A DNA stretch of 64,000 bases from a virus (lineage: Duplodnaviria; Heunggongvirae; Uroviricota; Caudoviricetes). Of the stretch, positions 1 to 64,000 are shown one piece after another; within the stretch, counting starts at the first letter, position 1, and each line of letters begins with the position of its first letter. The stretch lies in IMG/VR virus record IMGVR_UViG_2571042690_000019, one strand, 5' to 3'. The notes under the pieces are model-generated. The model had not been told where the DNA came from, did not search any database, and saw only the letters and a list, made by a program, of their open reading frames with translations. The position numbers and the translations under genes were made by a program.

Positions 1-1914
1 ATGAGTGAGGCAGAAGCCCGCCCGACTAACTTTATCCGTCAGATCATCGATGAAGATCTGGCCAGTGGTAAGCACACCACAGTACACACCCGTTTCCCGC
101 CGGAGCCGAATGGCTATCTGCATATTGGCCATGCGAAATCTATCTGCCTGAACTTCGGGATCGCCCAGGACTATAAAGGCCAGTGCAACCTGCGTTTCGA
201 CGACACTAACCCGGTAAAAGAAGATATCGAGTATGTCGATTCGATCAAAAACGACGTAGAGTGGTTAGGTTTTCACTGGTCTGGTAACGTCCGTTACTCC
301 TCCGATTATTTTGATCAGCTCCACGCCTATGCGATCGAACTGATCAATAAAGGCCTGGCGTACGTTGATGAACTGACGCCGGAACAGATCCGCGAATACC
401 GCGGCACCTTGACGCAGCCGGGTAAAAACAGCCCGTACCGCGATCGCAGCGTTGAAGAGAACCTGGCGCTGTTCGAGAAAATGCGTACCGGCGGTTTTGA
501 AGAAGGTAAAGCCTGCCTGCGTGCGAAAATCGACATGGCTTCGCCGTTTATCGTGATGCGCGATCCGGTGCTGTACCGCATTAAGTTTGCTGAACACCAC
601 CAGACTGGCAACAAGTGGTGCATCTACCCGATGTACGACTTCACCCACTGCATCAGCGATGCGCTGGAAGGTATTACGCACTCTCTGTGTACGCTTGAGT
701 TCCAGGACAACCGTCGTCTGTACGACTGGGTACTGGACAACATCACCATTCCTGTTCACCCGCGCCAGTACGAATTCTCGCGCCTGAATCTGGAATACAC
801 TGTGATGTCCAAGCGTAAGCTGAACCTGCTAATTAAGTTTGCTGAACACCACCAGACTGGCAACAAGTGGTGCATCTACCCGATGTACGACTTCACCCAC
901 TGCATCAGCGATGCGCTGGAAGGTATTACGCACTCTCTGTGTACGCTTGAGTTCCAGGACAACCGTCGTCTGTACGACTGGGTACTGGACAACATCACCA
1001 TTCCTGTTCACCCGCGCCAGTACGAATTCTCGCGCCTGAATCTGGAATACACTGTGATGTCCAAGCGTAAGCTGAACCTGCTGGTGACCGACAAGCACGT
1101 TGAAGGCTGGGATGACCCGCGTATGCCGACCATTTCTGGTCTGCGTCGTCGTGGTTACACTGCGGCTTCTATTCGTGAGTTCTGCAAACGCATTGGTGTG
1201 ACCAAGCAGGACAACACCATTGAGATGGCGTCACTGGAATCCTGCATCCGTGAAGATCTCAACGAAAATGCGCCGCGCGCAATGGCGGTTATCGATCCGG
1301 TGAAACTGGTTATCGAAAACTACCAGGGCGAAGGCGAAATGGTTACCATGCCGAACCATCCGAATAAACCGGAAATGGGCAGCCGTCAGGTGCCATTTAG
1401 CGGTGAGATTTGGATCGATCGCGCCGATTTCCGCGAAGAAGCTAACAAGCAGTACAAACGTCTGGTGCTGGGTAAAGAAGTGCGTCTGCGTAATGCTTAC
1501 GTCATTAAGGCAGAACGCGTGGAGAAAGATGCCGAAGGCAATATCACCACCATCTTCTGTACTTATGACGCCGACACCTTAAGCAAAGATCCGGCAGATG
1601 GTCGTAAAGTGAAAGGCGTTATTCACTGGGTGAGCGCGGCACATGCGCTGCCGGTTGAAATCCGCCTGTACGATCGTCTGTTCAGCGTGCCGAACCCAGG
1701 TGCTGCGGATGATTTCCTGTCGGTGATTAACCCGGAATCGCTGGTGATCAAACAGGGTTTTGCTGAACCGTCGCTGAAAGAAGCGGTAGCGGGTAAAGCA
1801 TTCCAGTTTGAGCGTGAAGGTTATTTCTGCCTCGACAGCCGCCATTCTACGGCGGAAAAACCGGTATTTAACCGCACCGTTGGGCTGCGTGATACCTGGG
1901 CGAAGTTAGGTTAA
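1..1914 (+). CDS. glnS: glutamine--tRNA ligase (GlnRS) carrying an in-frame 84-codon internal tandem duplication
   Basis: 637-aa ORF; class I aaRS HIGH-type motif (PNGYLHIGH) and VMSKR motif; E. coli GlnRS-like throughout but about 83 aa longer than the canonical ~554 aa because the block IKFAEHH...KRKLNLL occurs twice. Confidence 0.92.
580..1083. repeat. exact tandem duplication, 2 x 252 bp, inside glnS coding sequence
   Basis: nt 580-831 and 832-1083 are identical apart from the junction base; ORF-track peptides 587..787 and 839..1039 are identical. Confidence 0.9.
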
Positions 1915-1937
1915 TAGGTATTTCGCCACATAAAAAA

Positions 1938-1966
1938 GTAAACGCCGCTACTGCGGCGTTTTTTAC
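1938..1966. terminator. bidirectional Rho-independent terminator between glnS and the phage methyltransferase gene
   Basis: CGCCGC-TACT-GCGGCG hairpin flanked by an A-run upstream and T-run downstream. Confidence 0.6.
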
Positions 1967-4257
1967 TTCATTATTGCAATTATATCGTTAGCAACTACAC
2001 GTTTTGACGCCTTGCAGGACACCGACCGTCTGGCTGCCATATGATGTACTTTAAACCCGTTTCCTTCATATAGTTCACGGATGTTTGGCGCACCACTATT
2101 TGTTATCACTACCTTAGCGCCGCGCTGGTGGGCTTCCACCAATAGAGATACCAGCCGTTTCTGTTCGTCGAAACGGAAGCTATTTCCTGAATAACTGGTA
2201 AACCCTTCTGTATCCGGCAGCGGTTCATACGGCGGATCGCAAAAAATCACATCGCCTTCACCAGCCGCCTCGATGACGCCAGCAAAGTCACCTGATACAA
2301 AGGACGTGTTTTTGAGTACGTCATCAGCCAAAAATGCCTCCATCTCTGCATGTGGGAAGTAGGGCGCTTTGTATTTGCCATACCCCACGTTGAACTCGCC
2401 ATTTTGGTTGTACCGCGTTACGCCATTAAAACAGTGCCGATTAAGGTACAAAAAGGCGGCAGCATGATGTAGCTGGTCATACTCTCCTCTGTTAAATGCC
2501 TCACGCACTTCGAGGTAAGCGTCAGCGTTGTTGTAATTTTGGAAAAAACTATATGACAGCGTGACGAGCGAATGTCCTTCTCGCTGCAATGTCTGATAGA
2601 AGTTAATCAGGTCACCGTTAATATCATTAAGCAGGTTGTGGCGAAATCCTGCATTCGTAAATACAGAACCGCCACCAACGAACGGTTCTATTAACCGCTT
2701 GCCGTGTGGTAGATGCTCAAGCACTGTAGGCAACTCTGAGAATTTACCGCCTACCCATTTGAAGATCGGACGCTCATATTCATCCGGAGTCCGGAGTTTT
2801 CTTGTGTAGGTAATGGTATTTATTTTTTTTGGCTGTTTAGCTTCCACAGTCGCAAGAATGCGACACCCAATCCATTGCATAACAGGAACTGCCATGCTGT
2901 TGCCAATCGCTTTGTAACGCGGCCCGTCAGCAGCGAGCATCGCGGCCTCTTCTTCGCTTAAATCTGGATAGTGATTGCGAAGGTATGCCAGTTCATCTGA
3001 GGAAATTGTTTTACGCTTTTCCGTAGGGATCAACGTATGCCCATCAGGAAAACCTTGCAGCCTTTCACATTCGACAGGGGTAAGACGGCGGACAGCTACT
3101 TCTGCGTTTCTTACTTCATAGCAAACGGCTGTTGGATTTTGAGCCATTAGAGATGGTGAAGTATTCTTAGTTGCAGCATGTTGTGTACCGCTCATACGCT
3201 CAGGAAAAGCTAATGTAACAAGATGCTCATGGCTTTCTTGCTCACGCGCCCGCAATGTACCATGCCCCTCTGACCAAAAACCTGCTCCTGTGCTGCTAAA
3301 AACGGCAAGGTCAGTGGCATCTTTAAAGTCTCTTGCCTTTACTGTCGATGCGGTTTCATCGTCAATATATTCCCCAAATGCCGCCATCCTGAAAGCGTTT
3401 ACGGCTTTCGTCGATTTCATACCGGGGGGCATGTCAGCGTGTAGGCATGGATTTAGGCTTTCGCCACTGATTGCAGCGCCATTTGCAATAATGGCGGAAG
3501 CGATTTCCTTCTTTTTTCGGCTCGGCGCAATATTCCGGCGCACGCCTTCGAACTCAAAAAGTATCGTTGCGGGATCGAGGTCTGTTCGAGCACTTGCGAC
3601 AACAAACACGCGTCGGCGTCGTTGCGCCACTCCGAAGTATTGGGCATCAAGGATTCTCCAGGCCACTTTTCGCTGCGGTCCATAAATACAACCACACTGC
3701 GGCCACTTTGGAGCATGGCAACTGGTTTTGACATCCCACCGCCAGAACGCGTTACTTTTTCGCGATTCAGGTCGAGCACCTGGTTCGAATGGCGCATCTT
3801 CTCCAGCCAATCCGGCAAGGAAACATCCGAAGGCGTTATCTGCCGATGACAAGACTCCTGGGACATTTTCCCAGACGATAACGGCTGGTTTGAGAAATGA
3901 CTCAGCCCGTTTGTCGTCAATTGCATTTGCAAGCTCCACATACTTTAAAGTTAGCGCGCCACGCTCATCATCAAGCCCACCACGTAATCCAGCGATACTG
4001 AATGCCTGACAAGGTGTTCCCCCGACGAGCACATCAGGGGATTCGATTTCCCCAGCCAGGACTTTTTTGGCAAGTTTTGTCATATCGCCAAGGTTGGCGA
4101 CATGGGGCCAGCGGTGCGCAAGAACGGCAGATGGAAAAGGCTCGATTTCAGCAAACCACGCCGGACGCATACCCAACGGTTCCCAGGCAATGCTCGCTGC
4201 TTCAATTCCACTGCAAACTGAACCATATCTAAGGTTAACGTTCTGCTTCACCACCAA
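1963..4257 (-). CDS. dmt: bifunctional DNA methyltransferase: N-terminal C5-cytosine MTase fused to C-terminal Dam-like N6-adenine MTase
   Basis: N-terminal part has [12 protein letters not shown] (PC motif), ENVPG and C-terminal RLQGFPD C5-MTase motifs; C-terminal ~280 aa align with E. coli Dam ([19 protein letters not shown]). Symbol by analogy to the P1 hrdC-dmt pair; domain order relative to P1 Dmt not verified. Confidence 0.8.
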
Positions 4258-5140
4258 CGGCCTCCACTAGCGAAGTGAACATCGCGGATAATTCAGCAGT
4301 AAACAGGATAAAGTCAGCGTCAAATCGTTGCGCAACATCCTCTCGATCAATATCGTCGTTCTGGTCGTACAATTCGTCGCTGAACGACAAAGCCTTGATA
4401 CTCATATCGTCATTCAGTCTGAAAAATGCACGGTCTTGCCAGTTAACCGCAACTGTGGTTGCAACCTTACCAGCTTCTATATGACTCATGATCTCGTCGG
4501 ATAGCAGGTCCACTTTTTTGCAGCGGACCGCGCCGCCATCATCAAGCAATGCTTTTAAGGTCGCTTCCTCACCGGCACGGAAACCGTTCGGGAAGCCATT
4601 TTTAATCCAGCCAGTGATGGTCAGTTCTAATGGGTCTTTCGGAGAGAAGGGGACAACGGGCAAGCTGCCAAGCGATTTCCGTAACAAAGCCAGCTGATCC
4701 TCTGCTTTTTTAGCACTGCTGGCCTCGACAAAAACCAGATGATTGCTTCGGTCTATCAGGATTTTAGCTACTGATTTTCTCGTGAAAGCGCGAGGAAGAA
4801 GAGAGTGAAGCACTTCATCCTTCAGCGAATCTTTTTCGGTCTTCTTCAGCTTTCTGTCTTGCTCTTCTTCAAGTTTCAGGATTTTTTTCTGTAACTCTTC
4901 TTTGAGTACTTGAGAAGGTAGGATTTTTTCCTCTCGTTTATGCTGCATCAGAAGAAAACCCTGGTATTCATGGGTGAGGTTGTCGCCAAGAACGGGGGTC
5001 CAACCAGCTTTAGCCATATCCTGAGAACCGCATGGGGTAAACACAAACTTGCTAAGGGCTGCATTTACTTCTGCAGTATCCCAGCTAACTTCGCGTGAAA
5101 GACGATAGATGAAGATATTTTTGAAAGCGACTGATCTCAT
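4235..5140 (-). CDS. rdgC: RdgC-like recombination-associated protein (phage homolog)
   Basis: 301 aa, colinear similarity to E. coli RdgC ([60 protein letters not shown]). Confidence 0.88.
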
Positions 5141-5147
5141 GTCTCAC

Positions 5148-5191
5148 CATTTGTGTTAGAAAATACATATTAATTATCTAACACAAATGGG
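5148..5191. promoter_or_regulatory. inverted pair of operator-like motifs (14-bp perfect inverted repeat CCATTTGTGTTAGA / TCTAACACAAATGG, 16-bp spacer) upstream of the rdgC-dmt operon
   Basis: perfect inverted repeat read directly; each arm carries the TCTAACA core of the dispersed motif. Confidence 0.5.
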
Positions 5192-5199
5192 TGCATTTT

Positions 5200-5853
5200 C
5201 TATCCTTTCTTGAAATCGAAGTTGCCAGCAGTGGCCTGAAAGGTTCCCCCAGCCTTGAAAGCTATGTCCCCGTTAGCGGTGACAGCTATATTTTCCCCAT
5301 TAACATTGATGTTGTTGGCTGATTTGACGTTAACACTCCCTCCTGCATTCACGATTACATCAGCCGGACCAATGATATATATCTGCCCGGACTCATTCAT
5401 GCCAATCCTTGAGCCTGCTGCCGTATTGGCAATTTCATAGCCGCCACCAGCAGTTCGTACTTCAAGAATATTGTTGCGGTGAATAACGAAGTCTTTCGTT
5501 GCTGAGATTTGGGGGCGGGGAGGTGCTCCATCTACTTCCGGCGGCGTCCAGCCGTTGCCTTTGCCAGATGCTTCTGGTGCAACGTTTGGAATTCCTCCCG
5601 GTGCATCCTGAGCGGCACCAACTATCATTGGGCGTCTGGTGTCTATTCGACCGTTAACATCTAAATAAGGAAACTCTACCCAGACCAGGTCACCTTTGAC
5701 TGTAGGTACAAAAGCGTTCCCGATGGGTAACTGGTATTCCGCCCAGGGTAGATCGTCATCAGGAACGCCATTCCAGTCAGGTAAAACACGGACTTGAGCA
5801 CGCATAAGCCCTGCCGGGTGCACAGTTCCAACAATTTGCGCTCTACGCTTCAT
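5200..5853 (-). CDS. hypothetical protein, glycine-rich C-terminal repeats
   Basis: 217-aa ORF in an operon of four stop/start-coupled genes; no family recognised. Confidence 0.55.
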   Translation of the reverse strand: MKRRAQIVGTVHPAGLMRAQVRVLPDWNGVPDDDLPWAEYQLPIGNAFVPTVKGDLVWVEFPYLDVNGRIDTRRPMIVGAAQDAPGGIPNVAPEASGKGNGWTPPEVDGAPPRPQISATKDFVIHRNNILEVRTAGGGYEIANTAAGSRIGMNESGQIYIIGPADVIVNAGGSVNVKSANNINVNGENIAVTANGDIAFKAGGTFQATAGNFDFKKG

Positions 5854-6830
5854 TTGTTAGGCACTCCCAATATCATTCGTGTTGTGTAGCCTACGCGGTC
5901 CTCAAAGTGCGCAACATTTTTTACTATCAGCTTACGGGGCATTGATTCATCAATGCGGTTTTCCTGGTCATAGCGGTATACGATAATCTCTATTACCATC
6001 CCCGGTTTTATATCAGGATTGCCTGCGACTTCTATATCCATTTTGGGGACGAGAGACAGCTGCATATTGCGAAGAGTTTCCATATCAGAGTCGGATATAT
6101 AACGTACTGGGAGTGAGCTATCGCCATATTCGACGTAGCCATCGGTCATGGAATACCCAACAAAACGATATTGATTCTTTGCTGTTGTCGCATGTTCCTG
6201 TTGGAGTAGGCGCATTTTGGACAAAGTGTATTCTGCTTTAGGGTTATTCCCCTCGTAGGTAAATGATGGCGTTTGCTTCATCAGATCAGCCAGGGTGTAA
6301 AAGTTAAATTCCCCCCGGCATACCCAACATAATGCACCTTTGTCTCGCGCTATCTCCGAAAGCATTTTTGACGGTTTGTCACCGGCATTCAGATGATATG
6401 TAACTGCGCGTTTTAGCACGCTGCTGGTAATTTTAAGCTTGCCGGAATATGCCTTGAATATAGCGTCTGGTGTTTTGTTGGTATGTAAATTTGTGCGCGG
6501 GGAGGGGATCTTAAACCTGCGCACGTCTTCACTGACAGCAATAACGGTAACAACATCACCAGCCAGCATTGCAGACGTAACAAAGAAATCTGTTTTAAAA
6601 GTGCCTGCATTACCGTTTGGATCGCCCATTTCAGCCACCAGCGATGCACCGTATTTGGCTTTCCAGTCATCAATTACGGTGCCGGTAGCGTCATGAATTT
6701 CCAGTTTTAGCAAAGGGGCTTTGAGGCTGGTTTTTTCTACATATACTGCGGTAAAAATCCAGTCTCGTGGCACTTTGTTATCGTTAATGAGCACTGACTG
6801 TAGAAAATATTGTTGTAACTCCTGGGCCAC
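5850..6830 (-). CDS. hypothetical phage protein
   Basis: 326-aa ORF, start overlaps upstream stop. Confidence 0.55.
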   Translation of the reverse strand: MAQELQQYFLQSVLINDNKVPRDWIFTAVYVEKTSLKAPLLKLEIHDATGTVIDDWKAKYGASLVAEMGDPNGNAGTFKTDFFVTSAMLAGDVVTVIAVSEDVRRFKIPSPRTNLHTNKTPDAIFKAYSGKLKITSSVLKRAVTYHLNAGDKPSKMLSEIARDKGALCWVCRGEFNFYTLADLMKQTPSFTYEGNNPKAEYTLSKMRLLQQEHATTAKNQYRFVGYSMTDGYVEYGDSSLPVRYISDSDMETLRNMQLSLVPKMDIEVAGNPDIKPGMVIEIIVYRYDQENRIDESMPRKLIVKNVAHFEDRVGYTTRMILGVPNK

Positions 6831-6833
6831 TTA

Positions 6834-7601
6834 TCACCCCATAGATATCGAGGTTTCGGTAATAATACGTTTTGCGTCCAACTCCCATGCTGTGATCACG
6901 TCTGCAATCACACTTATCGGCGCTTGTGTGGCATAAATACGCTCTTCTCCAATTGGTGCTGAAACATCCGTAAAGCCGACTTCTTTGGCATCCTGTATCG
7001 AGCAAATCAGCGGGACCGGAACACGAACAAGGTGAGTGGTTGCTTCAAATTGTGTACCTGTCATCAGGCGAAGCCGTGCGCCCAGCGAATTACACATCAG
7101 ACTCATGGTCGCTTTATCAGTTGCCATTAACGTAACGTCATACGTCAGAATGGCCTGGGTGTATTCCAGTTCTGCTAAAGGCATTCCGGTATCCGGTTCG
7201 CAAAAACTGGCTACTTTTTTGCGGTCAATCTGCTGATCATCGTTGATATAATTGATATCCATAGTGCGTGAGATATTGACCAGGGGGAGAGCATCCCGGT
7301 TAATGTTCTGGTTTTCAGGTTTTCTCCCTTGCCCGGCATTTGCGCGACGAACTGCTTTAAGAAACTCGATCGCATTGTCGAAACGGGCCACATAGACACG
7401 CTCTGCTGGTGGACGATTCAAGAATGACGCAAAGCGTTTTTCTTCCGGCGCGGGGGCCACCAGTAAGATATCAGAAAAAATGTTGCTGATTAGCGTCGCA
7501 AACGCGTTATCCACGTTTTCAAAGCCCGTGGTCTGGAATTTTCCTGTGCGTGAGGTTTGCCATTCACCTGTTCGCGCCAGGAGGGTTTTATTTGAAGTCA
7601 T
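6834..7601 (-). CDS. hypothetical phage protein
   Basis: 255-aa ORF in the same operon. Confidence 0.55.
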   Translation of the reverse strand: MTSNKTLLARTGEWQTSRTGKFQTTGFENVDNAFATLISNIFSDILLVAPAPEEKRFASFLNRPPAERVYVARFDNAIEFLKAVRRANAGQGRKPENQNINRDALPLVNISRTMDINYINDDQQIDRKKVASFCEPDTGMPLAELEYTQAILTYDVTLMATDKATMSLMCNSLGARLRLMTGTQFEATTHLVRVPVPLICSIQDAKEVGFTDVSAPIGEERIYATQAPISVIADVITAWELDAKRIITETSISMG

Positions 7602-8401
7602 TCGATCACTCCGTTTTGAGTCGTATCAAAATTCCTGGCTGGTATGCAGTAGTAAAGCGAACCAACATGCTGTGTGCCGTAGCTAAAAATACGGTGCACG
7701 TACCACCAGCGGCGGGCTACGCCGTTTACCATCTCTTCATTCCATTCAAGAATTGAGCCGACGGGGACGTTATTTGCTGCAATACGCAGAATCAGAACAT
7801 CATCGGTTAAGCCATCCTGCTCACCGTCTGCGTCAATCGCATGGAAAGAGTCACGCCCGTCCGGGTTATCCAGCACATAAACGATTTCAGGTTCCTGGTA
7901 AGTCAGTTCGCGTTGGTTGTTATCCAGTTCAGTGAATGACTCTTCTCCTGTTTCGTCGCTGACTACCCCATATGTGCCAACATCTGGTCGATATAAGAGA
8001 GCCTGAAACGCGTCTGGGCTGGATTCAATAATCAGCATCCAGTCTGCGCGGATTTGGTCGTTAAAGGCTTTATGCCCGTTATAGCGTGCTTTTAACTGTG
8101 GAGTCGGTTCTCTGCCAGCCAGGGAAGATGGAAGTATGGCTATATCTGATTCGCCAGCATCCGGAGTAAGGCCACCGTTGCTATCAGCAAAATTATCATG
8201 GCTATCAGCTTTGGCGGCGGGTTGCTCTTCCAGAATGCTGAATGAATCCGAACCGGTATTGCCATGTTCCGGCGCGCCTCCTGCATTCGCTTCAATCGGC
8301 GCTGGCGTTTCTCTCTGCGTGCTGTCATGTTCTGACTCCTTACTTGCCAGGTTTGCATCGTCAGCAAACCATTCGTCAAAACGGCCCATAAGCATCCTCA
8401 A
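7598..8401 (-). CDS. hypothetical acidic phage protein
   Basis: 267-aa ORF, Asp/Glu-rich N-terminal half. Confidence 0.55.
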   Translation of the reverse strand: MRMLMGRFDEWFADDANLASKESEHDSTQRETPAPIEANAGGAPEHGNTGSDSFSILEEQPAAKADSHDNFADSNGGLTPDAGESDIAILPSSLAGREPTPQLKARYNGHKAFNDQIRADWMLIIESSPDAFQALLYRPDVGTYGVVSDETGEESFTELDNNQRELTYQEPEIVYVLDNPDGRDSFHAIDADGEQDGLTDDVLILRIAANNVPVGSILEWNEEMVNGVARRWWYVHRIFSYGTQHVGSLYYCIPARNFDTTQNGVIE

Positions 8402-8485
8402 AGGTCGATCTGTCAGGTATCGAAAGGAAGATTTTCGGGAGATTGTGATTTTGGATGAAGGAGGGGGAATTCATAAAATGCACTT

Positions 8486-8506
8486 GCGCACAGTGCAACG
8501 GTGCGC
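8486..8506. promoter_or_regulatory. possible HigA operator palindrome (GCGCAC-N9-GTGCGC) upstream of higB
   Basis: inverted repeat about 45 bp upstream of the higB start codon. Confidence 0.25.
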
Positions 8507-8551
8507 TATAGTTATGGCATTCGGTAATCATCACGGAGGATCAAATGACTA

Positions 8552-8854
8552 ATGACCAAAAAAATTAACATAAAGGATTTCAGGGATGCGTGGCTTGATG
8601 ATTTTTTTGAATTTTCAACACCACATAGAAAGATACCTCCTGATATTCATATGACATTGTCACGGAAGTTGGACATTATCAATGCCGCAACTACCTGTAA
8701 GGATTTAAGATCACCACCAGGTAATCGGTATGAGGAACTGTCAGGGAAGCTAAATGGCTATTCATCAGTAAGGGTGAATAAGCAATATAGGTTAATTTTT
8801 AAGTGGGTTAACGGAAAGGCCGAGGACTTGTATCTCGACCCTCACAAATACTAA
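8552..8854 (+). CDS. higB: type II toxin HigB (RelE/ParE superfamily)
   Basis: 100 aa; PPGNRYEELSGKLNGYSSVRVNKQYRLIF matches the HigB killer family; toxin gene precedes antitoxin as in higBA. Confidence 0.82.
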   Translation: MTKKINIKDFRDAWLDDFFEFSTPHRKIPPDIHMTLSRKLDIINAATTCKDLRSPPGNRYEELSGKLNGYSSVRVNKQYRLIFKWVNGKAEDLYLDPHKY

Positions 8855-8924
8855 AACAGATACCCGGTTACGGACCGGGTTCTGACCAGAGTCCACTTAA
8901 TACGCACGCTAGTAAGGGCAAAAA

Positions 8925-9263
8925 ATGAAACAGGCAACCAGAAAACCGACGACCGTAGGTGATATCCTGCTGTACGAATACCTGGAGCCGTTAGAGCTGA
9001 AGATCAACGAGTTAGCAGAAATACTTCATGTTCATCGTAACACCGTAAGCGCTCTTGTTAATAACAATCGTAAGCTAACGATGGATATGGCATATCGCCT
9101 GGCAAAAGCATTCGATACTTCTGTAGATTTTTGGATTAATCTTCAGACCGCAGTAGATCTGTGGGAAGTCGAAAATGATATGCGCGTCCAGGAAGAGTTA
9201 AGTCGTATCAATACTGCTGAAAAATTTATTTCTCAGCGGAACCTGAATAAAAAAGCAGCCTGA
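8925..9263 (+). CDS. higA: type II antitoxin HigA (XRE-family HTH)
   Basis: 112 aa; HTH segment LKINELAEILHVHRNTVSALVNNNRKLTMDMAYRLAKAFDTSVDFWINLQ typical of HigA/VapI. Confidence 0.82.
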   Translation: MKQATRKPTTVGDILLYEYLEPLELKINELAEILHVHRNTVSALVNNNRKLTMDMAYRLAKAFDTSVDFWINLQTAVDLWEVENDMRVQEELSRINTAEKFISQRNLNKKAA

Positions 9264-9286
9264 TATAGTAAAACACATACAAAAAG

Positions 9287-9314
9287 CCCACTTAGCAAGT
9301 GGGCTTTCCTTTGT
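9287..9314 (+). terminator. Rho-independent terminator after higA
   Basis: GCCCACT-TAGCA-AGTGGGC hairpin followed by TTTCCTTTG. Confidence 0.6.
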
Positions 9315-9319
9315 AATTA

Positions 9320-9520
9320 ATGAACATTAAACCTATCCGTACAGAACAAGATTATGAGGCCGCACTGCGTGCGGTCGAACCGATGTTCGATAACGAACCG
9401 GAAATGAATACTCCGGAAGGTGATTTCTTTGAGGTTATGAGTCTTCTCATTGAGGAGTACGAGAAGAAACATTACCCAATTCAACCACCATCACCTGTTG
9501 AATCTTTTAACTATCCATAA
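9320..9520 (+). pseudogene. 3'-truncated XRE-family antitoxin-like gene (N-terminal domain only)
   Basis: 66 aa resembling the N-terminal part of HTH antitoxins (TEQDYEAAL..., NTPEGDFFEVMSLLIEEYEKKHYPI) but ending before any HTH domain, exactly where the low-GC gene begins. Confidence 0.4.
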
Positions 9521-9541
9521 TAAAAGTAATCAGGATAAGCT

Positions 9542-10270
9542 ATGATGTCAGAAAAAGTTAAAGATAATCCGTCTATAAATGAAACAGAACTAAAATCATT
9601 TTCTGAAATAATAAAAGATAAAATATTTAACAAGGTTTTTGCATATGTTGTCATTTCTTTTCTAATTTTTAACTGGAAGGATATTTTAATTATATTAAAG
9701 TCAAAGGACGACATCCTATATACATTATCTATTGTTTCTGTTGGTGGTAATGTCCCGTTCATTGATAATTGGATTGTATCCCCGTGGGTTTATCACGTTG
9801 TAATCCCATTTATTTATGGAGTATTTGCATCTGTGTTAGCTCCTGTTCTCACACTGAAGATATCTAAGCTAACAAGTAAATTATACACTGAAATAAGATA
9901 TTTAGATGAAGTTGCTGATTATGATAAAAGAATAGAATTGCAAAGAAAGAAAACAAAGTTAAATCAAGCAACCAATGACGCTAAATATTCAAAACAAATC
10001 TTAGATGAAAATGAAAATAAACTTAATGACTTGGTTACGAAACAGCGAGAAATTTGTGGCGCGATAAAACTATTGCATACTGATGTTGGCAGTATTATTG
10101 AACTATATAAAAATAAGGGGGTTAGCATTGAATCTCCGCAAGATTTATGTGATTTTATAGTCGCTATAAAAAGCACATCATTCTATAATGATGACAAGCA
10201 TTTTAATAAATTGGTGTCTGATATTTCCAGTTTGTTTGATAATACTGGAATTGATCTTTCAAAAAAATGA
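9542..10270 (+). CDS. low-GC hypothetical membrane protein (two predicted TM helices plus C-terminal coiled-coil region)
   Basis: 242-aa ORF with AGGA RBS, own terminator; visibly AT-rich versus flanks; hydrophobic segments VFAYVVISFLIFNW and VYHVVIPFIYGVFASVLAPVLTL. Confidence 0.65.
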   Translation: MMSEKVKDNPSINETELKSFSEIIKDKIFNKVFAYVVISFLIFNWKDILIILKSKDDILYTLSIVSVGGNVPFIDNWIVSPWVYHVVIPFIYGVFASVLAPVLTLKISKLTSKLYTEIRYLDEVADYDKRIELQRKKTKLNQATNDAKYSKQILDENENKLNDLVTKQREICGAIKLLHTDVGSIIELYKNKGVSIESPQDLCDFIVAIKSTSFYNDDKHFNKLVSDISSLFDNTGIDLSKK

Positions 10271-10276
10271 AAGCCC

Positions 10277-10316
10277 AGCATAAACTACTAGGCTATGTGT
10301 GGTTTATGCTTTTTTT
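10277..10316. terminator. bidirectional Rho-independent terminator
   Basis: AGCATAAAC...GTTTATGCT hairpin followed by TTTTTT; lies between convergent genes. Confidence 0.55.
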
Positions 10317-11497
10317 ACATACTCCATGAACATTTTTTCAGCTTGTGCTGGTGGTGTTCCAGCCATGACAAGCGCATCAATGAACGCCTGCTTCTTCAGT
10401 GCGAACTGATCGGCAAGGCGTTGCTGAAGCTCCTTGTTTTTCTGTTTCTCACGTTGCAAGGCCGCTTCTTTTGCTGCCGCCCGTTTTTTCTGTGCATCTG
10501 ACAACTTTCTGGCCTTGGTCAATTGGTCACGTAGTTTGTCGATCTTGCCGTTGTCCTTTGCCAGTTTTGTACTTAAAGCTGCCTGGCGCTTCTGATAGAG
10601 CCTCCATTCGCGTTTGGCGGCTTCAACGTTCGTTTTACTGCTACGATTGCGATTAAACTCCTTCTCGTCTTCTTTTGAGAAGTGTTTGGTTGTACGGCGG
10701 CGATCGTCACCAAATGCAATTTGCGTTGCAGCCTTTTGTAGCGCACGAGCAATACTCATTTGCCAACTGGCGGACTGTAACCGCGTCATTGAGTGGATCA
10801 CGTGTTTACAGGCGACGCCTTGCAGCTTCGGGTTGCGAACTTTTGGATAGGCGTATTCTTTTGGCGGTGCCAGGGCAAAGTTACCCGCAGTGGCGATGTA
10901 ACGATACCAGTATTGATGACGACCACAGTCACAATCGAAAGACACTCGCCCGGCGCACAGTGATTTAGTGATTTTGAGAGCTGATTTATCGTCTTCTGCG
11001 ATGTCATCAACCATCTGATCCCATTCTTCAAAGCGTATCCGGACGATATGGTGCTGGTGGACGGATATATCCGATGCTTCTACGCGGATATTAATCACAT
11101 TGTGGCGAAGAGATACGGGTGTAGCTCTTTTGATACCAGATCCGTCATCCACGGCGTTATTTGCACGCTTAATATCGATTGCCTGGCTGGATGCCACCAG
11201 CTGGGCGTATGTGATGCCAGCCGTCTTGCTGTCATATTTTTCGCGCGTTTTACTCCGTAGCTTTTCGAAACCTTTCAGGTCGTCTCGCGTGAAGAACGTG
11301 CCGCCTTTTTTCTTCCCTAACTTGAGAATATCTTCGGCGGATTTGTTCCTCAGTCTACCTGGCGTCAGCGTCCGGTGAGCTTGTCGGCGCTTACGGGTTT
11401 GTTCTTTCCTGATAAGGTCGAATAAACGCGTGAAGTCCTTAGAGGACAGGCCGTCAGTGATATAGCGCCCGTCCTGGTTTTTCAGGAAATCAGGCAT
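10304..11497 (-). CDS. hypothetical protein with SWIM-type zinc-finger-like motif and Lys/Arg-rich coiled-coil C-terminus
   Basis: 397 aa; CxC-x(n)-CxH pattern (FDCDCGRH ... VACKHVIH). Confidence 0.6.
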   Translation of the reverse strand: MPDFLKNQDGRYITDGLSSKDFTRLFDLIRKEQTRKRRQAHRTLTPGRLRNKSAEDILKLGKKKGGTFFTRDDLKGFEKLRSKTREKYDSKTAGITYAQLVASSQAIDIKRANNAVDDGSGIKRATPVSLRHNVINIRVEASDISVHQHHIVRIRFEEWDQMVDDIAEDDKSALKITKSLCAGRVSFDCDCGRHQYWYRYIATAGNFALAPPKEYAYPKVRNPKLQGVACKHVIHSMTRLQSASWQMSIARALQKAATQIAFGDDRRRTTKHFSKEDEKEFNRNRSSKTNVEAAKREWRLYQKRQAALSTKLAKDNGKIDKLRDQLTKARKLSDAQKKRAAAKEAALQREKQKNKELQQRLADQFALKKQAFIDALVMAGTPPAQAEKMFMEYVKKA

Positions 11498-11819
11498 TTT
11501 CTATCTCCGGTTCCGCGCTTGCGTAATCACGGATCTTGTTCCTCAGCCATGCCACATCAGGAAGAGTTAACGTGGTCCCTGCGGGCATTTCTTCAATTTC
11601 TGACTCATGGCCCACCAGCACCCGGAATACCCAGCGCAAATCTGCATTGCCATACGCCCTGTAGGCTGCAAGGTCTGAACGATATACTTCATCAATCTTT
11701 ATCGTGTACTGGAAATTATCAGAGTGATACTCCGATACCCGCTTAATCATTTCCTGGTGAAACAGCGCACGAAAAATATCGTCTTCAATGTACCTATCGT
11801 CGAGTCTGCTATAGCCCAT
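11490..11819 (-). CDS. hypothetical protein
   Basis: 109-aa ORF whose stop overlaps the start of the SWIM gene. Confidence 0.5.
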   Translation of the reverse strand: MGYSRLDDRYIEDDIFRALFHQEMIKRVSEYHSDNFQYTIKIDEVYRSDLAAYRAYGNADLRWVFRVLVGHESEIEEMPAGTTLTLPDVAWLRNKIRDYASAEPEIENA

Positions 11820-12011
11820 AACAAAGCCTCTCAGTCATAACCTGGGGGAAACTGTATGCAGGGTGTGAAATGCGAGAAACAGACAGGCCACCAGTTCAGG
11901 GGGATGTGGTTCATAAATCCCCTCACTGGTGACAAGTGACTTTCATTAATCTTTATGCGGGGGCCAGCTTCATTTGCTGGCATTAGATTAAAAATCAAAC
12001 GGAGTAAATGA

Positions 12012-12146
12012 CATGGATGTTATCTTCGAATTATTAATGCTAATTGATCTGTTTATGAACGCTTCATTGACCACTCAAATACTCGCGTCAATATTTTTGT
12101 TACTCTTCTACCTGGTATTGAGGGAGTTAACAAAGCTACTAATGTG
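12012..12146 (+). CDS. possible small hydrophobic peptide (44 aa)
   Basis: manually translated MDVIFELLMLIDLFMNASLTTQILASIFLLLFYLVLRELTKLLM; not in ORF track (below length cutoff). Confidence 0.2.
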
Positions 12147-12147
12147 A

Positions 12148-12801
12148 TCAAAGTATCACGGTATCTTCATCAACTTCTTTCCCAGTCAGCGACTTTGGCT
12201 GGGAGGTGCCTGCTTTAACTTTTTCATGCCCAATAATGGACAGGAACGAAGCGAGTATGCCTGTTTTTTGCTCTTTCTCGACTGTACCGGTCATCTGCTC
12301 TACGTAATCCGCACTGGCAACATTGTGGTATACGGTCGCGTAGCAACACAGGATCATCAAAATATGTTCCGGCCTGATATCCTGCCAGTTCACCCGGTAA
12401 ACTTCTTCTCCGTTACCGTTGTATTCGGTGTCAACGATGGAGTCGGGAATTTCGAAAGCACCTTTATTGTTTTGCGGCAGGGATAATAGCTTCTGGAGTT
12501 TTAGCTCTCTGTATCTTTCCATCCCTACGATGATCGCAGCTCTGCCGTCGGCATGACGTGTCTTGAGTGTTACCTGGCTTGCTCCGGTGCCAGCGGAGAT
12601 CGTTGGCGTAATTTCGTCTACCAGCACCTTAAATTTGCTTTTCCGCAGGGCTGCTATAGCTGGAGGAATCTTTTGCTTTTGTTCCAATGCTGACGCGGGA
12701 AGGGGTTTTACTTCGTTAATCACGAGAGCACCGTCTTTCAGTATTGCAGTGAGCATTTGCGGTTTGCTGGTGGTCAGGCTGAATATTGCTATCTTCTCCA
12801 T
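12148..12801 (-). CDS. hypothetical protein
   Basis: ORF 12148..12843; start placed at internal Met (MEKIAIF) downstream of a hairpin. Confidence 0.5.
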   Translation of the reverse strand: MEKIAIFSLTTSKPQMLTAILKDGALVINEVKPLPASALEQKQKIPPAIAALRKSKFKVLVDEITPTISAGTGASQVTLKTRHADGRAAIIVGMERYRELKLQKLLSLPQNNKGAFEIPDSIVDTEYNGNGEEVYRVNWQDIRPEHILMILCCYATVYHNVASADYVEQMTGTVEKEQKTGILASFLSIIGHEKVKAGTSQPKSLTGKEVDEDTVIL

Positions 12802-13069
12802 TGTCCTTCCTCCACGGATGACGGATACAAAAAAAGGCCGCACATGGCGGCCTGCTTTGGCGTTATGACTCCCTACCGCGCTTCGGCTGAAAGTTAATCG
12901 TCAAAAGAACCTTCAACGGGAGCCGTTAGCGCGATGGATTATGTGCAGTTTGTGATTTCCAGAATAGTGTCAACCACTTTTTGAGGATTTTATTATTTGA
13001 CCGAAACTTGGCCTAAATCATGTTGATGTAGTTGATTGTTTTTATAACATAAAACTTCATTTTGTTTAC

Positions 13070-13693
13070 ATGAAGGATGGTGTAGTGAAGTTAAGGGTTT
13101 TAGGGGCCGCGCTCGCGGCTATGTTGGGATGCGTATCTGCTAATACTGCCAATGCAACTGCGTTACCTGCACAATTCAGGGCAGGGCAGCAGGTTATGAA
13201 TAACGCTGTTGGGGATCATTCACAAGCGGCCATTATGGACTTTTGCAAGAGGGAGGGCATTCCATTACGGCCTGTTGGAACTCAGTTTATTGGTAAAACT
13301 GACTTTTGCGTTTTTGCATATACAGCATATCTGACGGACAAAGCTATAACAAAAACAGGTTATTCAACCAAAGATACTCTTTCCAGATTAAGTCAGGGAT
13401 GGCAGCAATTCGAAGTGTATCGCCAGCAAGGATTAGGTGAGTTATTGCAACCACTTTTTATGCTTGCGTTGGTGCCAGAGGGGCAGCAATTTTTGGTTAA
13501 AAAGGGAATGCTTCGCCAAAGTGATATTGCCGGGTTCGATAGCATGATGGCTTATGAGCGCAAACTAACCGAGCAGCGAAATAAAAAACCATCTGCTTCA
13601 TGTGTGCAAAGTAAAACAGCAGAATACAGTGCAGTAGCCGGGCCTTTAGCCAAACAAATGGCAGAGCAATGGTGTAAAAAATACGGGCAATAA
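13070..13693 (+). CDS. hypothetical secreted protein or lipoprotein
   Basis: 207 aa, N-terminal signal-like hydrophobic segment LGAALAAMLGCVSA. Confidence 0.55.
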   Translation: MKDGVVKLRVLGAALAAMLGCVSANTANATALPAQFRAGQQVMNNAVGDHSQAAIMDFCKREGIPLRPVGTQFIGKTDFCVFAYTAYLTDKAITKTGYSTKDTLSRLSQGWQQFEVYRQQGLGELLQPLFMLALVPEGQQFLVKKGMLRQSDIAGFDSMMAYERKLTEQRNKKPSASCVQSKTAEYSAVAGPLAKQMAEQWCKKYGQ

Positions 13694-13713
13694 GTTACGC
13701 AGCGGAGGCAGAA

Positions 13714-14106
13714 TTGAACAGATTGGCTATTGCTTTACTGGCGTCTTTCCCTTTGATCGCGAGCGCCGGAAATTTACAAGTTAAGTGCGGTCGGTTTGAT
13801 ATAAAAATCTATCCAGATGCCATATTTCTGAATGGGAATAAGGTTGATAACGCACACCGAAAAACTGAATCTGACGTAATGAGCTATGTGTTCCAGGAGT
13901 ATGCGGAGATGGGGGGAACTTACACGCTGTACTCGCTGGATGTTCCTTCTCGCGGTGATATGACATTATCCCATCAATGGCAGAACGCCGATGGCGAAGC
14001 TCTGCGCGAGGTTAAAACAGAAAAATGTGGCACTTTCCATTCTTTTAAAGGGAAAGCGCCAAATGTTAAATCTGTGCTTGAAAAACAGCGCGCAGGTGAG
14101 CTTTAA
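13714..14106 (+). CDS. hypothetical secreted protein
   Basis: 130 aa, signal peptide MNRLAIALLASFPLIASA. Confidence 0.55.
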   Translation: MNRLAIALLASFPLIASAGNLQVKCGRFDIKIYPDAIFLNGNKVDNAHRKTESDVMSYVFQEYAEMGGTYTLYSLDVPSRGDMTLSHQWQNADGEALREVKTEKCGTFHSFKGKAPNVKSVLEKQRAGEL

Positions 14107-14414
14107 ACACCTTTAACCACGGAGATGCCGTTCCCTGCACGATAGCTGCGGGGAACGGAATTCTCCATCAGGTCACGAATTACTCCCGCCTCATGTAGTT
14201 CCTCTGTTTCCCAGTATCTGTTTGTCACCAGATCCAGGCTGGCTATGACCTTGTGCCGGTCATTCGGCATAGCCAATTTTTCTGCTATAACCATCAGTGA
14301 AAACTCTTCATCCAGTAGGATTTGATACCAGACTTTTGCCAGTTCCAACTCTCTAATGAGGGTGAAGCGCCGCTCAAGTGTGGCGGCAGAATAAGTGAAA
14401 TCTATTTTTTTCAT
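14103..14414 (-). CDS. hypothetical protein
   Basis: 103-aa ORF. Confidence 0.4.
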   Translation of the reverse strand: MKKIDFTYSAATLERRFTLIRELELAKVWYQILLDEEFSLMVIAEKLAMPNDRHKVIASLDLVTNRYWETEELHEAGVIRDLMENSVPRSYRAGNGISVVKGV

Positions 14415-14473
14415 CGTGCGGATAATCCGATTATTTGGCAGTTAAATCCCCGGCGTCGCCGGGGATGCAGCAT

Positions 14474-15652
14474 TTAACTAACAATCCAGTCCATAGCAAT
14501 AACATCCTCTGGAGCTAAATCAATAGCATGGATTTTCCCGTCACGGATGGTGCGCCAGTGCTTTCGTGATCCACCTTCGGGCCACACCCATATACCTTCA
14601 GGCCAGGAAGAACGACGACACACTGTTGCGTATCCAGTCCTGATCTTCTCTCTGACGGTATGTAGTGACAGATTATCCTTTGGGCTTTCAGGCACAGGAT
14701 GGTGGATTGCCTGAAACATCCCCATCTTTGGATGATACCAGCGTTTATTGCGTGGTTCTGCCTCCGACATCACCTGCTTAAAGGCTTTCCGGAAGGGGGC
14801 ACGTGATCCACCTTCGGGCCACACCCATATACCTTCAGGCCAGGAAGAACGACGACACACTGTTGCGTATCCAGTCCTGATCTTCTCTCTGACGGTATGT
14901 AGTGACAGATTATCCTTTGGGCTTTCAGGCACAGGATGGTGGATTGCCTGAAACATCCCCATCTTTGGATGATACCAGCGTTTATTGCGTGGTTCTGCCT
15001 CCGACATCACCTGCTTAAAGGCTTTCCGGAAGGGGGCCAGGGCCACAATGGAACGTCGCGCAAGCAAACCGTCGGGAGTTAAAAACTCATGCGTATCTGT
15101 GGGGATCCGGTAAGCGTTGACCAGGTTGCGGCATTTGGCTTCAGTCAGGCCGCATTTCGCCGCTAACTGGCGATAGCCAATGTAGCCTTCCGGAATATTG
15201 CCTTTCTTTATTTGCTCGACGGTTTCAGCGACTTTGGTCACTTGTGCCGATACTTCGGCTACCTGGGCATTAACGGCGTTGATCCGGCGTTCATGCTCAA
15301 GATGCATTTGCGCCATTTCAGCCAGAATTTCGGCTTTTGATTTTAACTGTACCCGGGCATTCTCCAGTTCGCGCCAGCGGTCCACCAGCCGGGCGGTGAA
15401 TTCGGGAGAGAGCTGCGCGACGACGACAATACTATCGCGCTTGCCTTGCTCGCCTTCGAAGAAATAGGCTTTTGTGTATTTATTAGGGCTAAGTGATTGA
15501 TTATTCTCAACTGTAGCCAATGGCGTATGTTGGATAACTCCTTTAGCAACAAGTCTTTCGATGCTGCGTTTAACATCAGAGTGACGACTTCCCACCAGTT
15601 CCGCGATCTCAATGCTGGTCATTGTCGCTTTTTGAGAGATGGACAGATTCAT
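14474..15652 (-). CDS. phage antirepressor-like protein (Rha/Ant family) fused to a C-terminal domain; contains a 79-codon in-frame tandem duplication
   Basis: N-terminal SIEIAELVGSRHSDVKRSIERL and central region homologous to ORF 54851..55558; C-terminus homologous to separate ORF 54654..54854. Confidence 0.7.
   Translation of the reverse strand: MNLSISQKATMTSIEIAELVGSRHSDVKRSIERLVAKGVIQHTPLATVENNQSLSPNKYTKAYFFEGEQGKRDSIVVVAQLSPEFTARLVDRWRELENARVQLKSKAEILAEMAQMHLEHERRINAVNAQVAEVSAQVTKVAETVEQIKKGNIPEGYIGYRQLAAKCGLTEAKCRNLVNAYRIPTDTHEFLTPDGLLARRSIVALAPFRKAFKQVMSEAEPRNKRWYHPKMGMFQAIHHPVPESPKDNLSLHTVREKIRTGYATVCRRSSWPEGIWVWPEGGSRAPFRKAFKQVMSEAEPRNKRWYHPKMGMFQAIHHPVPESPKDNLSLHTVREKIRTGYATVCRRSSWPEGIWVWPEGGSRKHWRTIRDGKIHAIDLAPEDVIAMDWIVS
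14565..15038. repeat. exact tandem duplication, 2 x 237 bp, inside the antirepressor gene
   Basis: two consecutive identical 237-nt units; peptide APFRKAFKQV...WPEGGSR repeated twice in the ORF. Confidence 0.9.
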
Positions 15653-15867
15653 CAGTGCACCTCCACGCAGTTCATTGGCAGATTCCAGTAATTGAGGATC
15701 TCCATCGCATCAAGAGTGAAGCGAGCAGCAAAAATGCAGGGTTCTTCGGGAAGGTATGAGCGCGCCTCTGCTTCGGTAGCAGCCATTACGCAGATATAAA
15801 GGTGTTTTTGGCAGGAATAGAAACGCCAGATAAATTCAGAATGAGTTGGGGTAGGGATAGTAGCCAT
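15652..15867 (-). CDS. small protein upstream of antirepressor (position of P1 icd)
   Basis: 71 aa, strong AAGGAGG RBS, stop overlaps antirepressor start; paralog of ORF 55558..55782. Confidence 0.55.
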   Translation of the reverse strand: MATIPTPTHSEFIWRFYSCQKHLYICVMAATEAEARSYLPEEPCIFAARFTLDAMEILNYWNLPMNCVEVH

Positions 15868-16183
15868 ATTGGCAGCCTCCTTTGACTAAGTTAAGGAGCT
15901 ACCGCGTGAGGTTCCAATCTCAATGGCGGTAGCACTGACTGGGTTGGAACTACCGGCGTCAAAGGGAACCGGCCTGCCTTTCGGCAGCCCAGCCAGCACT
16001 ACCATTGATCTCTGAGCTAAACGCTAAGTATGGCTGTGCGATGGCATGACACAAAAAAAGACGCGTTCGGCGTCTGTGTCGCCTTTGACATTATCCGGGG
16101 TTCCAATCCCGGCACCCGTTTTTCTAAGGTGCCGTAGAAATATACCCCACGATAATGCCATGGCGCAACAGTCAGTATTTTAT

Positions 16184-16350
16184 GCTTTGGCGGATTTCTT
16201 CCGGGCTTGCTTGCAGGCGTAGGCCATTGCTTTAGCTTTCACTTCATCCAGCTTCCCGGTGATCACTTCTTTTCCGAGAGTGACAAACCAGTCATAGCAA
16301 CCGCCAGTAATGTTCTTGATTTGAAAGTTGAGGTAGCGAACAGTCATTTT
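16184..16350 (-). CDS. possible small protein (55 aa)
   Basis: manual translation MTVRYLNFQIKNITGGCYDWFVTLGKEVITGKLDEVKAKAMAYACKQARKKSAKA with upstream GGGGG RBS-like run. Confidence 0.25.
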
Positions 16351-16667
16351 GACACCCCCAGCGCGAGTAAAGAATGCAGATTATCGCGTGAGTGGTGGAC
16401 GACGAGTGATGGGAAAAGACTGTAGTTGTTCATAGTGTAGTGACTCCTTGCTTTCGGAGCCGCCATTGACTGTTCCACGGTCTGGTGGCGGCGCAATAAA
16501 GGCTGGAACACCGTGAGTCAACGGGGGCTTTTCAGCCACCTATATTGCACCGCCATAGGTATAGCGGCGGCAATAATACGAAAAACTAAACAGTTTGTCT
16601 CAAAAAGTTGACCGGTGTGCCAATCGGTAGTGAATGTACATCGGGGAAATTTACAATTCAACTTAAA

Positions 16668-16682
16668 ATGTTAGAAAACTAA
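16668..16682 (-). promoter_or_regulatory. operator-like motif TTAGTTTTCTAACAT
   Basis: member of dispersed conserved motif family. Confidence 0.4.
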
Positions 16683-17257
16683 TTTATCAATTCAATCGCC
16701 ATCTGATACAACGCCATTTCATCGGCATTGTGCCGTATGAAATCTGCTTTTCCGCCTATTTTTCCATCAGCATGAACAGGGACCAGCCAGGGATATTGTT
16801 CTCGGACCTCGGCTGGCGCTGCGTACTGGTGGTGCCATTTACACAAAGGGAGGACATATTTATGCGCGTTCTCTGCCGTTCTCCCGAAGATATGGTGCAG
16901 GGATACTACTGGGCTATGTTGCCCGTGAATATGGCAGGCAATGCAGGGGAGAGTACCGATAGCGGTCTGTATCCGGCGTTCATCGGCTGTGAGTGATCTG
17001 CCCTTCAGGCCGCGTGACGTGCGTGTTTTTTTGGGCGGAGCGGATACAGCTTTATCTTTTCTCCGCTGTTCATATTGCTTTGCTTTTTCAATTTTCTTTT
17101 GCCGATATTCAGGCGATGCGGCTTTTTCTCTCGCTCGCTGCTGCTGGCGTTGAGCTTGTTGAAGGCGCTTTGCCCTTTGTTCCTCTCGCCAGGCCGGGTC
17201 AGCCAATTTTTGCATGGCTTTTTGTCTCTGTTTCTCCCAATAACTCTGTTTCTGCAT
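16679..17257 (-). CDS. ref: Ref-like HNH-type protein (basic disordered N-terminus plus His/Cys-rich C-terminal domain)
   Basis: 192 aa; N-terminal 95 aa Lys/Arg/Gln-rich; C-terminal LPCIACHIHGQH...LHHIFGR...CKWHHQ; matches the described architecture of P1 Ref, no sequence alignment available. Confidence 0.5.
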   Translation of the reverse strand: MQKQSYWEKQRQKAMQKLADPAWREEQRAKRLQQAQRQQQRAREKAASPEYRQKKIEKAKQYEQRRKDKAVSAPPKKTRTSRGLKGRSLTADERRIQTAIGTLPCIACHIHGQHSPVVSLHHIFGRTAENAHKYVLPLCKWHHQYAAPAEVREQYPWLVPVHADGKIGGKADFIRHNADEMALYQMAIELIN

Positions 17258-17323
17258 GATGGCAGTCTCTTACTTTTCAACGATTTTTCTATGATTGATC
17301 AAAATGGTTAGATATTCAAAATT

Positions 17324-17337
17324 GATTTTCTAACATA
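17324..17337 (+). promoter_or_regulatory. operator-like motif GATTTTCTAACATA between divergent ref and plus-strand operon
   Basis: dispersed conserved motif followed by TAATAT. Confidence 0.45.
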
Positions 17338-17374
17338 AAACATTAATATCATTCCTGATAACTGTTTGGAGGAC

Positions 17375-17530
17375 ATGATGCTTATAGCTTTAAGTGCGAT
17401 CCACCAGCCATCTGTGAATGAGATTGGCCTGTTCTATGTGTTGGTTTTCGGGGCGTTGGCGCTACTTGAGCTTGGTATTGAGCTTTTCGCAGTGCTTATG
17501 TTTTGCGTCACGATTCTGGGGAAATTTTGA
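17375..17530 (+). CDS. small hydrophobic protein (51 aa)
   Basis: GGAGG RBS 4 nt upstream of ATG; MMLIALSAIHQPSVNEIGLFYVLVFGALALLELGIELFAVLMFCVTILGKF; stop overlaps next start (ATGA-type). Confidence 0.4.
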   Translation: MMLIALSAIHQPSVNEIGLFYVLVFGALALLELGIELFAVLMFCVTILGKF

Positions 17531-18153
17531 TGGTGAAACGTGTTTTGAAAATTTACATCGCGGGGCCGATGACTGGTTATCCAGATTACAACCGTGCGGC
17601 GTTTAATGCGAAAGCGAGCGAGCTGATGTCTGAAGGGCATATCGTTCTGAATCCAGCTGTGTTACCTGGTGGCCTTTGCCAGAGTGAATACATGGATATT
17701 TGCCTGGCAATGGTGCGTTCTGCTGATGCGATCTATCTGCTCAATCAATGGGAAGAATCGGTTGGTGCTCGCGCAGAGCACGCGCTGGCTGAAAAGCTGG
17801 GGCTGACTGTAATTTATGAGTCACAAACCAACATTGAATGCCAGGTTGCTCCGCATATTTACCGTGAACTGGTAAATGCGTTACGTGATGTTGCTATTGA
17901 ATGTCACGGCACGGATCAGCTTCGCGCCCGCTTAAGCAAAACCCTTTCCAGTTACCTGTCTTTGGCTGAAGGATACAACCTCCGGCAGCGGAGAATGGTC
18001 AAATTAATCACGCGTTTATCTCAATCCCTGGCAAATGCCGAACCAACTAATCCGCTACCTAATGACGCAATGAATTACCTGAAGTCATGCGGCGTTGTTT
18101 CTGAAGATGCAGTTCGTTTTGTGGAGTTTATGTCTCAGAGGATGTCAGCGTGA
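17530..18153 (+). CDS. nucleoside 2-deoxyribosyltransferase-like (DUF4406-type) protein
   Basis: KIYIAGPMTGYPDYNR motif; C-terminal module shared with ORF 26096..27712. Confidence 0.5.
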   Translation: MVKRVLKIYIAGPMTGYPDYNRAAFNAKASELMSEGHIVLNPAVLPGGLCQSEYMDICLAMVRSADAIYLLNQWEESVGARAEHALAEKLGLTVIYESQTNIECQVAPHIYRELVNALRDVAIECHGTDQLRARLSKTLSSYLSLAEGYNLRQRRMVKLITRLSQSLANAEPTNPLPNDAMNYLKSCGVVSEDAVRFVEFMSQRMSA

Positions 18154-18467
18154 GCTGGCGGGGATGGGGAAGGGCGGAAATCATGATACTCCGCCAGTGC
18201 GCCGGGACTATGACAGTCGTGAGTATTGGGAGGCTGATCGGGCGTACCGGTAGTGCTGTCAGAACCAAAGCGCGGCAACTGCGGATCTGCATGATTCTGA
18301 AAGGAGACTTTCACCCGTCAGCCAAATACCGGCAGGGCGATATAGAACTGGCACGGCAGCTTCATCGGTGTGGTGTTCCCCGCCGTGAGATCGCAGAAAA
18401 ACTCGAAATGCCCTTGAGCATGATTAATCAGTACGTTTATTTCGAAAGGAGAGTACATGAAGTCTGA
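18150..18467 (+). CDS. hypothetical HTH-like protein
   Basis: 105-aa ORF, start overlaps upstream stop. Confidence 0.45.
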   Translation: MSWRGWGRAEIMILRQCAGTMTVVSIGRLIGRTGSAVRTKARQLRICMILKGDFHPSAKYRQGDIELARQLHRCGVPRREIAEKLEMPLSMINQYVYFERRVHEV

Positions 18468-18960
18468 AGGTTTAACGCCAGCACAACTGGCAGAGCGTAA
18501 CGCTGAGTATGTAACGGAAATTTCCCGACTTGAGAAAGAACGCTCGGCGCTGGCGGCGGAGAATGAACTGGCTCGTAAGGCAGTTCAGGCATTCTGCGAT
18601 GTTGTTGGCGACAACACCGAGGTTATCGCTGAGGAGGTTGGGCGAGATGGCGTTCTGGTTATTTTGGAGGCCATGAAGGCAACAGGAAATATGCCAGCCA
18701 CCGATGCTTTCCTGGCTGAAATTCGTGCGGAGGCTCGCAACGAGGGGATTAACTATACCGCAAGCCGTCTTGCTGCTGCTTTCAACCACGGATTTATCAA
18801 TAAGTCTTTACGTGAAGTTTTCGACGTTACACGCATGATTCTGTCAGCGAAAGAAGAGTTGGCTAATGAACCGCACCCGATTGATGGCCTGTCCGGTGAA
18901 TATGCGGAGAAATCCCTTGAAGAATGGGCGGAACAGATTCGCAAAGGAGCTGACAAGTGA
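18457..18960 (+). CDS. Ea22-like (ead/Ea22 family) phage protein
   Basis: ALAAENELARK and ATDAFLAEIRAEARNEG signature segments shared with four paralogs. Confidence 0.65.
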   Translation: MKSEGLTPAQLAERNAEYVTEISRLEKERSALAAENELARKAVQAFCDVVGDNTEVIAEEVGRDGVLVILEAMKATGNMPATDAFLAEIRAEARNEGINYTASRLAAAFNHGFINKSLREVFDVTRMILSAKEELANEPHPIDGLSGEYAEKSLEEWAEQIRKGADK

Positions 18961-19367
18961 AGAAGATGATTTTTGTCGCGGCATTGTTGGTGAATATCCA
19001 ACAAGTGCATGCTTCAGCAGCTATTGTAGCCTCTACCGCCGCGACTACGGCTGCTGTAGCTGCTGCGAACTCTGCGAATATCGCAAACCAACAGGCACAG
19101 CGTGCTGCTAATGCATCAGCCAGCGTTCACTCAATCACCATTAAGAGCAGTAAGCAAAATCTGGGATTCATAACGTGCGGCACGCGTTCTAATGAAGCTG
19201 TAGGTTCACTTGGATGTACGGTATATGGGGGTAGTGAGAATAGAGAAATTCCATGGAAAACGTGGCCCGGATACGTTCTTGGCTCGAAGCTCCCGGCCAG
19301 TTATGAAGTAAACGCCGTATCGTTTGATCACTATAACGGCGTGGCAACGGTCTATTTTGCATATTGA
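18957..19367 (+). CDS. hypothetical secreted protein
   Basis: 136 aa, N-terminal signal-like MKKMIFVAALLVNIQQVHA. Confidence 0.5.
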   Translation: MKKMIFVAALLVNIQQVHASAAIVASTAATTAAVAAANSANIANQQAQRAANASASVHSITIKSSKQNLGFITCGTRSNEAVGSLGCTVYGGSENREIPWKTWPGYVLGSKLPASYEVNAVSFDHYNGVATVYFAY

Positions 19368-20161
19368 GGCTCCGCATGAAATTCTCCAAATTTTCTGAGT
19401 TGGTGAATCGTATTTTGTCCAACAACCACAGCCATCGTCGCGATATGGATGTAACGATCGTTGTTCATTCGCCTGGCAGCATTGGTTCAACACCCTCAGT
19501 TGAGGTTCAGTCAATTCACGCTGGTTTTGATTGGGATTCCGGGAAAGTGCTGATTTTCCCAGCACAGCCACTGACCACGCTAACACCAGAACAGATTACT
19601 GATATTACTGATAGTGTGCGCAAAGGTCAGTCCTGGCACGCATATCAGGAATACAAGAAGCATAAAGAGCAGTTGGAAAAATTATCGATTGAACTTGATA
19701 CCGCAAAACAGCGCATTGCAGAGCTGGAGGGTAATCGCGCGGCGCTGGCTGCGGAGAATGCGAGACTGAAGGCGATATGTGAGGATCGCCGCACGTTCAT
19801 TATGAATGGCGTGCAGCTTGGTTTTATCAAGGTGCCAACAGTGGAAATAGATCCAGCTCTTGAAACAATTCGTATCGCCCTATCACCACAAAAAACCACT
19901 CCTGCGACCGACACTTTCCTAGATGAAGTGAAGACTGAAGCACGCAAGGAGGGCGCTTACTTTGTGGCGAATAGAATGCTGGCTGCCTGGGAAGCTGGTT
20001 TTATTGATGATACTGCGAAGAACGCCGCGGATATTGCCCGGATGATTCTTACCTCTACTGAGTTTATGGCTAATGCGCGGGAAGGCGATTTTGACCGCTC
20101 ATTCTCTGATGGTGTTCTCGAAGATATCGCTGAACAGCTTCGCAAAGGAGGCAGCCAGTGA
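19364..20161 (+). CDS. Ea22-like phage protein
   Basis: 265 aa; ALAAENARLK, ATDTFLDEVKTEARKEG. Confidence 0.65.
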   Translation: MRLRMKFSKFSELVNRILSNNHSHRRDMDVTIVVHSPGSIGSTPSVEVQSIHAGFDWDSGKVLIFPAQPLTTLTPEQITDITDSVRKGQSWHAYQEYKKHKEQLEKLSIELDTAKQRIAELEGNRAALAAENARLKAICEDRRTFIMNGVQLGFIKVPTVEIDPALETIRIALSPQKTTPATDTFLDEVKTEARKEGAYFVANRMLAAWEAGFIDDTAKNAADIARMILTSTEFMANAREGDFDRSFSDGVLEDIAEQLRKGGSQ

Positions 20162-20799
20162 GCGAGCTTTACTATCAGACGTTACGTGAACGTTTTTCAC
20201 CGAAACCAGCGCCTAAATGCTCTGTTTGTGGCGAGGAAATGTCAATGCAGCGCATATCTGGATCACATGTTGTTTATGCCTGTTCCGGCATGGAGGACGA
20301 CGGATGCTTCAAAACTGGACGAACTTATGCTGACGAGCATTACAAAAAATCGCGCATAACAGTAGTTGATGATAGCGATCCTGATGTGATTGAACTGCTG
20401 GAAGAGAACATGGAGATGGCTCTAACGCTTGAGAAGCTGCGTGTTGAGCTGGAGGCTGCTAAACAGCGTATTGCCGAATATGAAAGCAATTGCGGGGCGA
20501 TGGTGGCGGAATGCCAAAGCAAAAAAGCAGCTCTTGAGGCAATTCTTAGCCATTGCCCAATTAATCATCCAGATATAGACATCGCATGTATAGCGAACAT
20601 CGCTCATAACGAATTAGGCGGGGCGAAAAGCACTACATCTAAGGCATACCTTGTAGAAATACAGGCACAAGGGGTGGAGGCATTCGCTTTGACGATGCGC
20701 GATACCGGAGATGATCCATTTTTTGATTCCGTTGCTTCTGCTTGCGCGGATGCAGCTGATAGGTTCGCTGCCCAGCTTCGAAAAGGAGGCAAACAGTGA
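20158..20799 (+). CDS. Ea22-like phage protein
   Basis: 213 aa; N-terminal MSELYYQTLRER and C-terminal AEQLRKGGKQ shared with paralogs. Confidence 0.6.
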   Translation: MSELYYQTLRERFSPKPAPKCSVCGEEMSMQRISGSHVVYACSGMEDDGCFKTGRTYADEHYKKSRITVVDDSDPDVIELLEENMEMALTLEKLRVELEAAKQRIAEYESNCGAMVAECQSKKAALEAILSHCPINHPDIDIACIANIAHNELGGAKSTTSKAYLVEIQAQGVEAFALTMRDTGDDPFFDSVASACADAADRFAAQLRKGGKQ

Positions 20800-21044
20800 G
20801 TAATACCGCACGACTACAGCTTGGTTTTTTACCGCTATCAAAAACCATCGTGTTGGCAAAAATGCGTGACTTAGGGGATGGAACAAAACGTCGTGTCGGC
20901 AATGATCGCGGTCGTGATGTAACCAACGAGGCCGCACAACTCGTTTGGCATCTAGTCATGGCTGAAGGCGGTGAAATTAATTGGGAGCTGGATGATGGTT
21001 CTCGCATGGTATTAAAGGCAGAAAAGCAGGAGCCACCACAGTGA
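20796..21044 (+). CDS. hypothetical protein
   Basis: 82-aa ORF, translationally coupled. Confidence 0.4.
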   Translation: MSNTARLQLGFLPLSKTIVLAKMRDLGDGTKRRVGNDRGRDVTNEAAQLVWHLVMAEGGEINWELDDGSRMVLKAEKQEPPQ

Positions 21045-21334
21045 ATATCGACACCACGATAACGATTGATACGGCCCTAAATACCGGTCTGGCACTTCTC
21101 GGTTGGCTTTACATCATGTCCAGTACATGGCGATGGCTGGGTTCCATTTTCCTGAAACAGTGGAAAAAACGGCGCAAACAGGAATTACGCCAGAAGGCAT
21201 TAGAAGCGTTCTATGACGCATTTGAACTTAGCCGCATTGAACCAGGCACAACAGCCAGGATAGCGACAAAAGGCGACCTGATGATAGTGATGTTCCGACA
21301 GGAGAAAGCAAATGGCAGCAAAGCGAATGACTAA
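21041..21334 (+). CDS. hypothetical small membrane protein
   Basis: 97 aa with one hydrophobic helix. Confidence 0.45.
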   Translation: MNIDTTITIDTALNTGLALLGWLYIMSSTWRWLGSIFLKQWKKRRKQELRQKALEAFYDAFELSRIEPGTTARIATKGDLMIVMFRQEKANGSKAND

Positions 21335-21536
21335 TCGCGAACTTGTTGATGCCGCGATTGAACTTGCTGGCGATTTTTATTCCATGATGGGGTACACGCA
21401 TCGCCCCGGCTTCAAATATTGGGAGTCTCCGCACCCGCAAGAGCAACGGGTATTTCAAATGGCCTGTCGCGCTTTTGAAGTTATTCGCGGTTCTGATGTG
21501 ATGGACGCGGTTGCTGATTTGGAGGATGAAGAGTGA
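21312..21536 (+). CDS. hypothetical protein
   Basis: 74-aa ORF. Confidence 0.4.
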   Translation: MAAKRMTNRELVDAAIELAGDFYSMMGYTHRPGFKYWESPHPQEQRVFQMACRAFEVIRGSDVMDAVADLEDEE

Positions 21537-21844
21537 ACACAATTAAAGAAATGCCGGTAGAACGTGATGAATATGGCTGCTGGACACATCCGGAGTATGA
21601 AAAGTTTTGCGCAGGTCGTGAATATATATCCACTGAGGAATTTGACGCCTGGATGAAGGAAAATAATCTTCAGTGGACTATTCGCAGTATGGATGAAGAT
21701 GATTTTGGTCTGGACGCAGCTGGTCCCGATATTGCCGCCTGGGAACCGGAGCGACCAGAGGGTGAAGGCTGGTTTGTTGGCTCTATTCATGACACTGAAG
21801 ATGGTCCGGTTTGTATCTGGCTGCGGGAGAAGGTTGCCGCATGA
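21533..21844 (+). CDS. hypothetical protein
   Basis: 103-aa ORF. Confidence 0.45.
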
Positions 21845-22533
21845 TCCAGGCTATGCATGAAATGAATTTATATAGCCGTATTGATGGTTCTGGCTACAGA
21901 AACATATGGGTTGTTGGTGATCTGCATGGTTGCTACACCAGACTGATGTCCGAACTCCATCGTGTGGATTTTGACCCGACGCAGGATTTACTGATATCGG
22001 TTGGCGACCTTATCGATCGCGGTACTGAAAATGTCGAATGTCTGGAACTATTGCAGATGCCCTGGTTCAGGGCAGTAATGGGGAACCATGAGCGGTTGAT
22101 GCTTGATGCGTTAAGTCCTGATGGCAACGTGAATAACTGGCTAATGAATGGCGGACAATGGTTCTTCATGCTGGACACTGATCAGGAAATATTAGCCAAG
22201 GCGCTGGTGGAGCTGGTAAAGCGTCTGCCATATATCATTGAGTTGAACACCGGGCATGAAACTATCGTTATAGCCCATGCCGACTATCCAGGTGGAGAGT
22301 ACCAGTTCGGTAAGGATGTGTCGTTTTTTGATGTTGTCTGGTCGCGCAGTCGCGTCGGTGATTCGATAGATGGCATTGGTGGAGAAATCACAGGCGCAGA
22401 TCGCTTTATCTTTGGGCACACACCGGTACGAAGACCAAAAGCATACTGGAATCAGCACTACATAGACACGGGCGCGGTTTTTTGCGGAAATCTGACGCTA
22501 ATGCAGGTGAAGGGAGGGCAGCTTAAAGTCTGA
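21841..22533 (+). CDS. Ser/Thr protein phosphatase (metallophosphatase, lambda PPase-like)
   Basis: GDLHGC, GDLIDRG, GNHE motifs; start placed at internal Met overlapping upstream stop. Confidence 0.85.
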
Positions 22534-22576
22534 TCAAATCATTTACGCACTCAAAATGCGTTAGAACATTGATTTT

Positions 22577-22590
22577 AGTTTTCTAACATA
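22577..22590 (+). promoter_or_regulatory. operator-like motif AGTTTTCTAACATA with partial inverted copy just upstream
   Basis: dispersed conserved motif about 40 bp upstream of gene 22631. Confidence 0.45.
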
Positions 22591-22630
22591 TTATTTTACC
22601 GCTCGGAACAAAACAGAGTCGGTATACATT

Positions 22631-23626
22631 ATGAGTGCAATAATCACACCTCATTTCGTGAACGGAGCTGGTGTGGCTGTCTTTCCGGTAGACAAGCCCA
22701 CCAGTAACTACATTGGCGCAGGCCGCCGTTTCATTATCTCCCCACTTCCGCGTGAACAGGCTGAAAACACGCCAGATGGCGTAGTGGATCTGAACTATTC
22801 GCTGGTTGCCAACCAGTCTCTGAAACCGTTTTTTCAAAGCGAGCGCGTATTTAACGCGTTGGGCGGTGAAGATTCGCTTGTTCATTGGGTAAGTTCCAAT
22901 ATCCACGATTGCCAGGCGCACGATAAGCGCGATTGCAGCCACCAGCTAACCACTCATTTCTATAACGGCTCTGCCGTTCGCCTGTGCTGGAAGCATGATG
23001 CGGAATACATGATGAAGGGGTACAGCAAGCTGGACGACCAGTTATCCCTGAATCGTGCCAACTGGGTTATGAACTGGGCTGCGAGCGAGTTAAAACTACC
23101 GCCAGAACGCGATCTGAGCATGGTTGAACTCACTTTTTGGGCCATTCGCCGGAATCTGAAAGATGAGCTGCCAGATGAAGCCGGTCGCATTGCATTTTGT
23201 CAGCCAAAAACTGAAATCCCTACCGGTACGCTGAAAGAATCAGATATCACCTGGGAGCACAGTACCCGCGAGCTGGTGGACATAACCGCAGAGCAGATCG
23301 TCAACCTGTCTGTAGATGAGGATTCCGGCCTGCTTTATATGCGCCGACCAAAAGCGGTCCTCGGTAAAAGCCCGGCTTATCTCCGGTTTGTGGTTTCTCG
23401 TCCGTGCATCGGATGCGGTGGCAAAGTTAACCACCCGTTCATGTACCGCGCCCGCTCGTTAAACGAACACGACCGCTGGGCTGTTCCTCTTTGCGATGAC
23501 TGCGCCAGAAGCGCAGAAAACGATGTCCGGGCATGGGAAAAAGCACATGGCATACGCCTTTACGTAGCCGCTAACCAGCTTTTTGACTTCGCCATCGAGC
23601 GCGGAGTGATCACTTTCAATAACTGA
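22631..23626 (+). CDS. DUF968-like phage protein with C-terminal Cys/His zinc-binding region
   Basis: 331 aa; RPCIGCGG...HDRWAVPLCDDCA. Confidence 0.5.
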   Translation: MSAIITPHFVNGAGVAVFPVDKPTSNYIGAGRRFIISPLPREQAENTPDGVVDLNYSLVANQSLKPFFQSERVFNALGGEDSLVHWVSSNIHDCQAHDKRDCSHQLTTHFYNGSAVRLCWKHDAEYMMKGYSKLDDQLSLNRANWVMNWAASELKLPPERDLSMVELTFWAIRRNLKDELPDEAGRIAFCQPKTEIPTGTLKESDITWEHSTRELVDITAEQIVNLSVDEDSGLLYMRRPKAVLGKSPAYLRFVVSRPCIGCGGKVNHPFMYRARSLNEHDRWAVPLCDDCARSAENDVRAWEKAHGIRLYVAANQLFDFAIERGVITFNN

Positions 23627-23630
23627 TGAG

Positions 23631-24332
23631 GTGGATCAAAAAATGAAAGAACGCGGGATGATTTTTAACGATGAGATGGTCAGGGCCATCCTCGAAGGAA
23701 GGAAGACGCAGACTCGCCGACCTGTAAAAAATGTCAGGGCCGATAACTGCCTGGTTATCCGTAAACCGACAAAGAAACGCAATGGTATCTATACCCACGT
23801 TATGGATGCACCTGAACATGGTTTATGCCCGTTCGGTAACGTTGGTGATCGCATATGGGTCCGTGAGGCGTGGGCGATATTAGGCAATGAGGATGGTTGC
23901 AGTGTGGACTGGAACGACAACCTTTGTCGTGGCGATGAGAAGAACGCAGCAAGGATTTATCGGGCCAGTTGTGAGCAAAAGCCGGGTGATTACGGCTTGT
24001 GGTCGATACCCGATGATGCCGACTGGAAACCTCACACTGTGAATGAAAAATTTGATGGCGGGTGGTGTCCATCAATTCACATGCCGCGCTGGGCATCGCG
24101 CATTCTTCTGGAAATTACCAACGTGCGCGTTGAGCGGTTGAACGATATCAGCGAATGCGATGCAAGGGCTGAGGGCGCACCAACAGAATCGACCCTCATT
24201 GGCGATAAGCATTACCCAAGTTTCCGTAGCCTATGGAAATCAATTTATGGCGAAGATAGTTGGAACGCTAATCCTTGGGTGTGGGTAATCGAGTTTAAGC
24301 GTATTCAGGGGGCAACCAGTGAGCAAAATTAA
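23631..24332 (+). CDS. hypothetical phage protein (ASCH-like N-terminus)
   Basis: MIFNDEMVRAILEGRKTQTRRP segment; no alignment available. Confidence 0.45.
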   Translation: MDQKMKERGMIFNDEMVRAILEGRKTQTRRPVKNVRADNCLVIRKPTKKRNGIYTHVMDAPEHGLCPFGNVGDRIWVREAWAILGNEDGCSVDWNDNLCRGDEKNAARIYRASCEQKPGDYGLWSIPDDADWKPHTVNEKFDGGWCPSIHMPRWASRILLEITNVRVERLNDISECDARAEGAPTESTLIGDKHYPSFRSLWKSIYGEDSWNANPWVWVIEFKRIQGATSEQN

Positions 24333-24377
24333 CTATCAAGAACTGCGCGAGGCGGCGGAACAGGCAACGCAAGATGA

Positions 24378-24911
24378 ATGGGTAGCATATATTTTGCCGG
24401 TCATAACGGCATTTATCCTGCGCGCACGTCTGAGGGTAGGCATTGCGGATACTTTATTGACTGGCCTGGCGTCTGTCAGGGGCGGGAGAGCATCAGCATG
24501 AGCATCAGAACCTACGCAGTGAATTGCAATGACGCATGGCTAAACACCGAAGGTGATGACATCTCCGGCTCATACGTTAAGTACAAAGACCATCAGGAAG
24601 TGGTTGCCGCTCTTGAGGCCAGGTGCGCGGCGCTGGCAGCGGAGAATGCGGCGCTTAAACAGTCGGAGAAGGAATTTAATAACTTCTGTCGTCAGGAGTA
24701 CTACGGTTGGGAGGACAACTTCACGGAAACCCCAGCTACCGACGCTCTCCTGGCTGAAGTACGTGCGCAGGGGGTGGATATGGCTCGTAACGCGATGATT
24801 GATTTTGTTGATGGTGAAGTTGGGCCAAACAAGAACGTTCCGGGGCTGATTAGAGGCGCAGAGATATGCGTAAGTATTGCTGAACAGCTTCGCGAAGGAG
24901 GCAACCAGTGA
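24378..24911 (+). CDS. Ea22-like phage protein (N-terminus possibly supplied by frame-shifted ORF 24319..24501)
   Basis: ALAAENAALKQ and ATDALLAEVRAQGV segments; ORF 24319 begins with canonical MSKINYQELRE but is in another frame. Confidence 0.5.
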   Translation: MGSIYFAGHNGIYPARTSEGRHCGYFIDWPGVCQGRESISMSIRTYAVNCNDAWLNTEGDDISGSYVKYKDHQEVVAALEARCAALAAENAALKQSEKEFNNFCRQEYYGWEDNFTETPATDALLAEVRAQGVDMARNAMIDFVDGEVGPNKNVPGLIRGAEICVSIAEQLREGGNQ

Positions 24912-25354
24912 GCAAGATTGATTATCAAAAGCTTCGTGAAATCGCTGAAAAAACAAAAATTGCTGGTGAAGCACCTGTAATGCCTTTCGATCAGCGAATT
25001 AATGCGCTTAACGATTTTATGAAGCACTTTTCGCCAGATATCGCGCTGGCATTGTTGGATGAACGGGAAAGAAACCAGCAATACATCAAACGCCGCGACC
25101 AGGAGAACGAGGATATTGCGCTAACGGTAGGGAAGTTGCGCGTTGAGCTTGAGGCAGAAAAACAGCGGGCAAAGGATCTGTTTATGGAAAATGCTCGGCT
25201 TAAGTCAGGTATAGCCGGTCTGATACACCTCGGTATTCGATATGCAGATGTTGATGTCATGAAAATTGCTGGAGATGCCCAGCTTTCTACCCCATGCACT
25301 GACAGCATCATAAACAGCATTGCAACAGGCATTCGCATCAACGGAGGTGAGTAG
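24908..25354 (+). CDS. Ea22-like phage protein
   Basis: 148 aa; MSKIDYQKLREIAEKTK N-terminus. Confidence 0.55.
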   Translation: MSKIDYQKLREIAEKTKIAGEAPVMPFDQRINALNDFMKHFSPDIALALLDERERNQQYIKRRDQENEDIALTVGKLRVELEAEKQRAKDLFMENARLKSGIAGLIHLGIRYADVDVMKIAGDAQLSTPCTDSIINSIATGIRINGGE

Positions 25355-25526
25355 TGCGTGTGGCATGTATTGGCTTGTTACCGTACCCGACTCGTTTTTG
25401 GGCTTCTGCGCTAATTGCAAAGCCGTATGTCCTGATGGCTGACAACATCATCCCGGCACCAAAGCGCCGCCATACCGGTATTGCAGCGGCACGACGAGCA
25501 GCAAAGAGACGCAGGAGAGCAAAGCG

Positions 25527-25703
25527 ATGAAAAACCGTAAGGCAAAACGACTTTTTTTACAGCGACCTGTGCGTGTGGTGGAGCTGGTTATTAGCAACCA
25601 TAAGATAGCGGTACTCCATCCATTTGGTCAGGTGGCTTTTGCCGCAAAGCGTAAGCCTACTGCGTCACAGAACAGGCGGAAGAAAGGGTACGCTGTAAGA
25701 TGA
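25527..25703 (+). CDS. small basic protein (58 aa), paralog of next gene
   Basis: manual translation MKNRKAKRLFLQRPVRV...; stop overlaps next ATG. Confidence 0.3.
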   Translation: MKNRKAKRLFLQRPVRVVELVISNHKIAVLHPFGQVAFAAKRKPTASQNRRKKGYAVR

Positions 25704-25888
25704 AAAACCGTAAAGCAAAGATTCTGTTAGTTCGTAGAAACGCTCCTGGCGTCTGGCAGTGGGTGAGACTCAGCAACCGACGGATGGGGTTGATGAAATA
25801 TTACGGGATGATGGATTGTGGTTTTTGCAAAAAGCCCAGCGCGGCGCAAAACCGCTGGAAAAACCACTTGCGCACTAAAGGAGAGTGA
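25700..25888 (+). CDS. small basic protein (62 aa)
   Basis: MKNRKAKILLVRRNAPG...; shares first 7 residues with preceding ORF. Confidence 0.4.
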   Translation: MKNRKAKILLVRRNAPGVWQWVRLSNRRMGLMKYYGMMDCGFCKKPSAAQNRWKNHLRTKGE

Positions 25889-25889
25889 T

Positions 25890-26099
25890 ATGGCTATTGC
25901 CGCAAGTTACACAATGCATCTCTATTGTGACTGCCGCCAGTGTACGGAAGGTGTATATCCAGTGCCAGACTTCGGTGAGTATATAGGTACGTCATGGGCT
26001 GGCTGTGCAAAAGAGGCGCGCAAGGATGGCTGGCGAATAAGCAAAGACAAAACGCGTGCTTTTGCGCCCGGGCATAAAGTTTTGAGGATTAACAAATGA
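25890..26099 (+). CDS. small Cys-rich hypothetical protein
   Basis: MAIAASYTMHLYCDCRQC...; start chosen to avoid overlap with upstream ORF. Confidence 0.45.
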   Translation: MAIAASYTMHLYCDCRQCTEGVYPVPDFGEYIGTSWAGCAKEARKDGWRISKDKTRAFAPGHKVLRINK

Positions 26100-27712
26100 C
26101 CACTATTACCAGAGAACAAGCTCTGAAAATTATTGAGGCAGCCGATGAGGTTATTAGTGCGCTTGCCGGAACTAACGAGGATGTTCACCCTGGTAGCGAT
26201 AACATGCTACGCCTGTGGGATGACCTGAATGACCGTTACGCGCCGCCGGAAGTTGTGCGTGAGCTGGCACGAATTGCACTGGCATCGCTGGAAGCAGAAC
26301 CAGTTAAACGAGTTAACTCAGATCAGATGCGCCGAGTCTGCTTAGAAGCTAATCGCCATTTAGATAAATATGACGCGATGGCGAAAGAGGTAAATAAGTT
26401 GCTTGGACGCATCGCCCCGCCAGCACCGGTAGTGCCTGAAGAAGCAACTCCGGAAAACGTAGAAATGCTCTCTGGCTATGTTTCAACGTACAAATTAACC
26501 GATAGCGAGCGCGATATTGCTGCCGAAATATGGAACGCCTGCCGCGCCGCCATGCTTCAGTCCGGAAACTTTCGGGAAAACAAGAATTCGTCAACCAATA
26601 ATTTTCGGGAAATCGCGGAAACGTCAACCAGCTATCCGGCAATTCCTAGTGAGGTGTTGTCCGCAATCCTGAAGGTTGCCAGGATTCGTGCCGATTTCGA
26701 TGATTTTGACGGTGACAGGCGAGGTATCGGTGATTGTCTGGATGAGGCCGAGCAAGAGCTTATCGTTACCATTAACAAATATGCCAGTCAGTTGGCAGCA
26801 GAACCGATAGCGGCTAATGACGTTCGAGAGCAGCAGACAGCCGTTCCGCCAGTTCCAGAAATACAGGCTGATGTCGCGCAAGCAATTGAAAATCTCAAGC
26901 AGAAGTTAGTGGAATGCAATCGCTATAACTACTGCGCAGATGCAGTTAAAGGCGTAGAGGATGCCAGCCGCGTCTTGGCACTCCAAAATCAAAATATGTC
27001 AGCACCGGTAACGCCGGAGGCCATTGAAAACGCAATTGAATATATCCGCAGTATCGCTTTTCACATCGATGAAGACGATTACCACGGCAAGCATATTGCG
27101 TATTTCATGCGACAAGCATTGGCCTGGCTGGAAGGGCATTCATGCAGCGACGACAGGCTGGGTAAGGCCGACAATCAACCCGCATCTGGTAACCAGGCTG
27201 CCGAATCCAATCGCGGTAATGAGTGGACCGGCAATCCTGATATTGATAACGCCATCATCATGCTCGACCGCATAGATACGGCGGAAAGTTGCGATGATGA
27301 CCGTATTGAGGCCGTTAAGGCTGTGTTGCGTAGACTGGCAGGCAACTATCCGGATATTCCGGATAGTTCGGTGCCAGCGCCAGGAAAGGGCGTCACCGGT
27401 GAACGTATCCGCATTAAGCCGCATGTTTATCGCGAACTGGTTAACCGTCTCCACGATACAGCGATCAAGTGTGCTGGCACCCAGCAATTACGAGAAAGAA
27501 TTAGCCGTGTTTTGGGCGACGTTATTACACCAGATCATCATAAACAAGCCGAGAAAAGTGGCCTGGAAAGGTGTCGCCTTGAGGCGGCATTAAACATTAA
27601 GCCGGGGCATACGCTTGGCATTATTGATGCACTATTGGTTCATAAGATGGCCAGGGCTTTATTGCCGCTGGTGGCTGAAAAGCATGAGGTGGACCATGCC
27701 AACGAAAGCTGA
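26096..27712 (+). CDS. hypothetical phage protein, 538 aa
   Basis: long ORF; C-terminal segment HVYRELVNRLHDTAIKCAGTQQLRERIS homologous to C-terminus of ORF 17530..18153. Confidence 0.6.
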   Translation: MTTITREQALKIIEAADEVISALAGTNEDVHPGSDNMLRLWDDLNDRYAPPEVVRELARIALASLEAEPVKRVNSDQMRRVCLEANRHLDKYDAMAKEVNKLLGRIAPPAPVVPEEATPENVEMLSGYVSTYKLTDSERDIAAEIWNACRAAMLQSGNFRENKNSSTNNFREIAETSTSYPAIPSEVLSAILKVARIRADFDDFDGDRRGIGDCLDEAEQELIVTINKYASQLAAEPIAANDVREQQTAVPPVPEIQADVAQAIENLKQKLVECNRYNYCADAVKGVEDASRVLALQNQNMSAPVTPEAIENAIEYIRSIAFHIDEDDYHGKHIAYFMRQALAWLEGHSCSDDRLGKADNQPASGNQAAESNRGNEWTGNPDIDNAIIMLDRIDTAESCDDDRIEAVKAVLRRLAGNYPDIPDSSVPAPGKGVTGERIRIKPHVYRELVNRLHDTAIKCAGTQQLRERISRVLGDVITPDHHKQAEKSGLERCRLEAALNIKPGHTLGIIDALLVHKMARALLPLVAEKHEVDHANES

Positions 27713-27980
27713 ATTACAGGTGCGCGTAGATGAGCTTGAAAAAGAGAACGCGAGCCTCAAAAAAATGCTGTCGCGGGCGGAAAGGGAATTATCAGGCAAA
27801 TTATTGCCAGAAGAACTGCCACCAGCAGATATACCTGATCGAGTGTCCTGGTGGATGAAGTATTTCCGTGCACCGTGGGAGGCGTTTTGGTGCTACGACC
27901 ATCGCAGATGGTGTGATGAACTTGATAGCAATTTTCCCTACTTTGCGGAAGGGAACACCTGCCCTCAATGCAGGGGATAG
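27696..27980 (+). CDS. hypothetical protein with coiled coil and C-terminal CxxC
   Basis: start at internal Met MPTKAELQVRVDELEKE. Confidence 0.4.
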   Translation: MPTKAELQVRVDELEKENASLKKMLSRAERELSGKLLPEELPPADIPDRVSWWMKYFRAPWEAFWCYDHRRWCDELDSNFPYFAEGNTCPQCRG

Positions 27981-28347
27981 CATTTGACGAAATCGATCAC
28001 CCTATCCTGAACTTCAGAAAGAAGGTCTTTTTCACGCGCCAGGACGTCAGGATATTGACGTTCTGGCCTTACCAGATGCCGGAGCTTCCCATTAAGCAGA
28101 ATGGCCTCAGAAAACACTTTTACGCTGTGCTTTATCCCCTCTGTTTCACTTTTCAGCGTCAAAATAAAGCGCAATTGCTTATTAGCCTGATTCGGATTCA
28201 ATACACGAATTTGCAGTTCGTCTATGCTGTTTCGCAATGGGATTGATGCCACCACACTGGTGCAGTCTCTGATTGTCTGAATTGAACGGCTAACATTGAG
28301 AACGTTATTGTGCATGTGCCTGATCCACTAACTCCTGGAGGTTTCTT

Positions 28348-28599
28348 GTGTCAGATCGAAATATAGCAGCTAAAAGCCAGGAAGAGCGAGACAAGGTGAA
28401 CGTAGACCTTGCCGCCAGCGGCGTTGCTTACAAAGAACGGCTGAATATACCTGTGATTGCAGAGCAGGTGGCCCGTGAGCAACCGGAAAACCTGCGCGCC
28501 TATTTCATGGAACGGCTACGGCACTACCGGCAGTTAAGCCTCCAGTTGCCAAAAGGGAGCGATCCGGTGTATCAGAACGAGGATGCACCAAAAAAATAA
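28348..28599 (+). CDS. hypothetical protein
   Basis: 83-aa ORF. Confidence 0.4.
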
Positions 28600-28684
28600 C
28601 GGCAAGATGGGGGAGAAATGTGATTAGCCCCCAGCGTGGCGCGCCTACAAACCCCGCTTTCACAAACTATGCCTTTTCAATGTA

Positions 28685-28704
28685 TACTGTATGAATAAAC
28701 AGTA
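28685..28704. promoter_or_regulatory. LexA (SOS) box upstream of humD
   Basis: TACTGTATGAATAAACAGTA fits CTGT-N8-ACAG consensus, ~20 bp before the humD start. Confidence 0.7.
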
Positions 28705-28722
28705 TCATTGAGGTAAAACGCT

Positions 28723-29112
28723 ATGGGCTTCCCTTCTCCTGCGGCGGATTATGTTGAAAGCCGAATTTCTCTTGATCAGCAGATAATTAGACATCCTTCA
28801 GCGACCTACTTCATGCGGGCAGCTGATAGCCATCACCGTGAGGGAATATTGCAGGGTGCTTTGCTGGTGGTTGATTCCTCGCTTACTCCGGTTGATGGTT
28901 CTCTGCTTGTGTGCGCTATGGAGGGTGAATATCGCATAAAGAGATACAGGAAGTATCCGCGCCAGCACCTGGAGGACTTAAGCACCGGGAAGAAAGAGGC
29001 GTTACCAGTAGATGACGATGGATACACGGGCAGTAATGCTGTTTTTGGTGTGATCACTCATGTCATCAATGATGCCCGAAGTGGGGAATTTGATGATTGT
29101 CCGGTTATTTAA
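28723..29112 (+). CDS. humD: UmuD'-like protein (S24 peptidase fold, N-terminal arm absent)
   Basis: 129 aa beginning GFPSPAADYVE, i.e. at the position following the UmuD Cys-Gly cleavage site; strong similarity to E. coli UmuD core. Confidence 0.8.
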   Translation: MGFPSPAADYVESRISLDQQIIRHPSATYFMRAADSHHREGILQGALLVVDSSLTPVDGSLLVCAMEGEYRIKRYRKYPRQHLEDLSTGKKEALPVDDDGYTGSNAVFGVITHVINDARSGEFDDCPVI

Positions 29113-29184
29113 GCTGCAAAGTGCTGGTGCTTTATGCCTGTGAAGTTTATAATTGTGTACACATAACGAGTACACGAGGTGTTT

Positions 29185-29406
29185 ATGCAATCCATTAACT
29201 TCCGTACCGCGCGTGGCAACCTTTCTGAAGTGCTCAACAATGTTGAAGCCGGGGAAGAGGTTGAAATCACCCGCAGAGGCCGTGAGCCAGCAGTAATTGT
29301 CAGCAAGGCTACTTTTGAAGCCTACAAAAAAGCGGCGCTGGATGCCGAATTTGCATCCCTGTTTGACACCCTGGACTCCACCAACAAGGAACTGGTTAAC
29401 CGATAA
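29185..29406 (+). CDS. phd: antitoxin Phd
   Basis: [49 protein letters not shown] matches P1 Phd as I recall it. Confidence 0.9.
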
Positions 29407-29786
29407 TGAGGCATATATCACCGGAAGAACTTATTGCGCTTCATGATGCGAATATAAGCCGCTACGGCGGCCTGCCGGGAATGTCAGATCCGGGTAGGGC
29501 AGAGGCCATTATCGGGAGAGTTCAGGCCAGAGTTGCCTACGAAGAGATCACCGACCTTTTCGAAGTCTCCGCCACCTACCTGGTGGCTACGGCGAGAGGG
29601 CATATATTCAATGATGCCAATAAGCGTACCGCGCTAAACAGTGCGCTGCTATTTCTACGCCGTAACGGTATACAGGTATATGATTCTCCCGTGCTGGTGG
29701 AACTTGCGGTGGGGGCCGCAACTGGTGAAATCCCCGTATCTTCAGTAGCGGAAAAACTACGTGAATTATTTGGTTCCAATATTTGA
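29406..29786 (+). CDS. doc: toxin Doc (Fic-fold)
   Basis: [39 protein letters not shown]... matches P1 Doc; ATGA overlap with phd. Confidence 0.9.
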
Positions 29787-29788
29787 AA

Positions 29789-29816
29789 AGAAGCCCGCTC
29801 AACCAGGCGGGCTTCC
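29789..29816. terminator. bidirectional terminator hairpin between convergent doc and minus-strand operon
   Basis: AAGCCCGC-N8-GCGGGCTT hairpin. Confidence 0.5.
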
Positions 29817-29821
29817 TACTA

Positions 29822-30916
29822 TCACTCAATGATTTTTTCTGCTGTCAGCCAGCTAATTTCTTGCCTGTCTTTCGGCGGTTTTAGCATGTGGGCGTATTCA
29901 GCGACATTCTCCCACGAAATTGTTTTTGCCCACTCAACGATAGCATTGTGATCTGCAGTGAAGAGTGGAATGGTGTGCGATTTCAACCATTCTAATGTCG
30001 TGACGCCATGTTTTTTGGCGTGGTGCTGCGCATGATGCCGGGCTATCACTCGTAATGGTATTGTCCATTCACTACCATCAGGCATCGAAAAGCGCATTGT
30101 CTTCGGCATATCTGATTCAAGAACAGCCTCCCTAATACCAGGGAACTCACCAAGAATCATACGACGATAGTCATCACTATTTCGCCCGCCATACCTTTCG
30201 GCAAAATGATCAAGATATTCTTGGGTAATAAATGGTGAATCCTCCGCACTCAGCTTAATGGCTTTATATACACCACTCGGATTATCTTCAGCTAAAGCAC
30301 GTCCATGATGTGAATCATAAAAAAAGCCTATTTCCTCTGGTGACGGAATTGAAGTGAGCAATATGCGTGAATCACCACTAGTCATGCTTGCCCACACAAT
30401 GCTGTATGCCTGATCGCTGATATGTGCGGAATCCACAATAATGAATAAAAGATGGTCGGCGTAGTGACCTGCAATGCTATCTTCATAGTTAAGGCGGAAG
30501 TTACAAAAGCACATTCCCCAAAATTCATTGAACATCAGACCGCTATCACCGACCTTAAAATACTCAATGATAAAAGGTTGTTTTTTCAGCAATGCCTCCC
30601 AACATTGCCACACATATGCAACAATTCCTCTTTTGCAAACATTTGATTTTGGATAAACAATTACTGTCCGGGAATCAGGATACATAATCGTATAAAGGGT
30701 ACTAATAACAGCAAGCACTTGCGGTCGTCCGATCCCATACGGAGTGGTGACAGTAGCTTTTGCATTATTGGGCTGTATAGCTTCAACAATTTGTTGTTGC
30801 TGGTGGCTTAAATCAATATCAAACAATTCTTTTGCTGCCAGTACCCAATTGTCTTTATATTTCTCCACCAGCGACAGCCAGCGCGGATCTTTATAAATAT
30901 TGCTCTTAGTCGCCAT
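29822..30916 (-). CDS. terminase large-subunit ATPase-domain paralog with substituted Walker A and Walker B motifs (predicted inactive)
   Basis: aligns with PacB-like ORF 36005..37513 over ~270 aa (DPRW, SHQQQQI, FYDSHH, EYGGR); Walker A GHGTGKS replaced by PYGIGRP, Walker B LDEAS replaced by VDSAH; nuclease domain absent. Confidence 0.7.
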   Translation of the reverse strand: MATKSNIYKDPRWLSLVEKYKDNWVLAAKELFDIDLSHQQQQIVEAIQPNNAKATVTTPYGIGRPQVLAVISTLYTIMYPDSRTVIVYPKSNVCKRGIVAYVWQCWEALLKKQPFIIEYFKVGDSGLMFNEFWGMCFCNFRLNYEDSIAGHYADHLLFIIVDSAHISDQAYSIVWASMTSGDSRILLTSIPSPEEIGFFYDSHHGRALAEDNPSGVYKAIKLSAEDSPFITQEYLDHFAERYGGRNSDDYRRMILGEFPGIREAVLESDMPKTMRFSMPDGSEWTIPLRVIARHHAQHHAKKHGVTTLEWLKSHTIPLFTADHNAIVEWAKTISWENVAEYAHMLKPPKDRQEISWLTAEKIIE

Positions 30917-31673
30917 CTGCCACTTCCTTAACTTCTTCTTTGGCCTGTTCTGCAATCGCCGCACGGCATTTCGCCCTGGCTGTAGCGATTGCTTCAGCTC
31001 GCACATCGTCTGGAATCGTTGACGTGATATACATATCCAGTTCTTCGGCACGGAATACTGTTTGGTCCAGATATTCGCGTAGCATCCAGGTAAATTCGAA
31101 ATCACACGCGATAATCTCTGCGCTACCTTCTGCACCATTTGGGAAATGAATAAATGCCTGTTTAGCCAAACCGATAACACGACATGCGGTTGCCAAAACA
31201 GCGACAACCAGGTTTACATTTTCACACGCTACGGGCTGGTTAACGCCGGAGATTACTCCATTTAACTGTCGGTTATATGGAAGGTAGTTTGAGATGCGTT
31301 CTACGCGCCATGTGCCAGTCAGGCTGCCATTTTTAAATATAATTGGTGTAACGGATAGCCCAAGCTCGCGTATAAGTCGTTGCGCTATAGCAGGATCATT
31401 AAACAGGTCTAATGCTACACATTCGAAAGACTGCGCAAGGGCAAACAGTTCTTCCAGAGAGTAGTCTTTGCCCCTGGCGGTGATGTAACGACGAACGCCG
31501 CTGTCTGCATCACTCCATATAGCTACGCCATGCTCTTCATTCAGCTCTTCATTAAAGCCGAGATACGTCATGATAGTGCGTTCAATCGTGTCAAACGGCA
31601 GTGACATGTCGGCGTTAACAGCCACCAGCAGGCCATTACGCAAGCGGTATTGAATTGTTTTAGTGCTTTCCAT
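30906..31673 (-). CDS. hypothetical protein
   Basis: 255-aa ORF immediately upstream of the terminase paralog. Confidence 0.55.
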   Translation of the reverse strand: MESTKTIQYRLRNGLLVAVNADMSLPFDTIERTIMTYLGFNEELNEEHGVAIWSDADSGVRRYITARGKDYSLEELFALAQSFECVALDLFNDPAIAQRLIRELGLSVTPIIFKNGSLTGTWRVERISNYLPYNRQLNGVISGVNQPVACENVNLVVAVLATACRVIGLAKQAFIHFPNGAEGSAEIIACDFEFTWMLREYLDQTVFRAEELDMYITSTIPDDVRAEAIATARAKCRAAIAEQAKEEVKEVADGD

Positions 31674-31679
31674 GTCAAA

Positions 31680-32120
31680 TCACTCCACAACAAACCAGTC
31701 ACAGGCCAGCAGGTCGCCAACTGAAGGCACCCACGGAACAACTACACCTTGTGCATTTTTTAAGGCGAAATAAGCACCATACGGAACGAGGTCGCCGGGG
31801 AAATATCCCTTAATGGCTTCCATTCGTGCCGGGTACTGTCCTTCAGGAACCAGCCAGCAGAATTGGTTTTCGCCGTTCCACCCGCGTCGAGCAACTTTCT
31901 TGCCTTCCTTCAGCCACATCAGCGCGTCTGAAAAGTCGGCTGCTTCAAGGTCGATTTCTTCTTGCTGGGTGGTGATGCCACCAGCAGAAATAGTTACGCT
32001 CCCGGTAAGATTAATCATCACGCCGTTGTCATCCGTAATGATGACCGTGGTTCCATTTTTTTTGTGAGCTTTGTATTTGGGACGGAACTTAAAAAGCTCT
32101 TTCGTTGCCATGTTATTCAT
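31680..32120 (-). CDS. DUF2829-like phage protein
   Basis: ALMWLKEGKKVARRGWNG segment; paralogous to C-terminal half of ORF 39767..40342. Confidence 0.5.
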   Translation of the reverse strand: MNNMATKELFKFRPKYKAHKKNGTTVIITDDNGVMINLTGSVTISAGGITTQQEEIDLEAADFSDALMWLKEGKKVARRGWNGENQFCWLVPEGQYPARMEAIKGYFPGDLVPYGAYFALKNAQGVVVPWVPSVGDLLACDWFVVE

Positions 32121-32134
32121 AGTCTTTTCTCTGC

Positions 32135-32629
32135 TTATAACTTTTCGTACTGAAGCGGTGAACGCTTAATTTCAAAGTGGCCTTCCGATGTGCTACCAAA
32201 GCCACCAGCACCACGCTCCGTTTCGTTGAGTTCCTCAACCTCGACTAGTGAGACTTGTTCAACACGCTCAAAAATTCCTTGCATGACAGCCATTCCAGGC
32301 TTGAGACAAACGCCTTCCCCGCCTGGATCAGTAATCAGTTTTGCCATGATTTCGCCGCGATAATCGGAGTCGATAATTCCTACGCAGTTAGCCAGGCGAG
32401 TATGTTTTTTGCAGCCCAATCCTGATCGCGGATAGAGTTTCAGACACCAGCCGGGCGGGATCTCCATAGCCAGTCCGGTATACACCCACCAGCTTGAGGA
32501 AATTGCACCATTGCTATCGACGCATGGTTTTATTTCAACAGCCTCAAAATCCATCGCCGCCGATCCGGAGGTGGCATAAGCTGGAAGTTTTGCTGCCGGA
32601 TGTAGGCGTTTCACTTTTACGTAAATCAT
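32135..32629 (-). CDS. dut: dUTP diphosphatase (trimeric dUTPase)
   Basis: GIIDSDYRGEI and RGAGGFGSTS motifs. Confidence 0.85.
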   Translation of the reverse strand: MIYVKVKRLHPAAKLPAYATSGSAAMDFEAVEIKPCVDSNGAISSSWWVYTGLAMEIPPGWCLKLYPRSGLGCKKHTRLANCVGIIDSDYRGEIMAKLITDPGGEGVCLKPGMAVMQGIFERVEQVSLVEVEELNETERGAGGFGSTSEGHFEIKRSPLQYEKL

Positions 32630-33102
32630 TGTTTTTTAGCTCTCTGCGTGAAGGTGTAAACCCGACGTTTGATATGTGGAACGGTAGGAACAGGAAGACA
32701 GGAACTTTCAATAACTCCTTGCTCCTCCAGCGATCGCACCGCCCGCAAGAACTGCGACGTGTCGCCGCCAAACTGGCGGGCATAGGTGCTGCCGTTATGA
32801 AGTATTTGAGCTATTACCCGAGCTTTTGTCTGGCTGTCACGATATGCGAATAGCCGCACGGCCTCTTCTGGCGCAATCGCTAACTGATAGCCTTTCCCGG
32901 CACGGTGTCGAATGAATCCATGCGCCAGTAGGTTTTTGAGTTCGTTACGAGTGCGAACAGATCCGTAACCCAGGAAGTGTGGATTGATAACGACTGGCTT
33001 AAACCATTCCGTAGGTGCTTTAGCTAATAGAGCTAACAGCTTCCCGGATAATTCTGGATAGGAAGACGGGTAACAATTCAGAGATGGGTAATAAGTTTTC
33101 AC
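32626..33102 (-). CDS. hypothetical protein, possible winged-helix regulator
   Basis: 158-aa ORF. Confidence 0.45.
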   Translation of the reverse strand: MKTYYPSLNCYPSSYPELSGKLLALLAKAPTEWFKPVVINPHFLGYGSVRTRNELKNLLAHGFIRHRAGKGYQLAIAPEEAVRLFAYRDSQTKARVIAQILHNGSTYARQFGGDTSQFLRAVRSLEEQGVIESSCLPVPTVPHIKRRVYTFTQRAKKQ

Positions 33103-33443
33103 CGACGCCCCCTTGCAGGATATCGACCGGCATTAGTATCCGGTGCAATAAAGCCGGTAGTGGGGCGAGTGAAAGCGAGATTAATCTTCTCGACCATAGT
33201 GCGATAATTTTCCTGATAGTGGGCCAGGAGTTTTTCGGCGGCAATGATGGTTACTTTCCGGACGTAGCTTTCTGCTTCCTCCAGATTTCGCCAGTTTTTT
33301 TCGAGGGTAAACACAGGGACGGCCTCAAGCCCGGTCATGATGCCGAACACAACGACAGCATGACTGTTCTTAACACCAGCGGCGAAGGTTACGGTGTAAC
33401 CATCCACCTTGAAGCGTCTTGATTCCGTGATTTGACTCTGCAA
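33099..33443 (-). CDS. hypothetical protein
   Basis: 114-aa ORF, first gene downstream of the recombinase. Confidence 0.45.
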   Translation of the reverse strand: MQSQITESRRFKVDGYTVTFAAGVKNSHAVVVFGIMTGLEAVPVFTLEKNWRNLEEAESYVRKVTIIAAEKLLAHYQENYRTMVEKINLAFTRPTTGFIAPDTNAGRYPARGRR

Positions 33444-33516
33444 AGCACCCTCCTAAATAGGCGAGGGTACTTTACAGCAAAGGCGTTAATCTAAAAAGAT
33501 GTGTTAGAATTTTAAT

Positions 33517-34545
33517 TTACGAATCCATCAGGCGGCTATTAGCCCCCACAGACACGCCGCCACGGCGAAGATACCGCATAAGTGTTTCCGGTTTCTTCCA
33601 GGTTCCTTCCTGCATGATCTCCACCATAGACACCTGCTTTTCAGCCATATCAATAGCGGCCCCGACGCGTGCACTATGCCCAGTCCACGTCCGGTATCTT
33701 CCTTTGTTTGGCGTAGCATCTCTTTTATTCAGCAACACCCAGGCGTCGCTGAATATTTTCTCCATTGCAGGTGCAGTAAGGGGCGTTGTCGTAATCCTGG
33801 CCTTATTGCTACGGTGTATCGGCGGGAACAGCACCGCGTCAGGATGTTCACGAAGCCCGGAAACATCCAGCCAGTCATTCAGCACAGCAGTAGTGCGACG
33901 GGAAAGCACCTTATCAAGCCCGGCGGCGGTCGTTATTGTCTTCGTGTGTGAAATATGTAGCGTGACAGTGTCACCTGTTTGGTCCAGATCTCCTACACGA
34001 ATACGCGAGATTTCCGACATACGCATCAGCGTATTGTATGCAACAAAGAGAAAAGCCCGGTTGCGCTGGTCCACCAGCCGTTCTGACCTGGACAGCAGGA
34101 CGTCGAGCAGTTTCAGGTCGTCCCACCGCAACGGTATAGCCTGGCCTGTTCGCTCGCCTTTTTCCGTTGCCGCTTCACGCCGGATGCGCCGCATGGCCAG
34201 AGACACACTTTTATCGTCCGACAGCGGCGGGAGGCCACATTGCGAAAGCAGCATGTTAAGCATGGCATAGTGCTTATCAATGGTGGTCGAAGCCAGATCA
34301 GCATCATGCAGCTGAAGAAAATACTCGCGGGCCATCTCTGGTGAGATCGGGAACCAGGCGAGCTGGCGAGCGTGACACCATCTCGCCCAGGAGTGAAACA
34401 CTAACCGGAGATCGCGCAAAGTATTCGGCGCGTAAGCCCCCTGGTCATTCATGAACCGCATAAAGTTTTCTGCGGCCTCCTGGTACTCTTTGCCAATGTT
34501 GCGCAGAAAACCACCGGAGCTGCCAGAGATAATTAATTTACTCAT
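33517..34545 (-). CDS. dre: Cre-family tyrosine site-specific recombinase (Dre-like)
   Basis: 342 aa colinear with Cre; catalytic-region match GHSARVGAA...GTW...RYLRR (His, Arg, Trp, Tyr positions conserved); adjacent site matches the D6 rox sequence as I recall it. Confidence 0.8.
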   Translation of the reverse strand: MSKLIISGSSGGFLRNIGKEYQEAAENFMRFMNDQGAYAPNTLRDLRLVFHSWARWCHARQLAWFPISPEMAREYFLQLHDADLASTTIDKHYAMLNMLLSQCGLPPLSDDKSVSLAMRRIRREAATEKGERTGQAIPLRWDDLKLLDVLLSRSERLVDQRNRAFLFVAYNTLMRMSEISRIRVGDLDQTGDTVTLHISHTKTITTAAGLDKVLSRRTTAVLNDWLDVSGLREHPDAVLFPPIHRSNKARITTTPLTAPAMEKIFSDAWVLLNKRDATPNKGRYRTWTGHSARVGAAIDMAEKQVSMVEIMQEGTWKKPETLMRYLRRGGVSVGANSRLMDS

Positions 34546-34697
34546 GAAACTATTTAACCTCTATATACAGATGACGCTACGCGAAAAATATAAAAATGAC
34601 AGGGTAGCTATAAGTTAATTTTCAAGATTCAAGCCTTTGATCCGAGGCACGTATTTTCAGTGATGTCAACACTGATCATCTACCCATGATTATAGCC

Positions 34698-34729
34698 TAA
34701 CTTTAAATAATGCCAATTATTTAAAGTTA
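34698..34729. promoter_or_regulatory. lox-like recombination site (rox-type): TAACTTTAAATAAT-GCCA-ATTATTTAAAGTTA
   Basis: perfect 14-bp inverted repeat with asymmetric 4-bp centre; outer TAACTT...AAGTTA shared with loxP; ~150 bp upstream of the recombinase start. Confidence 0.75.
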
Positions 34730-34910
34730 TAAAATGCCGATTTTTTTTAATCCATCATAGATTGATGATGACCAGTAACACGTTGCCTTCATGGTCTTTA
34801 ATTTGCGAAGTGTGGTTTCTACGGTTGGTTTTCTAAAATTGATGACAAAAAATCACAGTTCGATCCTTTACTCACTCTGTTATTCGACATAAATTTGTCA
34901 TAGTAATTTT

Positions 34911-34925
34911 ATGTTAGAAAACTAA
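34911..34925 (-). promoter_or_regulatory. operator-like motif TTAGTTTTCTAACAT immediately upstream of gene 34940
   Basis: dispersed conserved motif 15-29 bp before ATG. Confidence 0.45.
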
Positions 34926-34939
34926 ATCGAGTAGGAATA

Positions 34940-35977
34940 ATGAGTAAGAAGTCGATCGAGAAAGAGTACAAACGGTTCCTGCAAACCGCTGAACGGTGGA
35001 AAGAGCTGGTGGTCGCAAACTCTGTTTTCCATGATACCAGTTATGCTGGCGAGGAATTCCGCCATGTTGCATTAACGCATGACCAAAACATATTAGAAGA
35101 AGCTGAAAAATGTCTTGCTGAATGGAAAGCCTTCGTTGACATGTGCCGCGATGCCGACGGCAAAGCGTCGAACATTGTTGAGTCTGTATATTCTCCGATC
35201 CCATTCATCATTGAGGACACCAATCAAAGCACGCATGTCGTTGTGCAAAGCGCTACAACAACACGTACATTTACACGTGAACAATTGCTAAAAAAATACG
35301 ACAAAATCATAAAGAAAAGCCTTAAAAATAGGGTTTTTTCTCAAATCGTAGGTGATCTTGAAGAAGAACAGCGCTTCTTTGAAGCTGAGCCTGAAGGCGA
35401 GATCTACCGGGCGCGTAAAGAGGCATATACAGATGTTGTGCTGACAACAAACATCGAAGGCAGCAATGCCCTTTCTCGCTTTAGAGTTGGCGCACATGGT
35501 GCATTGGTTTTCGCAAGACTACCGAAGACAACGATCCCCGTTGTCAATAATGTTGGTGAACGCCGGAGCATTACAATTTATTCTGGCGTCGAATCGGTAC
35601 CTTGCAGCCTTCTCGGCGATTTTAACTTATATCGTGTTCGTGACCTGGAAAAACACCAGCCAAGCTATGTTGCGAAGTCGTACATCTTAAGGAACATCGA
35701 TATTCGCAATGAAAGCCTTAAGCAGAAATCCGCTAAGATGCTGGAGGATGCCGATCCGGCTATTCGCCATATCATTGAGCGTAAGATACGTACATCACGT
35801 GAAGCAATGGCAAGGCTGGATAAAATGGATCTGGAATTGTTAGACGTAATGATGGCCTCTGGAGACGACCTGACCGGCATTAAACTGAATGAAGCTCGTA
35901 AAAAATACGGCAAAGCAATCGAAGAACGTTACGGATACACATTCCCCCAAACGCAGTACGCCGCGAAGCTCTGGTAA
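34940..35977 (+). CDS. hypothetical protein at the position of the P1 immunity repressor c1 (between pacB and the lox site)
   Basis: 345-aa ORF with RBS; functional call is by synteny only, no sequence similarity to C1 could be confirmed. Confidence 0.55.
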   Translation: MSKKSIEKEYKRFLQTAERWKELVVANSVFHDTSYAGEEFRHVALTHDQNILEEAEKCLAEWKAFVDMCRDADGKASNIVESVYSPIPFIIEDTNQSTHVVVQSATTTRTFTREQLLKKYDKIIKKSLKNRVFSQIVGDLEEEQRFFEAEPEGEIYRARKEAYTDVVLTTNIEGSNALSRFRVGAHGALVFARLPKTTIPVVNNVGERRSITIYSGVESVPCSLLGDFNLYRVRDLEKHQPSYVAKSYILRNIDIRNESLKQKSAKMLEDADPAIRHIIERKIRTSREAMARLDKMDLELLDVMMASGDDLTGIKLNEARKKYGKAIEERYGYTFPQTQYAAKLW

Positions 35978-35986
35978 TCACAACCG

Positions 35987-36010
35987 GCCCCGCATCGCGG
36001 GGCTTTATAT
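35987..36010. terminator. bidirectional terminator between convergent genes
   Basis: GCCCCGC-ATC-GCGGGGC hairpin followed by TTTATAT. Confidence 0.6.
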
Positions 36011-37513
36011 ATCCAGATCCGGCATTTCGATATCCGCCAGAACCTGATCTCGGAAAGTTGCCATTTCGGCACCAATATCTTCATTAGCAGGCACATAGTC
36101 CACCAGCATAGTGAAGCAGTAGGTATCCCATCGGTCAGGCGATTTGATGTTTAGCTTTTGCCGCATGTGCTCTTTGCGCATCATCGCCATTTTCCCTTCT
36201 TCATTCAGTAAAAAGGGGATTTTTGACGCTTGCTCTGCCGTTTTAGGGTCACTGTCTATCCGCATACGCCCTGACTTTATGGCATCACGCGCCATAATGT
36301 TTGCGTAGGCACGCTGATTAACAAATCGCTCCCTGTCTTTGTTCGCAAACATGGGTTTTCCCCACCGAATACGTACCGGGTTCGCACCACGACGCACCAA
36401 CTGCGCACACGTATCAGAACCAAAACCATCAGCATCAACCGCGATTGTTATATTCGGGTATTTTTCCGGCGTACATTCGTTATATATGAAGTCAGCAAAG
36501 GCCAATGGGTCCATAGTGCCAGGCATCTCCATTACCTTAAAGTTAACAACGCGCCGCTTATCCCTGTGACCTGATACCTTGCAGATGTTGAGGACCGACT
36601 TATCTCGCCCATTACCAACGTCAGCCGTTGCCACCCATCCCCAGTTTTTCTCCAACAACACCTTGCGGCGAGCAGAGCGATCGCATTCATCACGACCAAG
36701 CAAATAGCCGTTAATTTCTCGTGGGAACTGACCAAGCACCTTGACCATGTACTCAATAGAATCGCGCCCACCATATTCCAGAAGCTTCTCCTTGATGAAT
36801 TGTGGTGTGACGAACGGTGATTCTTCCGAGTTAAGAACAATTGCTGTCCAGATCCCTTTCGGGTTGTCTGGGGTTTTTGCTCGAGAATGGTGCGAATCGT
36901 AGAAATAACCACTTGGCCTTGTTGGCTGGGATAGCATCAACATCCGGTTATCTTCTTCAGTAAGAGCACCGGTCATTACGCCGATCGCCTTATCAGATAT
37001 ACCAGATGCTTCATCCAGAATTAGAAGCAAATGTGCCGCGTGTTCCCCCGCCAGCGCTTCTTCGTTGCCGAGTCGATAACCTTTGCAGAGAACTTCCCAA
37101 ATCCCCTTACGGGAGCGCTCATAAAACATGGTGTCAGAGAGGACAAAATAGGTCTGCAACCACCCATGACGCTTAACTGCATTCGCCCAATACTGTTTAA
37201 CGTATTTGAATACGCCTGTTTTTACCTGGCCTATCTTGTTAGCAACAATGATGACACGGGCATCGGGGAACAGGATCATAAAAATCAACAGCAACATCGC
37301 GGTAAGGGACGACTTCCCCGTTCCGTGTCCGGACGTGACGGTCGTCCTACTCCCCGTTTCCTGCACTGACTGAATGATCTGCTGCTGCTGGTGGGAGGGG
37401 AACATCCCAAAAATATCGACTACAGCCTGGGTAAAGTTGTAGCGGTATTTGATTACCATATCGCGCCAGCGTGGATCGCTGGTGACGCATTTAATCTTGC
37501 GCCCGCCAGCCAT
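36005..37513 (-). CDS. pacB: terminase large subunit (PacB-like)
   Basis: Walker A SGHGTGKS, Walker B LLILDEAS, C-terminal nuclease-like DADGFGSD; start overlaps upstream stop. Confidence 0.75.
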   Translation of the reverse strand: MAGGRKIKCVTSDPRWRDMVIKYRYNFTQAVVDIFGMFPSHQQQQIIQSVQETGSRTTVTSGHGTGKSSLTAMLLLIFMILFPDARVIIVANKIGQVKTGVFKYVKQYWANAVKRHGWLQTYFVLSDTMFYERSRKGIWEVLCKGYRLGNEEALAGEHAAHLLLILDEASGISDKAIGVMTGALTEEDNRMLMLSQPTRPSGYFYDSHHSRAKTPDNPKGIWTAIVLNSEESPFVTPQFIKEKLLEYGGRDSIEYMVKVLGQFPREINGYLLGRDECDRSARRKVLLEKNWGWVATADVGNGRDKSVLNICKVSGHRDKRRVVNFKVMEMPGTMDPLAFADFIYNECTPEKYPNITIAVDADGFGSDTCAQLVRRGANPVRIRWGKPMFANKDRERFVNQRAYANIMARDAIKSGRMRIDSDPKTAEQASKIPFLLNEEGKMAMMRKEHMRQKLNIKSPDRWDTYCFTMLVDYVPANEDIGAEMATFRDQVLADIEMPDLDI

Positions 37514-38877
37514 TAATCATCCTCCGGCGGTTCTATCGCGATATCATCATCTCCGGCGTCATACCCTGCATCAGATGCATCATAATCACCGTAAATTTCA
37601 GCCGTTGCCGAAGGGTCAATATCCAGCTCTTCGTCGTTGGCCTCGAATTCTCCAGCTTTACGCTCGCCATTGCGGTCGTAATCTCCGCACCCCAATTCTT
37701 CAACAATGGTTGCCACATCCGCCCGGCGCTCTGCCAGCCATTGCGGATGGTTAGCCTGAAGCGTTGCAAACTCCCTTGCCTCTTTGTCCAGCTGTTCATC
37801 ATCAACATCATTGACGTCAGAAACAGGTGGTTCGAGAAGAGTGATAGCTTTCGCCGCGCGCGCCGCGAGGATAGCCGGGACGCTGACACCCTGGCGCTCG
37901 ATGTATTCAGCAACACCGATATCATCCAGTTCCTCGCGCTCACGCATACGTATAGCGGCGGCGATAACTCTGGCTGCGCGTGCGTCAGCGCCAATGCGAT
38001 ATTCAATCTCTTTGCCACGCTGTTCGGCCTGTAGGCGTGCTAATTCGAGTTTTTCTCTGGCCTCAGCCTCTTTGAATGCTTGCTGGCGAGCGCTCTGACG
38101 AAGCTTTTCATCCCCCTGTCGCAGCTTTTGTTCGGACTGATATATAGCTGCCAACCTACTGATAAAATCATTCATGTAGTAGGCCGCGTCACTGATTAGA
38201 CCGAGAAGGCGCTGCCCAGGGTGCATTCCTTCTGGCTCTTTATCGCCCAAGGCGTCTATTTCCGCCTGTAGACGTTCGGCCTCCTGATCAACAATGCTTT
38301 GATACTGAAGTGCGCGCTCTTGCGCCATTTGAATTGCTAACCGCAGGTGTTCTTCTGCGCCGTTCTTCATCATATCGCGAGCCACATTCGTAGTTGGCAA
38401 TGTGGCACGCTGCACAGCACCGTCAGGGATCATTGCAGAAGATCCCTCAATTTTTGGGGCGTTTTTATCTTCTTCGGGGATCATTTTCGCCATTTTTTCG
38501 CGCAATGATCTCCTGACAGATTCTTTTATCTCATTGTTATTATTTGAATTATTTTCATGATCCGAAGTTTTCTTTCTCGGCATACTTCGGAAAGAACCTG
38601 CGCCCTGCGAATTGTCAATTTCTGTAAATTTTGTTTTTTCTGCACCCTCTTCCAGCTTTTTTGTTGCTCTTCCCGCCCGTTTTTTTTCAGGTGATTTGGT
38701 GCTTTTTTTTGTTGTCTTTACCTGCGACCGCACCTCATTTTTTTTCATATTGAGATGCTTTCTGGCTGTATTGAAGCTAAGGCCATGCTCCTCACAGTAT
38801 TCCTTTACAGTGATCCCTTTTTCTTCACGCAACGCTATAAAGCGGGCGCGGTGCTCCTCCCAATTAACCAGACTCAT
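37513..38877 (-). CDS. pacA: terminase small subunit-like protein (PacA-like), acidic C-terminus
   Basis: 454 aa directly upstream of and coupled to large terminase; N-terminal HTH-like segment; synteny pacA-pacB-c1-lox-recombinase. Confidence 0.5.
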   Translation of the reverse strand: MSLVNWEEHRARFIALREEKGITVKEYCEEHGLSFNTARKHLNMKKNEVRSQVKTTKKSTKSPEKKRAGRATKKLEEGAEKTKFTEIDNSQGAGSFRSMPRKKTSDHENNSNNNNEIKESVRRSLREKMAKMIPEEDKNAPKIEGSSAMIPDGAVQRATLPTTNVARDMMKNGAEEHLRLAIQMAQERALQYQSIVDQEAERLQAEIDALGDKEPEGMHPGQRLLGLISDAAYYMNDFISRLAAIYQSEQKLRQGDEKLRQSARQQAFKEAEAREKLELARLQAEQRGKEIEYRIGADARAARVIAAAIRMREREELDDIGVAEYIERQGVSVPAILAARAAKAITLLEPPVSDVNDVDDEQLDKEAREFATLQANHPQWLAERRADVATIVEELGCGDYDRNGERKAGEFEANDEELDIDPSATAEIYGDYDASDAGYDAGDDDIAIEPPEDD

Positions 38878-39266
38878 AAAGCAACACCACGCTTTTTAAC
38901 GGCGGCATTCCACAGCTTATTCGCCATGTCCACCAGCTCTCGTTGCTCTTTTCGCGCCTGTTCGACTGATTTCCTGCTACAGTTTTTAACCAGTAAACTG
39001 CCATATTCAGGGGTTCGCCCACGCACCTTGAACTGATATCCGTTCAGGCCATGCAACCAGTATTTTCGTGGGTAAACACGATCATCAAGCTCACAGATTG
39101 CCCTGCTTGAACGAACAAAATGACGAATGATGTTAGTTACACTTACTCGTGAAACATGGAGATGAGGGTATTTTTCTTTGGCGAGAGTGGTAATTTCAGT
39201 GACTGTCAGATAGCAGTCAGCCCTGATCATGATATCCGCAATTTCTGCGCTGCTGATTTGTTCCAT
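38874..39266 (-). CDS. hypothetical protein, possible late-gene activator (Lpa-like) by position
   Basis: 130-aa ORF coupled to pacA start; function inferred from P1 gene order only. Confidence 0.35.
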   Translation of the reverse strand: MEQISSAEIADIMIRADCYLTVTEITTLAKEKYPHLHVSRVSVTNIIRHFVRSSRAICELDDRVYPRKYWLHGLNGYQFKVRGRTPEYGSLLVKNCSRKSVEQARKEQRELVDMANKLWNAAVKKRGVAL

Positions 39267-39374
39267 TAATCCCCCGGGCAGGAAATGACCGAGGGGATGA
39301 TAATGAGAATGTTAAAACTGTATAGACTGGTAAAAAGATGATTGTATTAGAAAATTAATACTAAATATCTAATG

Positions 39375-39767
39375 CTACCAGCGAGACAAACGAACAACAT
39401 GTTTCACTTTTGCGATCCACTGTCCGCGATAACTATTGATTACGGCCTGTGCCAGCTTCAAATTGGCTTCAAAATCAGCCTTACTACCATCAGACTCCAC
39501 CAGCATTCCTCCATCTATTTCTGGTAAACATAGATAATCCTGCTCAACCTGCAGCGGCATTGATGGCTCTCTGAATGGGGTTACTTGCTCTGCTTTCCAG
39601 CGAAATCTAACCCTTATCCCCCTGGTGGTCATTACTAGATAGCCTGTTATAGTGCTTTTATGGCCCACATCAGTACGCGTGGCATTGCATGACACGATCT
39701 TACAGTTAGCGATAGACCACTCCATATTGGTGGCCTGTTGAGTGCTTAATTTGGTAGTCCCGTACAT
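39375..39767 (-). CDS. hypothetical protein
   Basis: 130-aa ORF. Confidence 0.45.
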   Translation of the reverse strand: MYGTTKLSTQQATNMEWSIANCKIVSCNATRTDVGHKSTITGYLVMTTRGIRVRFRWKAEQVTPFREPSMPLQVEQDYLCLPEIDGGMLVESDGSKADFEANLKLAQAVINSYRGQWIAKVKHVVRLSRW

Positions 39768-40342
39768 CAGAAAGCCTCCCAGTCAGTCGCGATAATATCC
39801 ACACCAGTTGCAAACCAGTCTGTCTGCGCCTGTAAATCCCCATTCATCATTACCAGGCGAGGCATCACCATCACATCGCACCCTTCCACAATATCGAATG
39901 CCTCTTCCGGCAAGAATTCGAAGAGCTTTTCTTTGCTGCCAATACTGCCACGGAACATCGATATATAGCTCCCTTTGGGCCATGATGTCCGCCGGGCATC
40001 AAGCCCTTTCATCATCCAGTAAAAAGCCGAGGAAAAAGGGATATTCTTTTTGCCAATGATTACATTATTCGCTTCTGTGTACTTCAGGAACTTAACTAAC
40101 CTTACCATTGACTCGGATAACGCAACGTATGGCTCATGATTGATTGCTGACACGCTTACACCGTGCAATCCAACGCTTACCACTGTCATATCGCCGCTCT
40201 GTGCGGTTTCGATATTGACGCCTTTGCGAACTAATGAGGCGTAAAGTTCCTCTCGCTTTTGGGTCCAGCGTTCCCGCTTCCCTATGAAGTCACTCAAAAT
40301 GAGATCTTCTTCTGCATATGCGTTATCGTTCGCCATTAACAT
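39767..40342 (-). CDS. DUF2829-like phage protein
   Basis: AFYWMMKGLDARRTSWPKGSYI segment. Confidence 0.5.
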   Translation of the reverse strand: MLMANDNAYAEEDLILSDFIGKRERWTQKREELYASLVRKGVNIETAQSGDMTVVSVGLHGVSVSAINHEPYVALSESMVRLVKFLKYTEANNVIIGKKNIPFSSAFYWMMKGLDARRTSWPKGSYISMFRGSIGSKEKLFEFLPEEAFDIVEGCDVMVMPRLVMMNGDLQAQTDWFATGVDIIATDWEAF

Positions 40343-40796
40343 AACGTCTCCTTTTTACACGCGCGACCATCTCTCGGTTAAACCGATAGAGATGTCGAAA
40401 CTTCGTATTAATTAAGGGTTACAGCCTGAGCGGCTATATGATGAATTGAAAGGAGTTGTGGCGGTGGTGCCTCCACCTGCCAGGTCAGCCACGCCCGGCG
40501 ACGACACTTATCAGAACCTCAATGAATGAAAATGGCTTCGTCACGAGCGCATAGCCGCAATTACCACAACGGAAACGGCGCTCGCGTTAATTAAACGCCT
40601 TTTCCTGTTGTGCGCCGTACTCTTCCGGCTGTCACACCGAATCGCCAGGATGGTGAGTCCTCGGTCCGACGATATGAACGGGGCTTGCACATTCCGGCTA
40701 CCTGGTTTGTTGCCTGAGCTAGGGGAAAAGGTAACCCCTTTAACGTCACCAGACCGCTAACGACGCATGTGCCAGACGCCGTGTTACAACCAAATA

Positions 40797-40872
40797 TGGT
40801 GGCCCCTACCGGACTTGAACCGGTGACCGTGCGATTATGAGTCGCCAGCTCTAACCACTGAGCTAAGGGGCC
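40797..40872 (-). tRNA. tRNA-Ile (anticodon CAU, ileX-like) or tRNA-Met
   Basis: GGCCCCTTAGCTCAGTGGTTAGAGC...CTCATAA...GGTTCAAGTCC...GGGGCCACCA; cloverleaf folds; near-identical to E. coli ileX as recalled. Confidence 0.75.
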
Positions 40873-40881
40873 AATTAGTTT

Positions 40882-40995
40882 TTATTTTCGACGCCTGAGA
40901 TTCTTCGCTACTTGTTCTACTCCGTATACGATCACAAGCAGAAATAGCAAAGACCATCCAGGGTTCTTATCAATATACGTCCAAAAATCCATCAT
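40882..40995 (-). CDS. possible small membrane peptide (36 aa)
   Basis: manual translation MMDFWTYIDKNPGWSLLFLLVIVYGVEQVAKNLRRRK; ATGA overlap with upstream ORF. Confidence 0.25.
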   Translation of the reverse strand: MMDFWTYIDKNPGWSLLFLLVIVYGVEQVAKNLRRRK

Positions 40996-41156
40996 GAGTT
41001 CCTGAACGCAGCTTTAATAATCGGCAATAGCAATACCACAGCTACTGAAACCAGTGCCCCATCAGCCAACACCGACATCACTTTGCTGGTGAAATCCACC
41101 AGCACGGACAAAACGAGAAAACCAATGGCGCACGCAATACGCGCCTTGCCAATCAT
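40992..41156 (-). CDS. possible small membrane peptide (52 aa)
   Basis: manual translation MIGKARIACAIGFLVLSVLVDFTSKVMSVLADGALVSVAVVLLPIIKAAFRNS; TAATG overlap with TerB-like gene stop. Confidence 0.35.
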   Translation of the reverse strand: MIGKARIACAIGFLVLSVLVDFTSKVMSVLADGALVSVAVVLLLPIIKAAFRNS

Positions 41157-41590
41157 TACAGATAATCTTCCACACGAAGGCCCAAACGACGGCCTACTTC
41201 TTCCAGTACTTTGTGTTCTGCTGGCTCGATTTCACCGTCCGCTTCTGCAATCGTCAGCATGTTAACGAATACTTCTTCCGCTTCTTTTGGATCATTTTTG
41301 ATATCTTCAATTTCGCGAAGGATATTCATGCGACCAACACGGAAACCAGCTTCCAGTTGCTCAGTAAAACGGGTGATTGTTGCGGTAATTTCGTTGCCAA
41401 AATGACTTAAGCGAGGATTAGAGCGGACAAGCTGATCAAGTTTCGCTGTTTCTTCCTTTTCGATTTCACCATCTGCGGCAGACACCAACAAACAGCCACC
41501 GATAATGGCCTCCATCAGATCGCGATTCTCAACCCTTTTCAGCTCTACTTTTGCTGAAGCGACTTTCTTACCGAAAAATTTACCGAACAT
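41156..41590 (-). CDS. TerB-like protein (tellurite-resistance TerB fold; P1 tciA-like)
   Basis: 144 aa with repeated ADGEIE-type acidic motifs; located in the tRNA cluster as tciA is in P1. Confidence 0.5.
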   Translation of the reverse strand: MFGKFFGKKVASAKVELKRVENRDLMEAIIGGCLLVSAADGEIEKEETAKLDQLVRSNPRLSHFGNEITATITRFTEQLEAGFRVGRMNILREIEDIKNDPKEAEEVFVNMLTIAEADGEIEPAEHKVLEEVGRRLGLRVEDYL

Positions 41591-41857
41591 TGGTTATCCC
41601 TCAATAAACATGACGTATTTATTAGGTTGCGGTGCCTGGTGCCTCCAGGTGACGTTAACCAGTTAACAATTAACGCCGGGATGTTTGACTTAACCACTAA
41701 GGAGGATTGTTTTAACTGTTCCGCGTGCGCATAGCCGCATTCACCGCAATGGTAAGAGCACTTGGCTGGCTGGGCGGCGATGACGCCTGTACGCATTTGG
41801 TGATCCGGTTCTGCTTCCGGCATTCGCTTAATTAGCCAAATACTCTTAACGTTGCAC

Positions 41858-41944
41858 TGGCGGAGAGTAATGGAATCGAACCATCATCGCTTGCGCAATG
41901 GGACGGTTTTCAAGACCGTTTGAGCACCATGCTCCCTACTCTCC
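41858..41944 (-). tRNA. tRNA-like gene, possibly tRNA-Ser (anticodon UGA), non-canonical A8
   Basis: 7-bp acceptor stem, anticodon arm ACGGT-CTTGAAA-ACCGT similar to E. coli serT, long variable arm, TTCGATT T-loop, 3' CCA; D-arm atypical. Confidence 0.35.
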
Positions 41945-42277
41945 AGTGATTGTGATGGTCGGTGCTGAACTCCGACACAGGGTTGTAGCAAGCCCCGCAA
42001 AGCGCGCACTACTGTAGTTGCGGCACATCAGCCTGTGCATTCACCACAATGTTGAGAACACTGGTTGTCACGCTGCAACGCAACATTTATTCGTAGATTG
42101 GGATATGACCCCGTTACGCCAGTGTTCTCAACGTTATAGTGCCGGTTACGGTTCCGGCCAGGCCTCTTCCTCAACGGGGTGTTCTCCATACGGACTACCG
42201 TTTATTGGTCGTTCCTGCGGTTTATGTTGTGAAGCCAGATGCTTATCTTCTGGTTGCTTCAAAGAGCTGCACTTCAT

Positions 42278-42345
42278 CACAACGGTAAGAGCACTCGATG
42301 CATTTAAGCCAAGCCCCATAAGGGAGAATGCCCTTACCTGTTGTG
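42278..42345. repeat. conserved-stem hairpin element (CACAACGGTAAGAGCAC ... GCCCTTACCTGTTGTG)
   Basis: imperfect inverted repeat sharing stem consensus with elements at 42474..42560 and 42917..42991. Confidence 0.5.
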
Positions 42346-42473
42346 TTGTGATGACCGGTGCTGATCTCCGGCTTGCGGTTATTTCAGACTCTCACGGGCG
42401 TTTAATTGCCCCGCCGAACAGCTCTTTTCCGCAATAGCTGCAATGTCTTTCGCGCATCAGCCTGCGCATTCAT

Positions 42474-42560
42474 CACAACGGTAAGGGTACTTCGTAGGGA
42501 TTCGAACCCTCTGCCAAGCTCGGCGATCTCCGACGTCGCAAAATACCCTTACCTGTTGTG
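42474..42560. repeat. conserved-stem hairpin element enclosing a tRNA-like T-arm fragment (GGGATTCGAACCC)
   Basis: CACAACGGTAAGGGTAC ... TACCCTTACCTGTTGTG inverted repeat, immediately downstream of tRNA-Thr on the minus strand. Confidence 0.5.
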
Positions 42561-42561
42561 C

Positions 42562-42637
42562 TGGTGCCGATTAACGGACTCGAACCGCTGACATCCTGCT
42601 TACAAGGCAGGCGCTCTACCAACTGAGCTAAACCGGC
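42562..42637 (-). tRNA. tRNA-Thr (anticodon UGU)
   Basis: GCCGGTTTAGCTCAGTTGGTAGAGC...CTTGTAA...GGTTCGAGTCC...CGGCACCA cloverleaf. Confidence 0.8.
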
Positions 42638-42639
42638 AT

Positions 42640-42715
42640 TGGCGATGGTGGATGGATTTGAACCATCGACCCGTTGATTAACAGTCAACCGCTCTAACCG
42701 CTGAGCTACACCATC
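42640..42715 (-). tRNA. tRNA-Asn (anticodon GUU)
   Basis: GATGGTGTAGCTCAGCGGTTAGAGC...CTGTTAA...GGTTCAAATCC...CACCATCGCCA cloverleaf. Confidence 0.8.
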
Positions 42716-42916
42716 ACTTGCCGGGTACGTCTCCGGCGAGGGCTTCCACCTCCGTATGCTTTTCGGCGCACCGCGCCCTGGGTGCAATTCGGTAACAGGG
42801 GATGCACAACCCTGGCTTCCAGCGTGATTAGCGCCTTCAGCATGACGGGATATACCCGTAGTAGGATGTTATCCCAGAAAGCCATTAACCAATGGCTGTT
42901 ACGCGGGAGGGACGTA

Positions 42917-42991
42917 ACAGGTAAGGGCGCTGACCAGAAAGACCTGACCCTTCTCATTCATCTGGTTAATCACACCAGCGCCCTTGCCTGT
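42917..42991. repeat. conserved-stem hairpin element (ACAGGTAAGGGCGCTG ... CAGCGCCCTTGCCTGT)
   Basis: 16-bp near-perfect inverted repeat with GGTAAGGG core. Confidence 0.5.
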
Positions 42992-43210
42992 TATGCCTCC
43001 CCGTTCCCTAATACACAGACGGGGACACTCTGCGGTCGATTTTTTGACGGGGGACGACTCATACCCCGTGGCGTCAGGCTTCTTAGGCCGCTACCATCAT
43101 CAGATCATCGTTTGCATTTACTTTAATGGTCGGGTTCTAAACCGCCGCAAAGTCGCTAACCATGACGAAAACCCTAAAAAAGCCCACCCGAAGATGGGCA
43201 AATACGCTAC

Positions 43211-43287
43211 ATCTCACACAAGAAAGAAGCCGACTGCCTGAGCTGGATTCACTTTCAAATGCCCGCTGAAAGGGATCACAAGTCGGC
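43211..43287. repeat. long perfect hairpin (15-bp arms AGAAAGAAGCCGACT / AGTCGGCTTCTTTCT) in non-coding region
   Basis: inverted repeat read directly; no supporting ORF in the surrounding 1.2 kb. Confidence 0.5.
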
Positions 43288-43517
43288 TTCTTTCTTGATG
43301 CGGCACTCTCTCCGCCCGTCACCGCTCTGTCTCGGTTGTCGCGTTTGCCACGCCAGCCGTAACGAGGTTTAAAGTCTTTGCACGTTTCCATCACTCGACT
43401 GCCGTCTGTGGCTGTTCGTTGCAGCGGGGGTGCCTCCCCCTGGGGATATCCCCGGCCTTACCCCATTCTTTCAAGACACAATGCAAGGCCACATCCGCAT
43501 AGGTGCATTACCGCAAC

Positions 43518-43572
43518 ATTAAGGAGACTCAGGGCAAAAGGTAACCGCCACAAAAATCCCTATGCCTCCTTA
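43518..43572. repeat. long perfect hairpin (13-bp arms CAACATTAAGGAG / CTCCTTAATGTTG)
   Basis: inverted repeat read directly. Confidence 0.5.
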
Positions 43573-43934
43573 ATGTTGAAGATGTGCATTGATGATTAGA
43601 TGCAGCATGTACCGTTACTCTCTGCCGGACCATCATCAATGAACACCTTAAAAAGACCTTCCGTGGCTCAACATGTATTGTCGTTTACTCCGCAAAGTGC
43701 TCTCTCTGAAACCACTTTCCGCACTAAACCTGTTGAACTTTGGTCTGCTCGGTGCCAAAGCGTGCTCTTGGTTTACTATACTTTTCTAACACTTTAATTT
43801 GTTAATTGCTGGTGGGCATACAATAACCAATAAGTGACTATCAAGCCCAGCAAGCGAAACGTGGGTACCGCCCACCAGCAAGGAAAATTCTATGTTAAGT
43901 CATCTTCACAATCAATACATTCAAATTGTGATTT

Positions 43935-43948
43935 TAGATTTCTAACAC
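43935..43948 (+). promoter_or_regulatory. operator-like motif AGATTTCTAACACA
   Basis: dispersed conserved motif at 3' side of gene 43950..45158. Confidence 0.4.
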
Positions 43949-43949
43949 A

Positions 43950-45158
43950 TTATTTCCCGTAAAGATCTTCTACACCCCCATTCTTCTTATCCCATTCGTT
44001 CGCCCATACCCGGCAAGCGTCAATGATTTCCTGACGACGATCTCCTTGCATGAACGGAATGCTTTCATGGAAACAGCTTGGAATGCAGGCCACACTGAAT
44101 ACAGTATCAAACTCCGTCTGCTTGATTGCCTCCAGCGTCTCCGGACGCATTTTTAATTCATCGATTGGCGCATCCTTAGAGTCCATAATCCGGCGATATA
44201 AGCGCGGAAAATCCGTCTCCAGGTACGCCATAATTTTATCTGCGAGACATTCGTCTATGTCGGTATTCCAGTCCTTTTCGAAGCCCGGCAGGCGATAGTA
44301 AAGCGGCGTTCCCCATACCGATGGGATCACATCCATCGTTAACAGGCGATTAGTTCTGATTTGTTGATGGTAATTAGCCGTCAGCAGTGCTTCGCCACGC
44401 TGCCCAGTTTCCGCAACCAGGCTGTGCGGATACTCATGGATGTAGGCAATGGCATCCCTTCCATCATACATAAGTGGAAATGTCTCTGGTCTTTGTCCCA
44501 TGCCACAAGCACGGTTCAGATCGTGACCAAGCTGTGAACACTCTCGCTTTAATGTTTCGATAATGCTCTGCGCTGTAGCCAACTTTTTACGCAGTGTGAC
44601 GCCTTCGCCTTGATAATCAATGCATTGCTGATTGAGCTTGGTTAAACGCTCTTTTAGTTCCCGGCGCTCTCTTTTCAGCGTGCGGTTATCCTTCTCCGCA
44701 ACATCCAGCCGCTTTGTCAGGCTTGGCGGATAGTCTTTTTTGTAACGGTTCAAATCGGCTTCGGCAGATTTACGCAGTGTATTTGCCTGTTCAAGACGCG
44801 CTTCCAGATTGCCGATCTCATTACGCATATTCGCGGCAAATTGATTAACTGCATCGCCCAGGCTTTCAACTGTCGCTGATACGCCTGTGACTTGTGAAAA
44901 ACGGATCAAGCCATCATTAACGGCTTGTTGGTATTCCTCAAACTGATCCACCAGCTTATTGTAATCAACTGCCCCATCATCAAGCAGCTTGTTGATTTCC
45001 GCCACTAGGTTATCTGTAGTGGCAATGACACTCTCGTGCAGTCGCTTTGACAGGTCATCACCCGGATTCCGTTTCTGTATAAGAGCGATTTGTGTGCGCA
45101 GCGTTTCAATTGCTGTCGAGATAATTTCCAGATTAGAAGTATCAGTGTGTTGACTCAT
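43950..45158 (-). CDS. hypothetical protein, N-terminal coiled coil, C-terminal globular domain
   Basis: 402-aa ORF flanked on both sides by operator-like motifs. Confidence 0.6.
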   Translation of the reverse strand: MSQHTDTSNLEIISTAIETLRTQIALIQKRNPGDDLSKRLHESVIATTDNLVAEINKLLDDGAVDYNKLVDQFEEYQQAVNDGLIRFSQVTGVSATVESLGDAVNQFAANMRNEIGNLEARLEQANTLRKSAEADLNRYKKDYPPSLTKRLDVAEKDNRTLKRERRELKERLTKLNQQCIDYQGEGVTLRKKLATAQSIIETLKRECSQLGHDLNRACGMGQRPETFPLMYDGRDAIAYIHEYPHSLVAETGQRGEALLTANYHQQIRTNRLLTMDVIPSVWGTPLYYRLPGFEKDWNTDIDECLADKIMAYLETDFPRLYRRIMDSKDAPIDELKMRPETLEAIKQTEFDTVFSVACIPSCFHESIPFMQGDRRQEIIDACRVWANEWDKKNGGVEDLYGK

Positions 45159-45183
45159 TGCTATTCCCGTTACTTTGTTAAAT

Positions 45184-45198
45184 TATTTTTCTAACATA
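45184..45198 (+). promoter_or_regulatory. operator-like motif TATTTTTCTAACATA
   Basis: dispersed conserved motif ~30 bp upstream of gene start at 45158. Confidence 0.45.
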
Positions 45199-45240
45199 TA
45201 TTATTAGTTTGATGACAGTATCGAAAGATGCAATAAACAA

Positions 45241-45266
45241 AAAACCCGCTAATTGGCGGGTTTTTA
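45241..45266. terminator. bidirectional Rho-independent terminator
   Basis: AAAACCCGC-TAATTG-GCGGGTTTTT. Confidence 0.6.
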
Positions 45267-45271
45267 TGCAA

Positions 45272-45586
45272 TTACTGTGTTGCAGCCTGATAAATAAGAT
45301 ACGCGATAAATACAGGTACGATGGCCAATTGCAGCAATGAAAGTAGCCTCATTACTGTTATTGGGGTAACTCCATCCACGTATTGTTTCTCTGACATTTT
45401 CCCGAACCAACTAACCGACAACAGTGCCGAGTTTTCCCCCAATTCCAGCTCTCTGAGAGCTTCACGGATTAACGGCGCTGTCACAGCCTTAACCGGTGTG
45501 CTCAACGTGATACTCCGCGTCCTCCCCGCATCGTCAGCGAACGCCAGACTCACATAATATTTTTTGCTCAATGTACAAACTCCCAA
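45272..45586 (-). CDS. hypothetical protein with C-terminal transmembrane segment
   Basis: 104-aa ORF. Confidence 0.45.
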   Translation of the reverse strand: MGVCTLSKKYYVSLAFADDAGRTRSITLSTPVKAVTAPLIREALRELELGENSALLSVSWFGKMSEKQYVDGVTPITVMRLLSLLQLAIVPVFIAYLIYQAATQ

Positions 45587-45768
45587 TCATCAGCGCTTGC
45601 ACTTTCCGGGGTTATGTGAACCTTATCGCCAGTAACAATATTGCGAGCTTCAAAACTTCCATTGATACGTTTCGAGATCTCAATACATAGAGCCTGCTGC
45701 CATGAGCGACGACGAGCGATAGCATTAGTTCCTGCAGGGATAAGTTCTGCCACGTTAAGTAACCGCAA
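45568..45768 (-). CDS. hypothetical small protein
   Basis: 66-aa ORF, weak support. Confidence 0.3.
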   Translation of the reverse strand: MRLLNVAELIPAGTNAIARRRSWQQALCIEISKRINGSFEARNIVTGDKVHITPESASADDWEFVH

Positions 45769-45782
45769 AACGATTTCTCCGT

Positions 45783-46277
45783 TTAATCAAGACAAACATA
45801 CTCCGTGATAGCTTTTATGGCTTCAGCGGCACTGCGCGCCTCAAAGCAGTAGTAACCGGCTTCTGTGAGGCGAGTCATCCAGACGAGTTGTTCGGGAGTC
45901 AGGCGATTTCTCCCATGTTTCATCTCAATGCGCATTCCGTGGTATCCCCCACAAGCAAGGTCTATAGAAAGATCGGGATATCCCTTCTTTTGGCCCTCTG
46001 CCACCATTTTTATTGCCGTCCTTATGCCTCGCAGGCCACCGTTTGGAGTGGCGTGAGTATGCTCATACACATAACGCATATTGCGATACATCCAGTCCAG
46101 GACGCGAACCTGCTCGTAATGCTCATGGTTCCTTTTGATTAGATCTGGGTTTTTCTCCAGTTCTCTAAGAGCTGCGGCATGTGGGGATGTTTCAGAATAT
46201 TCACTGCGACGCCTTCTCTTTCGCGCTATTTTTCTAACACACCCATTGATAGTAAATATGCGAAATAATAACAACAA
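45783..46277 (-). CDS. VRR-NUC-like nuclease domain protein (true start probably downstream of 46277)
   Basis: GYPDLSIDLACGGYHGMRIEMKHG pattern; operator-like motif lies within the first codons of the longest ORF. Confidence 0.45.
   Translation of the reverse strand: MLLLFRIFTINGCVRKIARKRRRRSEYSETSPHAAALRELEKNPDLIKRNHEHYEQVRVLDWMYRNMRYVYEHTHATPNGGLRGIRTAIKMVAEGQKKGYPDLSIDLACGGYHGMRIEMKHGRNRLTPEQLVWMTRLTEAGYYCFEARSAAEAIKAITEYVCLD
46228..46242 (+). promoter_or_regulatory. operator-like motif TATTTTTCTAACACA
   Basis: dispersed conserved motif. Confidence 0.4.
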
Positions 46278-46413
46278 CGTTAGATTTGTAAAACAAGAGA
46301 GATACTACTCAAGGATGGTCTATATGCAACAGGTCGGATTTGCTTTTAGAGTAAAGAGTGACCTTAATCAACAAGGAGGGTAAATCGCATGGCATTTACC
46401 CAACCTGTTATTT

Positions 46414-46674
46414 TTAAAGGGTTATTTTATCCTGTTCGGATAATTCTTTGATTGTCTTGTCGATTGCGATCAACCAACCTTCATAGGTTAAATCATCAAC
46501 AAGTTCTACCAACTTATCATCGGTGTGAGGAAAGTATATCCAGCTCCAGTTCGCAGGGTTTTCTGCTTTTCGCAGCGTAAAAACCTTCTTGTATCGGTGG
46601 AACTCAAGGATATACCCCTTCGATATGGAATATTCCTTTAGGTCTTCGACCGTAAACCTACGATTCTTTCGCAT
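46414..46674 (-). CDS. hypothetical protein
   Basis: 86-aa ORF. Confidence 0.45.
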   Translation of the reverse strand: MRKNRRFTVEDLKEYSISKGYILEFHRYKKVFTLRKAENPANWSWIYFPHTDDKLVELVDDLTYEGWLIAIDKTIKELSEQDKITL

Positions 46675-46676
46675 GG

Positions 46677-47111
46677 CTACCCCATAATTCGATATTTCTC
46701 TATAGACTCGTCGTAACTTGTGTACACGTATGGCTCTGTATCATCGGCATAAGGTGCGACTTCCAGAGCATGAACAGGATTGTTTACCGCGTCATTTTCC
46801 AGGCGATCGCTCGAATACAGATGCCCAGCCAAAACCGTAAGCGCCGGGCGACTCATTTTGTAGATCTCTGCCACATCACTATCTACAACTTGTCCAAATG
46901 ATATGTCGCCGCGCTCCAGCAATAACGTTTTAAGCGCAGGCCACCACGGCCCATAAAGGTGATAAAGCTGTGGATCTCGTTTCAGCCTTTCCACCATGCC
47001 ATTCAGATATGCATCCAGAAACGCCTCTTCACTCCTGCCATTGAGCGCCTGCGGCAAAATGTCCTCAAGGTAGGATTCCGTCGGTTTTACAGTGTCAATT
47101 AATGTCGTCAT
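46677..47111 (-). CDS. hypothetical protein
   Basis: 144-aa ORF downstream of the giant gene. Confidence 0.5.
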   Translation of the reverse strand: MTTLIDTVKPTESYLEDILPQALNGRSEEAFLDAYLNGMVERLKRDPQLYHLYGPWWPALKTLLLERGDISFGQVVDSDVAEIYKMSRPALTVLAGHLYSSDRLENDAVNNPVHALEVAPYADDTEPYVYTSYDESIEKYRIMG

Positions 47112-47147
47112 TCAAATTCGGCCCCAGTTGGGGCCGCTCCTTATCTG

Positions 47148-50100
47148 TTAGGCCGCATCGGCGATTATTTTACGCAGTTCATCTACCGAGTAACGCGTAG
47201 ATACCATCCATGCAGGACGGTCAAAGTTCACATCAGCAACCGGGTTTGCTTCAAAATTCCAGAAACGTCCGCCAATCTTCTTAATCGCGTCTTTGGCGTT
47301 CCGTATTGTCGAGGAACCTGGTTGGTCGGCAATGAGATAAACCGCGCCAACGTCCTCGCTGACGCTCCACCAGCGCCCGCGAACACGCGCCTTAGCGCGA
47401 ATCGGCTTATCATTAACCACAATGATATAGTCATCATTCGCCGCTTCATCAGCTCTGGCTTCAGCCACTGCCGCCTGCTCTTCTCTTTTGCTTTCAGCCT
47501 GCTCAAGCCTTTCCGCGATCTCTGATTCAGTGGCCCCGCCGTTTTTCAGCGATACATAGTCCTGCCACGTTGCCGATTTGAGCGTATCCGGCAACTCATT
47601 CACATAGTCGCCGTCTTTCAACTCACGGGCGCGGCGGGTAGCCATTTCTACCAGGCGATTAACAGAAACAGCATCAGCAAAATCGTCCTTACTAATGTGT
47701 TTTTCATCAAATGCATTGATGACAGCCCCCACCTTAATCCACTGTGCTGCCGGTGATTCCAGGGGGTTATCAGCCTGAACAATGGCGAGTTTCGCTCCAT
47801 CTACCCCATTATTCGCCAGCTGTTCCAATGCCGCCCATCCATCTGCATCACTGAGTGATTTATATTGCTCAAACAATGCATCGCGCCAGGCCACCAGCGC
47901 AGAACGTGTTTTTTCGATCTTCGCCTTAATTTTCGCGATCTTGACCTGATTAAACATCCGTTCAATATCATCGATATTGCTAAAGGCTTTCATCCTGCCC
48001 TGGAATAAACGGTATGCCAGCACGGTCCTCCAGAATGATTCCAGACCTTCTCCGGACGGTTTGCGGAACAAGCTAAGAATATCTTCAGAAGTGACTTTAT
48101 TAAGCGAACGACCTGACAGACCACGCCCAGCCATCCAGTTTTCGAACTCATGGGCAACATCATCCATCGTTGCCTGTGCGCCCCATGCCTGCATTCCCTG
48201 GGTGTAATCATACCCATACAATGCCTGGAGGAATCCCTCGCCGTCCACGATATTCAGCGGGTTATCACTGGCTTGTATTTTTGCCACTTCACGCTTCAGC
48301 GCCTCGTCGTTGCCATCAGGATATATCCATCGCTCAGGTGCTATATCCGATGCTCGCCCGATTTTTTGGCCTATCACGCCATCATAGGCCGATGACAGCG
48401 CGATCTGACCATCATCTGTGCGATATGCCCAGTATTTAATAGCTGACCCACCGCCCCATGCATTACCAGGTTTACCAGCAATAACATTCATTACCCCATT
48501 GCGAATAGCATCATAGAACTGATCGCGAGTAAGTATTGTTGATAGCTGGTGGCACTGAACACCACGCGCAGCCGTTGCGCGCGATTCAGCTACCCCCTCT
48601 TCAAAAGTTACCGCTTCAATCACAGAGTCAAACGGCAATGTAACGATTGACCCCGGTGCTCGAGCGTAACGACTTGCTCTATCCAGCCAGGCGATACGGC
48701 AGAGGTATTGTGCTTTTTCACCGTCAATTTTTTCCACCCGGACAATCGCTGTTGTTTCGCGATCATCAATGACTGCACGGTAATAACTACCTTTATGCAA
48801 CAGGATATTCTTGTCAGTGCGCATATATTCCTGTGGGTTCTGAATAACATCGATACTGATATCCAGCACACCAGACTTAATAGCGCGCTCCACATCACCA
48901 CGAGAGCGTTTCATTATGGTATCCGCGTCTTTTGCCCTGGTGATCGCAAACCGCAGCACCCGCGCACGTTTTCTGTAGCTACTCAACTGCTCAAGCGCGT
49001 ATTTTTGCCCATTCCTGTTCGTACCCGCTTTTATCAGGTCGTCAAGATTGCGCTGGTAATACTCTATCTGTTCCATCGCGCTTTTCAGTTCTGTCTCCAT
49101 CATGCCGATATCTTTTCCGGCGGCGTTTGCCGCTTTCAGGTAGATATCGAGAGCATTGTTGGCCTCGCGCTGTGCTTTCAGTTTCAGACGTTCTTCACGC
49201 TCTTGCGCCTGGCGAGCCATGATTGCGCGGCGTTCTTCCGGGTTTGCCGCCAGCATAATGGCGCGTTCATCAGCATCATCCGCATCACCATTGGCGATCT
49301 CTGACATGTCGGATGTCATCACCATCTTGATCCAGTCTTTCTTACGTTTCAGCGTATCCAGACGGAAGTCGTCGAATGTGCCTTTGCCACAATAGTAGTG
49401 AACATTGACCTTTTCTTGCGGTGAACCTACGCGCGCACCGCGCCCATTTCGTTGGTCGATACTGGCTGGTGTCCAGGGTAGTGTCAGGTGGTGGATATCG
49501 GTTGTCCCGATGTGCAGGTTAATACCTACTTCAGCCTTCTTGTTACAGATTATGATGCGCGTGCGACCTTCGTTATAGTCGGCGGCAATACCTTCCATGC
49601 CCTCAAGGCCAGCATCATTTTTAGCGGAGAGATAATCCTCATATTGGGCAAGTTTGCTGTAGTAGGTTTCCCATGTCCCTTCTTTGTATTCACCGTTTTT
49701 GTTTGGAGTAGGTTCGGTCGGCTTATTCACCTTCTTCAGCTTGATGCCACCAGCCTGGCTAACTGTCGTCGCATTGATAATGCCAATCTCCTGCTCCGGC
49801 ATTTGCAGTGCACTGGCGATAATACGGCGCAGCTTCTGGTGCTGGGCTTTTTCATCAATAAAGACGATCTGCTTACCGTTCTTCAGACCTTCACGAAGAT
49901 TTTCGATCAGCGCGGCATACTTCGGCGGGATGGGGTGCGACACCTGCTGCATATCAATGCCGGCAGCCGCAATGGCCTTCAGTATTTCAGCTTCCAGTTC
50001 AATGCTGGCACGTATTTCAACATGCGTCGGATGTTCACTAAAAGCGGTCTTCACTACCTTGCTGGTACGCGTACTGACCAGCCCGCCAGCGCCGTCTTCC

Positions 50101-53100
50101 TCGGCCTCATCAACATCATCTGCCACTTTACCGCCAGCTACTTTTGGCAAGGCATCAGCAATAGCTTTTACCTGGTCTGCAAGCTCAACGGGGAACTGGA
50201 ATGTAATCGCACTGGCATACAGATCCGGGTCTATAGCAACCTTATCCATGTCACGGATGATGGAGAAGATGAAATCATCCGGTTTGTCGTTAGTGATATG
50301 CCCGTTTTCATCGACTGTCAGCTCATCATTGCGACTTAACTCCTGAGCACGCTTACGAAGCTCTTCATAAGCAGTCTCCTGCTCCCCTGTCATCGGGATC
50401 TGCAAGGTGTTCTCGATGATGTCGGGAATTTTAACCGTCGCTCCGACATCTGCAGCAGTCTTCAGAGTGGTCCAACGATGGAAAATACCACGCAGGCCGT
50501 CAAGGTTCTGGAAGCCCACCAGCCCCTGCTTCTCTTCCACTTCCCCGGAAATTTTCTGGACCTGAACTGTGGCTGTTTTGCCAAACACACGAACGAAATC
50601 ATCAGGCGTAATGATGCCCATACGCATCCACTCTTCCTGCGGAATGACAGTAGACAGCATGTTGAAGGCATCAATCGGACTGTTCACCAGCGGTGTTGCC
50701 GTCAGCATGACTACACCACGCCCGTTGTTGCGTTTCATCATGTACGCAGCTTTTACAGCCATGTCGCGGGCCATCTTGGATACTGCCGGGTTAGGCAAAT
50801 ATGCCAGTTGTCCCGCTTCACGCCCGGCATTAAAGGAGTTGCGGTAATTATGCCCCTCGTCGGCAATCACGCTATCGAAGTTCATATCCTCAAAGTACGG
50901 GATATTCTGCTTCTTCGTTGTACCGGTATTCGCGGCCTGATCCTTAATCTTGTTCTTCTTCTGCGCATCACGGTGTTTACCGGACGCCAGGTCAAGACGC
51001 CCCATTTCCACAGCATTAAAGACAGCTTGCTGTGAGTTCTCCTCGATGGTTTTTTCTCGTAGCGGGATAGACGCGAATTGTTCTTTTGTCATGATGACCG
51101 TTCGCCAATTTGACGACGGGATCATGTTCATACGCTGAACGATAACGGCGCTGGCGGACTCTTTCACAACATTTCTGGTAAGAGGCTGCCCGTTACTGTC
51201 GAGGCGTGGTTCGCCATTTTCATCAAGCACCGGCGCGGTCAGAATATTTCCGCTGTCATCACGAACTTCATCCAAACCGATAAACATCATATTGGCGAAG
51301 GCATCAGCACTGTAGAAACTCTGTGCCTCGTGATACCAGTTCTGATAAACCGCCTTCGGAACAACAATACACGTGCGTTTAGTGCGACCTGTTTCGAAGT
51401 TATACGCCTCAAGCGCAAGCGCGGTCGTGGTTTTACCCAGCCCGGTACCAAATCCCATGATGCCGCGCCCATCTTCTGACAAGCGCCGAACTTCTTCATT
51501 CTGATAAGTAAGAGGAATGCGCTTTCCACTAAGCCCTTCCAGGCCAAGCGGTGCGTCAGAATGCGTGAACGGAATGAAACCATTGAATGCGTCGTTATAC
51601 TCGCGGGCTATCTGATCAGCCTGCGGGTGAGTGCGTAACCAGTCGTTAAAACTAACTTCCAGTTGAGCAATTTTATCCAGGTACTCGTTAGCGTTCTGCC
51701 CACGCGGTTTAACACCGTTCAGGTAGTTTTCTAACTGGTTCAGGAAGCCGTCTTTATTGTTGGCCTTCTTGAACTCATTCCCGTTTTTGCCGTTTACGGT
51801 TCGTAGCTGATAGCCGGTAAATACACCGTCCTTACCTTCGTAATCGTCCGGAGATACCAGAATGCCATCGACGACCTTCAGATCAGGTTCAGTGTACTTA
51901 AACTCGTCATAGCCCTGCTCTGCCAGGAACTCTTTTATCAAGCGGCGATCCAGCCAGCGGGCATTCAGATTAACGGTGACTTTATTTAGTGGCGTGAAAA
52001 TACGTTTCTCTTCGATTTTCGCCAACTGACGCTCAAAGTTCGCTTTCTGCTCACCTGTTGACGCATCACGCCAGCCCATCAGCAATGCTGTTTTGGTTGC
52101 AATATCGCCGCTGGTGGCGCGGTCCATCGGCAGCAGGCAGCCATACCCATCAATAGCGATATCATCAAATTTCGCCAGGTATTCAAGGGCCGCGTCGTCG
52201 TCCTCTGGCAGTTCACCAGCAAACGCCTCACGAAAGTCTCCCAGCGTTATAGGATTAAGGGCTACATCACTGAAAAGATGTGCTATCACTTGTTCAGGAC
52301 GTGTAAAGTCAATACCGGCAGCACCATCCGTTACATCAAGTCGCCCTGCCAGAAGGTCAGAAGTGGAACCATCCTGTTTCACATTGCCAGTGAACGTCAT
52401 CCAGTTTTTAGCGCCAGCTTCAGCAAGCCCATTCAGCTTAATGGCGTGCGGTGGTCCATACTTCGCAACTTCTGCTGCCGCCAGGCGGGATGCATCTGCC
52501 AGTTTGTCATCAACGTTCACACCCAGGTTACGCAAATCAAGTGCCTTGTTGATCAACTGACCTATCAGCGCACCGCGCATAACGCGCTCCCTGTCTTTTT
52601 CTCGCTGCTTGCCAGCAAAGCGAATCATTGCTGCCACTTCATCACTGACAACCGATGGATAGTCGGACGCGATCGCCGATATCTGGTCCCATGACAAAGC
52701 CAGAATCCCGTTTGTTGACTGGAACGCGATCTGCAGATCGCCAAACGTCGAAACACCATATCGACTTACATCAAGCGCGGAGGATTTGGTTGTCGTGTCC
52801 TTAACCCATTTCAGACCATCAAACTCATGCCAGATACCGCCTACAAGGCGTTTATCGCCCACTTTCGCGCCCTGCCATGCCTGAGTAGTTACGCCGAGCA
52901 AATCCCAATTGATGCGACTATCAAAGCGACGAGATAGCGCGGTTTTCATCGACTCATTGGATACACGACCGTCTTTTTTCACCACCAAGGTATTGCGGAA
53001 GCTGGTACGTTCCATGTCGCCGTAAACAAATCGCTTCCCTTCGGTTGTAAACCATTTTCCTTTGAGGAAGGTATCCCAAAGGACGTTTGCCGATTTGAGT

Positions 53101-53984
53101 GTTGAATCATCCGTGTCGGGGATCATCTCCAGGAAGGTTTCCGGGTGTTTACGCAATACCCATACGTCCACCACGGTATCTGTACCGGATTCGCTGAACG
53201 TACCAGAAGGCATACGATGTGCGCCCAAAAATTCCGCTTTACGGCTGACTTTATCGCGCAATTTTTTATATTTCGCACCATCGGTCATGCCATTCGGCAC
53301 CACCAATACGATAAGCCCACCAGGTTTAACCTTGTCGATCGTGCGCAGCACAAAGTAATTGCCAACGTTCTTCTCGTTTGCATATGCCGGATCAAGCCCG
53401 GCGACACCGGAACGCCCTTCACCAAACGGTACGTTACCAACAGCGTGATCATACATTGCGTCTTTCGCCGCCAGCGCCTCAAACGCCCCGATATTCACAT
53501 CGTCTTCCGGGTGCAAAAGCTGGTTTATTCGACCGGAAATCTGAGACAGTTCGGCGCTGGTCATTATCATGCCCTGCCGTTTTGTCTCCTGGAAAATACC
53601 TGTGCCCGCTGATGGTTCCAGTACGTGCCCGCCATCAATACCGTAGTCAGCAAACAGATCCCATATACCTTCAGCCATAAACTGTGGCGTGTAGTATTCG
53701 TATTGGCTGCCCTCACCATCTGTCAGGCCGCCTTCACCGGTATACCCGGCAAGAATCTGACGTTGTTCGTCAGTTAATTTCGCCCCATCGAAGCCGGGCG
53801 GAAGGGAATTAAGAAGATTTACTGCGGCATTATTTGCTGCCCGGCGTGTTTTCTGAATACTGACGCCATCGGCTTTCCTGACGCCAAAGGTCGCAACAGC
53901 ACGTAATTTATGCAACCGACTAACAATTTCAATCAGTTCGCCTAAGCTGGAGGCTTCACTGATTGAATGAAGTAGTTTGTCCAA
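47148..53984 (-). CDS. darB: giant multidomain protein: N-terminal N6-adenine methyltransferase-like region plus SF2 DExH helicase (DarB-like antirestriction protein)
   Basis: 2278 aa; helicase motif I GFGTGLGKT and motif II ADEGHNYRN; N-terminal MTase-like NVPFGEG; size matches P1 DarB (~2255 aa). Confidence 0.7.
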   Translation of the reverse strand: MDKLLHSISEASSLGELIEIVSRLHKLRAVATFGVRKADGVSIQKTRRAANNAAVNLLNSLPPGFDGAKLTDEQRQILAGYTGEGGLTDGEGSQYEYYTPQFMAEGIWDLFADYGIDGGHVLEPSAGTGIFQETKRQGMIMTSAELSQISGRINQLLHPEDDVNIGAFEALAAKDAMYDHAVGNVPFGEGRSGVAGLDPAYANEKNVGNYFVLRTIDKVKPGGLIVLVVPNGMTDGAKYKKLRDKVSRKAEFLGAHRMPSGTFSESGTDTVVDVWVLRKHPETFLEMIPDTDDSTLKSANVLWDTFLKGKWFTTEGKRFVYGDMERTSFRNTLVVKKDGRVSNESMKTALSRRFDSRINWDLLGVTTQAWQGAKVGDKRLVGGIWHEFDGLKWVKDTTTKSSALDVSRYGVSTFGDLQIAFQSTNGILALSWDQISAIASDYPSVVSDEVAAMIRFAGKQREKDRERVMRGALIGQLINKALDLRNLGVNVDDKLADASRLAAAEVAKYGPPHAIKLNGLAEAGAKNWMTFTGNVKQDGSTSDLLAGRLDVTDGAAGIDFTRPEQVIAHLFSDVALNPITLGDFREAFAGELPEDDDAALEYLAKFDDIAIDGYGCLLPMDRATSGDIATKTALLMGWRDASTGEQKANFERQLAKIEEKRIFTPLNKVTVNLNARWLDRRLIKEFLAEQGYDEFKYTEPDLKVVDGILVSPDDYEGKDGVFTGYQLRTVNGKNGNEFKKANNKDGFLNQLENYLNGVKPRGQNANEYLDKIAQLEVSFNDWLRTHPQADQIAREYNDAFNGFIPFTHSDAPLGLEGLSGKRIPLTYQNEEVRRLSEDGRGIMGFGTGLGKTTTALALEAYNFETGRTKRTCIVVPKAVYQNWYHEAQSFYSADAFANMMFIGLDEVRDDSGNILTAPVLDENGEPRLDSNGQPLTRNVVKESASAVIVQRMNMIPSSNWRTVIMTKEQFASIPLREKTIEENSQQAVFNAVEMGRLDLASGKHRDAQKKNKIKDQAANTGTTKKQNIPYFEDMNFDSVIADEGHNYRNSFNAGREAGQLAYLPNPAVSKMARDMAVKAAYMMKRNNGRGVVMLTATPLVNSPIDAFNMLSTVIPQEEWMRMGIITPDDFVRVFGKTATVQVQKISGEVEEKQGLVGFQNLDGLRGIFHRWTTLKTAADVGATVKIPDIIENTLQIPMTGEQETAYEELRKRAQELSRNDELTVDENGHITNDKPDDFIFSIIRDMDKVAIDPDLYASAITFQFPVELADQVKAIADALPKVAGGKVADDVDEAEEDGAGGLVSTRTSKVVKTAFSEHPTHVEIRASIELEAEILKAIAAAGIDMQQVSHPIPPKYAALIENLREGLKNGKQIVFIDEKAQHQKLRRIIASALQMPEQEIGIINATTVSQAGGIKLKKVNKPTEPTPNKNGEYKEGTWETYYSKLAQYEDYLSAKNDAGLEGMEGIAADYNEGRTRIIICNKKAEVGINLHIGTTDIHHLTLPWTPASIDQRNGRGARVGSPQEKVNVHYYCGKGTFDDFRLDTLKRKKDWIKMVMTSDMSEIANGDADDADERAIMLAANPEERRAIMARQAQEREERLKLKAQREANNALDIYLKAANAAGKDIGMMETELKSAMEQIEYYQRNLDDLIKAGTNRNGQKYALEQLSSYRKRARVLRFAITRAKDADTIMKRSRGDVERAIKSGVLDISIDVIQNPQEYMRTDKNILLHKGSYYRAVIDDRETTAIVRVEKIDGEKAQYLCRIAWLDRASRYARAPGSIVTLPFDSVIEAVTFEEGVAESRATAARGVQCHQLSTILTRDQFYDAIRNGVMNVIAGKPGNAWGGGSAIKYWAYRTDDGQIALSSAYDGVIGQKIGRASDIAPERWIYPDGNDEALKREVAKIQASDNPLNIVDGEGFLQALYGYDYTQGMQAWGAQATMDDVAHEFENWMAGRGLSGRSLNKVTSEDILSLFRKPSGEGLESFWRTVLAYRLFQGRMKAFSNIDDIERMFNQVKIAKIKAKIEKTRSALVAWRDALFEQYKSLSDADGWAALEQLANNGVDGAKLAIVQADNPLESPAAQWIKVGAVINAFDEKHISKDDFADAVSVNRLVEMATRRARELKDGDYVNELPDTLKSATWQDYVSLKNGGATESEIAERLEQAESKREEQAAVAEARADEAANDDYIIVVNDKPIRAKARVRGRWWSVSEDVGAVYLIADQPGSSTIRNAKDAIKKIGGRFWNFEANPVADVNFDRPAWMVSTRYSVDELRKIIADAA

Positions 53985-54135
53985 AGGATTTCCCCCTCTA
54001 AACCGTAAAAAATTCCGCTATGCGGTACGGTTGAGAGGGTATGGAGAATGTTATTTTCAGGGGGACGATACTACCGTCAAAATCACATACTCCCCATAGT
54101 TTGCCTACTTATTAACCCATGACCGGGGGAAAAAT

Positions 54136-54621
54136 ATGGCAAACATTGAACCTCGCTGGCTAATTGAAGCCCGTAAGCACATTGGCCTGACTGAAATAAA
54201 AGGCGCTAAACACAACCCTGAAATCGTTCAGTTCTGGCGCGACATCAAGCGCGGCGGAATTAAAGACGATGAAACGCCGTGGTGCGCAGCATTTGTCGGT
54301 GCAATGCTGGAACGTGTAGGCATCCGCTCAACAAGATTTGAGTCGGCAAAATCCTATCTGGATTGGGGCGAGAAATTAGATACACCGGCATACGGATGTA
54401 TCGTTGTATTTACCCGCGTAGGCGGTGGGCACGTAGGCTTCGTTGTCGGACGCCGCGCCAATGGCGATCTGCTTGTCTTGGGTGGGAACCAGGGGGATGC
54501 GGTAAATATTCGCGCATTCCCAACATCAAGAGTGTCTGGCTATCGCTGGCCTGCTGGCGAACCACGCAATACCGCTCTGTTACCAGTCGGAGACGCAGCA
54601 ACCTCAACTAATGAGGCATGA
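54136..54621 (+). CDS. hypothetical protein, possible CHAP/NlpC-P60-like hydrolase (TIGR02594-type)
   Basis: 161 aa with conserved Cys (ETPWCAAFVG) and His (GGGHVGFVVG) spaced as in CHAP-like domains. Confidence 0.45.
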   Translation: MANIEPRWLIEARKHIGLTEIKGAKHNPEIVQFWRDIKRGGIKDDETPWCAAFVGAMLERVGIRSTRFESAKSYLDWGEKLDTPAYGCIVVFTRVGGGHVGFVVGRRANGDLLVLGGNQGDAVNIRAFPTSRVSGYRWPAGEPRNTALLPVGDAATSTNEA

Positions 54622-54650
54622 AAAAAGCCCCGGCCTGGCCGGGGCATCAC
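54621..54650. terminator. terminator hairpin (GCCCCGG-CCTGG-CCGGGGC) with A-run upstream, T-run on minus strand
   Basis: ends the minus-strand antirepressor operon. Confidence 0.55.
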
Positions 54651-54653
54651 GCT

Positions 54654-54854
54654 TCAAGTCACGATCCAATCATTACCGACTATATCAGCCGTCGATAAAT
54701 CAACTTCCCGGATCTGGAGTCCATTAATACAAAACCATCCGGTAGTAGAGTAATTATCAGGCCAGGCCCATACACCAACACTCCATGCTTTACGGCGGCA
54801 CACTTCAGCCTGTCCTTCCCTGATTTTTTTTACCGCCTGCATGATGTCCATCAC
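54654..54854 (-). CDS. small protein homologous to the C-terminal domain of antirepressor 14474..15652
   Basis: CRRKAWSVGVWAWPDN...DWIVT aligns with CRRSSWPEGIWVWPEG...DWIVS. Confidence 0.5.
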   Translation of the reverse strand: MMDIMQAVKKIREGQAEVCRRKAWSVGVWAWPDNYSTTGWFCINGLQIREVDLSTADIVGNDWIVT

Positions 54855-55558
54855 TCACCTCCCCAACCGATCACCTGGAATTGCCCCATTTTGGGGTGAT
54901 ACCAGCGTTTTCCTCGGTGTTCAGCCTCCGACATCATCCGGTTAAAAGAATTCATGAAGGGAGATAAGGCCACGATGGAACGACGCGACAATACCCCCTC
55001 TGGAGTTAAAAACTCATGTGTATCGGTGGGAATCCGGAAAGCGTTAACCAGGTTGCGGCATTTGGCTTCGGTCAGGCCACATTTCGCCGCCAGCTGGCGG
55101 TAGCCAATGTAACCTTCCGGCATATTGCCCTTCTTGATTTGCTCGACGGTTTCAGCGACCTGGCTAACCTTTGACTCAACAGCATGAAGCCGCTTTTGCT
55201 GCTGAACTGCATTTGCAGCCATTGCGGCGATCATCTCTATTTCGGTCAACGGCTGGCGTACTTGTTCTTCCAGTTCGCGCCAGCGGTCCACCAGCCGGGC
55301 AGTAAACTCAGGACAAAGCTGTGCGACTACAATGATACTGTCTCGTTTGCCTTGCTCGTCGCTAAATCGGAACACCTGAATTAATCGAGAACGCCCCATT
55401 ACATCTATTTTTGGTTCATCCTCAATTTGAGGACGAACAATAACGCCGGATTCGGCTAATGTTTCAATGGTACGCTTCACATTGTCATGACGTTTTCCCA
55501 CCAGCTCCGCGATCTCAATGCTGGTCATTGATGGCTTTTCAAGAATGCAGATATCCAT
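54851..55558 (-). CDS. phage antirepressor-like protein (Rha/Ant family)
   Basis: MTSIEIAELVGKRHDNVKRTIETL and central region homologous to 14474..15652; start set at internal Met overlapping upstream stop. Confidence 0.65.
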   Translation of the reverse strand: MDICILEKPSMTSIEIAELVGKRHDNVKRTIETLAESGVIVRPQIEDEPKIDVMGRSRLIQVFRFSDEQGKRDSIIVVAQLCPEFTARLVDRWRELEEQVRQPLTEIEMIAAMAANAVQQQKRLHAVESKVSQVAETVEQIKKGNMPEGYIGYRQLAAKCGLTEAKCRNLVNAFRIPTDTHEFLTPEGVLSRRSIVALSPFMNSFNRMMSEAEHRGKRWYHPKMGQFQVIGWGGE

Positions 55559-55782
55559 CAGTGTGCCTCCGCAATGCCGGGATTGGTAATATTGCGATAC
55601 CAAGGATTAGTGTTTGGTTGTGGGGAAGTAGAGAAACGACCAGTAAGAACACCATGCTGATCAGGGATCAGAGAACGGGCTTCTTTTTCGGTTGCGGCAA
55701 TTGCGAAGTGATCGCAGTGTTTTTGCAGGGAGTGGAAACGCCAGATGAATTCTGGACGTGAGCAAGGATTGGCATTAACCAT
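55558..55782 (-). CDS. small protein upstream of antirepressor (paralog of 15652..15867)
   Basis: shared EFIWRF..S.QKH...AATE.EARS segments. Confidence 0.5.
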   Translation of the reverse strand: MVNANPCSRPEFIWRFHSLQKHCDHFAIAATEKEARSLIPDQHGVLTGRFSTSPQPNTNPWYRNITNPGIAEAH

Positions 55783-56128
55783 AGTTACGGCCTCACTAAC
55801 AGGTTTAACAACCTGCTACCCGCTGTCAAACAGGTGGCAGGACGTGACAGGGTTGACAGACTGGCGTTAGTGAAACCAGCAGGCCGAAGCCTCCCCATCA
55901 CGCCCCACCATAATTCGGGCGTAACGTGGTTTACGGACACAAAAATACCGCAATATCGGAAATCTGCGGTTGTCCGCACTAACATTCAGGCTGTCAAACC
56001 TGGTCGCAGAATTTGCTACGACGGCATGAATATAAGCCTGAAAACATGGAAGATCAACTAAAAATTTCAGCAATGGATGACTTCAGTCGATGATGCAGAT
56101 CATACATTCCGATTTAGAAACAGCAAAT

Positions 56129-56143
56129 TAATTTTCTAACATA
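56129..56143 (+). promoter_or_regulatory. operator-like motif TAATTTTCTAACATA
   Basis: dispersed conserved motif. Confidence 0.4.
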
Positions 56144-56195
56144 AATCATCGAGCGGGCATTTTCCGATCATTGGGATGCTTTGTAGACACACAGG

Positions 56196-57158
56196 TCATC
56201 CCCTAAAGCCCGCCGGGATTGACCAATCCTCACGGTCAAATTCAGACCGATAGCCACGCTGTTTCATCAGGTCAAAGGCTTCACCAATGGTTGCACACCC
56301 CTGGGAGCCAGAATAATCCATTGAGAAATCCAGGGCACTGGATTGTTTAGGCTTATTCACTGCGGTAGCGGCACTACGTATCCATGCAAATTTTTTTGCC
56401 AGCTTTTCAGCGGTACGATACAGAGCCTGCCGTTTTGCGTGCCCCTCGTCTGAACGACGCTTTGCAGCTCTCGCTTTTGCCGCCGCCAGGCAGTGGTTGG
56501 TATGTTCTTCCCTGATTACTGGTTTTTTATCCAGCACCCCATTATCCGCTTGAGAACTATCTGCTGGTGAAGCCTTTGGCTGAACCGCGCATGATCTTTC
56601 TCTTCTTTTTGCTATAGAGTGACTCTTATTTTCTATTGGCTGTTCATTTTGAACATGGGGGGGCTTGTTCAATTTGAACAGGGGGTTCCCAGTTTCAAAA
56701 AAATAACGAACCTTTGAAATCAACTGCTTAACCAGTTTTGTGGCGTTGGCAAATTTGATGCCCTGCTTACCCCCTATCTCCATTGCTACATGAATGAAGT
56801 GGAGAAATTGTGTCGTAAACCGATATACGTTACACACCTGGGCATTGTTATTCGCTACCTGATGTTGCTTAACAAGCATTCCGCACTTCGTCGCTTCAGC
56901 AAATGCCCTGCGCACAGTAGAAATACTGCGTCCTGTAATCTCGGACATATCAGCATATGAGCGACGGATCATGTATTCATCGGTAGCCCCTGCCAGGTTG
57001 GCGAACTCGGCAATAATGGCGCTATGTGAAGGGGAAAGAAGACCGCTATGACGGGCAAAAAAACTCAACTGATGACCTTTGATTTTTTTGTGGTATTCAG
57101 TGTTGTTTTTATACTCAGAAGTGTTGAAAGTTACTGAAACTGAATTTAAAATACTCAC
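56196..57158 (-). CDS. putative replication-initiation-type protein with HTH (RepL-like)
   Basis: 320 aa; HTH-like MSEITGRSISTVRRAFAEATKCGML; operator-like motif ~170 bp upstream. Confidence 0.4.
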   Translation of the reverse strand: MSILNSVSVTFNTSEYKNNTEYHKKIKGHQLSFFARHSGLLSPSHSAIIAEFANLAGATDEYMIRRSYADMSEITGRSISTVRRAFAEATKCGMLVKQHQVANNNAQVCNVYRFTTQFLHFIHVAMEIGGKQGIKFANATKLVKQLISKVRYFFETGNPLFKLNKPPHVQNEQPIENKSHSIAKRRERSCAVQPKASPADSSQADNGVLDKKPVIREEHTNHCLAAAKARAAKRRSDEGHAKRQALYRTAEKLAKKFAWIRSAATAVNKPKQSSALDFSMDYSGSQGCATIGEAFDLMKQRGYRSEFDREDWSIPAGFRG

Positions 57159-57330
57159 CAGATAGTTCCGTGAAAAAATCTATCTACCGTATAAATCTAT
57201 GCCAGTGGATTTATACACCAAAAAGCCGCTTCTCAGCGGCTTTTGCTTTTTTTGGCAGTCGCTACCGGAGCAGTGACCGCGATCCTACTCGATCCCATCC
57301 ACCAGGATCAACAGTGTATATAAATACACT

Positions 57331-57343
57331 ATGTTAGAAATTT
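57331..57343 (-). promoter_or_regulatory. operator-like motif AAATTTCTAACAT upstream of RepL-like gene
   Basis: dispersed conserved motif. Confidence 0.45.
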
Positions 57344-57358
57344 AACTTAACAAGGCGA

Positions 57359-58357
57359 TCACCCCCTTCTGGAAACGAAGAGTAACGGGGTGGTGTTTTT
57401 GTTCTCCTTCGGTGATAACTCTGGTTCTTTCTTGCCTGATACCGGTAAGCCATAAGTAGCATTTGCCCCAAGAGATTCAAGCATCGCAGCCACTATGCGG
57501 GCATCATCTTCAGACTGCATACGGCAGAGCGCCCGGCGCTGTTCTGCGCTGATAAAAACAGGCATTTCCTGGATAGCGTCACGCAAAATCCGGCGGCATT
57601 GCTTTGCATTTTCCCCCTGGCTTTCCATCATCGCTGTTTGAGCGCGCAGCTTATCTCGAAGCTGTATGTTTTCCACTTCAAGGAGCATCAATTCTGATTC
57701 CAGGGCTTCACGATGTGCAGATTCGAGCATGGCTTGCTGATTTTTCATTGCCGAAAAGTGGTGAACCAGATCCGTAGCAGCGTTATCGGTAAAACCTTGT
57801 TCGATAAGTGCTGCATGAATAGCCGCATCGCGCTCTTCTGCTGATTCAAGCATCAGGCTTTTCTTGTCGAGGCTGATATAGTTAGGCACAGTTACGTAAT
57901 CAAAGCCGTGGAAAGACTTTACCAGGGATACCGATGAATCTGGACCAGATGTAGCCCACGACCAACCACCAGCACCAGAATTAATCATGCCCTGAACAAT
58001 ACGCCCGGTGTCTGTATCCAGTATTTCCTGCGTATGAGTAACAATGCCGTTGTCGTCAATCGAAATGTCGATAGTCCTGTTTGACGGCACGTTCTCCAAT
58101 ACAACAGGCTTCCCATCTACCATCACAACAGAGACTTCCGGCAAGTTCAGGCTTTTCGTTTTGTTATAGTGCATCGCCCGGCGACCATGACCGTAATAAC
58201 CATACATCTCACCCAGCGCGATACGCTCTTTTGTTTCTGGCGAGTTGAATGTGTCTCGTACCGACTGAATGACGTAATTTCGGTTGTTCTGCGGTGTGTG
58301 TTTGCGGATTTTCTCTACCAGGGAGAAGCGATCCGTAACAGTATTCAGTGATTGCAT
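57359..58357 (-). CDS. hypothetical phage protein
   Basis: 332-aa ORF, C-terminal coiled coil. Confidence 0.55.
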   Translation of the reverse strand: MQSLNTVTDRFSLVEKIRKHTPQNNRNYVIQSVRDTFNSPETKERIALGEMYGYYGHGRRAMHYNKTKSLNLPEVSVVMVDGKPVVLENVPSNRTIDISIDDNGIVTHTQEILDTDTGRIVQGMINSGAGGWSWATSGPDSSVSLVKSFHGFDYVTVPNYISLDKKSLMLESAEERDAAIHAALIEQGFTDNAATDLVHHFSAMKNQQAMLESAHREALESELMLLEVENIQLRDKLRAQTAMMESQGENAKQCRRILRDAIQEMPVFISAEQRRALCRMQSEDDARIVAAMLESLGANATYGLPVSGKKEPELSPKENKNTTPLLFVSRRG

Positions 58358-58370
58358 TATTTCCCTCCGG

Positions 58371-60053
58371 TTAATTGCTCATCACAAATTTTGCAAAGTT
58401 TATTAACTGTTCTGGCGTCCAGTTTTCCGGATCGTCACCGGACGACAACGGCGCGGATTCGTACATACCATGCTCGTTGTTTTGCTCTGATTCATTCGCC
58501 TTAAACTCTTTGATCATGGTGTTGAGAGTGTCATCGTCGATGTGCAACTGCTCAGTGAACAGATAACGCATAAACGCGTCGCTACCAGCCAGTTTCGGGT
58601 TGTTCTGGATCTGGTCCATAATTTGGGAGATGACAGCAACAAAGTTGGCGCGTGCATCCAGTTCTCGGTTTTCCTCTTCCTGGATAGCAGTGTTCATTGA
58701 GTTGAATTGCACGTCATAAGGGCGGTTTGTTTCGGTGTAAACCTTGCCGTATTTATAAGCGAGGTGAATGTCCAGAAGCCGATAAATAGTTCGCTGGGCG
58801 GCCTGTCTGATCCAGTTCGCACGCAATGCAGCCTGGATAGCAGTTTGCTGCCAGCCGCCTTCTCCAAGCCCTCCGCTCATCTGATCAGCCCAGCCAAGCA
58901 TTGTTGCGTCAATGCCGAGGCTTGCAGCAAGCTGCCGGAGGTGAAACATAACGTCTTCGATACCACTGATATCTGCGGGTATGGATTGCGTATCAATGGT
59001 GATGCCGTTCTTCCCGTCTCCCATAACAGGTATCAGATGGTTAAGCACAGTCGGAATAGCGTTGGCATTAATCGACCTTTGCGCCACCAGGTCACTATGA
59101 CGCTTCAATGCCTGGCTGACGCCACGCGTATAGTTCGCCGCATTAACCGGGTCCAGTGTGTTCGTCGTAAGAGCAATCAGGCGGTCAATTTTGGCTGCAT
59201 TATTTCGCGTTGATTTCAGCGCGGCGAGCGAAGCACATAAATTAAGGTAAGGTTCATAGCTGTATTCCAGGAATGAAGTTCCGTAATTCTGCGTCTCCAT
59301 TAACGGCTTATCAGCCTGATCACTTAACAGTGAGTACCCTTTTGTGCCGTAGCTAACCGGAATAACTTTATGCTGTGGCGTCCAATAGGGATTTTTCATG
59401 GAAACCAGATTCCACGGTTCGGTTATTACTCTGCGCAAACTATGCGTATCCAGAATGTAATCACCACTGAAACCTACCAGCTGGCTACCACGATAAAACT
59501 CCTGGACGAAGTGTGGCAGAGTGTAATAACTGGACTCAATGCCTGTTATCCCCCTGCCCTGTTCAGCATAAGGTCGGACATAAGACACCCCAAAGATAGC
59601 CATAATCATGGCCCATGAAGGAAGTCCGTCATTAATCATCGCCCCCAAATCAGCGGTTAACTCTTCACATCTACTTACTGCCTCGGCATCGGAACCATCC
59701 TTTGGCGAAAGGATGAATGCTTGTCCGGTTTTTTTTGAAGGCGCAAGCGCATGTGCAATGTGAATGTTTAAAGCCGTCGAGATAGTCGGGCTTTTAGCCA
59801 TCGTTTCCAGGATGTTGTACTTTTGCAGGCGCTCGCCGGGCAGTTCAGCGGATAAAGAAATTGAATCTGCTGCACTCGTCATGCCATCGCTGTTGCTCCC
59901 CAGTATACCTGGACGTAAAGCAGACAGGCCGGAACGAGCAACGACACTATGCCCGCTCGTAAAAACGACCGGATCGGCGGGCGTAACATCACCACCGTTG
60001 AAGGCTTTCTTCAATGCTGACAGAAAGCCTTTGTTTTTGTCTTTCGTTGCCAT
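58371..60053 (-). CDS. hypothetical phage protein
   Basis: 560-aa ORF with acidic C-terminus; size and composition compatible with a portal protein but no motif confirmed. Confidence 0.55.
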   Translation of the reverse strand: MATKDKNKGFLSALKKAFNGGDVTPADPVVFTSGHSVVARSGLSALRPGILGSNSDGMTSAADSISLSAELPGERLQKYNILETMAKSPTISTALNIHIAHALAPSKKTGQAFILSPKDGSDAEAVSRCEELTADLGAMINDGLPSWAMIMAIFGVSYVRPYAEQGRGITGIESSYYTLPHFVQEFYRGSQLVGFSGDYILDTHSLRRVITEPWNLVSMKNPYWTPQHKVIPVSYGTKGYSLLSDQADKPLMETQNYGTSFLEYSYEPYLNLCASLAALKSTRNNAAKIDRLIALTTNTLDPVNAANYTRGVSQALKRHSDLVAQRSINANAIPTVLNHLIPVMGDGKNGITIDTQSIPADISGIEDVMFHLRQLAASLGIDATMLGWADQMSGGLGEGGWQQTAIQAALRANWIRQAAQRTIYRLLDIHLAYKYGKVYTETNRPYDVQFNSMNTAIQEEENRELDARANFVAVISQIMDQIQNNPKLAGSDAFMRYLFTEQLHIDDDTLNTMIKEFKANESEQNNEHGMYESAPLSSGDDPENWTPEQLINFAKFVMSN

Positions 60054-60117
60054 GAATCACCGCAAATTGTTTCCAGTTTTGCGGCAGCATAATCAGTATG
60101 TGATTTCAGCGGTTGGT

Positions 60118-61515
60118 TTAGTTTTCCATACTGCAATTATTTAGAACTGTAGAATTTTCAAACATAGCAAAGTTCAGACCTTTCCCTTCGCCAAATTCAC
60201 CCTCAATTTCATCAGATACAGCAGACAAAATACGACGCAGATCAACATCGCCACCGCCGAACATATCGCCCAATGCCTGTTGTTTATGAGTCAGCTCGTC
60301 GTTGATTTTTTGCGCCATTTTTTTGAATGCGGCCCCCATACGCTTCGCACTGCGATTATTTGCTACGATGAATAGCGCCAATGCCTCAGCTTCCGGTGTA
60401 CTGTCGCCGAATAACCCCCTTTGGGCGATCACTTCTTCAACGGCCTGACCGTTGTCTTTGGCTTCACGTACAAGATTAATTGCTTCCTGGAGTGCTGCTA
60501 TCGCCTGTGTATCCAGGCCATTAACCTGCTCTATACCGTCCACTAAGCCTGTTACTGCGTCATGGTGAGCGTCGCCAGACAGCGACTGCATTTGCGCAAA
60601 ATCGCTGGCTGCCGTATTTAATGCGGTCAGGATATTACGCATTTCCGGATCTGGCTCTTCCGACACCAGCCGAACAAGCCTTTCATCCTTGTACGCTTTG
60701 GCAAAAATTGCATTCTGGATGCGATCGATAAGCTGTTTCGTGGGACGCCCATCGGCAGTAAGCAAGCCTGCCGTCGCTGTATCGCCAATTTCGCGCAAAA
60801 AAGCACGAATAAACGCATCATTGGACCGCGCCAGCAGATTTCCATCATCTGAAGGATTAAATAGCGCCATGACGCTCTCAGTGAGAAATTGCGCATCCGC
60901 ATACGCTTTTTCACTTGCTGCCATCTCTTGCAGATCGCTAATGTTTGAATCGCGGGCAAATTGAGCGCGGTCTACATCTGTGAGTCTTTCTCGCACCAGT
61001 ACGGGCATAGACATTTGCGAAATTTCGTCAGGATTCAGACCAAACTCTTTCGCATGGTCGATCAGGTACTGACGATACTCATCCGCCTGTCCTTGCTCAT
61101 AGGCACGCCAGATACCCATACTCCTTCCGTTGCCGGATTCAACAACGTTGTCCGGACCAACTATCGGCGCTCCGTGGCTGCTCATACCGGAATCCGTTAA
61201 TTGTGCCGGGCGTAAATTAGAGGCAATACGGTTAACCTGGAGTTTGCTGGATAACCGGGTACGATCTCGTGGTTGGAGTTCTTCCGGGAAGGCCGGGTTA
61301 ATCGTACCGTCAAGGTTGTTCGAAATGATCAGACTGCTGGCATCAACGACCTTAAAAGCCGTCTTTACCTCTGCACCTTTGCTGGTGACTACGTAGCTAC
61401 TTCGCCCCAGGCGTGTTTCTTTCCTCTCTAATGAAGAAACCAGAGCAATGACGCTGTTAATATCTGTGGCCCCGGAAAGCGCAGAAGTAACTGATTTGTT
61501 CAAAATACACTCCAA
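60118..61515 (-). CDS. hypothetical phage protein
   Basis: 465-aa ORF. Confidence 0.55.
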   Translation of the reverse strand: MECILNKSVTSALSGATDINSVIALVSSLERKETRLGRSSYVVTSKGAEVKTAFKVVDASSLIISNNLDGTINPAFPEELQPRDRTRLSSKLQVNRIASNLRPAQLTDSGMSSHGAPIVGPDNVVESGNGRSMGIWRAYEQGQADEYRQYLIDHAKEFGLNPDEISQMSMPVLVRERLTDVDRAQFARDSNISDLQEMAASEKAYADAQFLTESVMALFNPSDDGNLLARSNDAFIRAFLREIGDTATAGLLTADGRPTKQLIDRIQNAIFAKAYKDERLVRLVSEEPDPEMRNILTALNTAASDFAQMQSLSGDAHHDAVTGLVDGIEQVNGLDTQAIAALQEAINLVREAKDNGQAVEEVIAQRGLFGDSTPEAEALALFIVANNRSAKRMGAAFKKMAQKINDELTHKQQALGDMFGGGDVDLRRILSAVSDEIEGEFGEGKGLNFAMFENSTVLNNCSMEN

Positions 61516-61597
61516 CTATAGAGAAAGCTGTGAGTGTAAAAAGTGTGTGATTTATGTGAGAACAGATAAGTGAAAGGGGCATTTCAGCCCCTTTTGA

Positions 61598-61966
61598 TTA
61601 CCCGGCATAACCGTTAGCTTTCACCCAGCTTATGGTCTGCTCTTTAGCCTGCTCCAACGTAAGGAACTCGCCAACATAGTTTGAGATCCCACGCAGCGCA
61701 TCAATAAATTCCATTTGTGTGGACTTTGTGAAGACACCGCCCAGGAAGTCAGTCACTATCTTAGGGGCTTCATCTACAACAGGATCAGTCTGTTGTTGCG
61801 GTTCCGCTGCCGGTTGCGCGGCAGTCCCCAGGCCCAATTTCAGCATCACATCAACAATCTGCTTACCAATGGTGACGCGTTGCAATACTGGCGCAGTTTT
61901 CTGCGCCTGCATTAGATCTGATAGCTCTTTACCTAATTTCAGGCGGTCTAAAACAGAGATGGTCAT
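61598..61966 (-). CDS. hypothetical protein
   Basis: 122-aa ORF coupled to upstream gene. Confidence 0.5.
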   Translation of the reverse strand: MTISVLDRLKLGKELSDLMQAQKTAPVLQRVTIGKQIVDVMLKLGLGTAAQPAAEPQQQTDPVVDEAPKIVTDFLGGVFTKSTQMEFIDALRGISNYVGEFLTLEQAKEQTISWVKANGYAG

Positions 61967-63891
61967 TAAGCACCTCCCTGCTGAATTTCAGCCAGAATGT
62001 TGATCAGGTAGTCAACTGCTGCACCAACAGTGGCTTCGTTCTCGTCGTATCGACCTGCACTGATTAGAGCGTTTGCTGCTTCCTGCACATGATCAAGTTC
62101 AGCACTGATGACCGTCAGATCGCGGGATGTAAACTGCTCCGGCACGGATTTCAGGTACTCCAGTGCTTTATCTGCCTCCTGATCAGCTTCACTTGCTGAT
62201 TCACCCGTTTCTTCTGGCTCCTGTTCTGGTGCTGGTTGTGGTTGTGATTCTGGCTCAACCATATGCTCTGTTTTTACTTCGCTTGAATGATTTTGAAGGG
62301 CGTTATACACGTCCATAATGAAAAGGTTCTCCCCATCACTAAGTGGATACGCCACGTTTGGAAACGCTTTGCGGAAAAGAATTTTCACTTGCGCCTTGAA
62401 TGTTTTCAGGTCACTGCCAAACAGGTCCACATAGCCATCAATATGTTTCGACATGCTGGACGCAACCAATTGGTCTGCAAAATCTTTCAGCTCATCTTCA
62501 TCAGGAAGATAGAGCAACTCGTACTGGCTGACTTCTTCATCTGTCAGTTTACGGTCATACGTAATGATACCGTGACGAGCATATTCGTAATACTGATCAG
62601 CCTGGTCAGGACGATCAAGCACGGCTTTATTTCCATCCGGAACAGCACCAACACCAGCCGGGCGAGATTGAAGTGCATAGTGGTATTTACCTACATCTTG
62701 GCTCTCTGGTTGTAATACTGGGTTCGTTTCGGGGTCTGTCTGTGGTAGTTCGGAGTCTTCCAGCTGGCCTGGTAACACATCAACTTTATATTTATCTGCG
62801 TTATGCTCTCGGTAGGCTTTAAGTAATTTGGTTGCAGCATCTGCCAAACTGCCTCCTTTGACAGCACTGGCATCAATACTGAATTTACCTTCAGGTGCTA
62901 CTATCGTAACGAAATTATCACTGCCGGACGTGACATAATTAACTTCAGCGCCATTATCCAGCACTGTTTTTCCGTCAATGGCAAGATTATGTTTTACATG
63001 TCGCAGCTGGTCACTAAACGCTCGTTCTTTCGTTTTTTCACCTTTAGCAGACAACAATTTATCGCGTTTTGCTTGTAATTCCTCGTTGATGGCTTTCTGG
63101 GAATCAAGTTTTTTTTGCATCTCCGTAAGAGCAGCACGCTTTTCAGTCAGCCCACGTTGCGCAACTTCCACCTGATCAATCATTATTGACCGTTCTTCTG
63201 CCAGTTTATCTGCTTCATTGAGATAACTCTCAATATCTGCCTTCATTTTGTCCTGGCGCTCTTTTGCTTTCTTAAATTTTTCGCTGTTACGCTCAATCAA
63301 ATTAGATAGCGCCTGGCATACCTGGCTTAAAGAAACATCTCTCCCACCAATCGGGGCGACAACGTGAGTTACGTTACGCTTATTAAGTAAAAACTGAAAT
63401 GCAACAAGCTCGTCGTTACTCTTTATTTTTGCCCCGTCAGCTGTTGGAGAGTGGAAAATTATGCTTGTAGTCTGCCCGTCAGTAAGCGGTATCTGCGCGG
63501 TCAAAACAGGGATATTAGCTACCCGACGTACACGACCGATAATCGCACCACCAATACAATTACGTCCATTTTCATCGGTCCCAGCTTCATCAGTCCCTGC
63601 CATAATATTCGTACCATTCAGGCCACGATTCAGCGCACGGACGAAAGCTCGCATTGTTTGAGCTAACCGAATTCTGGTTGTAGTTATGGACTCAAACATA
63701 GCTTCGTCAGACACAACCAGAATTTCATTGCCCATATAGGCAAGCTCAATATCTTCTAAGGTCGCCGCCTCAAAAATCAGGTCATCTTCGCTTAATTCTT
63801 CTGAAGACCAGCGACTTGGCATATAGCCGGGGATCGTATCAGCAAAAGTAGACTGAATATTAATTCGTAAAGGATTGTTAATCATGCTCAT
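61966..63891 (-). CDS. hypothetical phage protein (size compatible with DarA-like internal head protein)
   Basis: start moved to ATG with GGAGG RBS (MSMINNPLR); long coiled-coil centre, acidic C-terminus. Confidence 0.55.
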   Translation of the reverse strand: MSMINNPLRINIQSTFADTIPGYMPSRWSSEELSEDDLIFEAATLEDIELAYMGNEILVVSDEAMFESITTTRIRLAQTMRAFVRALNRGLNGTNIMAGTDEAGTDENGRNCIGGAIIGRVRRVANIPVLTAQIPLTDGQTTSIIFHSPTADGAKIKSNDELVAFQFLLNKRNVTHVVAPIGGRDVSLSQVCQALSNLIERNSEKFKKAKERQDKMKADIESYLNEADKLAEERSIMIDQVEVAQRGLTEKRAALTEMQKKLDSQKAINEELQAKRDKLLSAKGEKTKERAFSDQLRHVKHNLAIDGKTVLDNGAEVNYVTSGSDNFVTIVAPEGKFSIDASAVKGGSLADAATKLLKAYREHNADKYKVDVLPGQLEDSELPQTDPETNPVLQPESQDVGKYHYALQSRPAGVGAVPDGNKAVLDRPDQADQYYEYARHGIITYDRKLTDEEVSQYELLYLPDEDELKDFADQLVASSMSKHIDGYVDLFGSDLKTFKAQVKILFRKAFPNVAYPLSDGENLFIMDVYNALQNHSSEVKTEHMVEPESQPQPAPEQEPEETGESASEADQEADKALEYLKSVPEQFTSRDLTVISAELDHVQEAANALISAGRYDENEATVGAAVDYLINILAEIQQGGA

Positions 63892-64000
63892 CCTCCAGGC
63901 GCGCGATTTCTTCTTTAAGAGCACGTGTCTTAGCTACTTCCTGAGACAAGGCAGCTTTAACATTACCCGTATCTTGCATTACTTTGTCTGACTTGCTCTG
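63881..64000 (-). CDS. 3' end of an upstream gene (partial, continues beyond window)
   Basis: open frame from window edge ending ...KEEIARLEDEHD; stop overlaps next start. Confidence 0.35.

What the first reader, a model, noticed from the sequence alone, without database searches (positions are those of the whole stretch)
15868..16180. Structured leader upstream of the small-protein/antirepressor operon: candidate antisense-RNA control region
The ~300 bp before the strong RBS of gene 15652..15867 contain an 8-bp-stem hairpin (15898..15933) and further GC-rich stems but no convincing ORF. In P1 the equivalent leader encodes the c4 antisense RNA that blocks icd-ant translation; a comparable regulatory RNA here is plausible but unproven.
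Basis: inference. Interest (0 to 1): 0.45.

Follow-up and report, generated by a model that had tools for sequence, protein, structure and literature searches.

The report
C4 antisense RNA gating an antirepressor

Summary
The observation and the interpretation both hold. The window is a D6-like, P1-family phage-plasmid, and the genes concerned lie on the minus strand. The leader 15868-16180 contains two RNA elements that pass Rfam's curated thresholds. One is a C4 antisense RNA (15922-16009, 77 bits, threshold 45). The other, upstream, is an IsrK-type leader (16054-16132, 61 bits, threshold 50) ending in an intrinsic terminator.

C4's two recognition elements, a' GUUCCAA and b' CCUUUGAC, are exactly complementary to two site pairs. 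a2/b2 lie downstream, with b2 covering the Shine-Dalgarno sequence of an Icd-like gene that overlaps a Rha-type antirepressor gene. a1/b1 lie inside the IsrK-like leader.

In 32 distinct related leaders these pairings are kept in 99.8-100% of cells, and 9 of 15 pairs change on both sides. At least nine specificity types exist.

The window also holds the true P1 immI orthologue at 55.8 kb, with a different specificity. A third C4-like RNA at 16481-16560 falls below the Rfam threshold. A second c4-icd region in D6-like plasmids has already been noted in print (PMC6799933). Main finding: already known, low-to-moderate interest. No expression or functional data were available.

The parts
16139..16168 (-). 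Inferred sigma-70 promoter of the leader: -35 TTGCGC (16168-16163), 18-nt spacer, -10 TATATT (16144-16139), predicted start near G16132.
   Evidence: Read from the sequence. The -10 hexamer keeps a fixed distance from the IsrK 5' end in three diverged backgrounds (TATATT or TATGCT; alignment). The generic promoter scan did not report it, so this part is inferred.
16054..16132 (-). IsrK-type leader RNA carrying target copies a1 and b1 and ending in an intrinsic terminator.
   Evidence: Rfam RF01394 isrK, 61.3 bits (threshold 50), E = 1.1e-10, full-length model match. It also gives a weak c4-a1b1 match (RF03163, 22.4 bits, below threshold).
16100..16106 (-). Site a1 (UUGGAAC), lying in the 8-nt loop AUUGGAAC of hairpin CCGGG/CCCGG. 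It is complementary to a' of C4.
   Evidence: The a1-a' pairing holds in 99.6% of cells, and 5 of 7 pairs change on both sides across 32 leaders.
16082..16089 (-). Site b1 (GUCAAAGG), complementary to the b' loop of C4.
   Evidence: The b1-b' pairing holds in 100% of cells, and 4 of 8 pairs change on both sides.
16052..16075 (-). Intrinsic terminator of the IsrK-type RNA: AGACGCCGAACGCGUCU followed by U7.
   Evidence: Terminator scan and the 3' hairpin of the Rfam isrK model.
15922..16009 (-). C4 antisense RNA gene. By alignment to the annotated 77-nt P1 c4, the mature RNA is predicted at about 16003-15925 (79 nt).
   Evidence: Rfam RF01695, 77.1 bits (threshold 45), E = 2.4e-13. Fold z = -5.0. 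The structure is paired in 99.8% of cells, with 13 of 27 pairs changed on both sides. P1 c4 coordinates come from the AF234172 annotation.
15958..15965 (-). b' (CCUUUGAC), in the 12-nt loop of the second C4 hairpin.
15944..15950 (-). a' (GUUCCAA), in the single-stranded junction between hairpin 2 and the closing stem of C4.
15898..15933 (-). Its 5' arm is the 3' strand of the C4 closing stem, so the two folds exclude each other. Its loop, with an inner UGAG/CUCA stem, displays a2.
   Evidence: It is 97.3% paired in 32 leaders, with one compensatory U-A to C-G change that tracks the C4 stem. Analogous hairpins with other sequences follow the P1-type and third C4-like RNAs.
15911..15917 (-). Site a2 (UUGGAAC), a target of a'.
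   Evidence: The a'-a2 pairing holds in 100% of cells, and 5 of 7 pairs change on both sides.
15877..15886 (-). Site b2 (GUCAAAGG, 15886-15879), overlapping the Shine-Dalgarno sequence AAGGAGG (15883-15877) of the icd-like gene.
   Evidence: The b'-b2 pairing holds in 100% of cells, and 4 of 8 pairs change on both sides. The cognate duplex energies sum to -23.0 kcal/mol.
15652..15867 (-). icd-like gene (71 aa). Its stop overlaps the ant start (UGAUG at 15652).
   Evidence: NCBIfam NF033153 phage_ICD_like, 49.4 bits (cut-off 25). phrog_1426, E = 3.7e-41. 54% identity to P1 Icd.
14474..15652 (-). Antirepressor-type gene (392 aa, Rha N-terminal domain). It contains a perfect 237-bp in-frame tandem duplication at 14565-15037.
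   Evidence: phrog_63 'anti-repressor Ant', E = 4.6e-63. Pfam Phage_pRha. 61% identity to the Ant of the 55-kb locus. No similarity to P1 Ant1. Duplication.
16481..16560 (-). Related element upstream, outside the finding: a third, diverged C4-like RNA. Its own a2 (UGGAACA, 16477-16471) follows it, and its b2 (GAGUCA, 16446-16441) overlaps the Shine-Dalgarno sequence of a 29-aa ORF (16344-16433). That ORF is followed by a 55-aa ORF (16180-16347).
   Evidence: Rfam C4 at 40.2 bits, below the threshold of 45, E = 1.1e-5 in a 2-kb search. Fold z = -4.6. The core is invariant in 20 distinct relatives whose flanks diverge. In plasmids pHX138.33gt_1 and S. dysenteriae 204/96 it precedes a 61-aa Icd-like gene.
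16668..16685 (+). Operator-like motif ATGTTAGAAAACTAATTT just upstream of, and almost abutting, the predicted promoter of the third C4-like element (-35 TTGAAT, -10 TACATT). It is a candidate D6-type C1 operator.
   Evidence: The motif occurs 9 times in the window against 0.36 expected. One copy sits where P1 has operator Oc4. The motif and the promoter hexamers are conserved in relatives.
55830..55915 (-). Second complete system in the window, the true P1 immI orthologue. It has a C4 RNA with a different specificity (a' CUGUCAA, b' UCACUAAC) and an a1b1 leader at 55983-56035. Downstream are icd (55558-55782) and ant (54851-55558).
   Evidence: Rfam C4 at 68.8 bits and c4-a1b1 at 54.4 bits. 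89.4% identity to P1 48210-48625. Non-cognate duplex energies with locus A are -8 to -12.5 kcal/mol, against -23 for cognate pairs.

Best explanation
The leader is an immI-type RNA switch of the P1/P7 c4 kind, in a D6-like phage-plasmid.

Shown here:
- A C4-family RNA gene lies between an IsrK-type leader and an icd-like/antirepressor operon.
- C4's two exposed elements are exactly complementary to a2/b2 on the same transcript. They are a' GUUCCAA, in a single-stranded junction, and b' CCUUUGAC, in a hairpin loop. b2 covers the icd Shine-Dalgarno sequence.
- The same elements are also complementary to a1/b1 in the leader.
- All three copies of each site co-vary across relatives.

Inferred from the P1, P7 and Gifsy-1 precedents:
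1. A promoter near 16140-16168 with no operator-like motif nearby, possibly constitutive, starts transcription near 16132.
2. Most transcripts stop at the intrinsic terminator (16075-16052). This yields an ~80-nt IsrK-like RNA that carries a1 and b1.
3. Read-through transcripts are processed to a ~79-nt C4 RNA. In P1, RNase P makes the 5' end.
4. C4 acts in trans. It pairs with a2, which is displayed in the loop of the 15898-15933 hairpin, and with b2. This occludes the icd ribosome-binding site.
5. Without icd translation, the overlapping ant gene (UGAUG) is not expressed. The cause would be loss of translational coupling and probably Rho-dependent polarity.
6. The C1-type repressor therefore stays active, and the prophage stays immune to phages carrying the same a/b code.
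7. The short leader RNA, or the a1/b1 segment in cis, can titrate C4 and so tune or relieve repression.
For: - Rfam matches above the curated thresholds: C4 at 77.1 bits (threshold 45) and isrK at 61.3 bits (threshold 50), both full-length.
- Fold z-scores of -5.0 and -5.8.
- Exact a/b complementarity. The paired motif occurs twice in the leader against 0.01 expected in the window.
- Across 32 distinct leaders, a'-a2 and b'-b2 pair in 100% of 480 cells. Nine of 15 pairs change on both sides. Registers slid by 1-3 columns give only 26-55% pairing.
- a1/b1 pair in 99.8% of cells.
- The C4 fold is paired in 99.8% of cells, with 13 of 27 pairs changed on both sides.
- At least nine a/b specificity types exist, and the a and b types assort independently. 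All four combinations of a-sites UUGAGAC/UUGGAAC with b-sites GCAAAAGG/GUCAAAGG occur. In every case but one (L034) all three copies match.
- The downstream genes are Icd-like and antirepressor-type, joined by a UGAUG overlap.
- The layout matches the P1 immI annotation point for point: a1, b1, c4, a2, then b2 at the icd ribosome-binding site.
- The c4 mechanism in P1/P7 is summarised in PMC12197685 and PMC8546580.
- The IsrK short-form and read-through logic, and the ~80-nt processed RNA STnc1160, are described in PMC4825925.
- The first 60 nt of icd are C-rich and G-poor (C/G = 2.7), which is compatible with a Rho entry site.
Against: - No transcript, processing or reporter data exist for this element. 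Every functional step is taken from relatives.
- The promoter is inferred by eye. The generic promoter scan did not report it.
- The antirepressor is not homologous to P1 Ant1/2. Its target repressor is assumed, not shown.
- A strong terminator lies between the promoter and C4, so the supply of C4 depends on read-through of unknown efficiency.
- The published Gifsy-1 work describes the homologous leader RNA as an activator acting on mRNA structure, and it did not show that the C4-like RNA represses.
- One natural relative (L034) has an a1 that does not match its a'. a1 pairing is therefore not absolutely required.
Confidence: 0.85

Rival explanations
1. IsrK-type activation is the main mode, as published for Gifsy-1. 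In this reading the read-through mRNA folds in cis into a translationally inactive structure, with a1/b1 paired to a'/b' and the 15898-15933 hairpin formed. The short terminated leader RNA acts in trans to open that structure. Translation of a small upstream ORF overlapping the C4 region (the 39-aa frame 15886-16005) then couples into icd and ant. The C4-like segment would be mainly a cis-acting structural element rather than a trans repressor. This reading is not exclusive of the best explanation.
For: - The isrK model matches above threshold and includes the terminator.
- The 39-aa frame is open in all 32 leaders and stops 1 nt before b2.
- In Gifsy-1, IsrK supplied in trans raised anrP translation about 100-fold, and this depended on orf45 translation.
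Against: - Here a bona fide icd-like gene with its own strong Shine-Dalgarno sequence lies between the C4 region and ant. The coupling ORF is therefore icd, as in P1, not an orf45 equivalent.
- The 39-aa product is poorly conserved and matches no protein family.
- The closing stem and tRNA-like end typical of processed C4/CI RNAs are conserved with covariation. That argues for a free, processed RNA.
Confidence: 0.3
2. P4-type transcription-termination control. C4 pairs with a1/b1 on the nascent leader and promotes termination at the 16075-16052 terminator. It would thereby autoregulate read-through into C4-icd-ant, rather than (or as well as) blocking the ribosome-binding site.
For: - b1 ends only 6 nt upstream of the terminator stem.
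- a1/b1 co-vary with a'/b' as strictly as a2/b2 do, so they are under selection for pairing.
- P4 CI RNA works this way through seqA/seqC, as cited in PMC4825925.
Against: - b2 overlaps the Shine-Dalgarno sequence in every relative. A pure termination model would not need that.
- No alternative antiterminator structure was established here.
- In Gifsy-1, constitutive STnc1160 did not reduce the IsrK effect.
Confidence: 0.2
3. The region is protein-coding, or a decaying duplicate. Either the annotated small ORFs are the functional products, or locus A is a redundant, non-functional copy of the immI system at 55.8 kb. The ORFs concerned are the PGAP 'ash family protein' and D6 orf84 on the opposite strand.
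For: ORFs are annotated over this stretch in D6 and in RefSeq plasmids. A second full system exists in the same genome.
Against: - D6 orf84 is not intact in the window.
- The 39-aa frame has no family match, and its protein sequence varies while RNA pairs are kept by double changes.
- Triple covariation of a1/a'/a2 and b1/b'/b2 across at least nine types is not expected of a decaying copy.
- The two systems have orthogonal specificities, so they are not redundant.
Confidence: 0.04

Closest known systems
c4 antisense RNA and the immI operon (c4-icd-ant1/2) of phages P1 and P7
   Same: - The order of parts is the same: promoter, a1, b1, a terminator-like hairpin, C4, a2, b2 at the icd ribosome-binding site, icd, then an overlapping ant.
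- The RNA belongs to the same Rfam family and has the same fold.
- The logic is the same two-site recognition, which sets immunity specificity (PMC12197685).
- The Icd-like protein is 54% identical to P1 Icd.
   Different: - The recognition sequences differ: a UUGGAAC and b GUCAAAGG here, against UUGACAG and GUUAGUGA in P1.
- The leader scores as isrK rather than c4-a1b1.
- The antirepressor is Rha-type and unrelated to Ant1/2.
- The locus sits next to ref, not at the P1 immI position. The real immI orthologue is elsewhere in the window.
- No operator-like motif lies next to its promoter.
IsrK / STnc1160 / orf45-anrP locus of Salmonella prophage Gifsy-1, and the isrK+C4 modules of lambdoid Stx phages
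   Same: - The leader matches the isrK model at 61 bits and includes the terminator.
- A C4-class RNA of about 80 nt lies downstream, followed by an antirepressor-type gene (PMC4825925).
- Stx phage F039 is annotated with both RNAs in the same order.
   Different: In Gifsy-1 and F039 no separate icd gene is annotated between the RNA and the downstream gene, and orf45, which overlaps the C4-like RNA, is the coupling ORF. Here icd is separate, as in P1. DNA identity to the Stx-phage modules is only about 69%.
Second c4/icd region of D6-like plasmid prophages (phage D6, pYU39_89) and of the P1-like phages RCS47 and JL22
   Same: This is the same locus. It is 93-96.5% identical to D6 and 98% identical to E. 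coli plasmid pB2C_96. [quoted passage not shown] The RCS47 copy, between pacB and c1, is 91% identical.
   Different: D6 itself carries another specificity type (a' GUCUCAA, b' CCUUUUGC), and RCS47 carries a' GUCUCAA with the window's b'. No RNA feature is annotated at the matching stretch of the D6, RCS47 or RefSeq plasmid pB2C_96 records. The window's ant has an extra 237-bp duplication.
CI RNA with seqA/seqB/seqC of satellite phage P4
   Same: A processed C4-class RNA is flanked by upstream and downstream complementary copies. The IsrK authors call IsrK a structural homologue of seqA.
   Different: P4 CI acts by premature transcription termination of replication genes, not on an icd/ant ribosome-binding site. 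P4 was not compared by sequence here, so this comparison rests on the description in PMC4825925 and on my own knowledge.

Membership tests
C4 antisense RNA (Rfam RF01695) | Match to the covariance model above the curated gathering score, over the full model length | tested here: met
   77.1 bits against 45, model positions 1-87 of 87, E = 2.4e-13.
C4 antisense RNA (Rfam RF01695) | Fold with a long closing stem enclosing two hairpins, supported by covariation | tested here: met
   The minimum-free-energy fold equals the model fold, z = -5.0. 99.8% of cells are paired, and 13 of 27 pairs change on both sides in 32 leaders.
C4 antisense RNA (Rfam RF01695) | Two exposed elements (a', b') complementary to a2/b2 downstream, with b2 over the ribosome-binding site of the first gene | tested here: met
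   Exact 7-nt and 8-nt complements. b2 overlaps AAGGAGG. 100% of cells are paired and 9 of 15 pairs change on both sides.
C4 antisense RNA (Rfam RF01695) | Upstream duplicate target sites a1/b1 on the same transcript | tested here: met
   a1 at 16106-16100 and b1 at 16089-16082. 99.8% of cells are paired.
C4 antisense RNA (Rfam RF01695) | Processing of a longer precursor (RNase P at the 5' end) to a stable RNA of about 77 nt that represses in trans | not testable with these tools
   Only the tRNA-like closing stem and the ...ACCGCC 3' end can be seen. ARAGORN calls no tRNA here.
IsrK Hfq-binding RNA (Rfam RF01394) | Match above the gathering score, including the 3' intrinsic terminator | tested here: met
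   61.3 bits against 50, model positions 1-77 of 77. Terminator at 16075-16059 plus U7.
IsrK Hfq-binding RNA (Rfam RF01394) | The short form acts in trans to activate translation of its own read-through mRNA; Hfq association | not testable with these tools
   Known only from Gifsy-1 experiments (PMC4825925).
IsrK Hfq-binding RNA (Rfam RF01394) | The downstream coupling ORF (orf45) overlaps the C4-like RNA and leads directly into the antirepressor gene | tested here: inconclusive
   A 39-aa frame is open over C4 in all relatives. Here, however, a separate icd-like gene intervenes and overlaps ant.
c4-a1b1 motif (Rfam RF03163) | Match above the gathering score | tested here: not met
   22.4 bits against 46.7 for locus A. 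The 55.9-kb locus and P1 do meet it, at 54.4 and 51 bits. Locus A's leader does the same job but belongs to the isrK sequence type.
P1 immI operon (c4-icd-ant1/ant2) | icd homologue directly downstream of C4 | tested here: met
   NF033153, 49.4 bits. 54% identity to P1 Icd.
P1 immI operon (c4-icd-ant1/ant2) | Antirepressor homologous to P1 Ant1/Ant2 | tested here: not met
   BLASTP against P1 Ant1 gives E = 0.3. The protein is Rha-type, phrog_63.
P1 immI operon (c4-icd-ant1/ant2) | Same genome position and C1-operator-controlled promoter (Oc4/P51a) plus a constitutive promoter (P51b) | tested here: not met
   Locus A lies next to ref. The P1-orthologous position and sequence belong to the 55.8-kb locus. 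No operator-like motif lies within about 500 bp of locus A's promoter; the nearest is at 16668.

The most novel reading that the evidence does not exclude
The element just upstream (16481-16560) could be a third, functional C4-class antisense RNA of a diverged subtype that current Rfam thresholds miss. It would be driven by a promoter with a C1-operator-like motif abutting its -35 hexamer. It would gate a small-ORF pair through its own a2 and through a b2 that overlaps a Shine-Dalgarno sequence. Transcription from that promoter would run on into the IsrK/C4/icd/ant module.

One phage-plasmid would then carry a three-tier antisense network:
- two orthogonal codes, at loci A and B;
- a third code that shares the a-site core (UGGAAC) with locus A, which would allow limited cross-talk.

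The independent assortment of a and b types across relatives would make this a natural two-key RNA code for immunity.
Probability: 0.4. Interest if true: 0.45.

Novelty: already known. Interest (0 to 1): 0.25.

Why it matters
The practical value lies in annotation and typing rather than discovery.
- D6- and P1-like phage-plasmids are common in E. coli, Salmonella and Shigella. At least 466 plasmid records match this stretch.
- No RNA feature is annotated over this stretch in the D6, RCS47 or RefSeq plasmid pB2C_96 records inspected; instead, doubtful ORFs are called over it in D6 and pB2C_96 ('ash family protein', D6 orf84).
- The a/b site pairs give a readable immunity code, with at least nine types in the small sample examined here. 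That code could be used to predict which phage-plasmids exclude or induce one another.
- One genome carries two orthogonal C4/antirepressor switches. This bears on how polylysogens and superinfecting relatives interact.
- The strict three-way covariation offers natural sets of orthogonal RNA regulators.

Tried and rejected
- A MAFFT alignment that mixed all C4 types (A4) was out of register in the stems. It was not used. A covariance model was built instead from four ungapped locus-A-type sequences and used to collect 96 matches.
- The generic promoter scan found nothing convincing in the leader: 2 hits in 1.8 kb, which is no more than chance. The promoter assignment therefore rests on conserved hexamers and on the 5' end of the IsrK model.
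- Pfam has no model for Icd-like proteins. NCBIfam and PHROGs were needed.
- The protein-coding reading of the 39-aa frame was considered and rejected.
- A tRNA reading was excluded, because ARAGORN finds none here.
- The primary P1 papers (PMC312442, PMC196329) and the D6 genome paper (PMC5800970) are not held in the library. Details of RNase P processing and Rho-dependent polarity in P1 therefore rest on my own knowledge and on secondary sources.
- I checked whether the third C4-like element's a' co-varies with locus A's a type across genomes. It does not: it is GUUCCA everywhere. Any cross-talk in this window is therefore incidental rather than selected.
Full report
**What the window is**

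The stretch 14400-17400 is 93% identical to Escherichia phage D6 (MF356679, 73948-76711). It is 98% identical to E. coli plasmid pB2C_96 and to many other plasmids of about 90 kb that are predicted to be non-mobilizable. The window is therefore a D6-like member of the P1 group of phage-plasmids. All genes discussed here lie on the minus strand. D6 annotates the genes as ref (orf87), orf86, orf85, orf84 (opposite strand), an icd-like gene (orf83) and a putative anti-repressor (orf82). No RNA feature is annotated over this stretch.

**Checking the observation**

The 8-bp hairpin is real. GCUACCGC (15933-15926) pairs with GCGGUAGC (15905-15898). The leader is far more structured than shuffled sequence. 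The 88-nt core has z = -5.0 and the 291-nt leader has z = -5.8, and none of 200 shuffles folds as well in either case. The gene at 15652-15867 is Icd-like (NF033153, 49.4 bits, cut-off 25). The next gene is antirepressor-type (phrog_63, E = 4.6e-63; Pfam Phage_pRha). Its start overlaps the icd stop as UGAUG.

**What the leader contains**

A scan of the whole window against Rfam at curated thresholds gives two hits in the leader.
- C4 antisense RNA (RF01695) at 15922-16009(-), 77.1 bits against a threshold of 45.
- isrK (RF01394) at 16054-16132(-), 61.3 bits against a threshold of 50.

The isrK match ends in an intrinsic terminator, AGACGCCGAACGCGUCU followed by U7. Aligning to the annotated 77-nt c4 of P1 (AF234172) predicts a mature RNA at about 16003-15925.

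I use the P1 names for the sites.
- a' (GUUCCAA, 15950-15944) lies in the single-stranded junction of C4.
- b' (CCUUUGAC, 15965-15958) lies in the loop of its second hairpin.
- a2 (UUGGAAC, 15917-15911) and b2 (GUCAAAGG, 15886-15879) lie downstream. b2 overlaps the Shine-Dalgarno sequence AAGGAGG of icd.
- a1 (16106-16100) and b1 (16089-16082) lie inside the IsrK-type RNA.

The combined motif UUGGAAC-N(10-40)-GUCAAAGG occurs at exactly these two places in 64 kb, against 0.01 expected. This order of parts is, point for point, that of the P1 immI annotation.

Its 5' arm is the 3' strand of the C4 closing stem, so the hairpin and the C4 fold exclude each other. Its loop carries an inner UGAG/CUCA stem that displays a2 in an 8-nt loop, AUUGGAAC. 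The a1 hairpin has the same loop.

In the minimum-free-energy fold of the unprocessed leader, the hairpin forms while a1/b1 pair in cis with a'/b'. It is 97.3% paired in 32 relatives. One compensatory change in it also tracks the C4 stem. Equivalent hairpins with other sequences follow the P1-type C4 and the third C4-like RNA.

**Evidence from relatives**

I used an Icd alignment to collect 80 IMG/VR loci. A covariance model built from four locus-A-type sequences then found 96 C4 matches in all held sequence.

Extracting a', b' and their best complements gave at least nine specificity types. In every type but one, a1, a' and a2 match each other, and so do b1, b' and b2. The a and b types assort independently. 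All four combinations of a-sites UUGAGAC/UUGGAAC with b-sites GCAAAAGG/GUCAAAGG occur. Phage D6 itself carries a different code from the window.

Formal counts on 32 distinct leaders (alignment A7):

| Pairing | Cells paired | Pairs changed on both sides | Slid-register control |
|---|---|---|---|
| a'-a2 and b'-b2 | 100% of 480 | 9 of 15 | 26-55% |
| a1-a' and b1-b' | 99.8% | 9 of 15 | 33-57% |
| C4 fold | 99.8% | 13 of 27 | 22-53% |

These sequences are related, so the shuffle control overstates significance. The slid-register control and the repeated independent double changes do not depend on that. One natural recombinant (L034) has an a1 that does not match its a'.

**Other C4 loci in the window**

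A second complete system lies at 54.9-56.0 kb.
- It comprises a c4-a1b1 leader (54.4 bits), C4 (68.8 bits), icd (74 aa) and ant.
- It is 89.4% identical to P1 48210-48625, so it is the true immI orthologue.
- Its code is the P1 one (UUGACAG / GUUAGUGA).
- Cognate duplex energies are about -23 kcal/mol for each system. The A-B cross pairs reach only -8 to -12.5 kcal/mol, so the two systems are orthogonal.
- The two Ant proteins are 61% identical paralogues. Neither resembles P1 Ant1.

Locus A, the finding, is a separate module.
- It is shared at 91% identity with P1-like phage RCS47, where it lies between pacB and c1 behind a P1-type C1 operator.
- It is also shared with JL22, and at about 69% identity with lambdoid Stx phages. 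One of these is annotated 'isrK Hfq binding RNA' followed by 'C4 antisense RNA'.
- The shared block starts at about window 16175, which is the finding's upstream boundary.

**How it most likely works**

What is shown: the parts, their complementarity and their co-evolution. What is inferred comes from P1/P7 and from Gifsy-1. In P1/P7, c4 RNA blocks ant expression by pairing around the ribosome-binding site and sets heteroimmunity (PMC12197685, PMC8546580). In Gifsy-1, short IsrK and a read-through mRNA come from one promoter, an ~80-nt RNA is processed from the read-through, and translation is coupled into the antirepressor gene (PMC4825925).

1. A promoter (-35 TTGCGC at 16168-16163; -10 TATATT at 16144-16139) starts transcription near 16132. 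The -10 hexamer is conserved in three diverged backgrounds.
2. Most transcripts end at the terminator as an IsrK-like RNA bearing a1/b1.
3. Read-through transcripts are processed to C4.
4. C4 in trans pairs with a2/b2 and blocks icd translation. Through the UGAUG overlap, and probably through Rho, this blocks ant as well. The first 60 nt of icd have C/G = 2.7.
5. The leader RNA, or the a1/b1 segment in cis, competes for C4.

Two variants cannot be separated with these tools and may coexist. One is IsrK-style activation. The other is P4-style control of the leader terminator by C4.

**Comparison with what is known, and novelty**

The element passes the sequence and structure definitions of RF01695 and RF01394.
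- It fails RF03163 (22.4 bits against 46.7), although it does the same job.
- It is not the P1 immI operon itself. The ant family is different, the genome position is different, and there is no adjacent operator-like motif.

I therefore rate the main finding as already known.

**Seen beyond the finding**

- **Third C4-like RNA.** Upstream, at 16481-16560, lies a third C4-like RNA that scores 40.2 bits, just under threshold.
  - It has fold z = -4.6.
  - Its core is invariant in 20 distinct relatives whose flanks diverge strongly. The few changes it shows are consistent with the structure: U.U, U.G and C-G at one pair, and U.G and C-G at another.
  - It has its own a2 (UGGAACA). Its b2 (GAGUCA) overlaps the Shine-Dalgarno sequence of a 29-aa ORF.
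  - In two plasmids the same RNA precedes a 61-aa Icd-like gene.
  - An operator-like motif abuts the -35 hexamer of its predicted promoter.
- **Operator-like motif.** ATGTTAGAAAAYYAATTT occurs 9 times in the window against 0.36 expected. One copy lies at the position of P1 operator Oc4 and another lies upstream of ref.
- **Duplication in ant.** The ant gene of locus A carries a perfect 237-bp in-frame duplication that the relatives examined lack.

**Limits**

No expression, processing or genetic data were available. The promoter is inferred. The primary P1 and D6 papers could not be read.

Noticed in passing
window 54851-56142 (minus strand): A second complete c4-a1b1 / C4 / icd / ant system lies here. 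It is 89% identical to P1 immI, uses the P1 recognition code, and is orthogonal to the system in the finding. An operator-like motif (56125-56142) lies where P1 has Oc4.
   Followed up: partly
window 16481-16560 (minus strand), with flanks 16430-16690: A third C4-like RNA scores just below the Rfam threshold (40.2 bits against 45). Its core is invariant in 20 relatives, and it has its own a2 and a b2 that overlaps a Shine-Dalgarno sequence. It lies upstream of a 29-aa and a 55-aa ORF. In two other plasmids it precedes an Icd-like gene.
   Followed up: partly
window 14565-15037: The antirepressor gene carries a perfect 237-bp (79-codon) in-frame tandem duplication, 2.0 copies at 100% identity. 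D6 and the best-matching plasmid relatives lack it. It is either a recent duplication or an assembly artefact.
   Followed up: partly
window 5167, 16668, 17319, 22572, 33501, 34911, 45180, 56125, 57331: The 18-nt motif ATGTTAGAAAAYYAATTT occurs 9 times with up to 3 mismatches, against 0.36 expected. Copies lie upstream of ref, at the third C4-like promoter and at the P1 Oc4-equivalent position. It is a candidate operator of the D6-type C1 repressor.
   Followed up: partly
window 15886-16005 (minus) and the opposite strand around 15923-16222: Public records call ORFs over the RNA genes: PGAP's 'ash family protein' and D6 orf84. The orf84 frame is broken in the window. The 39-aa frame stays open in all relatives, but its protein sequence is poorly conserved and it matches no family.
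   Followed up: yes
locus L034 (IMGVR_UViG_2778261639_000014), about 931-1208: This is a natural recombinant. Its a1 is UUGAGAC, while its a' and a2 are of the GUUCCAA/UUGGAAC type. It is the only leader in the sample with a mismatched upstream site.
   Followed up: no
window 40797-42715 (minus strand): Four tRNA genes (Met-CAT, Ser-TGA, Thr-TGT, Asn-GTT) lie here. The same set is reported for the D6-like plasmid pYU39_89.
   Followed up: no
locus L004 (phage RCS47, FO818745) 2453-3031: The P1-like phage RCS47 carries the same isrK+C4+icd module between pacB and c1. A P1-type C1 operator sequence (TTGCTCTAATAAATTG) lies just upstream. Nothing between pacB and ant (neither the RNAs nor the icd-like gene) is annotated in that record.
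   Followed up: partly

What the first reader, a model, noticed from the sequence alone, without database searches (positions are those of the whole stretch)
29822..33443. Operon led by a catalytically degenerate terminase large-subunit paralog, with dUTPase and DUF2829-like genes, downstream of the recombinase
ORF 29822..30916 aligns with the ATPase domain of the PacB-like terminase encoded 6 kb away, but Walker A (GHGTGKS to PYGIGRP) and Walker B (LDEAS to VDSAH) are substituted and the nuclease domain is replaced by a His-rich tail. It is coupled with five genes including a dUTPase. In P1 the locus just downstream of cre carries accessory/defence functions (res-mod), so this may be an alternative cargo module, e.g. 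a packaging decoy or interference factor.
Basis: partly seen in the sequence, partly recalled or inferred. Interest (0 to 1): 0.7.

Follow-up and report, generated by a model that had tools for sequence, protein, structure and literature searches.

The report
Dead terminase paralog in accessory cassette
A D6/P1-type phage-plasmid carries an intact, conserved copy of its DNA-packaging motor's ATPase domain that has lost the catalytic residues and the nuclease. It is fused to a small, widespread phage domain of unknown function and travels with an immune-signal sponge-like gene, so it is probably a conflict (counter-defence or interference) factor rather than a packaging enzyme.

Summary
ORF 29822..30916 (minus strand, 364 aa) is a paralog of the window's own PacB terminase (36005..37513): 37% identity over 258 aa, E 7e-57. 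Walker A is GHGTGKS in PacB and PYGIGRP here; Walker B is LDEAS in PacB and VDSAH here; there is no nuclease domain.

- The gene is the last of the six-gene minus-strand operon, not the first.
- The "His-rich tail" is a confidently folded ~100-aa domain (pLDDT 89). It has 242 mostly stand-alone relatives and no named family.

New findings:
- All seven paralog alleles examined lack the catalytic residues.
- The gene always follows isaA, overlapping it by 8-14 nt. With a Tad2-like (DUF2829) gene it forms a cassette found in both D6-type and P1-type backbones.
- It is absent from reference D6 and P1.
- Only the pseudo-ATPase domain is swapped between otherwise near-identical plasmids (52% aa identity, dS 1.5, against 97-99% and dS 0.03-0.15 in flanking genes). 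It does not covary with the element's own PacB.
- dN/dS is 0.27-0.37, so the protein is functional but under looser constraint than PacB.

Function is untested. My best guess (about 0.35) is a non-catalytic terminase mimic used in counter-defence, for example against terminase sensors. The main rival is packaging interference or regulation. I class it as an uncharacterised new variant of the accessory terminase-like phage proteins.

The parts
29822..30916 (-). PacB-paralog gene, 364 aa, the last gene of the operon. It has two domains: a pseudo-ATPase and a small C-terminal domain.
   Evidence: BLASTP against the window's PacB gives E 7e-57. It hits phrog_5902 at 3e-164. It is 99% identical to P0001, a cluster of 392 member sequences. 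The start is ATG 30916, preceded by an AAGGAAG ribosome-binding site, and lies inside the 3' end of isaA.
30146..30916 (-). Pseudo-ATPase domain (aa 1-257), homologous to the PacB/TerL ATPase domain. This is the hypervariable, cassette-like part.
   Evidence: Alignments are; the Foldseek hits to TerL ATPase domains are. Against L012 it is 52% aa identical with dS 1.47, while flanking genes are 97-99% identical. In PLSDB the identity classes are >=95% or <60%, with nothing between.
30722..30742 (-). Degenerate Walker A remnant, PYGIGRP (PacB has GHGTGKS).
   Evidence: At the lysine position the seven paralogs carry R, Q, Q, H, E, C or T.
30422..30436 (-). Degenerate Walker B remnant, VDSAH (PacB has LDEAS).
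   Evidence: At the Walker B aspartate position the paralogs carry V, T, A, M, I or P.
29825..30145 (-). C-terminal ~100-aa domain (aa 258-364), in the position where PacB has its nuclease domain.
30906..31673 (-). isaA homolog, 255 aa, overlapping the paralog's start by 11 nt. Its acidic C-terminal tail lies inside the swapped segment.
   Evidence: It is 48% identical to P1 IsaA, E 3e-89, and hits phrog_2326. It precedes every two-domain paralog inspected. The divergence breakpoint lies near 31000.
31680..32120 (-). Tad2-like (DUF2829) protein, 146 aa.
   Evidence: Pfam PF11195 Tad2-like, E 5.9e-23, 81.6 bits against a cut-off of 25. It is 86% identical over its C-terminal 126 aa to the DUF2829 gene of the P1-type plasmid pRM10386-1.
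32135..32629 (-). dUTPase, 164 aa.
   Evidence: PF00692, E 1.7e-14. NCBIfam NF001862, 121.5 bits against a cut-off of 103.
32626..33102 (-). Conserved 158-aa protein of unknown function (D6 orf116 type).
   Evidence: phrog_6669, E 2e-97. It is present directly after the c8-like gene in all D6-like relatives seen.
33099..33443 (-). First gene of the operon, 114 aa, a homolog of P1 c8.
   Evidence: The window protein and P1 C8 both hit phrog_1968, at 4e-48 and 6e-53. The position directly downstream of cre/dre is syntenic. Pairwise BLASTP is only weak, E 0.06. The start is a TTG preceded by AGGAGGG.
29793..29808 (.). G+C-rich hairpin between the convergent doc and paralog genes. It is the likely terminator of the operon.
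36005..37513 (-). PacB, 502 aa, the catalytic terminase large subunit and parent of the paralog (context).
   Evidence: phrog_5902 and phrog_2, with intact GHGTGKS and LDEAS motifs. It is adjacent to PacA at 37513..38877.
33517..34545 (-). Dre (Cre-like) tyrosine recombinase, upstream of the operon (context).
   Evidence: PF00589. It is about 97% identical in DNA to D6 dre.

Best explanation
Shown:
- The gene encodes a stable, selected, non-catalytic paralog of the PacB terminase ATPase domain. It is a pseudo-ATPase with no P-loop lysine, no Walker B aspartate and no nuclease domain.
- It is fused to a small, widespread phage domain.
- It is translationally coupled to isaA and linked to a Tad2-like gene.
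- It is an optional accessory cassette of P1/D6-family phage-plasmids.

Inferred mechanism:
- The protein acts as a molecular mimic of the terminase ATPase domain in a host-phage conflict.
- The variable pseudo-ATPase domain occupies proteins that recognise terminase. The most likely targets are host terminase sensors of the Avs1-3 or Upx type.
- Because it cannot bind or hydrolyse ATP normally, and carries the C-terminal domain and perhaps IsaA, it does not give a productive signal. It therefore blunts detection of the real PacB.
- It would be made early, not with the late packaging genes.
For: - The paralog has the terminase ATPase fold but lacks the catalytic residues in all seven alleles and architectures examined. 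The residues at those positions are not conserved.
- The protein is under purifying selection. The N-domain has dN/dS 0.27-0.37 and the C-domain 0.11-0.17, so it is not a decaying pseudogene. The N-domain value is about 5-10 times that of PacB, which is 0.02-0.08.
- Only the pseudo-ATPase domain and the last ~30 codons of isaA are replaced between plasmids. Their PacB, dre, dut, isaA, paralog C-domain and phd/doc are 97-100% identical.
- Alleles fall into discrete classes of >=95% or <60% identity. This is the pattern expected of a specificity module facing an external, variable partner.
- The element's own PacB does not covary with the paralog allele.
- The gene is linked to a Tad2-like (DUF2829) gene in two different backbones, D6-type and P1-type. 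DUF2829 proteins are experimentally shown sponges of immune signals (bioRxiv 10.1101/2023.05.01.538930; PMC12393519), and that work notes that anti-defence genes cluster.
- Relatives place a DNA methyltransferase in the same operon.
- It is dispensable. It is absent from reference D6 and P1, and P1 isaA is non-essential by CRISPRi (PMC10695390).
- In the P1-type context, a C1 operator lies upstream of ssb. No terminator-like site occurs on that strand until just after the paralog, which suggests early, repressor-controlled expression.
- There is precedent. T4 vs.8 and Ksap2 are accessory terminase-ATPase-like phage proteins that engage Avs2. The authors suggest they may be anti-defence proteins, and EcAvs2 recognition uses the terminase-bound ATP (PMC13601566).
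Against: - There are no functional data of any kind.
- The known terminase-like accessory proteins (vs.8, Ksap1/2) trigger Avs2 rather than block it, so a mimic might be a liability.
- The divergent allele has saturated dS, so it reflects recombination between old lineages, not demonstrable positive selection. dN/dS is below 1 throughout.
- Linkage to the Tad2-like gene is guilt by association, and that gene's own activity is untested.
- Expression timing in the D6-type operon is unknown. No C1 operator or late-promoter box was found.
- The roles of IsaA and the C-terminal domain are unknown.
- There are no hits in PADLOC or in any anti-defence-annotated family.
Confidence: 0.35

Rival explanations
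1. Packaging regulator or interference factor. The dead PacB domain competes with active PacB for PacA, the pac site complex or the portal. This could keep leaky pacase from cutting the plasmid prophage or delay packaging early in lytic growth. Alternatively it could poison the terminase of superinfecting P1/D6-type phages (exclusion).
For: - It is the closest relative of the element's own PacB, at 33-37% identity to all PacB types.
- It retains PacB-family signature segments outside the catalytic motifs: the N-terminal DPRW..KY..HQQ region and the FYDSHH..NP.G..AI.L..E.SP region.
- Early, repressor-controlled expression in the P1-type context would suit a timing brake.
- A Citrobacter variant sits immediately upstream of mat, annotated as maturation control protein.
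Against: - Paralog alleles differ by about 50% between plasmids whose PacB is 97-99% identical, so it is not co-adapted to its own terminase.
- No allele is notably closer to any PacB type.
- Reference P1 and D6 package normally without it.
- It is not linked to pacAB but to isaA and a Tad2-like gene.
Confidence: 0.25
2. Prophage-encoded defence module. The terminase-like domain serves as a bait (integrated decoy) that detects a protein of an invading phage or satellite which targets terminases. IsaA or the C-terminal domain would be the output.
For: - The cassette-like hypervariable recognition domain next to a constant domain resembles sensor and effector organisation.
- It is carried by a temperate element in a cargo hotspot where P1 itself has res-mod.
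Against: - There are no PADLOC hits for any of the six proteins.
- Neither IsaA nor the C-domain shows any enzymatic or toxic-effector signature.
- The neighbouring genes are of counter-defence type (Tad2-like, methyltransferase), not defence type.
- In the P1-type context it appears to be a C1-repressed lytic gene, so it would be off in the lysogen.
Confidence: 0.12
3. Neofunctionalised scaffold unrelated to packaging or immunity, for example a DNA- or protein-binding accessory factor in replication or recombination that keeps only the fold.
For: - It neighbours ssb in P1-type elements and ref in the Citrobacter and Klebsiella variants.
- The C-domain is also fused to DUF1351 proteins.
Against: - The hypervariability of just this domain is hard to explain by a housekeeping role.
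- The association with ref and ssb may only reflect shared cargo hotspots.
Confidence: 0.15
4. Decaying remnant of a duplicated pacB with no function.
For: It has lost the catalytic motifs and the nuclease domain. It is absent from the reference phages.
Against: - The ORF is intact in every copy seen, with a conserved length of 364-366 aa.
- dN/dS is 0.11-0.37.
- The same architecture is kept at 47-51% identity across P1-type and D6-type elements.
- Translational coupling to isaA is conserved.
- It is present in about 180 PLSDB plasmids and 36 complete E. coli genomes.
Confidence: 0.03

Closest known systems
PacB, terminase large subunit of P1/D6 (the TerL family)
   Same: The N-terminal ASCE ATPase fold is homologous: 37% identity over 258 aa to the window's PacB. 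The paralog shares phrog_5902 and phrog_2 and keeps PacB-specific segments such as HQQQQI and FYDSHH.
   Different: It has no P-loop lysine, no Walker B aspartate and no nuclease domain. It is not next to pacA, is dispensable, and evolves about 5-10 times faster at non-synonymous sites. It carries an unrelated ~100-aa C-terminal domain.
T4 vs.8, and more distantly Ksap2: accessory terminase-ATPase-like phage proteins that activate Avs2 (PMC13601566; PMC11564622)
   Same: These are non-essential, lineage-restricted phage proteins consisting of a terminase-ATPase-like domain without a nuclease. Their function is unknown, and the authors of that work suggest they may be anti-defence proteins.
   Different: The origin is independent: there is no sequence similarity to vs.8. 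vs.8 keeps its Walker A and B motifs, whereas this family has lost them in every member. This family also has an extra C-terminal domain, a coupled partner gene (isaA) and cassette-like allelic replacement.
Tad2 / DUF2829 immune-signal sponges (for the neighbouring gene 31680..32120)
   Same: The Pfam PF11195 domain scores well above its cut-off. The gene is phage-encoded and lies in a variable accessory region.
   Different: It has an N-terminal extension of variable length: 146 aa here against 212-233 aa in relatives. Ligand binding is untested, and SPO1 Tad2 is only 89 aa (bioRxiv 10.1101/2023.05.01.538930).
Viral pseudosubstrate mimics such as poxvirus K3L, an eIF2-alpha mimic (from general knowledge, an analogy only)
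   Same: A catalytically or functionally inert copy of a protein that an immune sensor recognises, which diversifies fast.
   Different: There is no evidence here of binding to any sensor. The system and the kingdom are different.

Membership tests
Terminase large subunit (TerL/PacB) | N-terminal ASCE ATPase domain homologous to TerL | tested here: met
   BLASTP E 7e-57 against the window's PacB. phrog_5902 at 3e-164 and phrog_2 at 5e-9. The top Foldseek hits are TerL ATPase domains.
Terminase large subunit (TerL/PacB) | Walker A P-loop GxxxxGK[ST] | tested here: not met
   PYGIGRP at 30722..30742, against GHGTGKS in PacB. The lysine is replaced in all seven paralogs.
Terminase large subunit (TerL/PacB) | Walker B hhhhDE | tested here: not met
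   IIVDSAH, against LILDEAS in PacB. The aspartate position carries V, T, A, M, I or P.
Terminase large subunit (TerL/PacB) | C-terminal RNase H-like nuclease domain | tested here: not met
   Nothing aligns to PacB residues 265-502. The C-terminal 107 aa belong to an unrelated small-domain family.
Terminase large subunit (TerL/PacB) | Encoded next to the small subunit and required for packaging | tested here: not met
   It follows isaA, 5 kb from pacAB. It is absent from the viable phages D6 and P1.
Accessory terminase-ATPase-like proteins (T4 vs.8 type) | Sequence homology to vs.8 | tested here: not met
   BLASTP gives no significant alignment. The PHROGs differ: phrog_1488 for vs.8 against phrog_5902 here.
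Accessory terminase-ATPase-like proteins (T4 vs.8 type) | Stand-alone terminase-ATPase-like domain, non-essential and lineage-restricted | tested here: met
Accessory terminase-ATPase-like proteins (T4 vs.8 type) | Binds or activates Avs2 | not testable with these tools
   This needs co-expression toxicity or pull-down assays.
Tad2 / DUF2829 sponge (gene 31680..32120) | DUF2829 (PF11195) domain above the gathering threshold | tested here: met
   E 5.9e-23, 81.6 bits against a cut-off of 25, covering the full profile 2-73/73.
Tad2 / DUF2829 sponge (gene 31680..32120) | Sequesters gcADPR, His-ADPR or cyclic nucleotides | not testable with these tools
   This is a biochemical property. Specificity varies between homologs (PMC12393519).
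dUTPase (gene 32135..32629) | Trimeric dUTPase family profile above the curated cut-off | tested here: met
   NF001862, 121.5 bits against 103; TIGR00576, 119.2 against 102.55.
P1 IsaA (gene 30906..31673) | Full-length homology to P1 IsaA | tested here: met
   48% identity over 258 aa, E 3e-89; phrog_2326.
P1 IsaB | Homology of the paralog to P1 IsaB, the gene downstream of isaA-IS1 in P1 | tested here: not met
   BLASTP E values of 2.3 and 0.084.
P1 C8 (gene 33099..33443) | Same protein family and same position directly downstream of cre | tested here: met
   Both proteins hit phrog_1968, at 4e-48 and 6e-53. The position is syntenic. Pairwise BLASTP is weak, E 0.06.
Known anti-phage defence systems (PADLOC-DB 2.0) | Match to any defence-system protein model | tested here: not met
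   No families matched any of the six operon proteins.

The most novel reading that the evidence does not exclude
The IsaA-paralog pair would be the first terminase-mimic counter-defence. A catalytically dead copy of the packaging ATPase binds terminase-sensing immune receptors (Avs1-3, Upx or an unknown sensor) as a non-activating pseudoligand. Its swappable pseudo-ATPase cassette would track sensor diversity. This would also explain why unrelated phages keep accessory terminase-like proteins such as T4 vs.8 and Ksap2.
Probability: 0.25. Interest if true: 0.85.

Novelty: new variant of a known kind. Interest (0 to 1): 0.6.

Why it matters
The terminase large subunit is one of the main proteins by which bacterial immune receptors (Avs1-3, Upx) recognise phages. 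Several phages carry unexplained terminase-ATPase-like accessory proteins, and their purpose is an acknowledged open question (PMC13601566).

This family offers a clean natural experiment on that question:
- a long-maintained, catalytically dead terminase domain;
- discrete swappable alleles;
- a fixed partner gene and a fixed C-terminal domain;
- physical linkage to an immune-signal sponge family;
- a genetically tractable E. coli phage-plasmid as host element.

If it is a mimic that blunts terminase sensing, or one that poisons rival terminases, it would define a new mode of action. It would also give a function to isaA and to a ~100-aa domain found in hundreds of phage protein clusters.

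If it turns out to be only a packaging modulator, it still corrects misannotation as "terminase large subunit" in public records.

Tried and rejected
- **P1 IsaB as an IS1-disrupted remnant of the paralog:** rejected, no similarity.
- **IsaA as a degenerate PacA, making the pair a duplicated pacAB:** rejected. BLASTP and hhalign show nothing.
- **Family assignment for the paralog, IsaA, orf116 and the C-domain:** nothing in Pfam, NCBIfam or PADLOC beyond a sub-threshold DUF5076 hit.
- **PDB sequence search with family profiles:** no hits for the paralog, only noise for IsaA and the C-domain.
- **Full-length AF2 model:** poor, with only 6 sequences (pLDDT 58). I used it only for the ATPase-fold check.
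- **Regulation of the D6-type operon:** no P1 C1 operator and no P1 late -22 box near the operon. A candidate repeat downstream of dre is not enriched. The only strong promoter match lies upstream of dre, overlapping rox.
- **Relatives of the domain-swapped Klebsiella protein P0017:** none found in genome contigs or the protein database.
- **Literature:** searches found no paper describing this paralog.

Full report
**Setting**

The window is a D6-like member of the P1 family of phage-plasmids. The region 29400..34600 matches Escherichia phage D6 at 96.9% identity over 77% of its length. The recombinase at 33517..34545 (minus strand) corresponds to D6 dre. PacA and PacB lie at 37513..38877 and 36005..37513. 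phd/doc lie at 29179..29786.

In reference D6, doc is followed by a short pdcA-like ORF and then isaA.

**Checking the observation**

The flagged ORF is on the minus strand, 30916 down to 29822, and encodes 364 aa.
- The ATG at 30916 has an AAGGAAG ribosome-binding site and lies 11 nt inside the end of the upstream gene. PGAP annotations and the 392-member protein cluster P0001 use the same start.
- BLASTP against the window's own PacB gives 37% identity over 258 aa, E 7e-57. The alignment has no gap across the Walker motifs.
- Both proteins hit phrog_5902 and, more weakly, phrog_2 (terminase large subunit).
- A low-confidence AF2 model (pLDDT 58) still finds terminase large-subunit (TerL) ATPase domains as its best PDB neighbours: P74-26, T4 gp17, D6E and Sf6.
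- PacB has GHGTGKS and LILDEAS. The paralog has PYGIGRP (30722..30742) and IIVDSAH (30422..30436).
- Nothing in the paralog aligns to the nuclease half of PacB.

**Operon structure**

Six co-directional minus-strand genes run from 33443 to 29822:
1. a 114-aa protein;
2. a 158-aa protein (4-nt overlap with the previous gene);
3. dUTPase (4-nt overlap);
4. a DUF2829 protein (14-nt gap);
5. an isaA homolog (6-nt gap);
6. the paralog (11-nt overlap).

A G+C-rich hairpin at 29793..29808, shared with the convergent doc gene, follows the last gene. The paralog is therefore the last gene of the operon, not its leader.

The first gene belongs to the same PHROG as P1 c8. Like c8, it lies directly after the recombinase.

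The DUF2829 protein matches Pfam PF11195, now named "Thoeris anti-defense 2-like", at E 5.9e-23. Members of this family are experimentally shown sponges of immune signalling nucleotides (bioRxiv 10.1101/2023.05.01.538930; PMC12393519).

The fifth gene is 48% identical to P1 IsaA, a gene of unknown function that CRISPRi shows to be non-essential (PMC10695390).

I found no P1-type C1 operator or late-promoter box near the operon. Its timing of expression is therefore unknown.

**The paralog is a family, and all members are catalytically dead**

Related proteins occur in three architectures.
- **N-domain plus C-domain after isaA.** This is seen in D6-type plasmids (alleles P0004, P0005, P0006 and L020, at 63-65% overall identity). 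It is also seen in P1-type elements between ssb and hxr (MH422554.1 and pRM10386-1, 50-51% identity).
- **N-domain alone.** A 263-aa protein in a Citrobacter P1-like plasmid overlaps ref and lies upstream of mat.
- **Reversed order.** A Klebsiella michiganensis protein has the small domain in front of the pseudo-ATPase. It is truncated by a Tn3-family transposase.

In the joint alignment, the P-loop lysine position reads R, Q, Q, H, E, C, T. The first glycine is proline in six of the seven. The Walker B aspartate position reads V, T, A, M, I, P. The catalytic residues are thus lost throughout, and their replacements are unconstrained.

PacB-specific segments outside the active site are kept: the region around HQQ upstream of the P-loop, and FYDSHH..NP.G..AI.L..E.SP.

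P1 IsaB, which follows isaA-IS1 in reference P1, is unrelated. The paralog is therefore not a known P1 gene, and the second refutation condition is not met either.

**The C-terminus is a real domain**

An exhaustive profile-free search with residues 258-364 found 242 cluster representatives at E<=1e-3. Most are stand-alone proteins of about 100 aa. The consensus is MPDGSxWxVPVxxIAxHRAxxYA...TLPLFxxDxxEIxDWAxNNMxWxDV.

The His-rich stretch is peculiar to the P1/D6 versions. With 116 sequences, AF2 gives pLDDT 89: a beta-hairpin packed on helices.
- BFVD returns only uncharacterised phage proteins.
- It has no Pfam family.
- Occasional fusion partners are DUF1351 coiled-coil proteins, a Lar-like zinc ribbon and the N4 gp49/Sf6 gp66 family.

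Fusion to a PacB-like pseudo-ATPase in both orders argues that the two domains work together.

**Evolutionary pattern**

Comparing the window with another D6-like plasmid (L012) gives these values:

| Region | aa identity | dS |
|---|---|---|
| PacB | 99% | 0.03 |
| dre | 98% | 0.15 |
| dut | 98% | 0.09 |
| isaA | 98% | 0.08 |
| paralog C-domain | 97% | 0.11 |
| paralog N-domain | 52% | 1.47 (dN 0.40) |

phd/doc are 96-100% identical in DNA in 100-nt windows.

The breakpoints fall about 85 nt before the paralog start, inside the acidic tail of IsaA, and at the domain junction near 30144. This is replacement by an old, divergent allele rather than recent rapid change.

N-domain alleles in PLSDB are either >=95% or <60% identical to the window's, with nothing between.

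Between closer alleles (L012 against L015), the N-domain has dN/dS 0.36 at dS 0.15, while PacB has 0.03 at dS 0.43. The protein is under purifying selection, but about ten-fold less tightly than the real terminase. Its allele is also uncoupled from the element's own PacB.

The neighbouring Tad2-like and isaA genes are mosaic as well. Against pRM10386-1, the Tad2-like protein is 86% identical, IsaA 48% and the paralog 50%. Against L020, the figures are 60%, 98% and 63%.

**Prevalence**

- About 180 of 788 PLSDB plasmids with a PacB-like gene carry a second, paralogous copy (788 records, 970 places).
- 36 of 5426 complete E. coli genomes carry this particular isaA-paralog allele, always on plasmids.

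**Interpretation**

What is shown:
- It is an intact, selected, non-catalytic terminase-ATPase paralog with an added domain.
- It is translationally coupled to isaA and travels with a Tad2-like gene in two different backbones.
- It is optional for the phage.
- Its pseudo-ATPase domain is a swappable, fast-evolving cassette that does not track the element's own terminase.

In the P1-type context, a C1 operator with one mismatch lies upstream of ssb. There is no terminator-like site on that strand until just after the paralog. This suggests an early, repressor-controlled unit.

These features fit a role in conflict with the host or with other elements better than a role in the element's own packaging.

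The recent literature gives a concrete candidate target. Avs1-3 and Upx sense the terminase ATPase domain. EcAvs2 contacts the terminase-bound ATP through a bridging ATP. T4 vs.8 and Ksap2 are accessory terminase-like proteins of unknown purpose that engage Avs2 and are suggested to be anti-defence proteins (PMC13601566; PMC11564622). The anti-Avs proteins covered in the EVADES preprint I read (ORF55, ORF83) are not terminase mimics (bioRxiv 10.1101/2025.06.06.658234).

I therefore rank a non-activating terminase mimic (counter-defence) first, at about 0.35.
- Packaging interference or regulation comes second, at 0.25. It is weakened by the lack of covariation with PacB.
- A neofunctionalised scaffold is at 0.15.
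- A prophage defence bait is at 0.12. It is weakened by the absence of any effector signature and by the counter-defence character of the neighbours.
- Simple decay is essentially excluded, at 0.03.

All of these mechanistic steps are inference. No tool here can test binding.

**Comparison with known families and novelty**

The protein fails four of the five defining features of a terminase large subunit, so it should not be annotated as one, as MH422554.1 does. It works like, but is not homologous to, T4 vs.8.

I class it as a new variant of a known kind, the accessory terminase-like phage proteins. It differs in its loss of catalytic motifs across the family, an extra widespread domain, a fixed partner gene and cassette-like allelic exchange. 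I found no publication describing it.

Noticed in passing
window 33099..33443 (-): The first gene of the operon (114 aa) is in the same PHROG (phrog_1968) as P1 C8 ('establishment of lysogeny, putative'). It occupies the same position directly after the recombinase. D6 annotates it only as a hypothetical protein (orf117).
   Followed up: partly
L021 (NZ_CP028125.1 pRM10386-1) 2030..4583; window 29822..32120: The Tad2-like gene, isaA and the PacB paralog form a three-gene cassette in two different backbones: P1-type between ssb and hxr, and D6-type between dre and doc. Each gene recombines independently. Against pRM10386-1 the identities are 86%, 48% and 50%; against the D6-type plasmid L020 they are 60%, 98% and 63%.
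   Followed up: partly
L018 (NZ_CP114569.1, Citrobacter freundii) 4974..5765: A 263-aa stand-alone PacB-like pseudo-ATPase (TTPSGIGCKH; FFICPNAN) lacks the C-terminal domain. It overlaps the ref nuclease gene by 4 nt and lies just upstream of mat.
   Followed up: partly
L005 (Klebsiella michiganensis GCA_024867085.4) 6001..8384: Protein P0017 has the small domain N-terminal to a PacB-like pseudo-ATPase (GSGTGTTT), the reverse of the order in the window. The gene is cut by a Tn3-family transposase ORF. A Ref-family (RecA_dep_nuc) gene lies about 0.6 kb away.
   Followed up: partly
window 32003..32118 (5' part of the Tad2-like gene): The N-terminal extension of the DUF2829 protein is an indel hotspot. 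The protein is 146 aa here and in D6 but 212-233 aa in related plasmids. Alignment to relatives breaks exactly there.
   Followed up: no
window about 34689..34728 (-): An inverted repeat, TAACTTTAAATAATTGGCATTATTTAAAGTTA, is presumably the rox site. It overlaps the best sigma-70 match in the region (TTGGCA-16-TATAAT, 11/12) upstream of dre. Recombinase binding could therefore affect transcription, as described for lox/cre in P1.
   Followed up: no
L010/L011 (Enterobacter hormaechei D6-like elements) 3711..6004: In these relatives the dUTPase slot holds an N6/N4 DNA methyltransferase, and a 169-aa HNH-like protein sits between the Tad2-like gene and isaA. In a Raoultella element (L009), isaA is followed by an ars operon. 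The locus is a cargo hotspot.
   Followed up: partly
L002 (MH422554.1) 6995..8089: The P1-type paralog is annotated 'terminase large subunit' in this GenBank record although it lacks the Walker A/B catalytic residues and the nuclease domain. This is a misannotation that could propagate.
   Followed up: yes
L002 5486..5502 and 8095..8118: A P1 C1 operator with one mismatch lies upstream of ssb, and a strong hairpin terminator lies right after the paralog. This suggests that ssb-isaA-paralog is one repressor-controlled early unit in P1-type elements.
   Followed up: partly
window 28348..29112 (+): Homologs of the P1 hot (DNA polymerase III theta) and humD (UmuD'-like) genes lie just upstream of phd/doc. 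The order matches that annotated in D6.
   Followed up: no

What the first reader, a model, noticed from the sequence alone, without database searches (positions are those of the whole stretch)
33517..34730. Cre-family recombinase with an adjacent 32-bp lox-like site (Dre/rox-type)
The 342-aa recombinase conserves the Cre catalytic His, Arg, Trp and Tyr positions. About 150 bp upstream of its start lies TAACTTTAAATAAT-GCCA-ATTATTTAAAGTTA, a perfect 14-bp inverted repeat with asymmetric centre sharing TAACTT/AAGTTA with loxP. The site matches the rox site of phage D6 as I recall it, so this looks like a Dre/rox system in the pac-c1-lox-recombinase synteny.
Basis: partly seen in the sequence, partly recalled or inferred. 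Interest (0 to 1): 0.5.

Follow-up and report, generated by a model that had tools for sequence, protein, structure and literature searches.

The report
Dre recombinase with its rox site

Summary
The observation and the interpretation both hold. The ORF at 33517-34545 (minus strand, 342 aa) matches phage D6 Dre at 339 of 342 residues (E3K, H102Q, L160Q). All seven Cre active-site residues are kept, as are the three residues reported to set rox versus loxP specificity. The palindrome at 34698-34729 is identical, 32 of 32 bases, to the annotated rox site of D6 and to the published rox sequence. It lies 152 bp upstream of the dre start, in the order pacA-pacB-c1-rox-dre. The window is a D6-like, P1-family phage-plasmid. 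The exact protein is already public (106 contigs), annotated only as "tyrosine-type recombinase/integrase". The same locus occurs in more than 120 enterobacterial plasmids and 21 IMG/VR contigs.

Two small extras came up. The only 11/12 sigma-70 promoter match in the 64-kb window has its -35 hexamer (TTGGCA) on the rox core and reads into dre. Its -10 box is kept in all 25 rox-bearing sequences examined, which suggests Dre may repress its own gene. Divergence from D6 also drops sharply at rox, and different c1 alleles are joined to the same dre/rox, as expected if rox is used as a crossover point in nature.

Novelty: already known. Interest: low.

The parts
33517..34545 (-). dre: Dre tyrosine recombinase, 342 aa. 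It is a natural allele with K3, Q102 and Q160 where D6 Dre has E3, H102 and L160.
   Evidence: 339/342 aa identical to D6 Dre. There are 45 nucleotide differences, giving 41 synonymous and 3 non-synonymous codon changes. Pfam Phage_integrase 1.2e-16. The best solved structure is Cre, 2e-68. Catalytic residues R175, E178, K202, H290, R293, W316, Y325. Specificity residues R44, P259, K263 (PMC4957104). The exact sequence is public on 106 contigs.
34698..34729 (.). rox: 32-bp Dre target site. Arms are 34698-34711 and 34716-34729; the asymmetric 4-bp core GCCA is 34712-34715.
   Evidence: Single copy in the window. Matches the annotated D6 rox 32/32 and the published rox sequence. Invariant in relatives whose Dre is only 89-94% identical.
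34689..34716 (-). Predicted sigma-70 promoter reading into dre. The -35 TTGGCA (34716..34711) is the rox core plus the innermost base of each arm. A 16-bp spacer follows, then the -10 TATAAT (34694..34689). The transcription start would fall near 34682.
   Evidence: 11/12 match to consensus. It is the only match of 11/12 or better in 64 kb on either strand; block shuffles give 0.8 per window. TATAAT is kept at the same spacing in 25/25 rox-bearing sequences although the bases on both sides of it vary. This is a prediction only.
34546..34697 (-). dre leader (rox-dre spacer), always 152 bp. It contains a conserved TGATCA (Dam GATC, 34673-34678) next to a conserved TTGACA.
   Evidence: The spacer length is identical in all 21 loci with a complete or partial dre. 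The conserved blocks are visible in the 4-way alignment.
34940..35977 (+). c1: prophage repressor, 345 aa, transcribed away from rox.
   Evidence: 99.7% identical to D6 C1. Listed as synteny context.
36005..37513 (-). pacB: terminase (pacase) large subunit.
   Evidence: 99.2% identical to D6 PacB. Listed as synteny context.
37513..38877 (-). pacA: terminase (pacase) small subunit.
   Evidence: 98.8% identical to D6 PacA. Listed as synteny context.

Best explanation
The locus is the Dre/rox site-specific recombination module of a D6-like, P1-family plasmid prophage.

Mechanism, as established for Cre and reported for Dre: one Dre monomer binds each 14-bp arm of rox. Two rox sites synapse in a Dre tetramer. 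Tyr325 cleaves one strand pair in or beside the asymmetric core, forming a 3'-phosphotyrosine link. Strand exchange gives a Holliday junction, which isomerises and is resolved by the second pair of cleavages. No cofactor or accessory protein is needed.

Biological role, inferred by analogy with Cre/lox in P1: the system circularises injected, terminally redundant phage DNA, and it resolves plasmid-prophage dimers into monomers so that the low-copy plasmid is inherited stably.

What is shown here: identity of the protein, the site and the gene order with D6, and purifying selection on dre.
What comes from the literature: Dre recombines rox and not loxP.
What is inferred: that this three-substitution allele is active, and the two biological roles.
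For: - Protein: 339/342 identical to D6 Dre, with 41 synonymous and 3 non-synonymous codon differences, which indicates purifying selection.
- Site: rox is identical to the annotated D6 site and to the published sequence.
- Active site: all seven Cre active-site residues align.
- Specificity: R44/P259/K263 correspond to Cre K43/R259/G263, the residues whose swap lets Cre act on rox (PMC4957104).
- Origin and activity: D6 origin and lack of Cre cross-reactivity are stated in PMC12331466 and PMC4957104.
- Synteny: pacA-pacB-c1-rox-dre-orf117-orf116-dut is seen in every rox-bearing locus long enough to show it.
- Replicon type: the locus sits on ~90-kb plasmids, 126 of 129 places in complete E. 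coli genomes.
- Use in nature: divergence from D6 falls from 55/1181 to 5/1181 across rox (p = 6e-12), and c1 alleles of 80%, 89% and 100% identity are joined to ~99% identical Dre.
Against:
- L160Q is seen only in this window and in L010 among 21 alleles, and its effect is unknown.
- The cyclisation role needs rox to lie inside the terminal redundancy of the first headful. I could not locate pac by sequence, because there is no P1-type cluster of TGATCR hexamers in pacA.
- The divergent patch in dre is itself patchy (33814-34113 is 99.3% identical), so ordinary homologous recombination also contributes to the mosaic.
Confidence: 0.95

Rival explanations
1. The gene is a decaying or inactive copy of dre, and the site is a relic.
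For: There are three amino-acid changes relative to the characterised Dre. One of them, L160Q, is rare among natural alleles.
Against: The reading frame is full length, and all catalytic and specificity residues are intact. The 41:3 ratio of synonymous to non-synonymous changes argues for selection. The identical protein occurs on 106 public contigs. rox and the 152-bp spacing are invariant.
Confidence: 0.03
2. The system mainly serves to integrate the element into a chromosomal pseudo-rox site, like a classical phage integrase, rather than to circularise DNA and resolve plasmid dimers.
For: 3 of 129 matching places in complete E. coli genomes are on chromosomes. These were not examined further.
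Against: 126 of 129 places are on plasmids of about 90 kb. No exact rox was found in 185,579 species-representative genomes. There is only one rox in the window. A single symmetric-arm site next to the gene is the Cre/lox layout, not an attP/attB layout.
Confidence: 0.02
3. The palindrome is primarily a transcriptional element, namely a promoter or operator of dre, and only secondarily a recombination site.
For: An 11/12 sigma-70 match has its -35 on the core, and its -10 is conserved in 25/25 sequences.
Against: The same 32 bp is the experimentally validated Dre substrate (PMC4777119, PMC4957104). A double function is possible, but recombination is the documented one. The Pantoea pox-like relative has no -35-like core.
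Confidence: 0

Closest known systems
Dre/rox of Escherichia phage D6 (Sauer & McDermott 2004; GenBank AY753669, MF356679)
   Same: The 32-bp site is identical. The recombinase is 99.1% identical. The 152-bp spacing, the gene order (pacA-pacB-c1-rox-dre-orf117-orf116-dut) and the catalytic and specificity residues are all the same.
   Different: Three substitutions (E3K, H102Q, L160Q) and 4.4% nucleotide divergence within dre. The surrounding phage-plasmid differs from D6 further out: about 1.2 kb at 29700-30933 is absent from D6, and 22000-29744 matches RCS47/P1 best, at 95-96%.
Cre/loxP of phage P1
   Same: Same protein family and fold (E = 2e-68 to Cre structures) and the same seven active-site residues. 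The site lies upstream of the recombinase gene, next to c1 and pacAB. Both sites share TAACTT...AAGTTA.
   Different: Only 40.5% protein identity. rox is 14-4-14 and loxP is 13-8-13, with different inner arm sequences. There is no cra gene between site and recombinase. P1 has coi and imcAB between c1 and lox, which are absent here. The literature reports no cross-recombination (PMC12331466).
Panto/pox of Pantoea sp. (Karimova et al. 2016)
   Same: A Cre-like recombinase whose site arms differ from rox by one base and which cross-reacts with rox (PMC4957104). A Pantoea plasmid relative has a pox-like site upstream of its recombinase.
   Different: About 52% protein identity according to the paper. 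The core differs, the palindrome in the locus examined is imperfect, and there is no -35-like hexamer in its core.

Membership tests
Dre/rox (phage D6 type) | Recombinase orthologous to D6 Dre (AAV84949.1) | tested here: met
   339/342 identical with no gaps.
Dre/rox (phage D6 type) | 32-bp rox target, TAACTTTAAATAAT-GCCA-ATTATTTAAAGTTA, adjacent to the gene | tested here: met
   32/32 match to the annotated rox of AY753669 and to the published string. It lies 152 bp from the ATG.
Dre/rox (phage D6 type) | rox-specificity residues R/P/K at the positions of Cre K43/R259/G263 | tested here: met
   R44, P259, K263. The residues are named in PMC4957104.
Dre/rox (phage D6 type) | Location in the immC region of a P1-like phage-plasmid (pacA-pacB-c1-rox-dre) | tested here: met
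   C4 antisense RNAs and a tRNA cluster like those of D6/P1 are also present.
Dre/rox (phage D6 type) | Catalyses rox x rox recombination without accessory factors and does not recombine loxP | not testable with these tools
   Known for D6 Dre from the literature. This allele has not been assayed.
Tyrosine recombinase superfamily (Cre-like clade) | Phage_integrase catalytic domain with the R-K-H-R-W/H-Y active site | tested here: met
   PF00589 at 1.2e-16. R175, K202, H290, R293, W316, Y325, plus E178.
Cre/loxP (phage P1) | Cre orthologue with a 34-bp loxP site (13-8-13) | tested here: not met
   40.5% identity to Cre. The site is 14-4-14 and differs from the P1 lox sequence.

The most novel reading that the evidence does not exclude
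The rox crossover core doubles as the -35 hexamer of the dre promoter. Dre bound at rox would then shut off its own transcription. This would be built-in negative autoregulation that is restored after every recombination event, and it may constrain the core sequence. I found no report of it in the papers held. The original 2004 paper could not be read, so it may already be described there.
Probability: 0.35. Interest if true: 0.3.

Novelty: already known. Interest (0 to 1): 0.1.

Why it matters
Dre/rox is a standard genome-engineering tool used alongside Cre/loxP, so finding it again in a D6-like prophage adds nothing fundamental. There are three minor points of value. First, database copies are labelled only "tyrosine-type recombinase/integrase", so the Dre identity is hidden in more than 100 plasmids. 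Second, natural alleles 89-100% identical to this one all keep rox unchanged; they form a ready-made panel of tolerated substitutions. Third, the site may also act as the promoter of its own recombinase, and users who place rox sites in bacterial constructs should know that rox carries a near-consensus -35.

Tried and rejected
- pac site: I looked for a P1-type cluster of TGATCR hexamers in pacA, to test whether rox lies within the first-headful terminal redundancy. There is no cluster, only one hit at 38285, so D6-type pac cannot be recognised this way.
- GTDB representative genomes: a scan for exact rox gave 0 hits. This is uninformative beyond showing that rox is not a common chromosomal sequence.
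- Primary paper: I tried to read Sauer & McDermott 2004 by DOI and by PMC id. It is not held, so its content is cited through PMC4957104, PMC4777119 and PMC12331466.
- Literature on rox as a promoter: a search for promoter activity of rox found nothing relevant.
- Pantoea relative: I tested whether the promoter-in-site layout extends to the Pantoea pox-like relative. It does not.
- Faulty alignment: the first alignment to the short D6 record misaligned the left end and included window sequence with no counterpart in that record, so its 82% 'left of rox' figure is meaningless. I repeated it with the complete D6 genome.
- Script errors: several calls failed or read only the first record of multi-record locus files. 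This was corrected.
- Structure prediction: judged unnecessary, because the protein aligns end to end with Cre structures at 2e-68. No solved Dre structure appeared in that PDB search.

Full report
**Observation**

The minus strand of the window carries an ATG-initiated ORF at 33517..34545 that encodes 342 aa. The sequence TAACTTTAAATAATGCCAATTATTTAAAGTTA lies at 34698..34729. It is the only copy in the 64-kb window even with three mismatches allowed, and 100 dinucleotide-preserving shuffles gave none. The site has two perfect 14-bp inverted arms around the asymmetric core GCCA, and it lies 152 bp upstream of the ORF's ATG.

**Identity of the protein**

- Megablast of 33400-35000 against phage records hits only Escherichia phage D6. 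It covers 100% of the query at 96.1% identity in the immC record AY753669, under features annotated 'dre: tyrosine recombinase', 'region of crossover (rox) site for Dre recombinase' and 'c1'.
- The window protein matches D6 Dre at 339 of 342 residues (E3K, H102Q, L160Q).
- The gene differs at 45 of 1029 nucleotides. These make 41 synonymous and 3 non-synonymous codon changes, the pattern of a gene under purifying selection.
- Pfam assigns the Phage_integrase domain.
- The closest solved structures are all Cre, at 2e-68 over residues 22-341. No Dre structure appears among the hits.
- A global alignment with P1 Cre, translated from NC_005856, gives 40.5% identity. Cre R173, E176, K201, H289, R292, W315 and Y324 align with Dre R175, E178, K202, H290, R293, W316 and Y325.
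- Karimova et al. showed that changing Cre K43, R259 and G263 to the Dre/Panto residues R, P and K lets Cre recombine rox (PMC4957104). The window protein has R44, P259 and K263.
- The three substitutions align with Cre N3, R101 and I158. None is a catalytic or named specificity position.

**Identity of the site**

The 32 bp are identical to the misc_recomb 'rox' feature of AY753669. They are also identical to the wild-type rox string printed in PMC4777119, which describes 14-bp inverted repeats around a 4-bp asymmetric spacer. The P1 lox site read from the P1 record is ATAACTTCGTATAGCATACATTATACGAAGTTAT.

**Context**

- The order pacA (37513-38877, -), pacB (36005-37513, -), c1 (34940-35977, +), rox, dre (-), then orf117, orf116 and dut equals that of D6. 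Protein identities to D6 are 98-99.7%.
- It parallels pacA-pacB-c1-...-lox-...-cre in P1.
- The window also holds two C4 antisense RNAs and a tRNA cluster, as in D6/P1-type phages.
- The locus is common. 144 PLSDB plasmids match, 123 of them at full length, mostly ~90-kb non-mobilisable plasmids of E. coli, Salmonella and Shigella.
- 124 of 5426 complete E. coli genomes match, and 126 of the 129 places are on plasmids.
- The exact 342-aa protein is already public on 106 contigs (for example CTZ91356.1 and UPI0003D30E25), named only 'tyrosine-type recombinase/integrase'.
- Karimova et al. had already noted Dre/rox in two E. coli strains.
- An IMG/VR contig (L010) is 100% identical to the window in all seven proteins compared.

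**Conservation of the pair**

- Exact rox occurs once each on 21 IMG/VR contigs. It occurs in none of the GTDB species-representative genomes.
- Every locus with enough sequence has a Dre-like ORF starting exactly 152 bp from rox. These ORFs are 89.5-100% identical to the window protein.
- Plasmids whose dre DNA is only 87% or 78% identical also keep rox at 32/32, although the intergenic DNA around it has diverged.
- The site is therefore far more constrained than its recombinase, which fits a DNA target that must remain self-compatible.

**How it works**

I take the Cre paradigm as summarised in PMC4777119, plus my own knowledge of tyrosine recombinases. One monomer binds per arm. Two sites and four monomers form a synapse. 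Tyr325 attacks one strand pair, a Holliday junction forms, and the second strand pair is then exchanged. No accessory factors are needed.

The biological roles are inferred from established knowledge of P1 Cre/lox. They are cyclisation of terminally redundant injected DNA and resolution of plasmid-prophage dimers before partition. I could not verify the cyclisation geometry, because no P1-type cluster of pac hexamers is recognisable in pacA.

**Extra 1: a promoter on the site**

- The consensus scan finds an 11/12 sigma-70 match on the minus strand. The -35 TTGGCA is at 34716..34711, the spacer is 16 bp, and the -10 TATAAT is at 34694..34689. It reads into dre.
- The -35 consists of the 4-bp rox core plus the innermost base of each arm. 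The dre-proximal arm fills most of the spacer.
- It is the only match of 11/12 or better in the whole window. About 0.8 such matches per 64 kb are expected by chance, so the score alone is weak evidence and the position is what counts.
- The -10 lies outside rox, yet it is TATAAT at the same spacing in 25 of 25 rox-bearing sequences. The bases on both sides of it vary: GGC, AGC or TCA before it, and CATG, CTCC or ATTG after it.
- Dre occupancy of rox would cover this promoter, which suggests autoregulation. This is a prediction.
- A Pantoea pox-like locus lacks the feature.
- I found no mention of it in the papers held. The 2004 primary paper could not be read.

**Extra 2: rox as a natural crossover point**

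- Against the complete D6 genome, dre plus its leader (33517-34697) has 55 mismatches in 1181 bp. The equal stretch on the other side of rox has 5 (Fisher p = 6e-12).
- The last mismatch is 14 bp before rox, and the next one is 75 bp beyond it.
- Across loci, ~99% identical Dre alleles are joined to C1 alleles of 100%, 89% (L029) or 80% (L018) identity.
- In L029, homology is lost at the first base past rox.
- This is what Dre-mediated exchange between co-resident relatives would produce. The patchiness inside dre shows that homologous recombination contributes too.

**Verdict**

This is a natural allele of a well-known system, so its novelty is 'already known' and its interest is low. The most novel reading the evidence leaves open is that rox doubles as the Dre-repressible promoter of dre.

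Noticed in passing
window 34689-34716 (minus strand): A near-consensus sigma-70 promoter (TTGGCA, 16-bp spacer, TATAAT) has its -35 formed by the rox core. It reads into dre and is the only match of 11/12 or better in the window. The -10 is conserved in 25/25 rox-bearing sequences. This suggests Dre could repress its own gene.
   Followed up: partly
window 33517-34729 compared with 34730-35910: Divergence from phage D6 falls sharply at rox, from 55/1181 mismatches on the dre side to 5/1181 on the c1 side. In other loci, c1 alleles of 80%, 89% and 100% identity are combined with nearly identical dre. In L029 the homology break falls at the first base past rox. This fits rox acting as a natural crossover point.
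   Followed up: partly
window 29822-30916 (minus strand): A 364-aa paralog of the N-terminal (ATPase) half of the terminase PacB: 37% identity over 258 aa, E = 7e-57. Its Walker A and Walker B motifs are degenerate (GHGTGKS becomes PYGIGRP; ILDEAS becomes IVDSAH), it has no nuclease half and it has no Pfam hit. The ~1.2 kb carrying it is absent from D6 and from all phage records by megablast, but it is present in L010, L012 and L029.
   Followed up: partly
window 31680-32120 (minus strand): A 146-aa protein with a Tad2-like (Thoeris anti-defence 2, PF11195) domain, E = 5.9e-23. It lies three genes downstream of dre, beyond orf117, orf116 and dut.
   Followed up: no
window 15922-16132 and 55830-56035 (minus strand): Two separate C4 antisense RNA genes (Rfam RF01695). 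One has an adjacent isrK-like RNA and the other has the a1/b1 target element. This implies two immI-type antirepressor control regions, as annotated in D6.
   Followed up: no
window 40797-42715 (minus strand): A cluster of four tRNA genes (Met-CAT, Ser-TGA, Thr-TGT, Asn-GTT). The D6 record annotates Ser, Thr and Asn at the matching location but lists them on the opposite strand relative to c1, and it has no Met.
   Followed up: no
window 34673-34678 and the aligned block in L008: A conserved TGATCA (Dam site) sits next to a conserved TTGACA in the dre leader. The Pantoea relative has three TGATCA copies at the equivalent place, which recalls the Dam-methylation sites in the P1 cre regulatory region. 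The D6 reference itself lacks this GATC (it has GAACAG).
   Followed up: no
E. coli complete genomes: Three of the 129 matches to the dre-rox region lie on chromosomes rather than plasmids. I did not examine whether these are integrated D6-like elements, or how they inserted.
   Followed up: no
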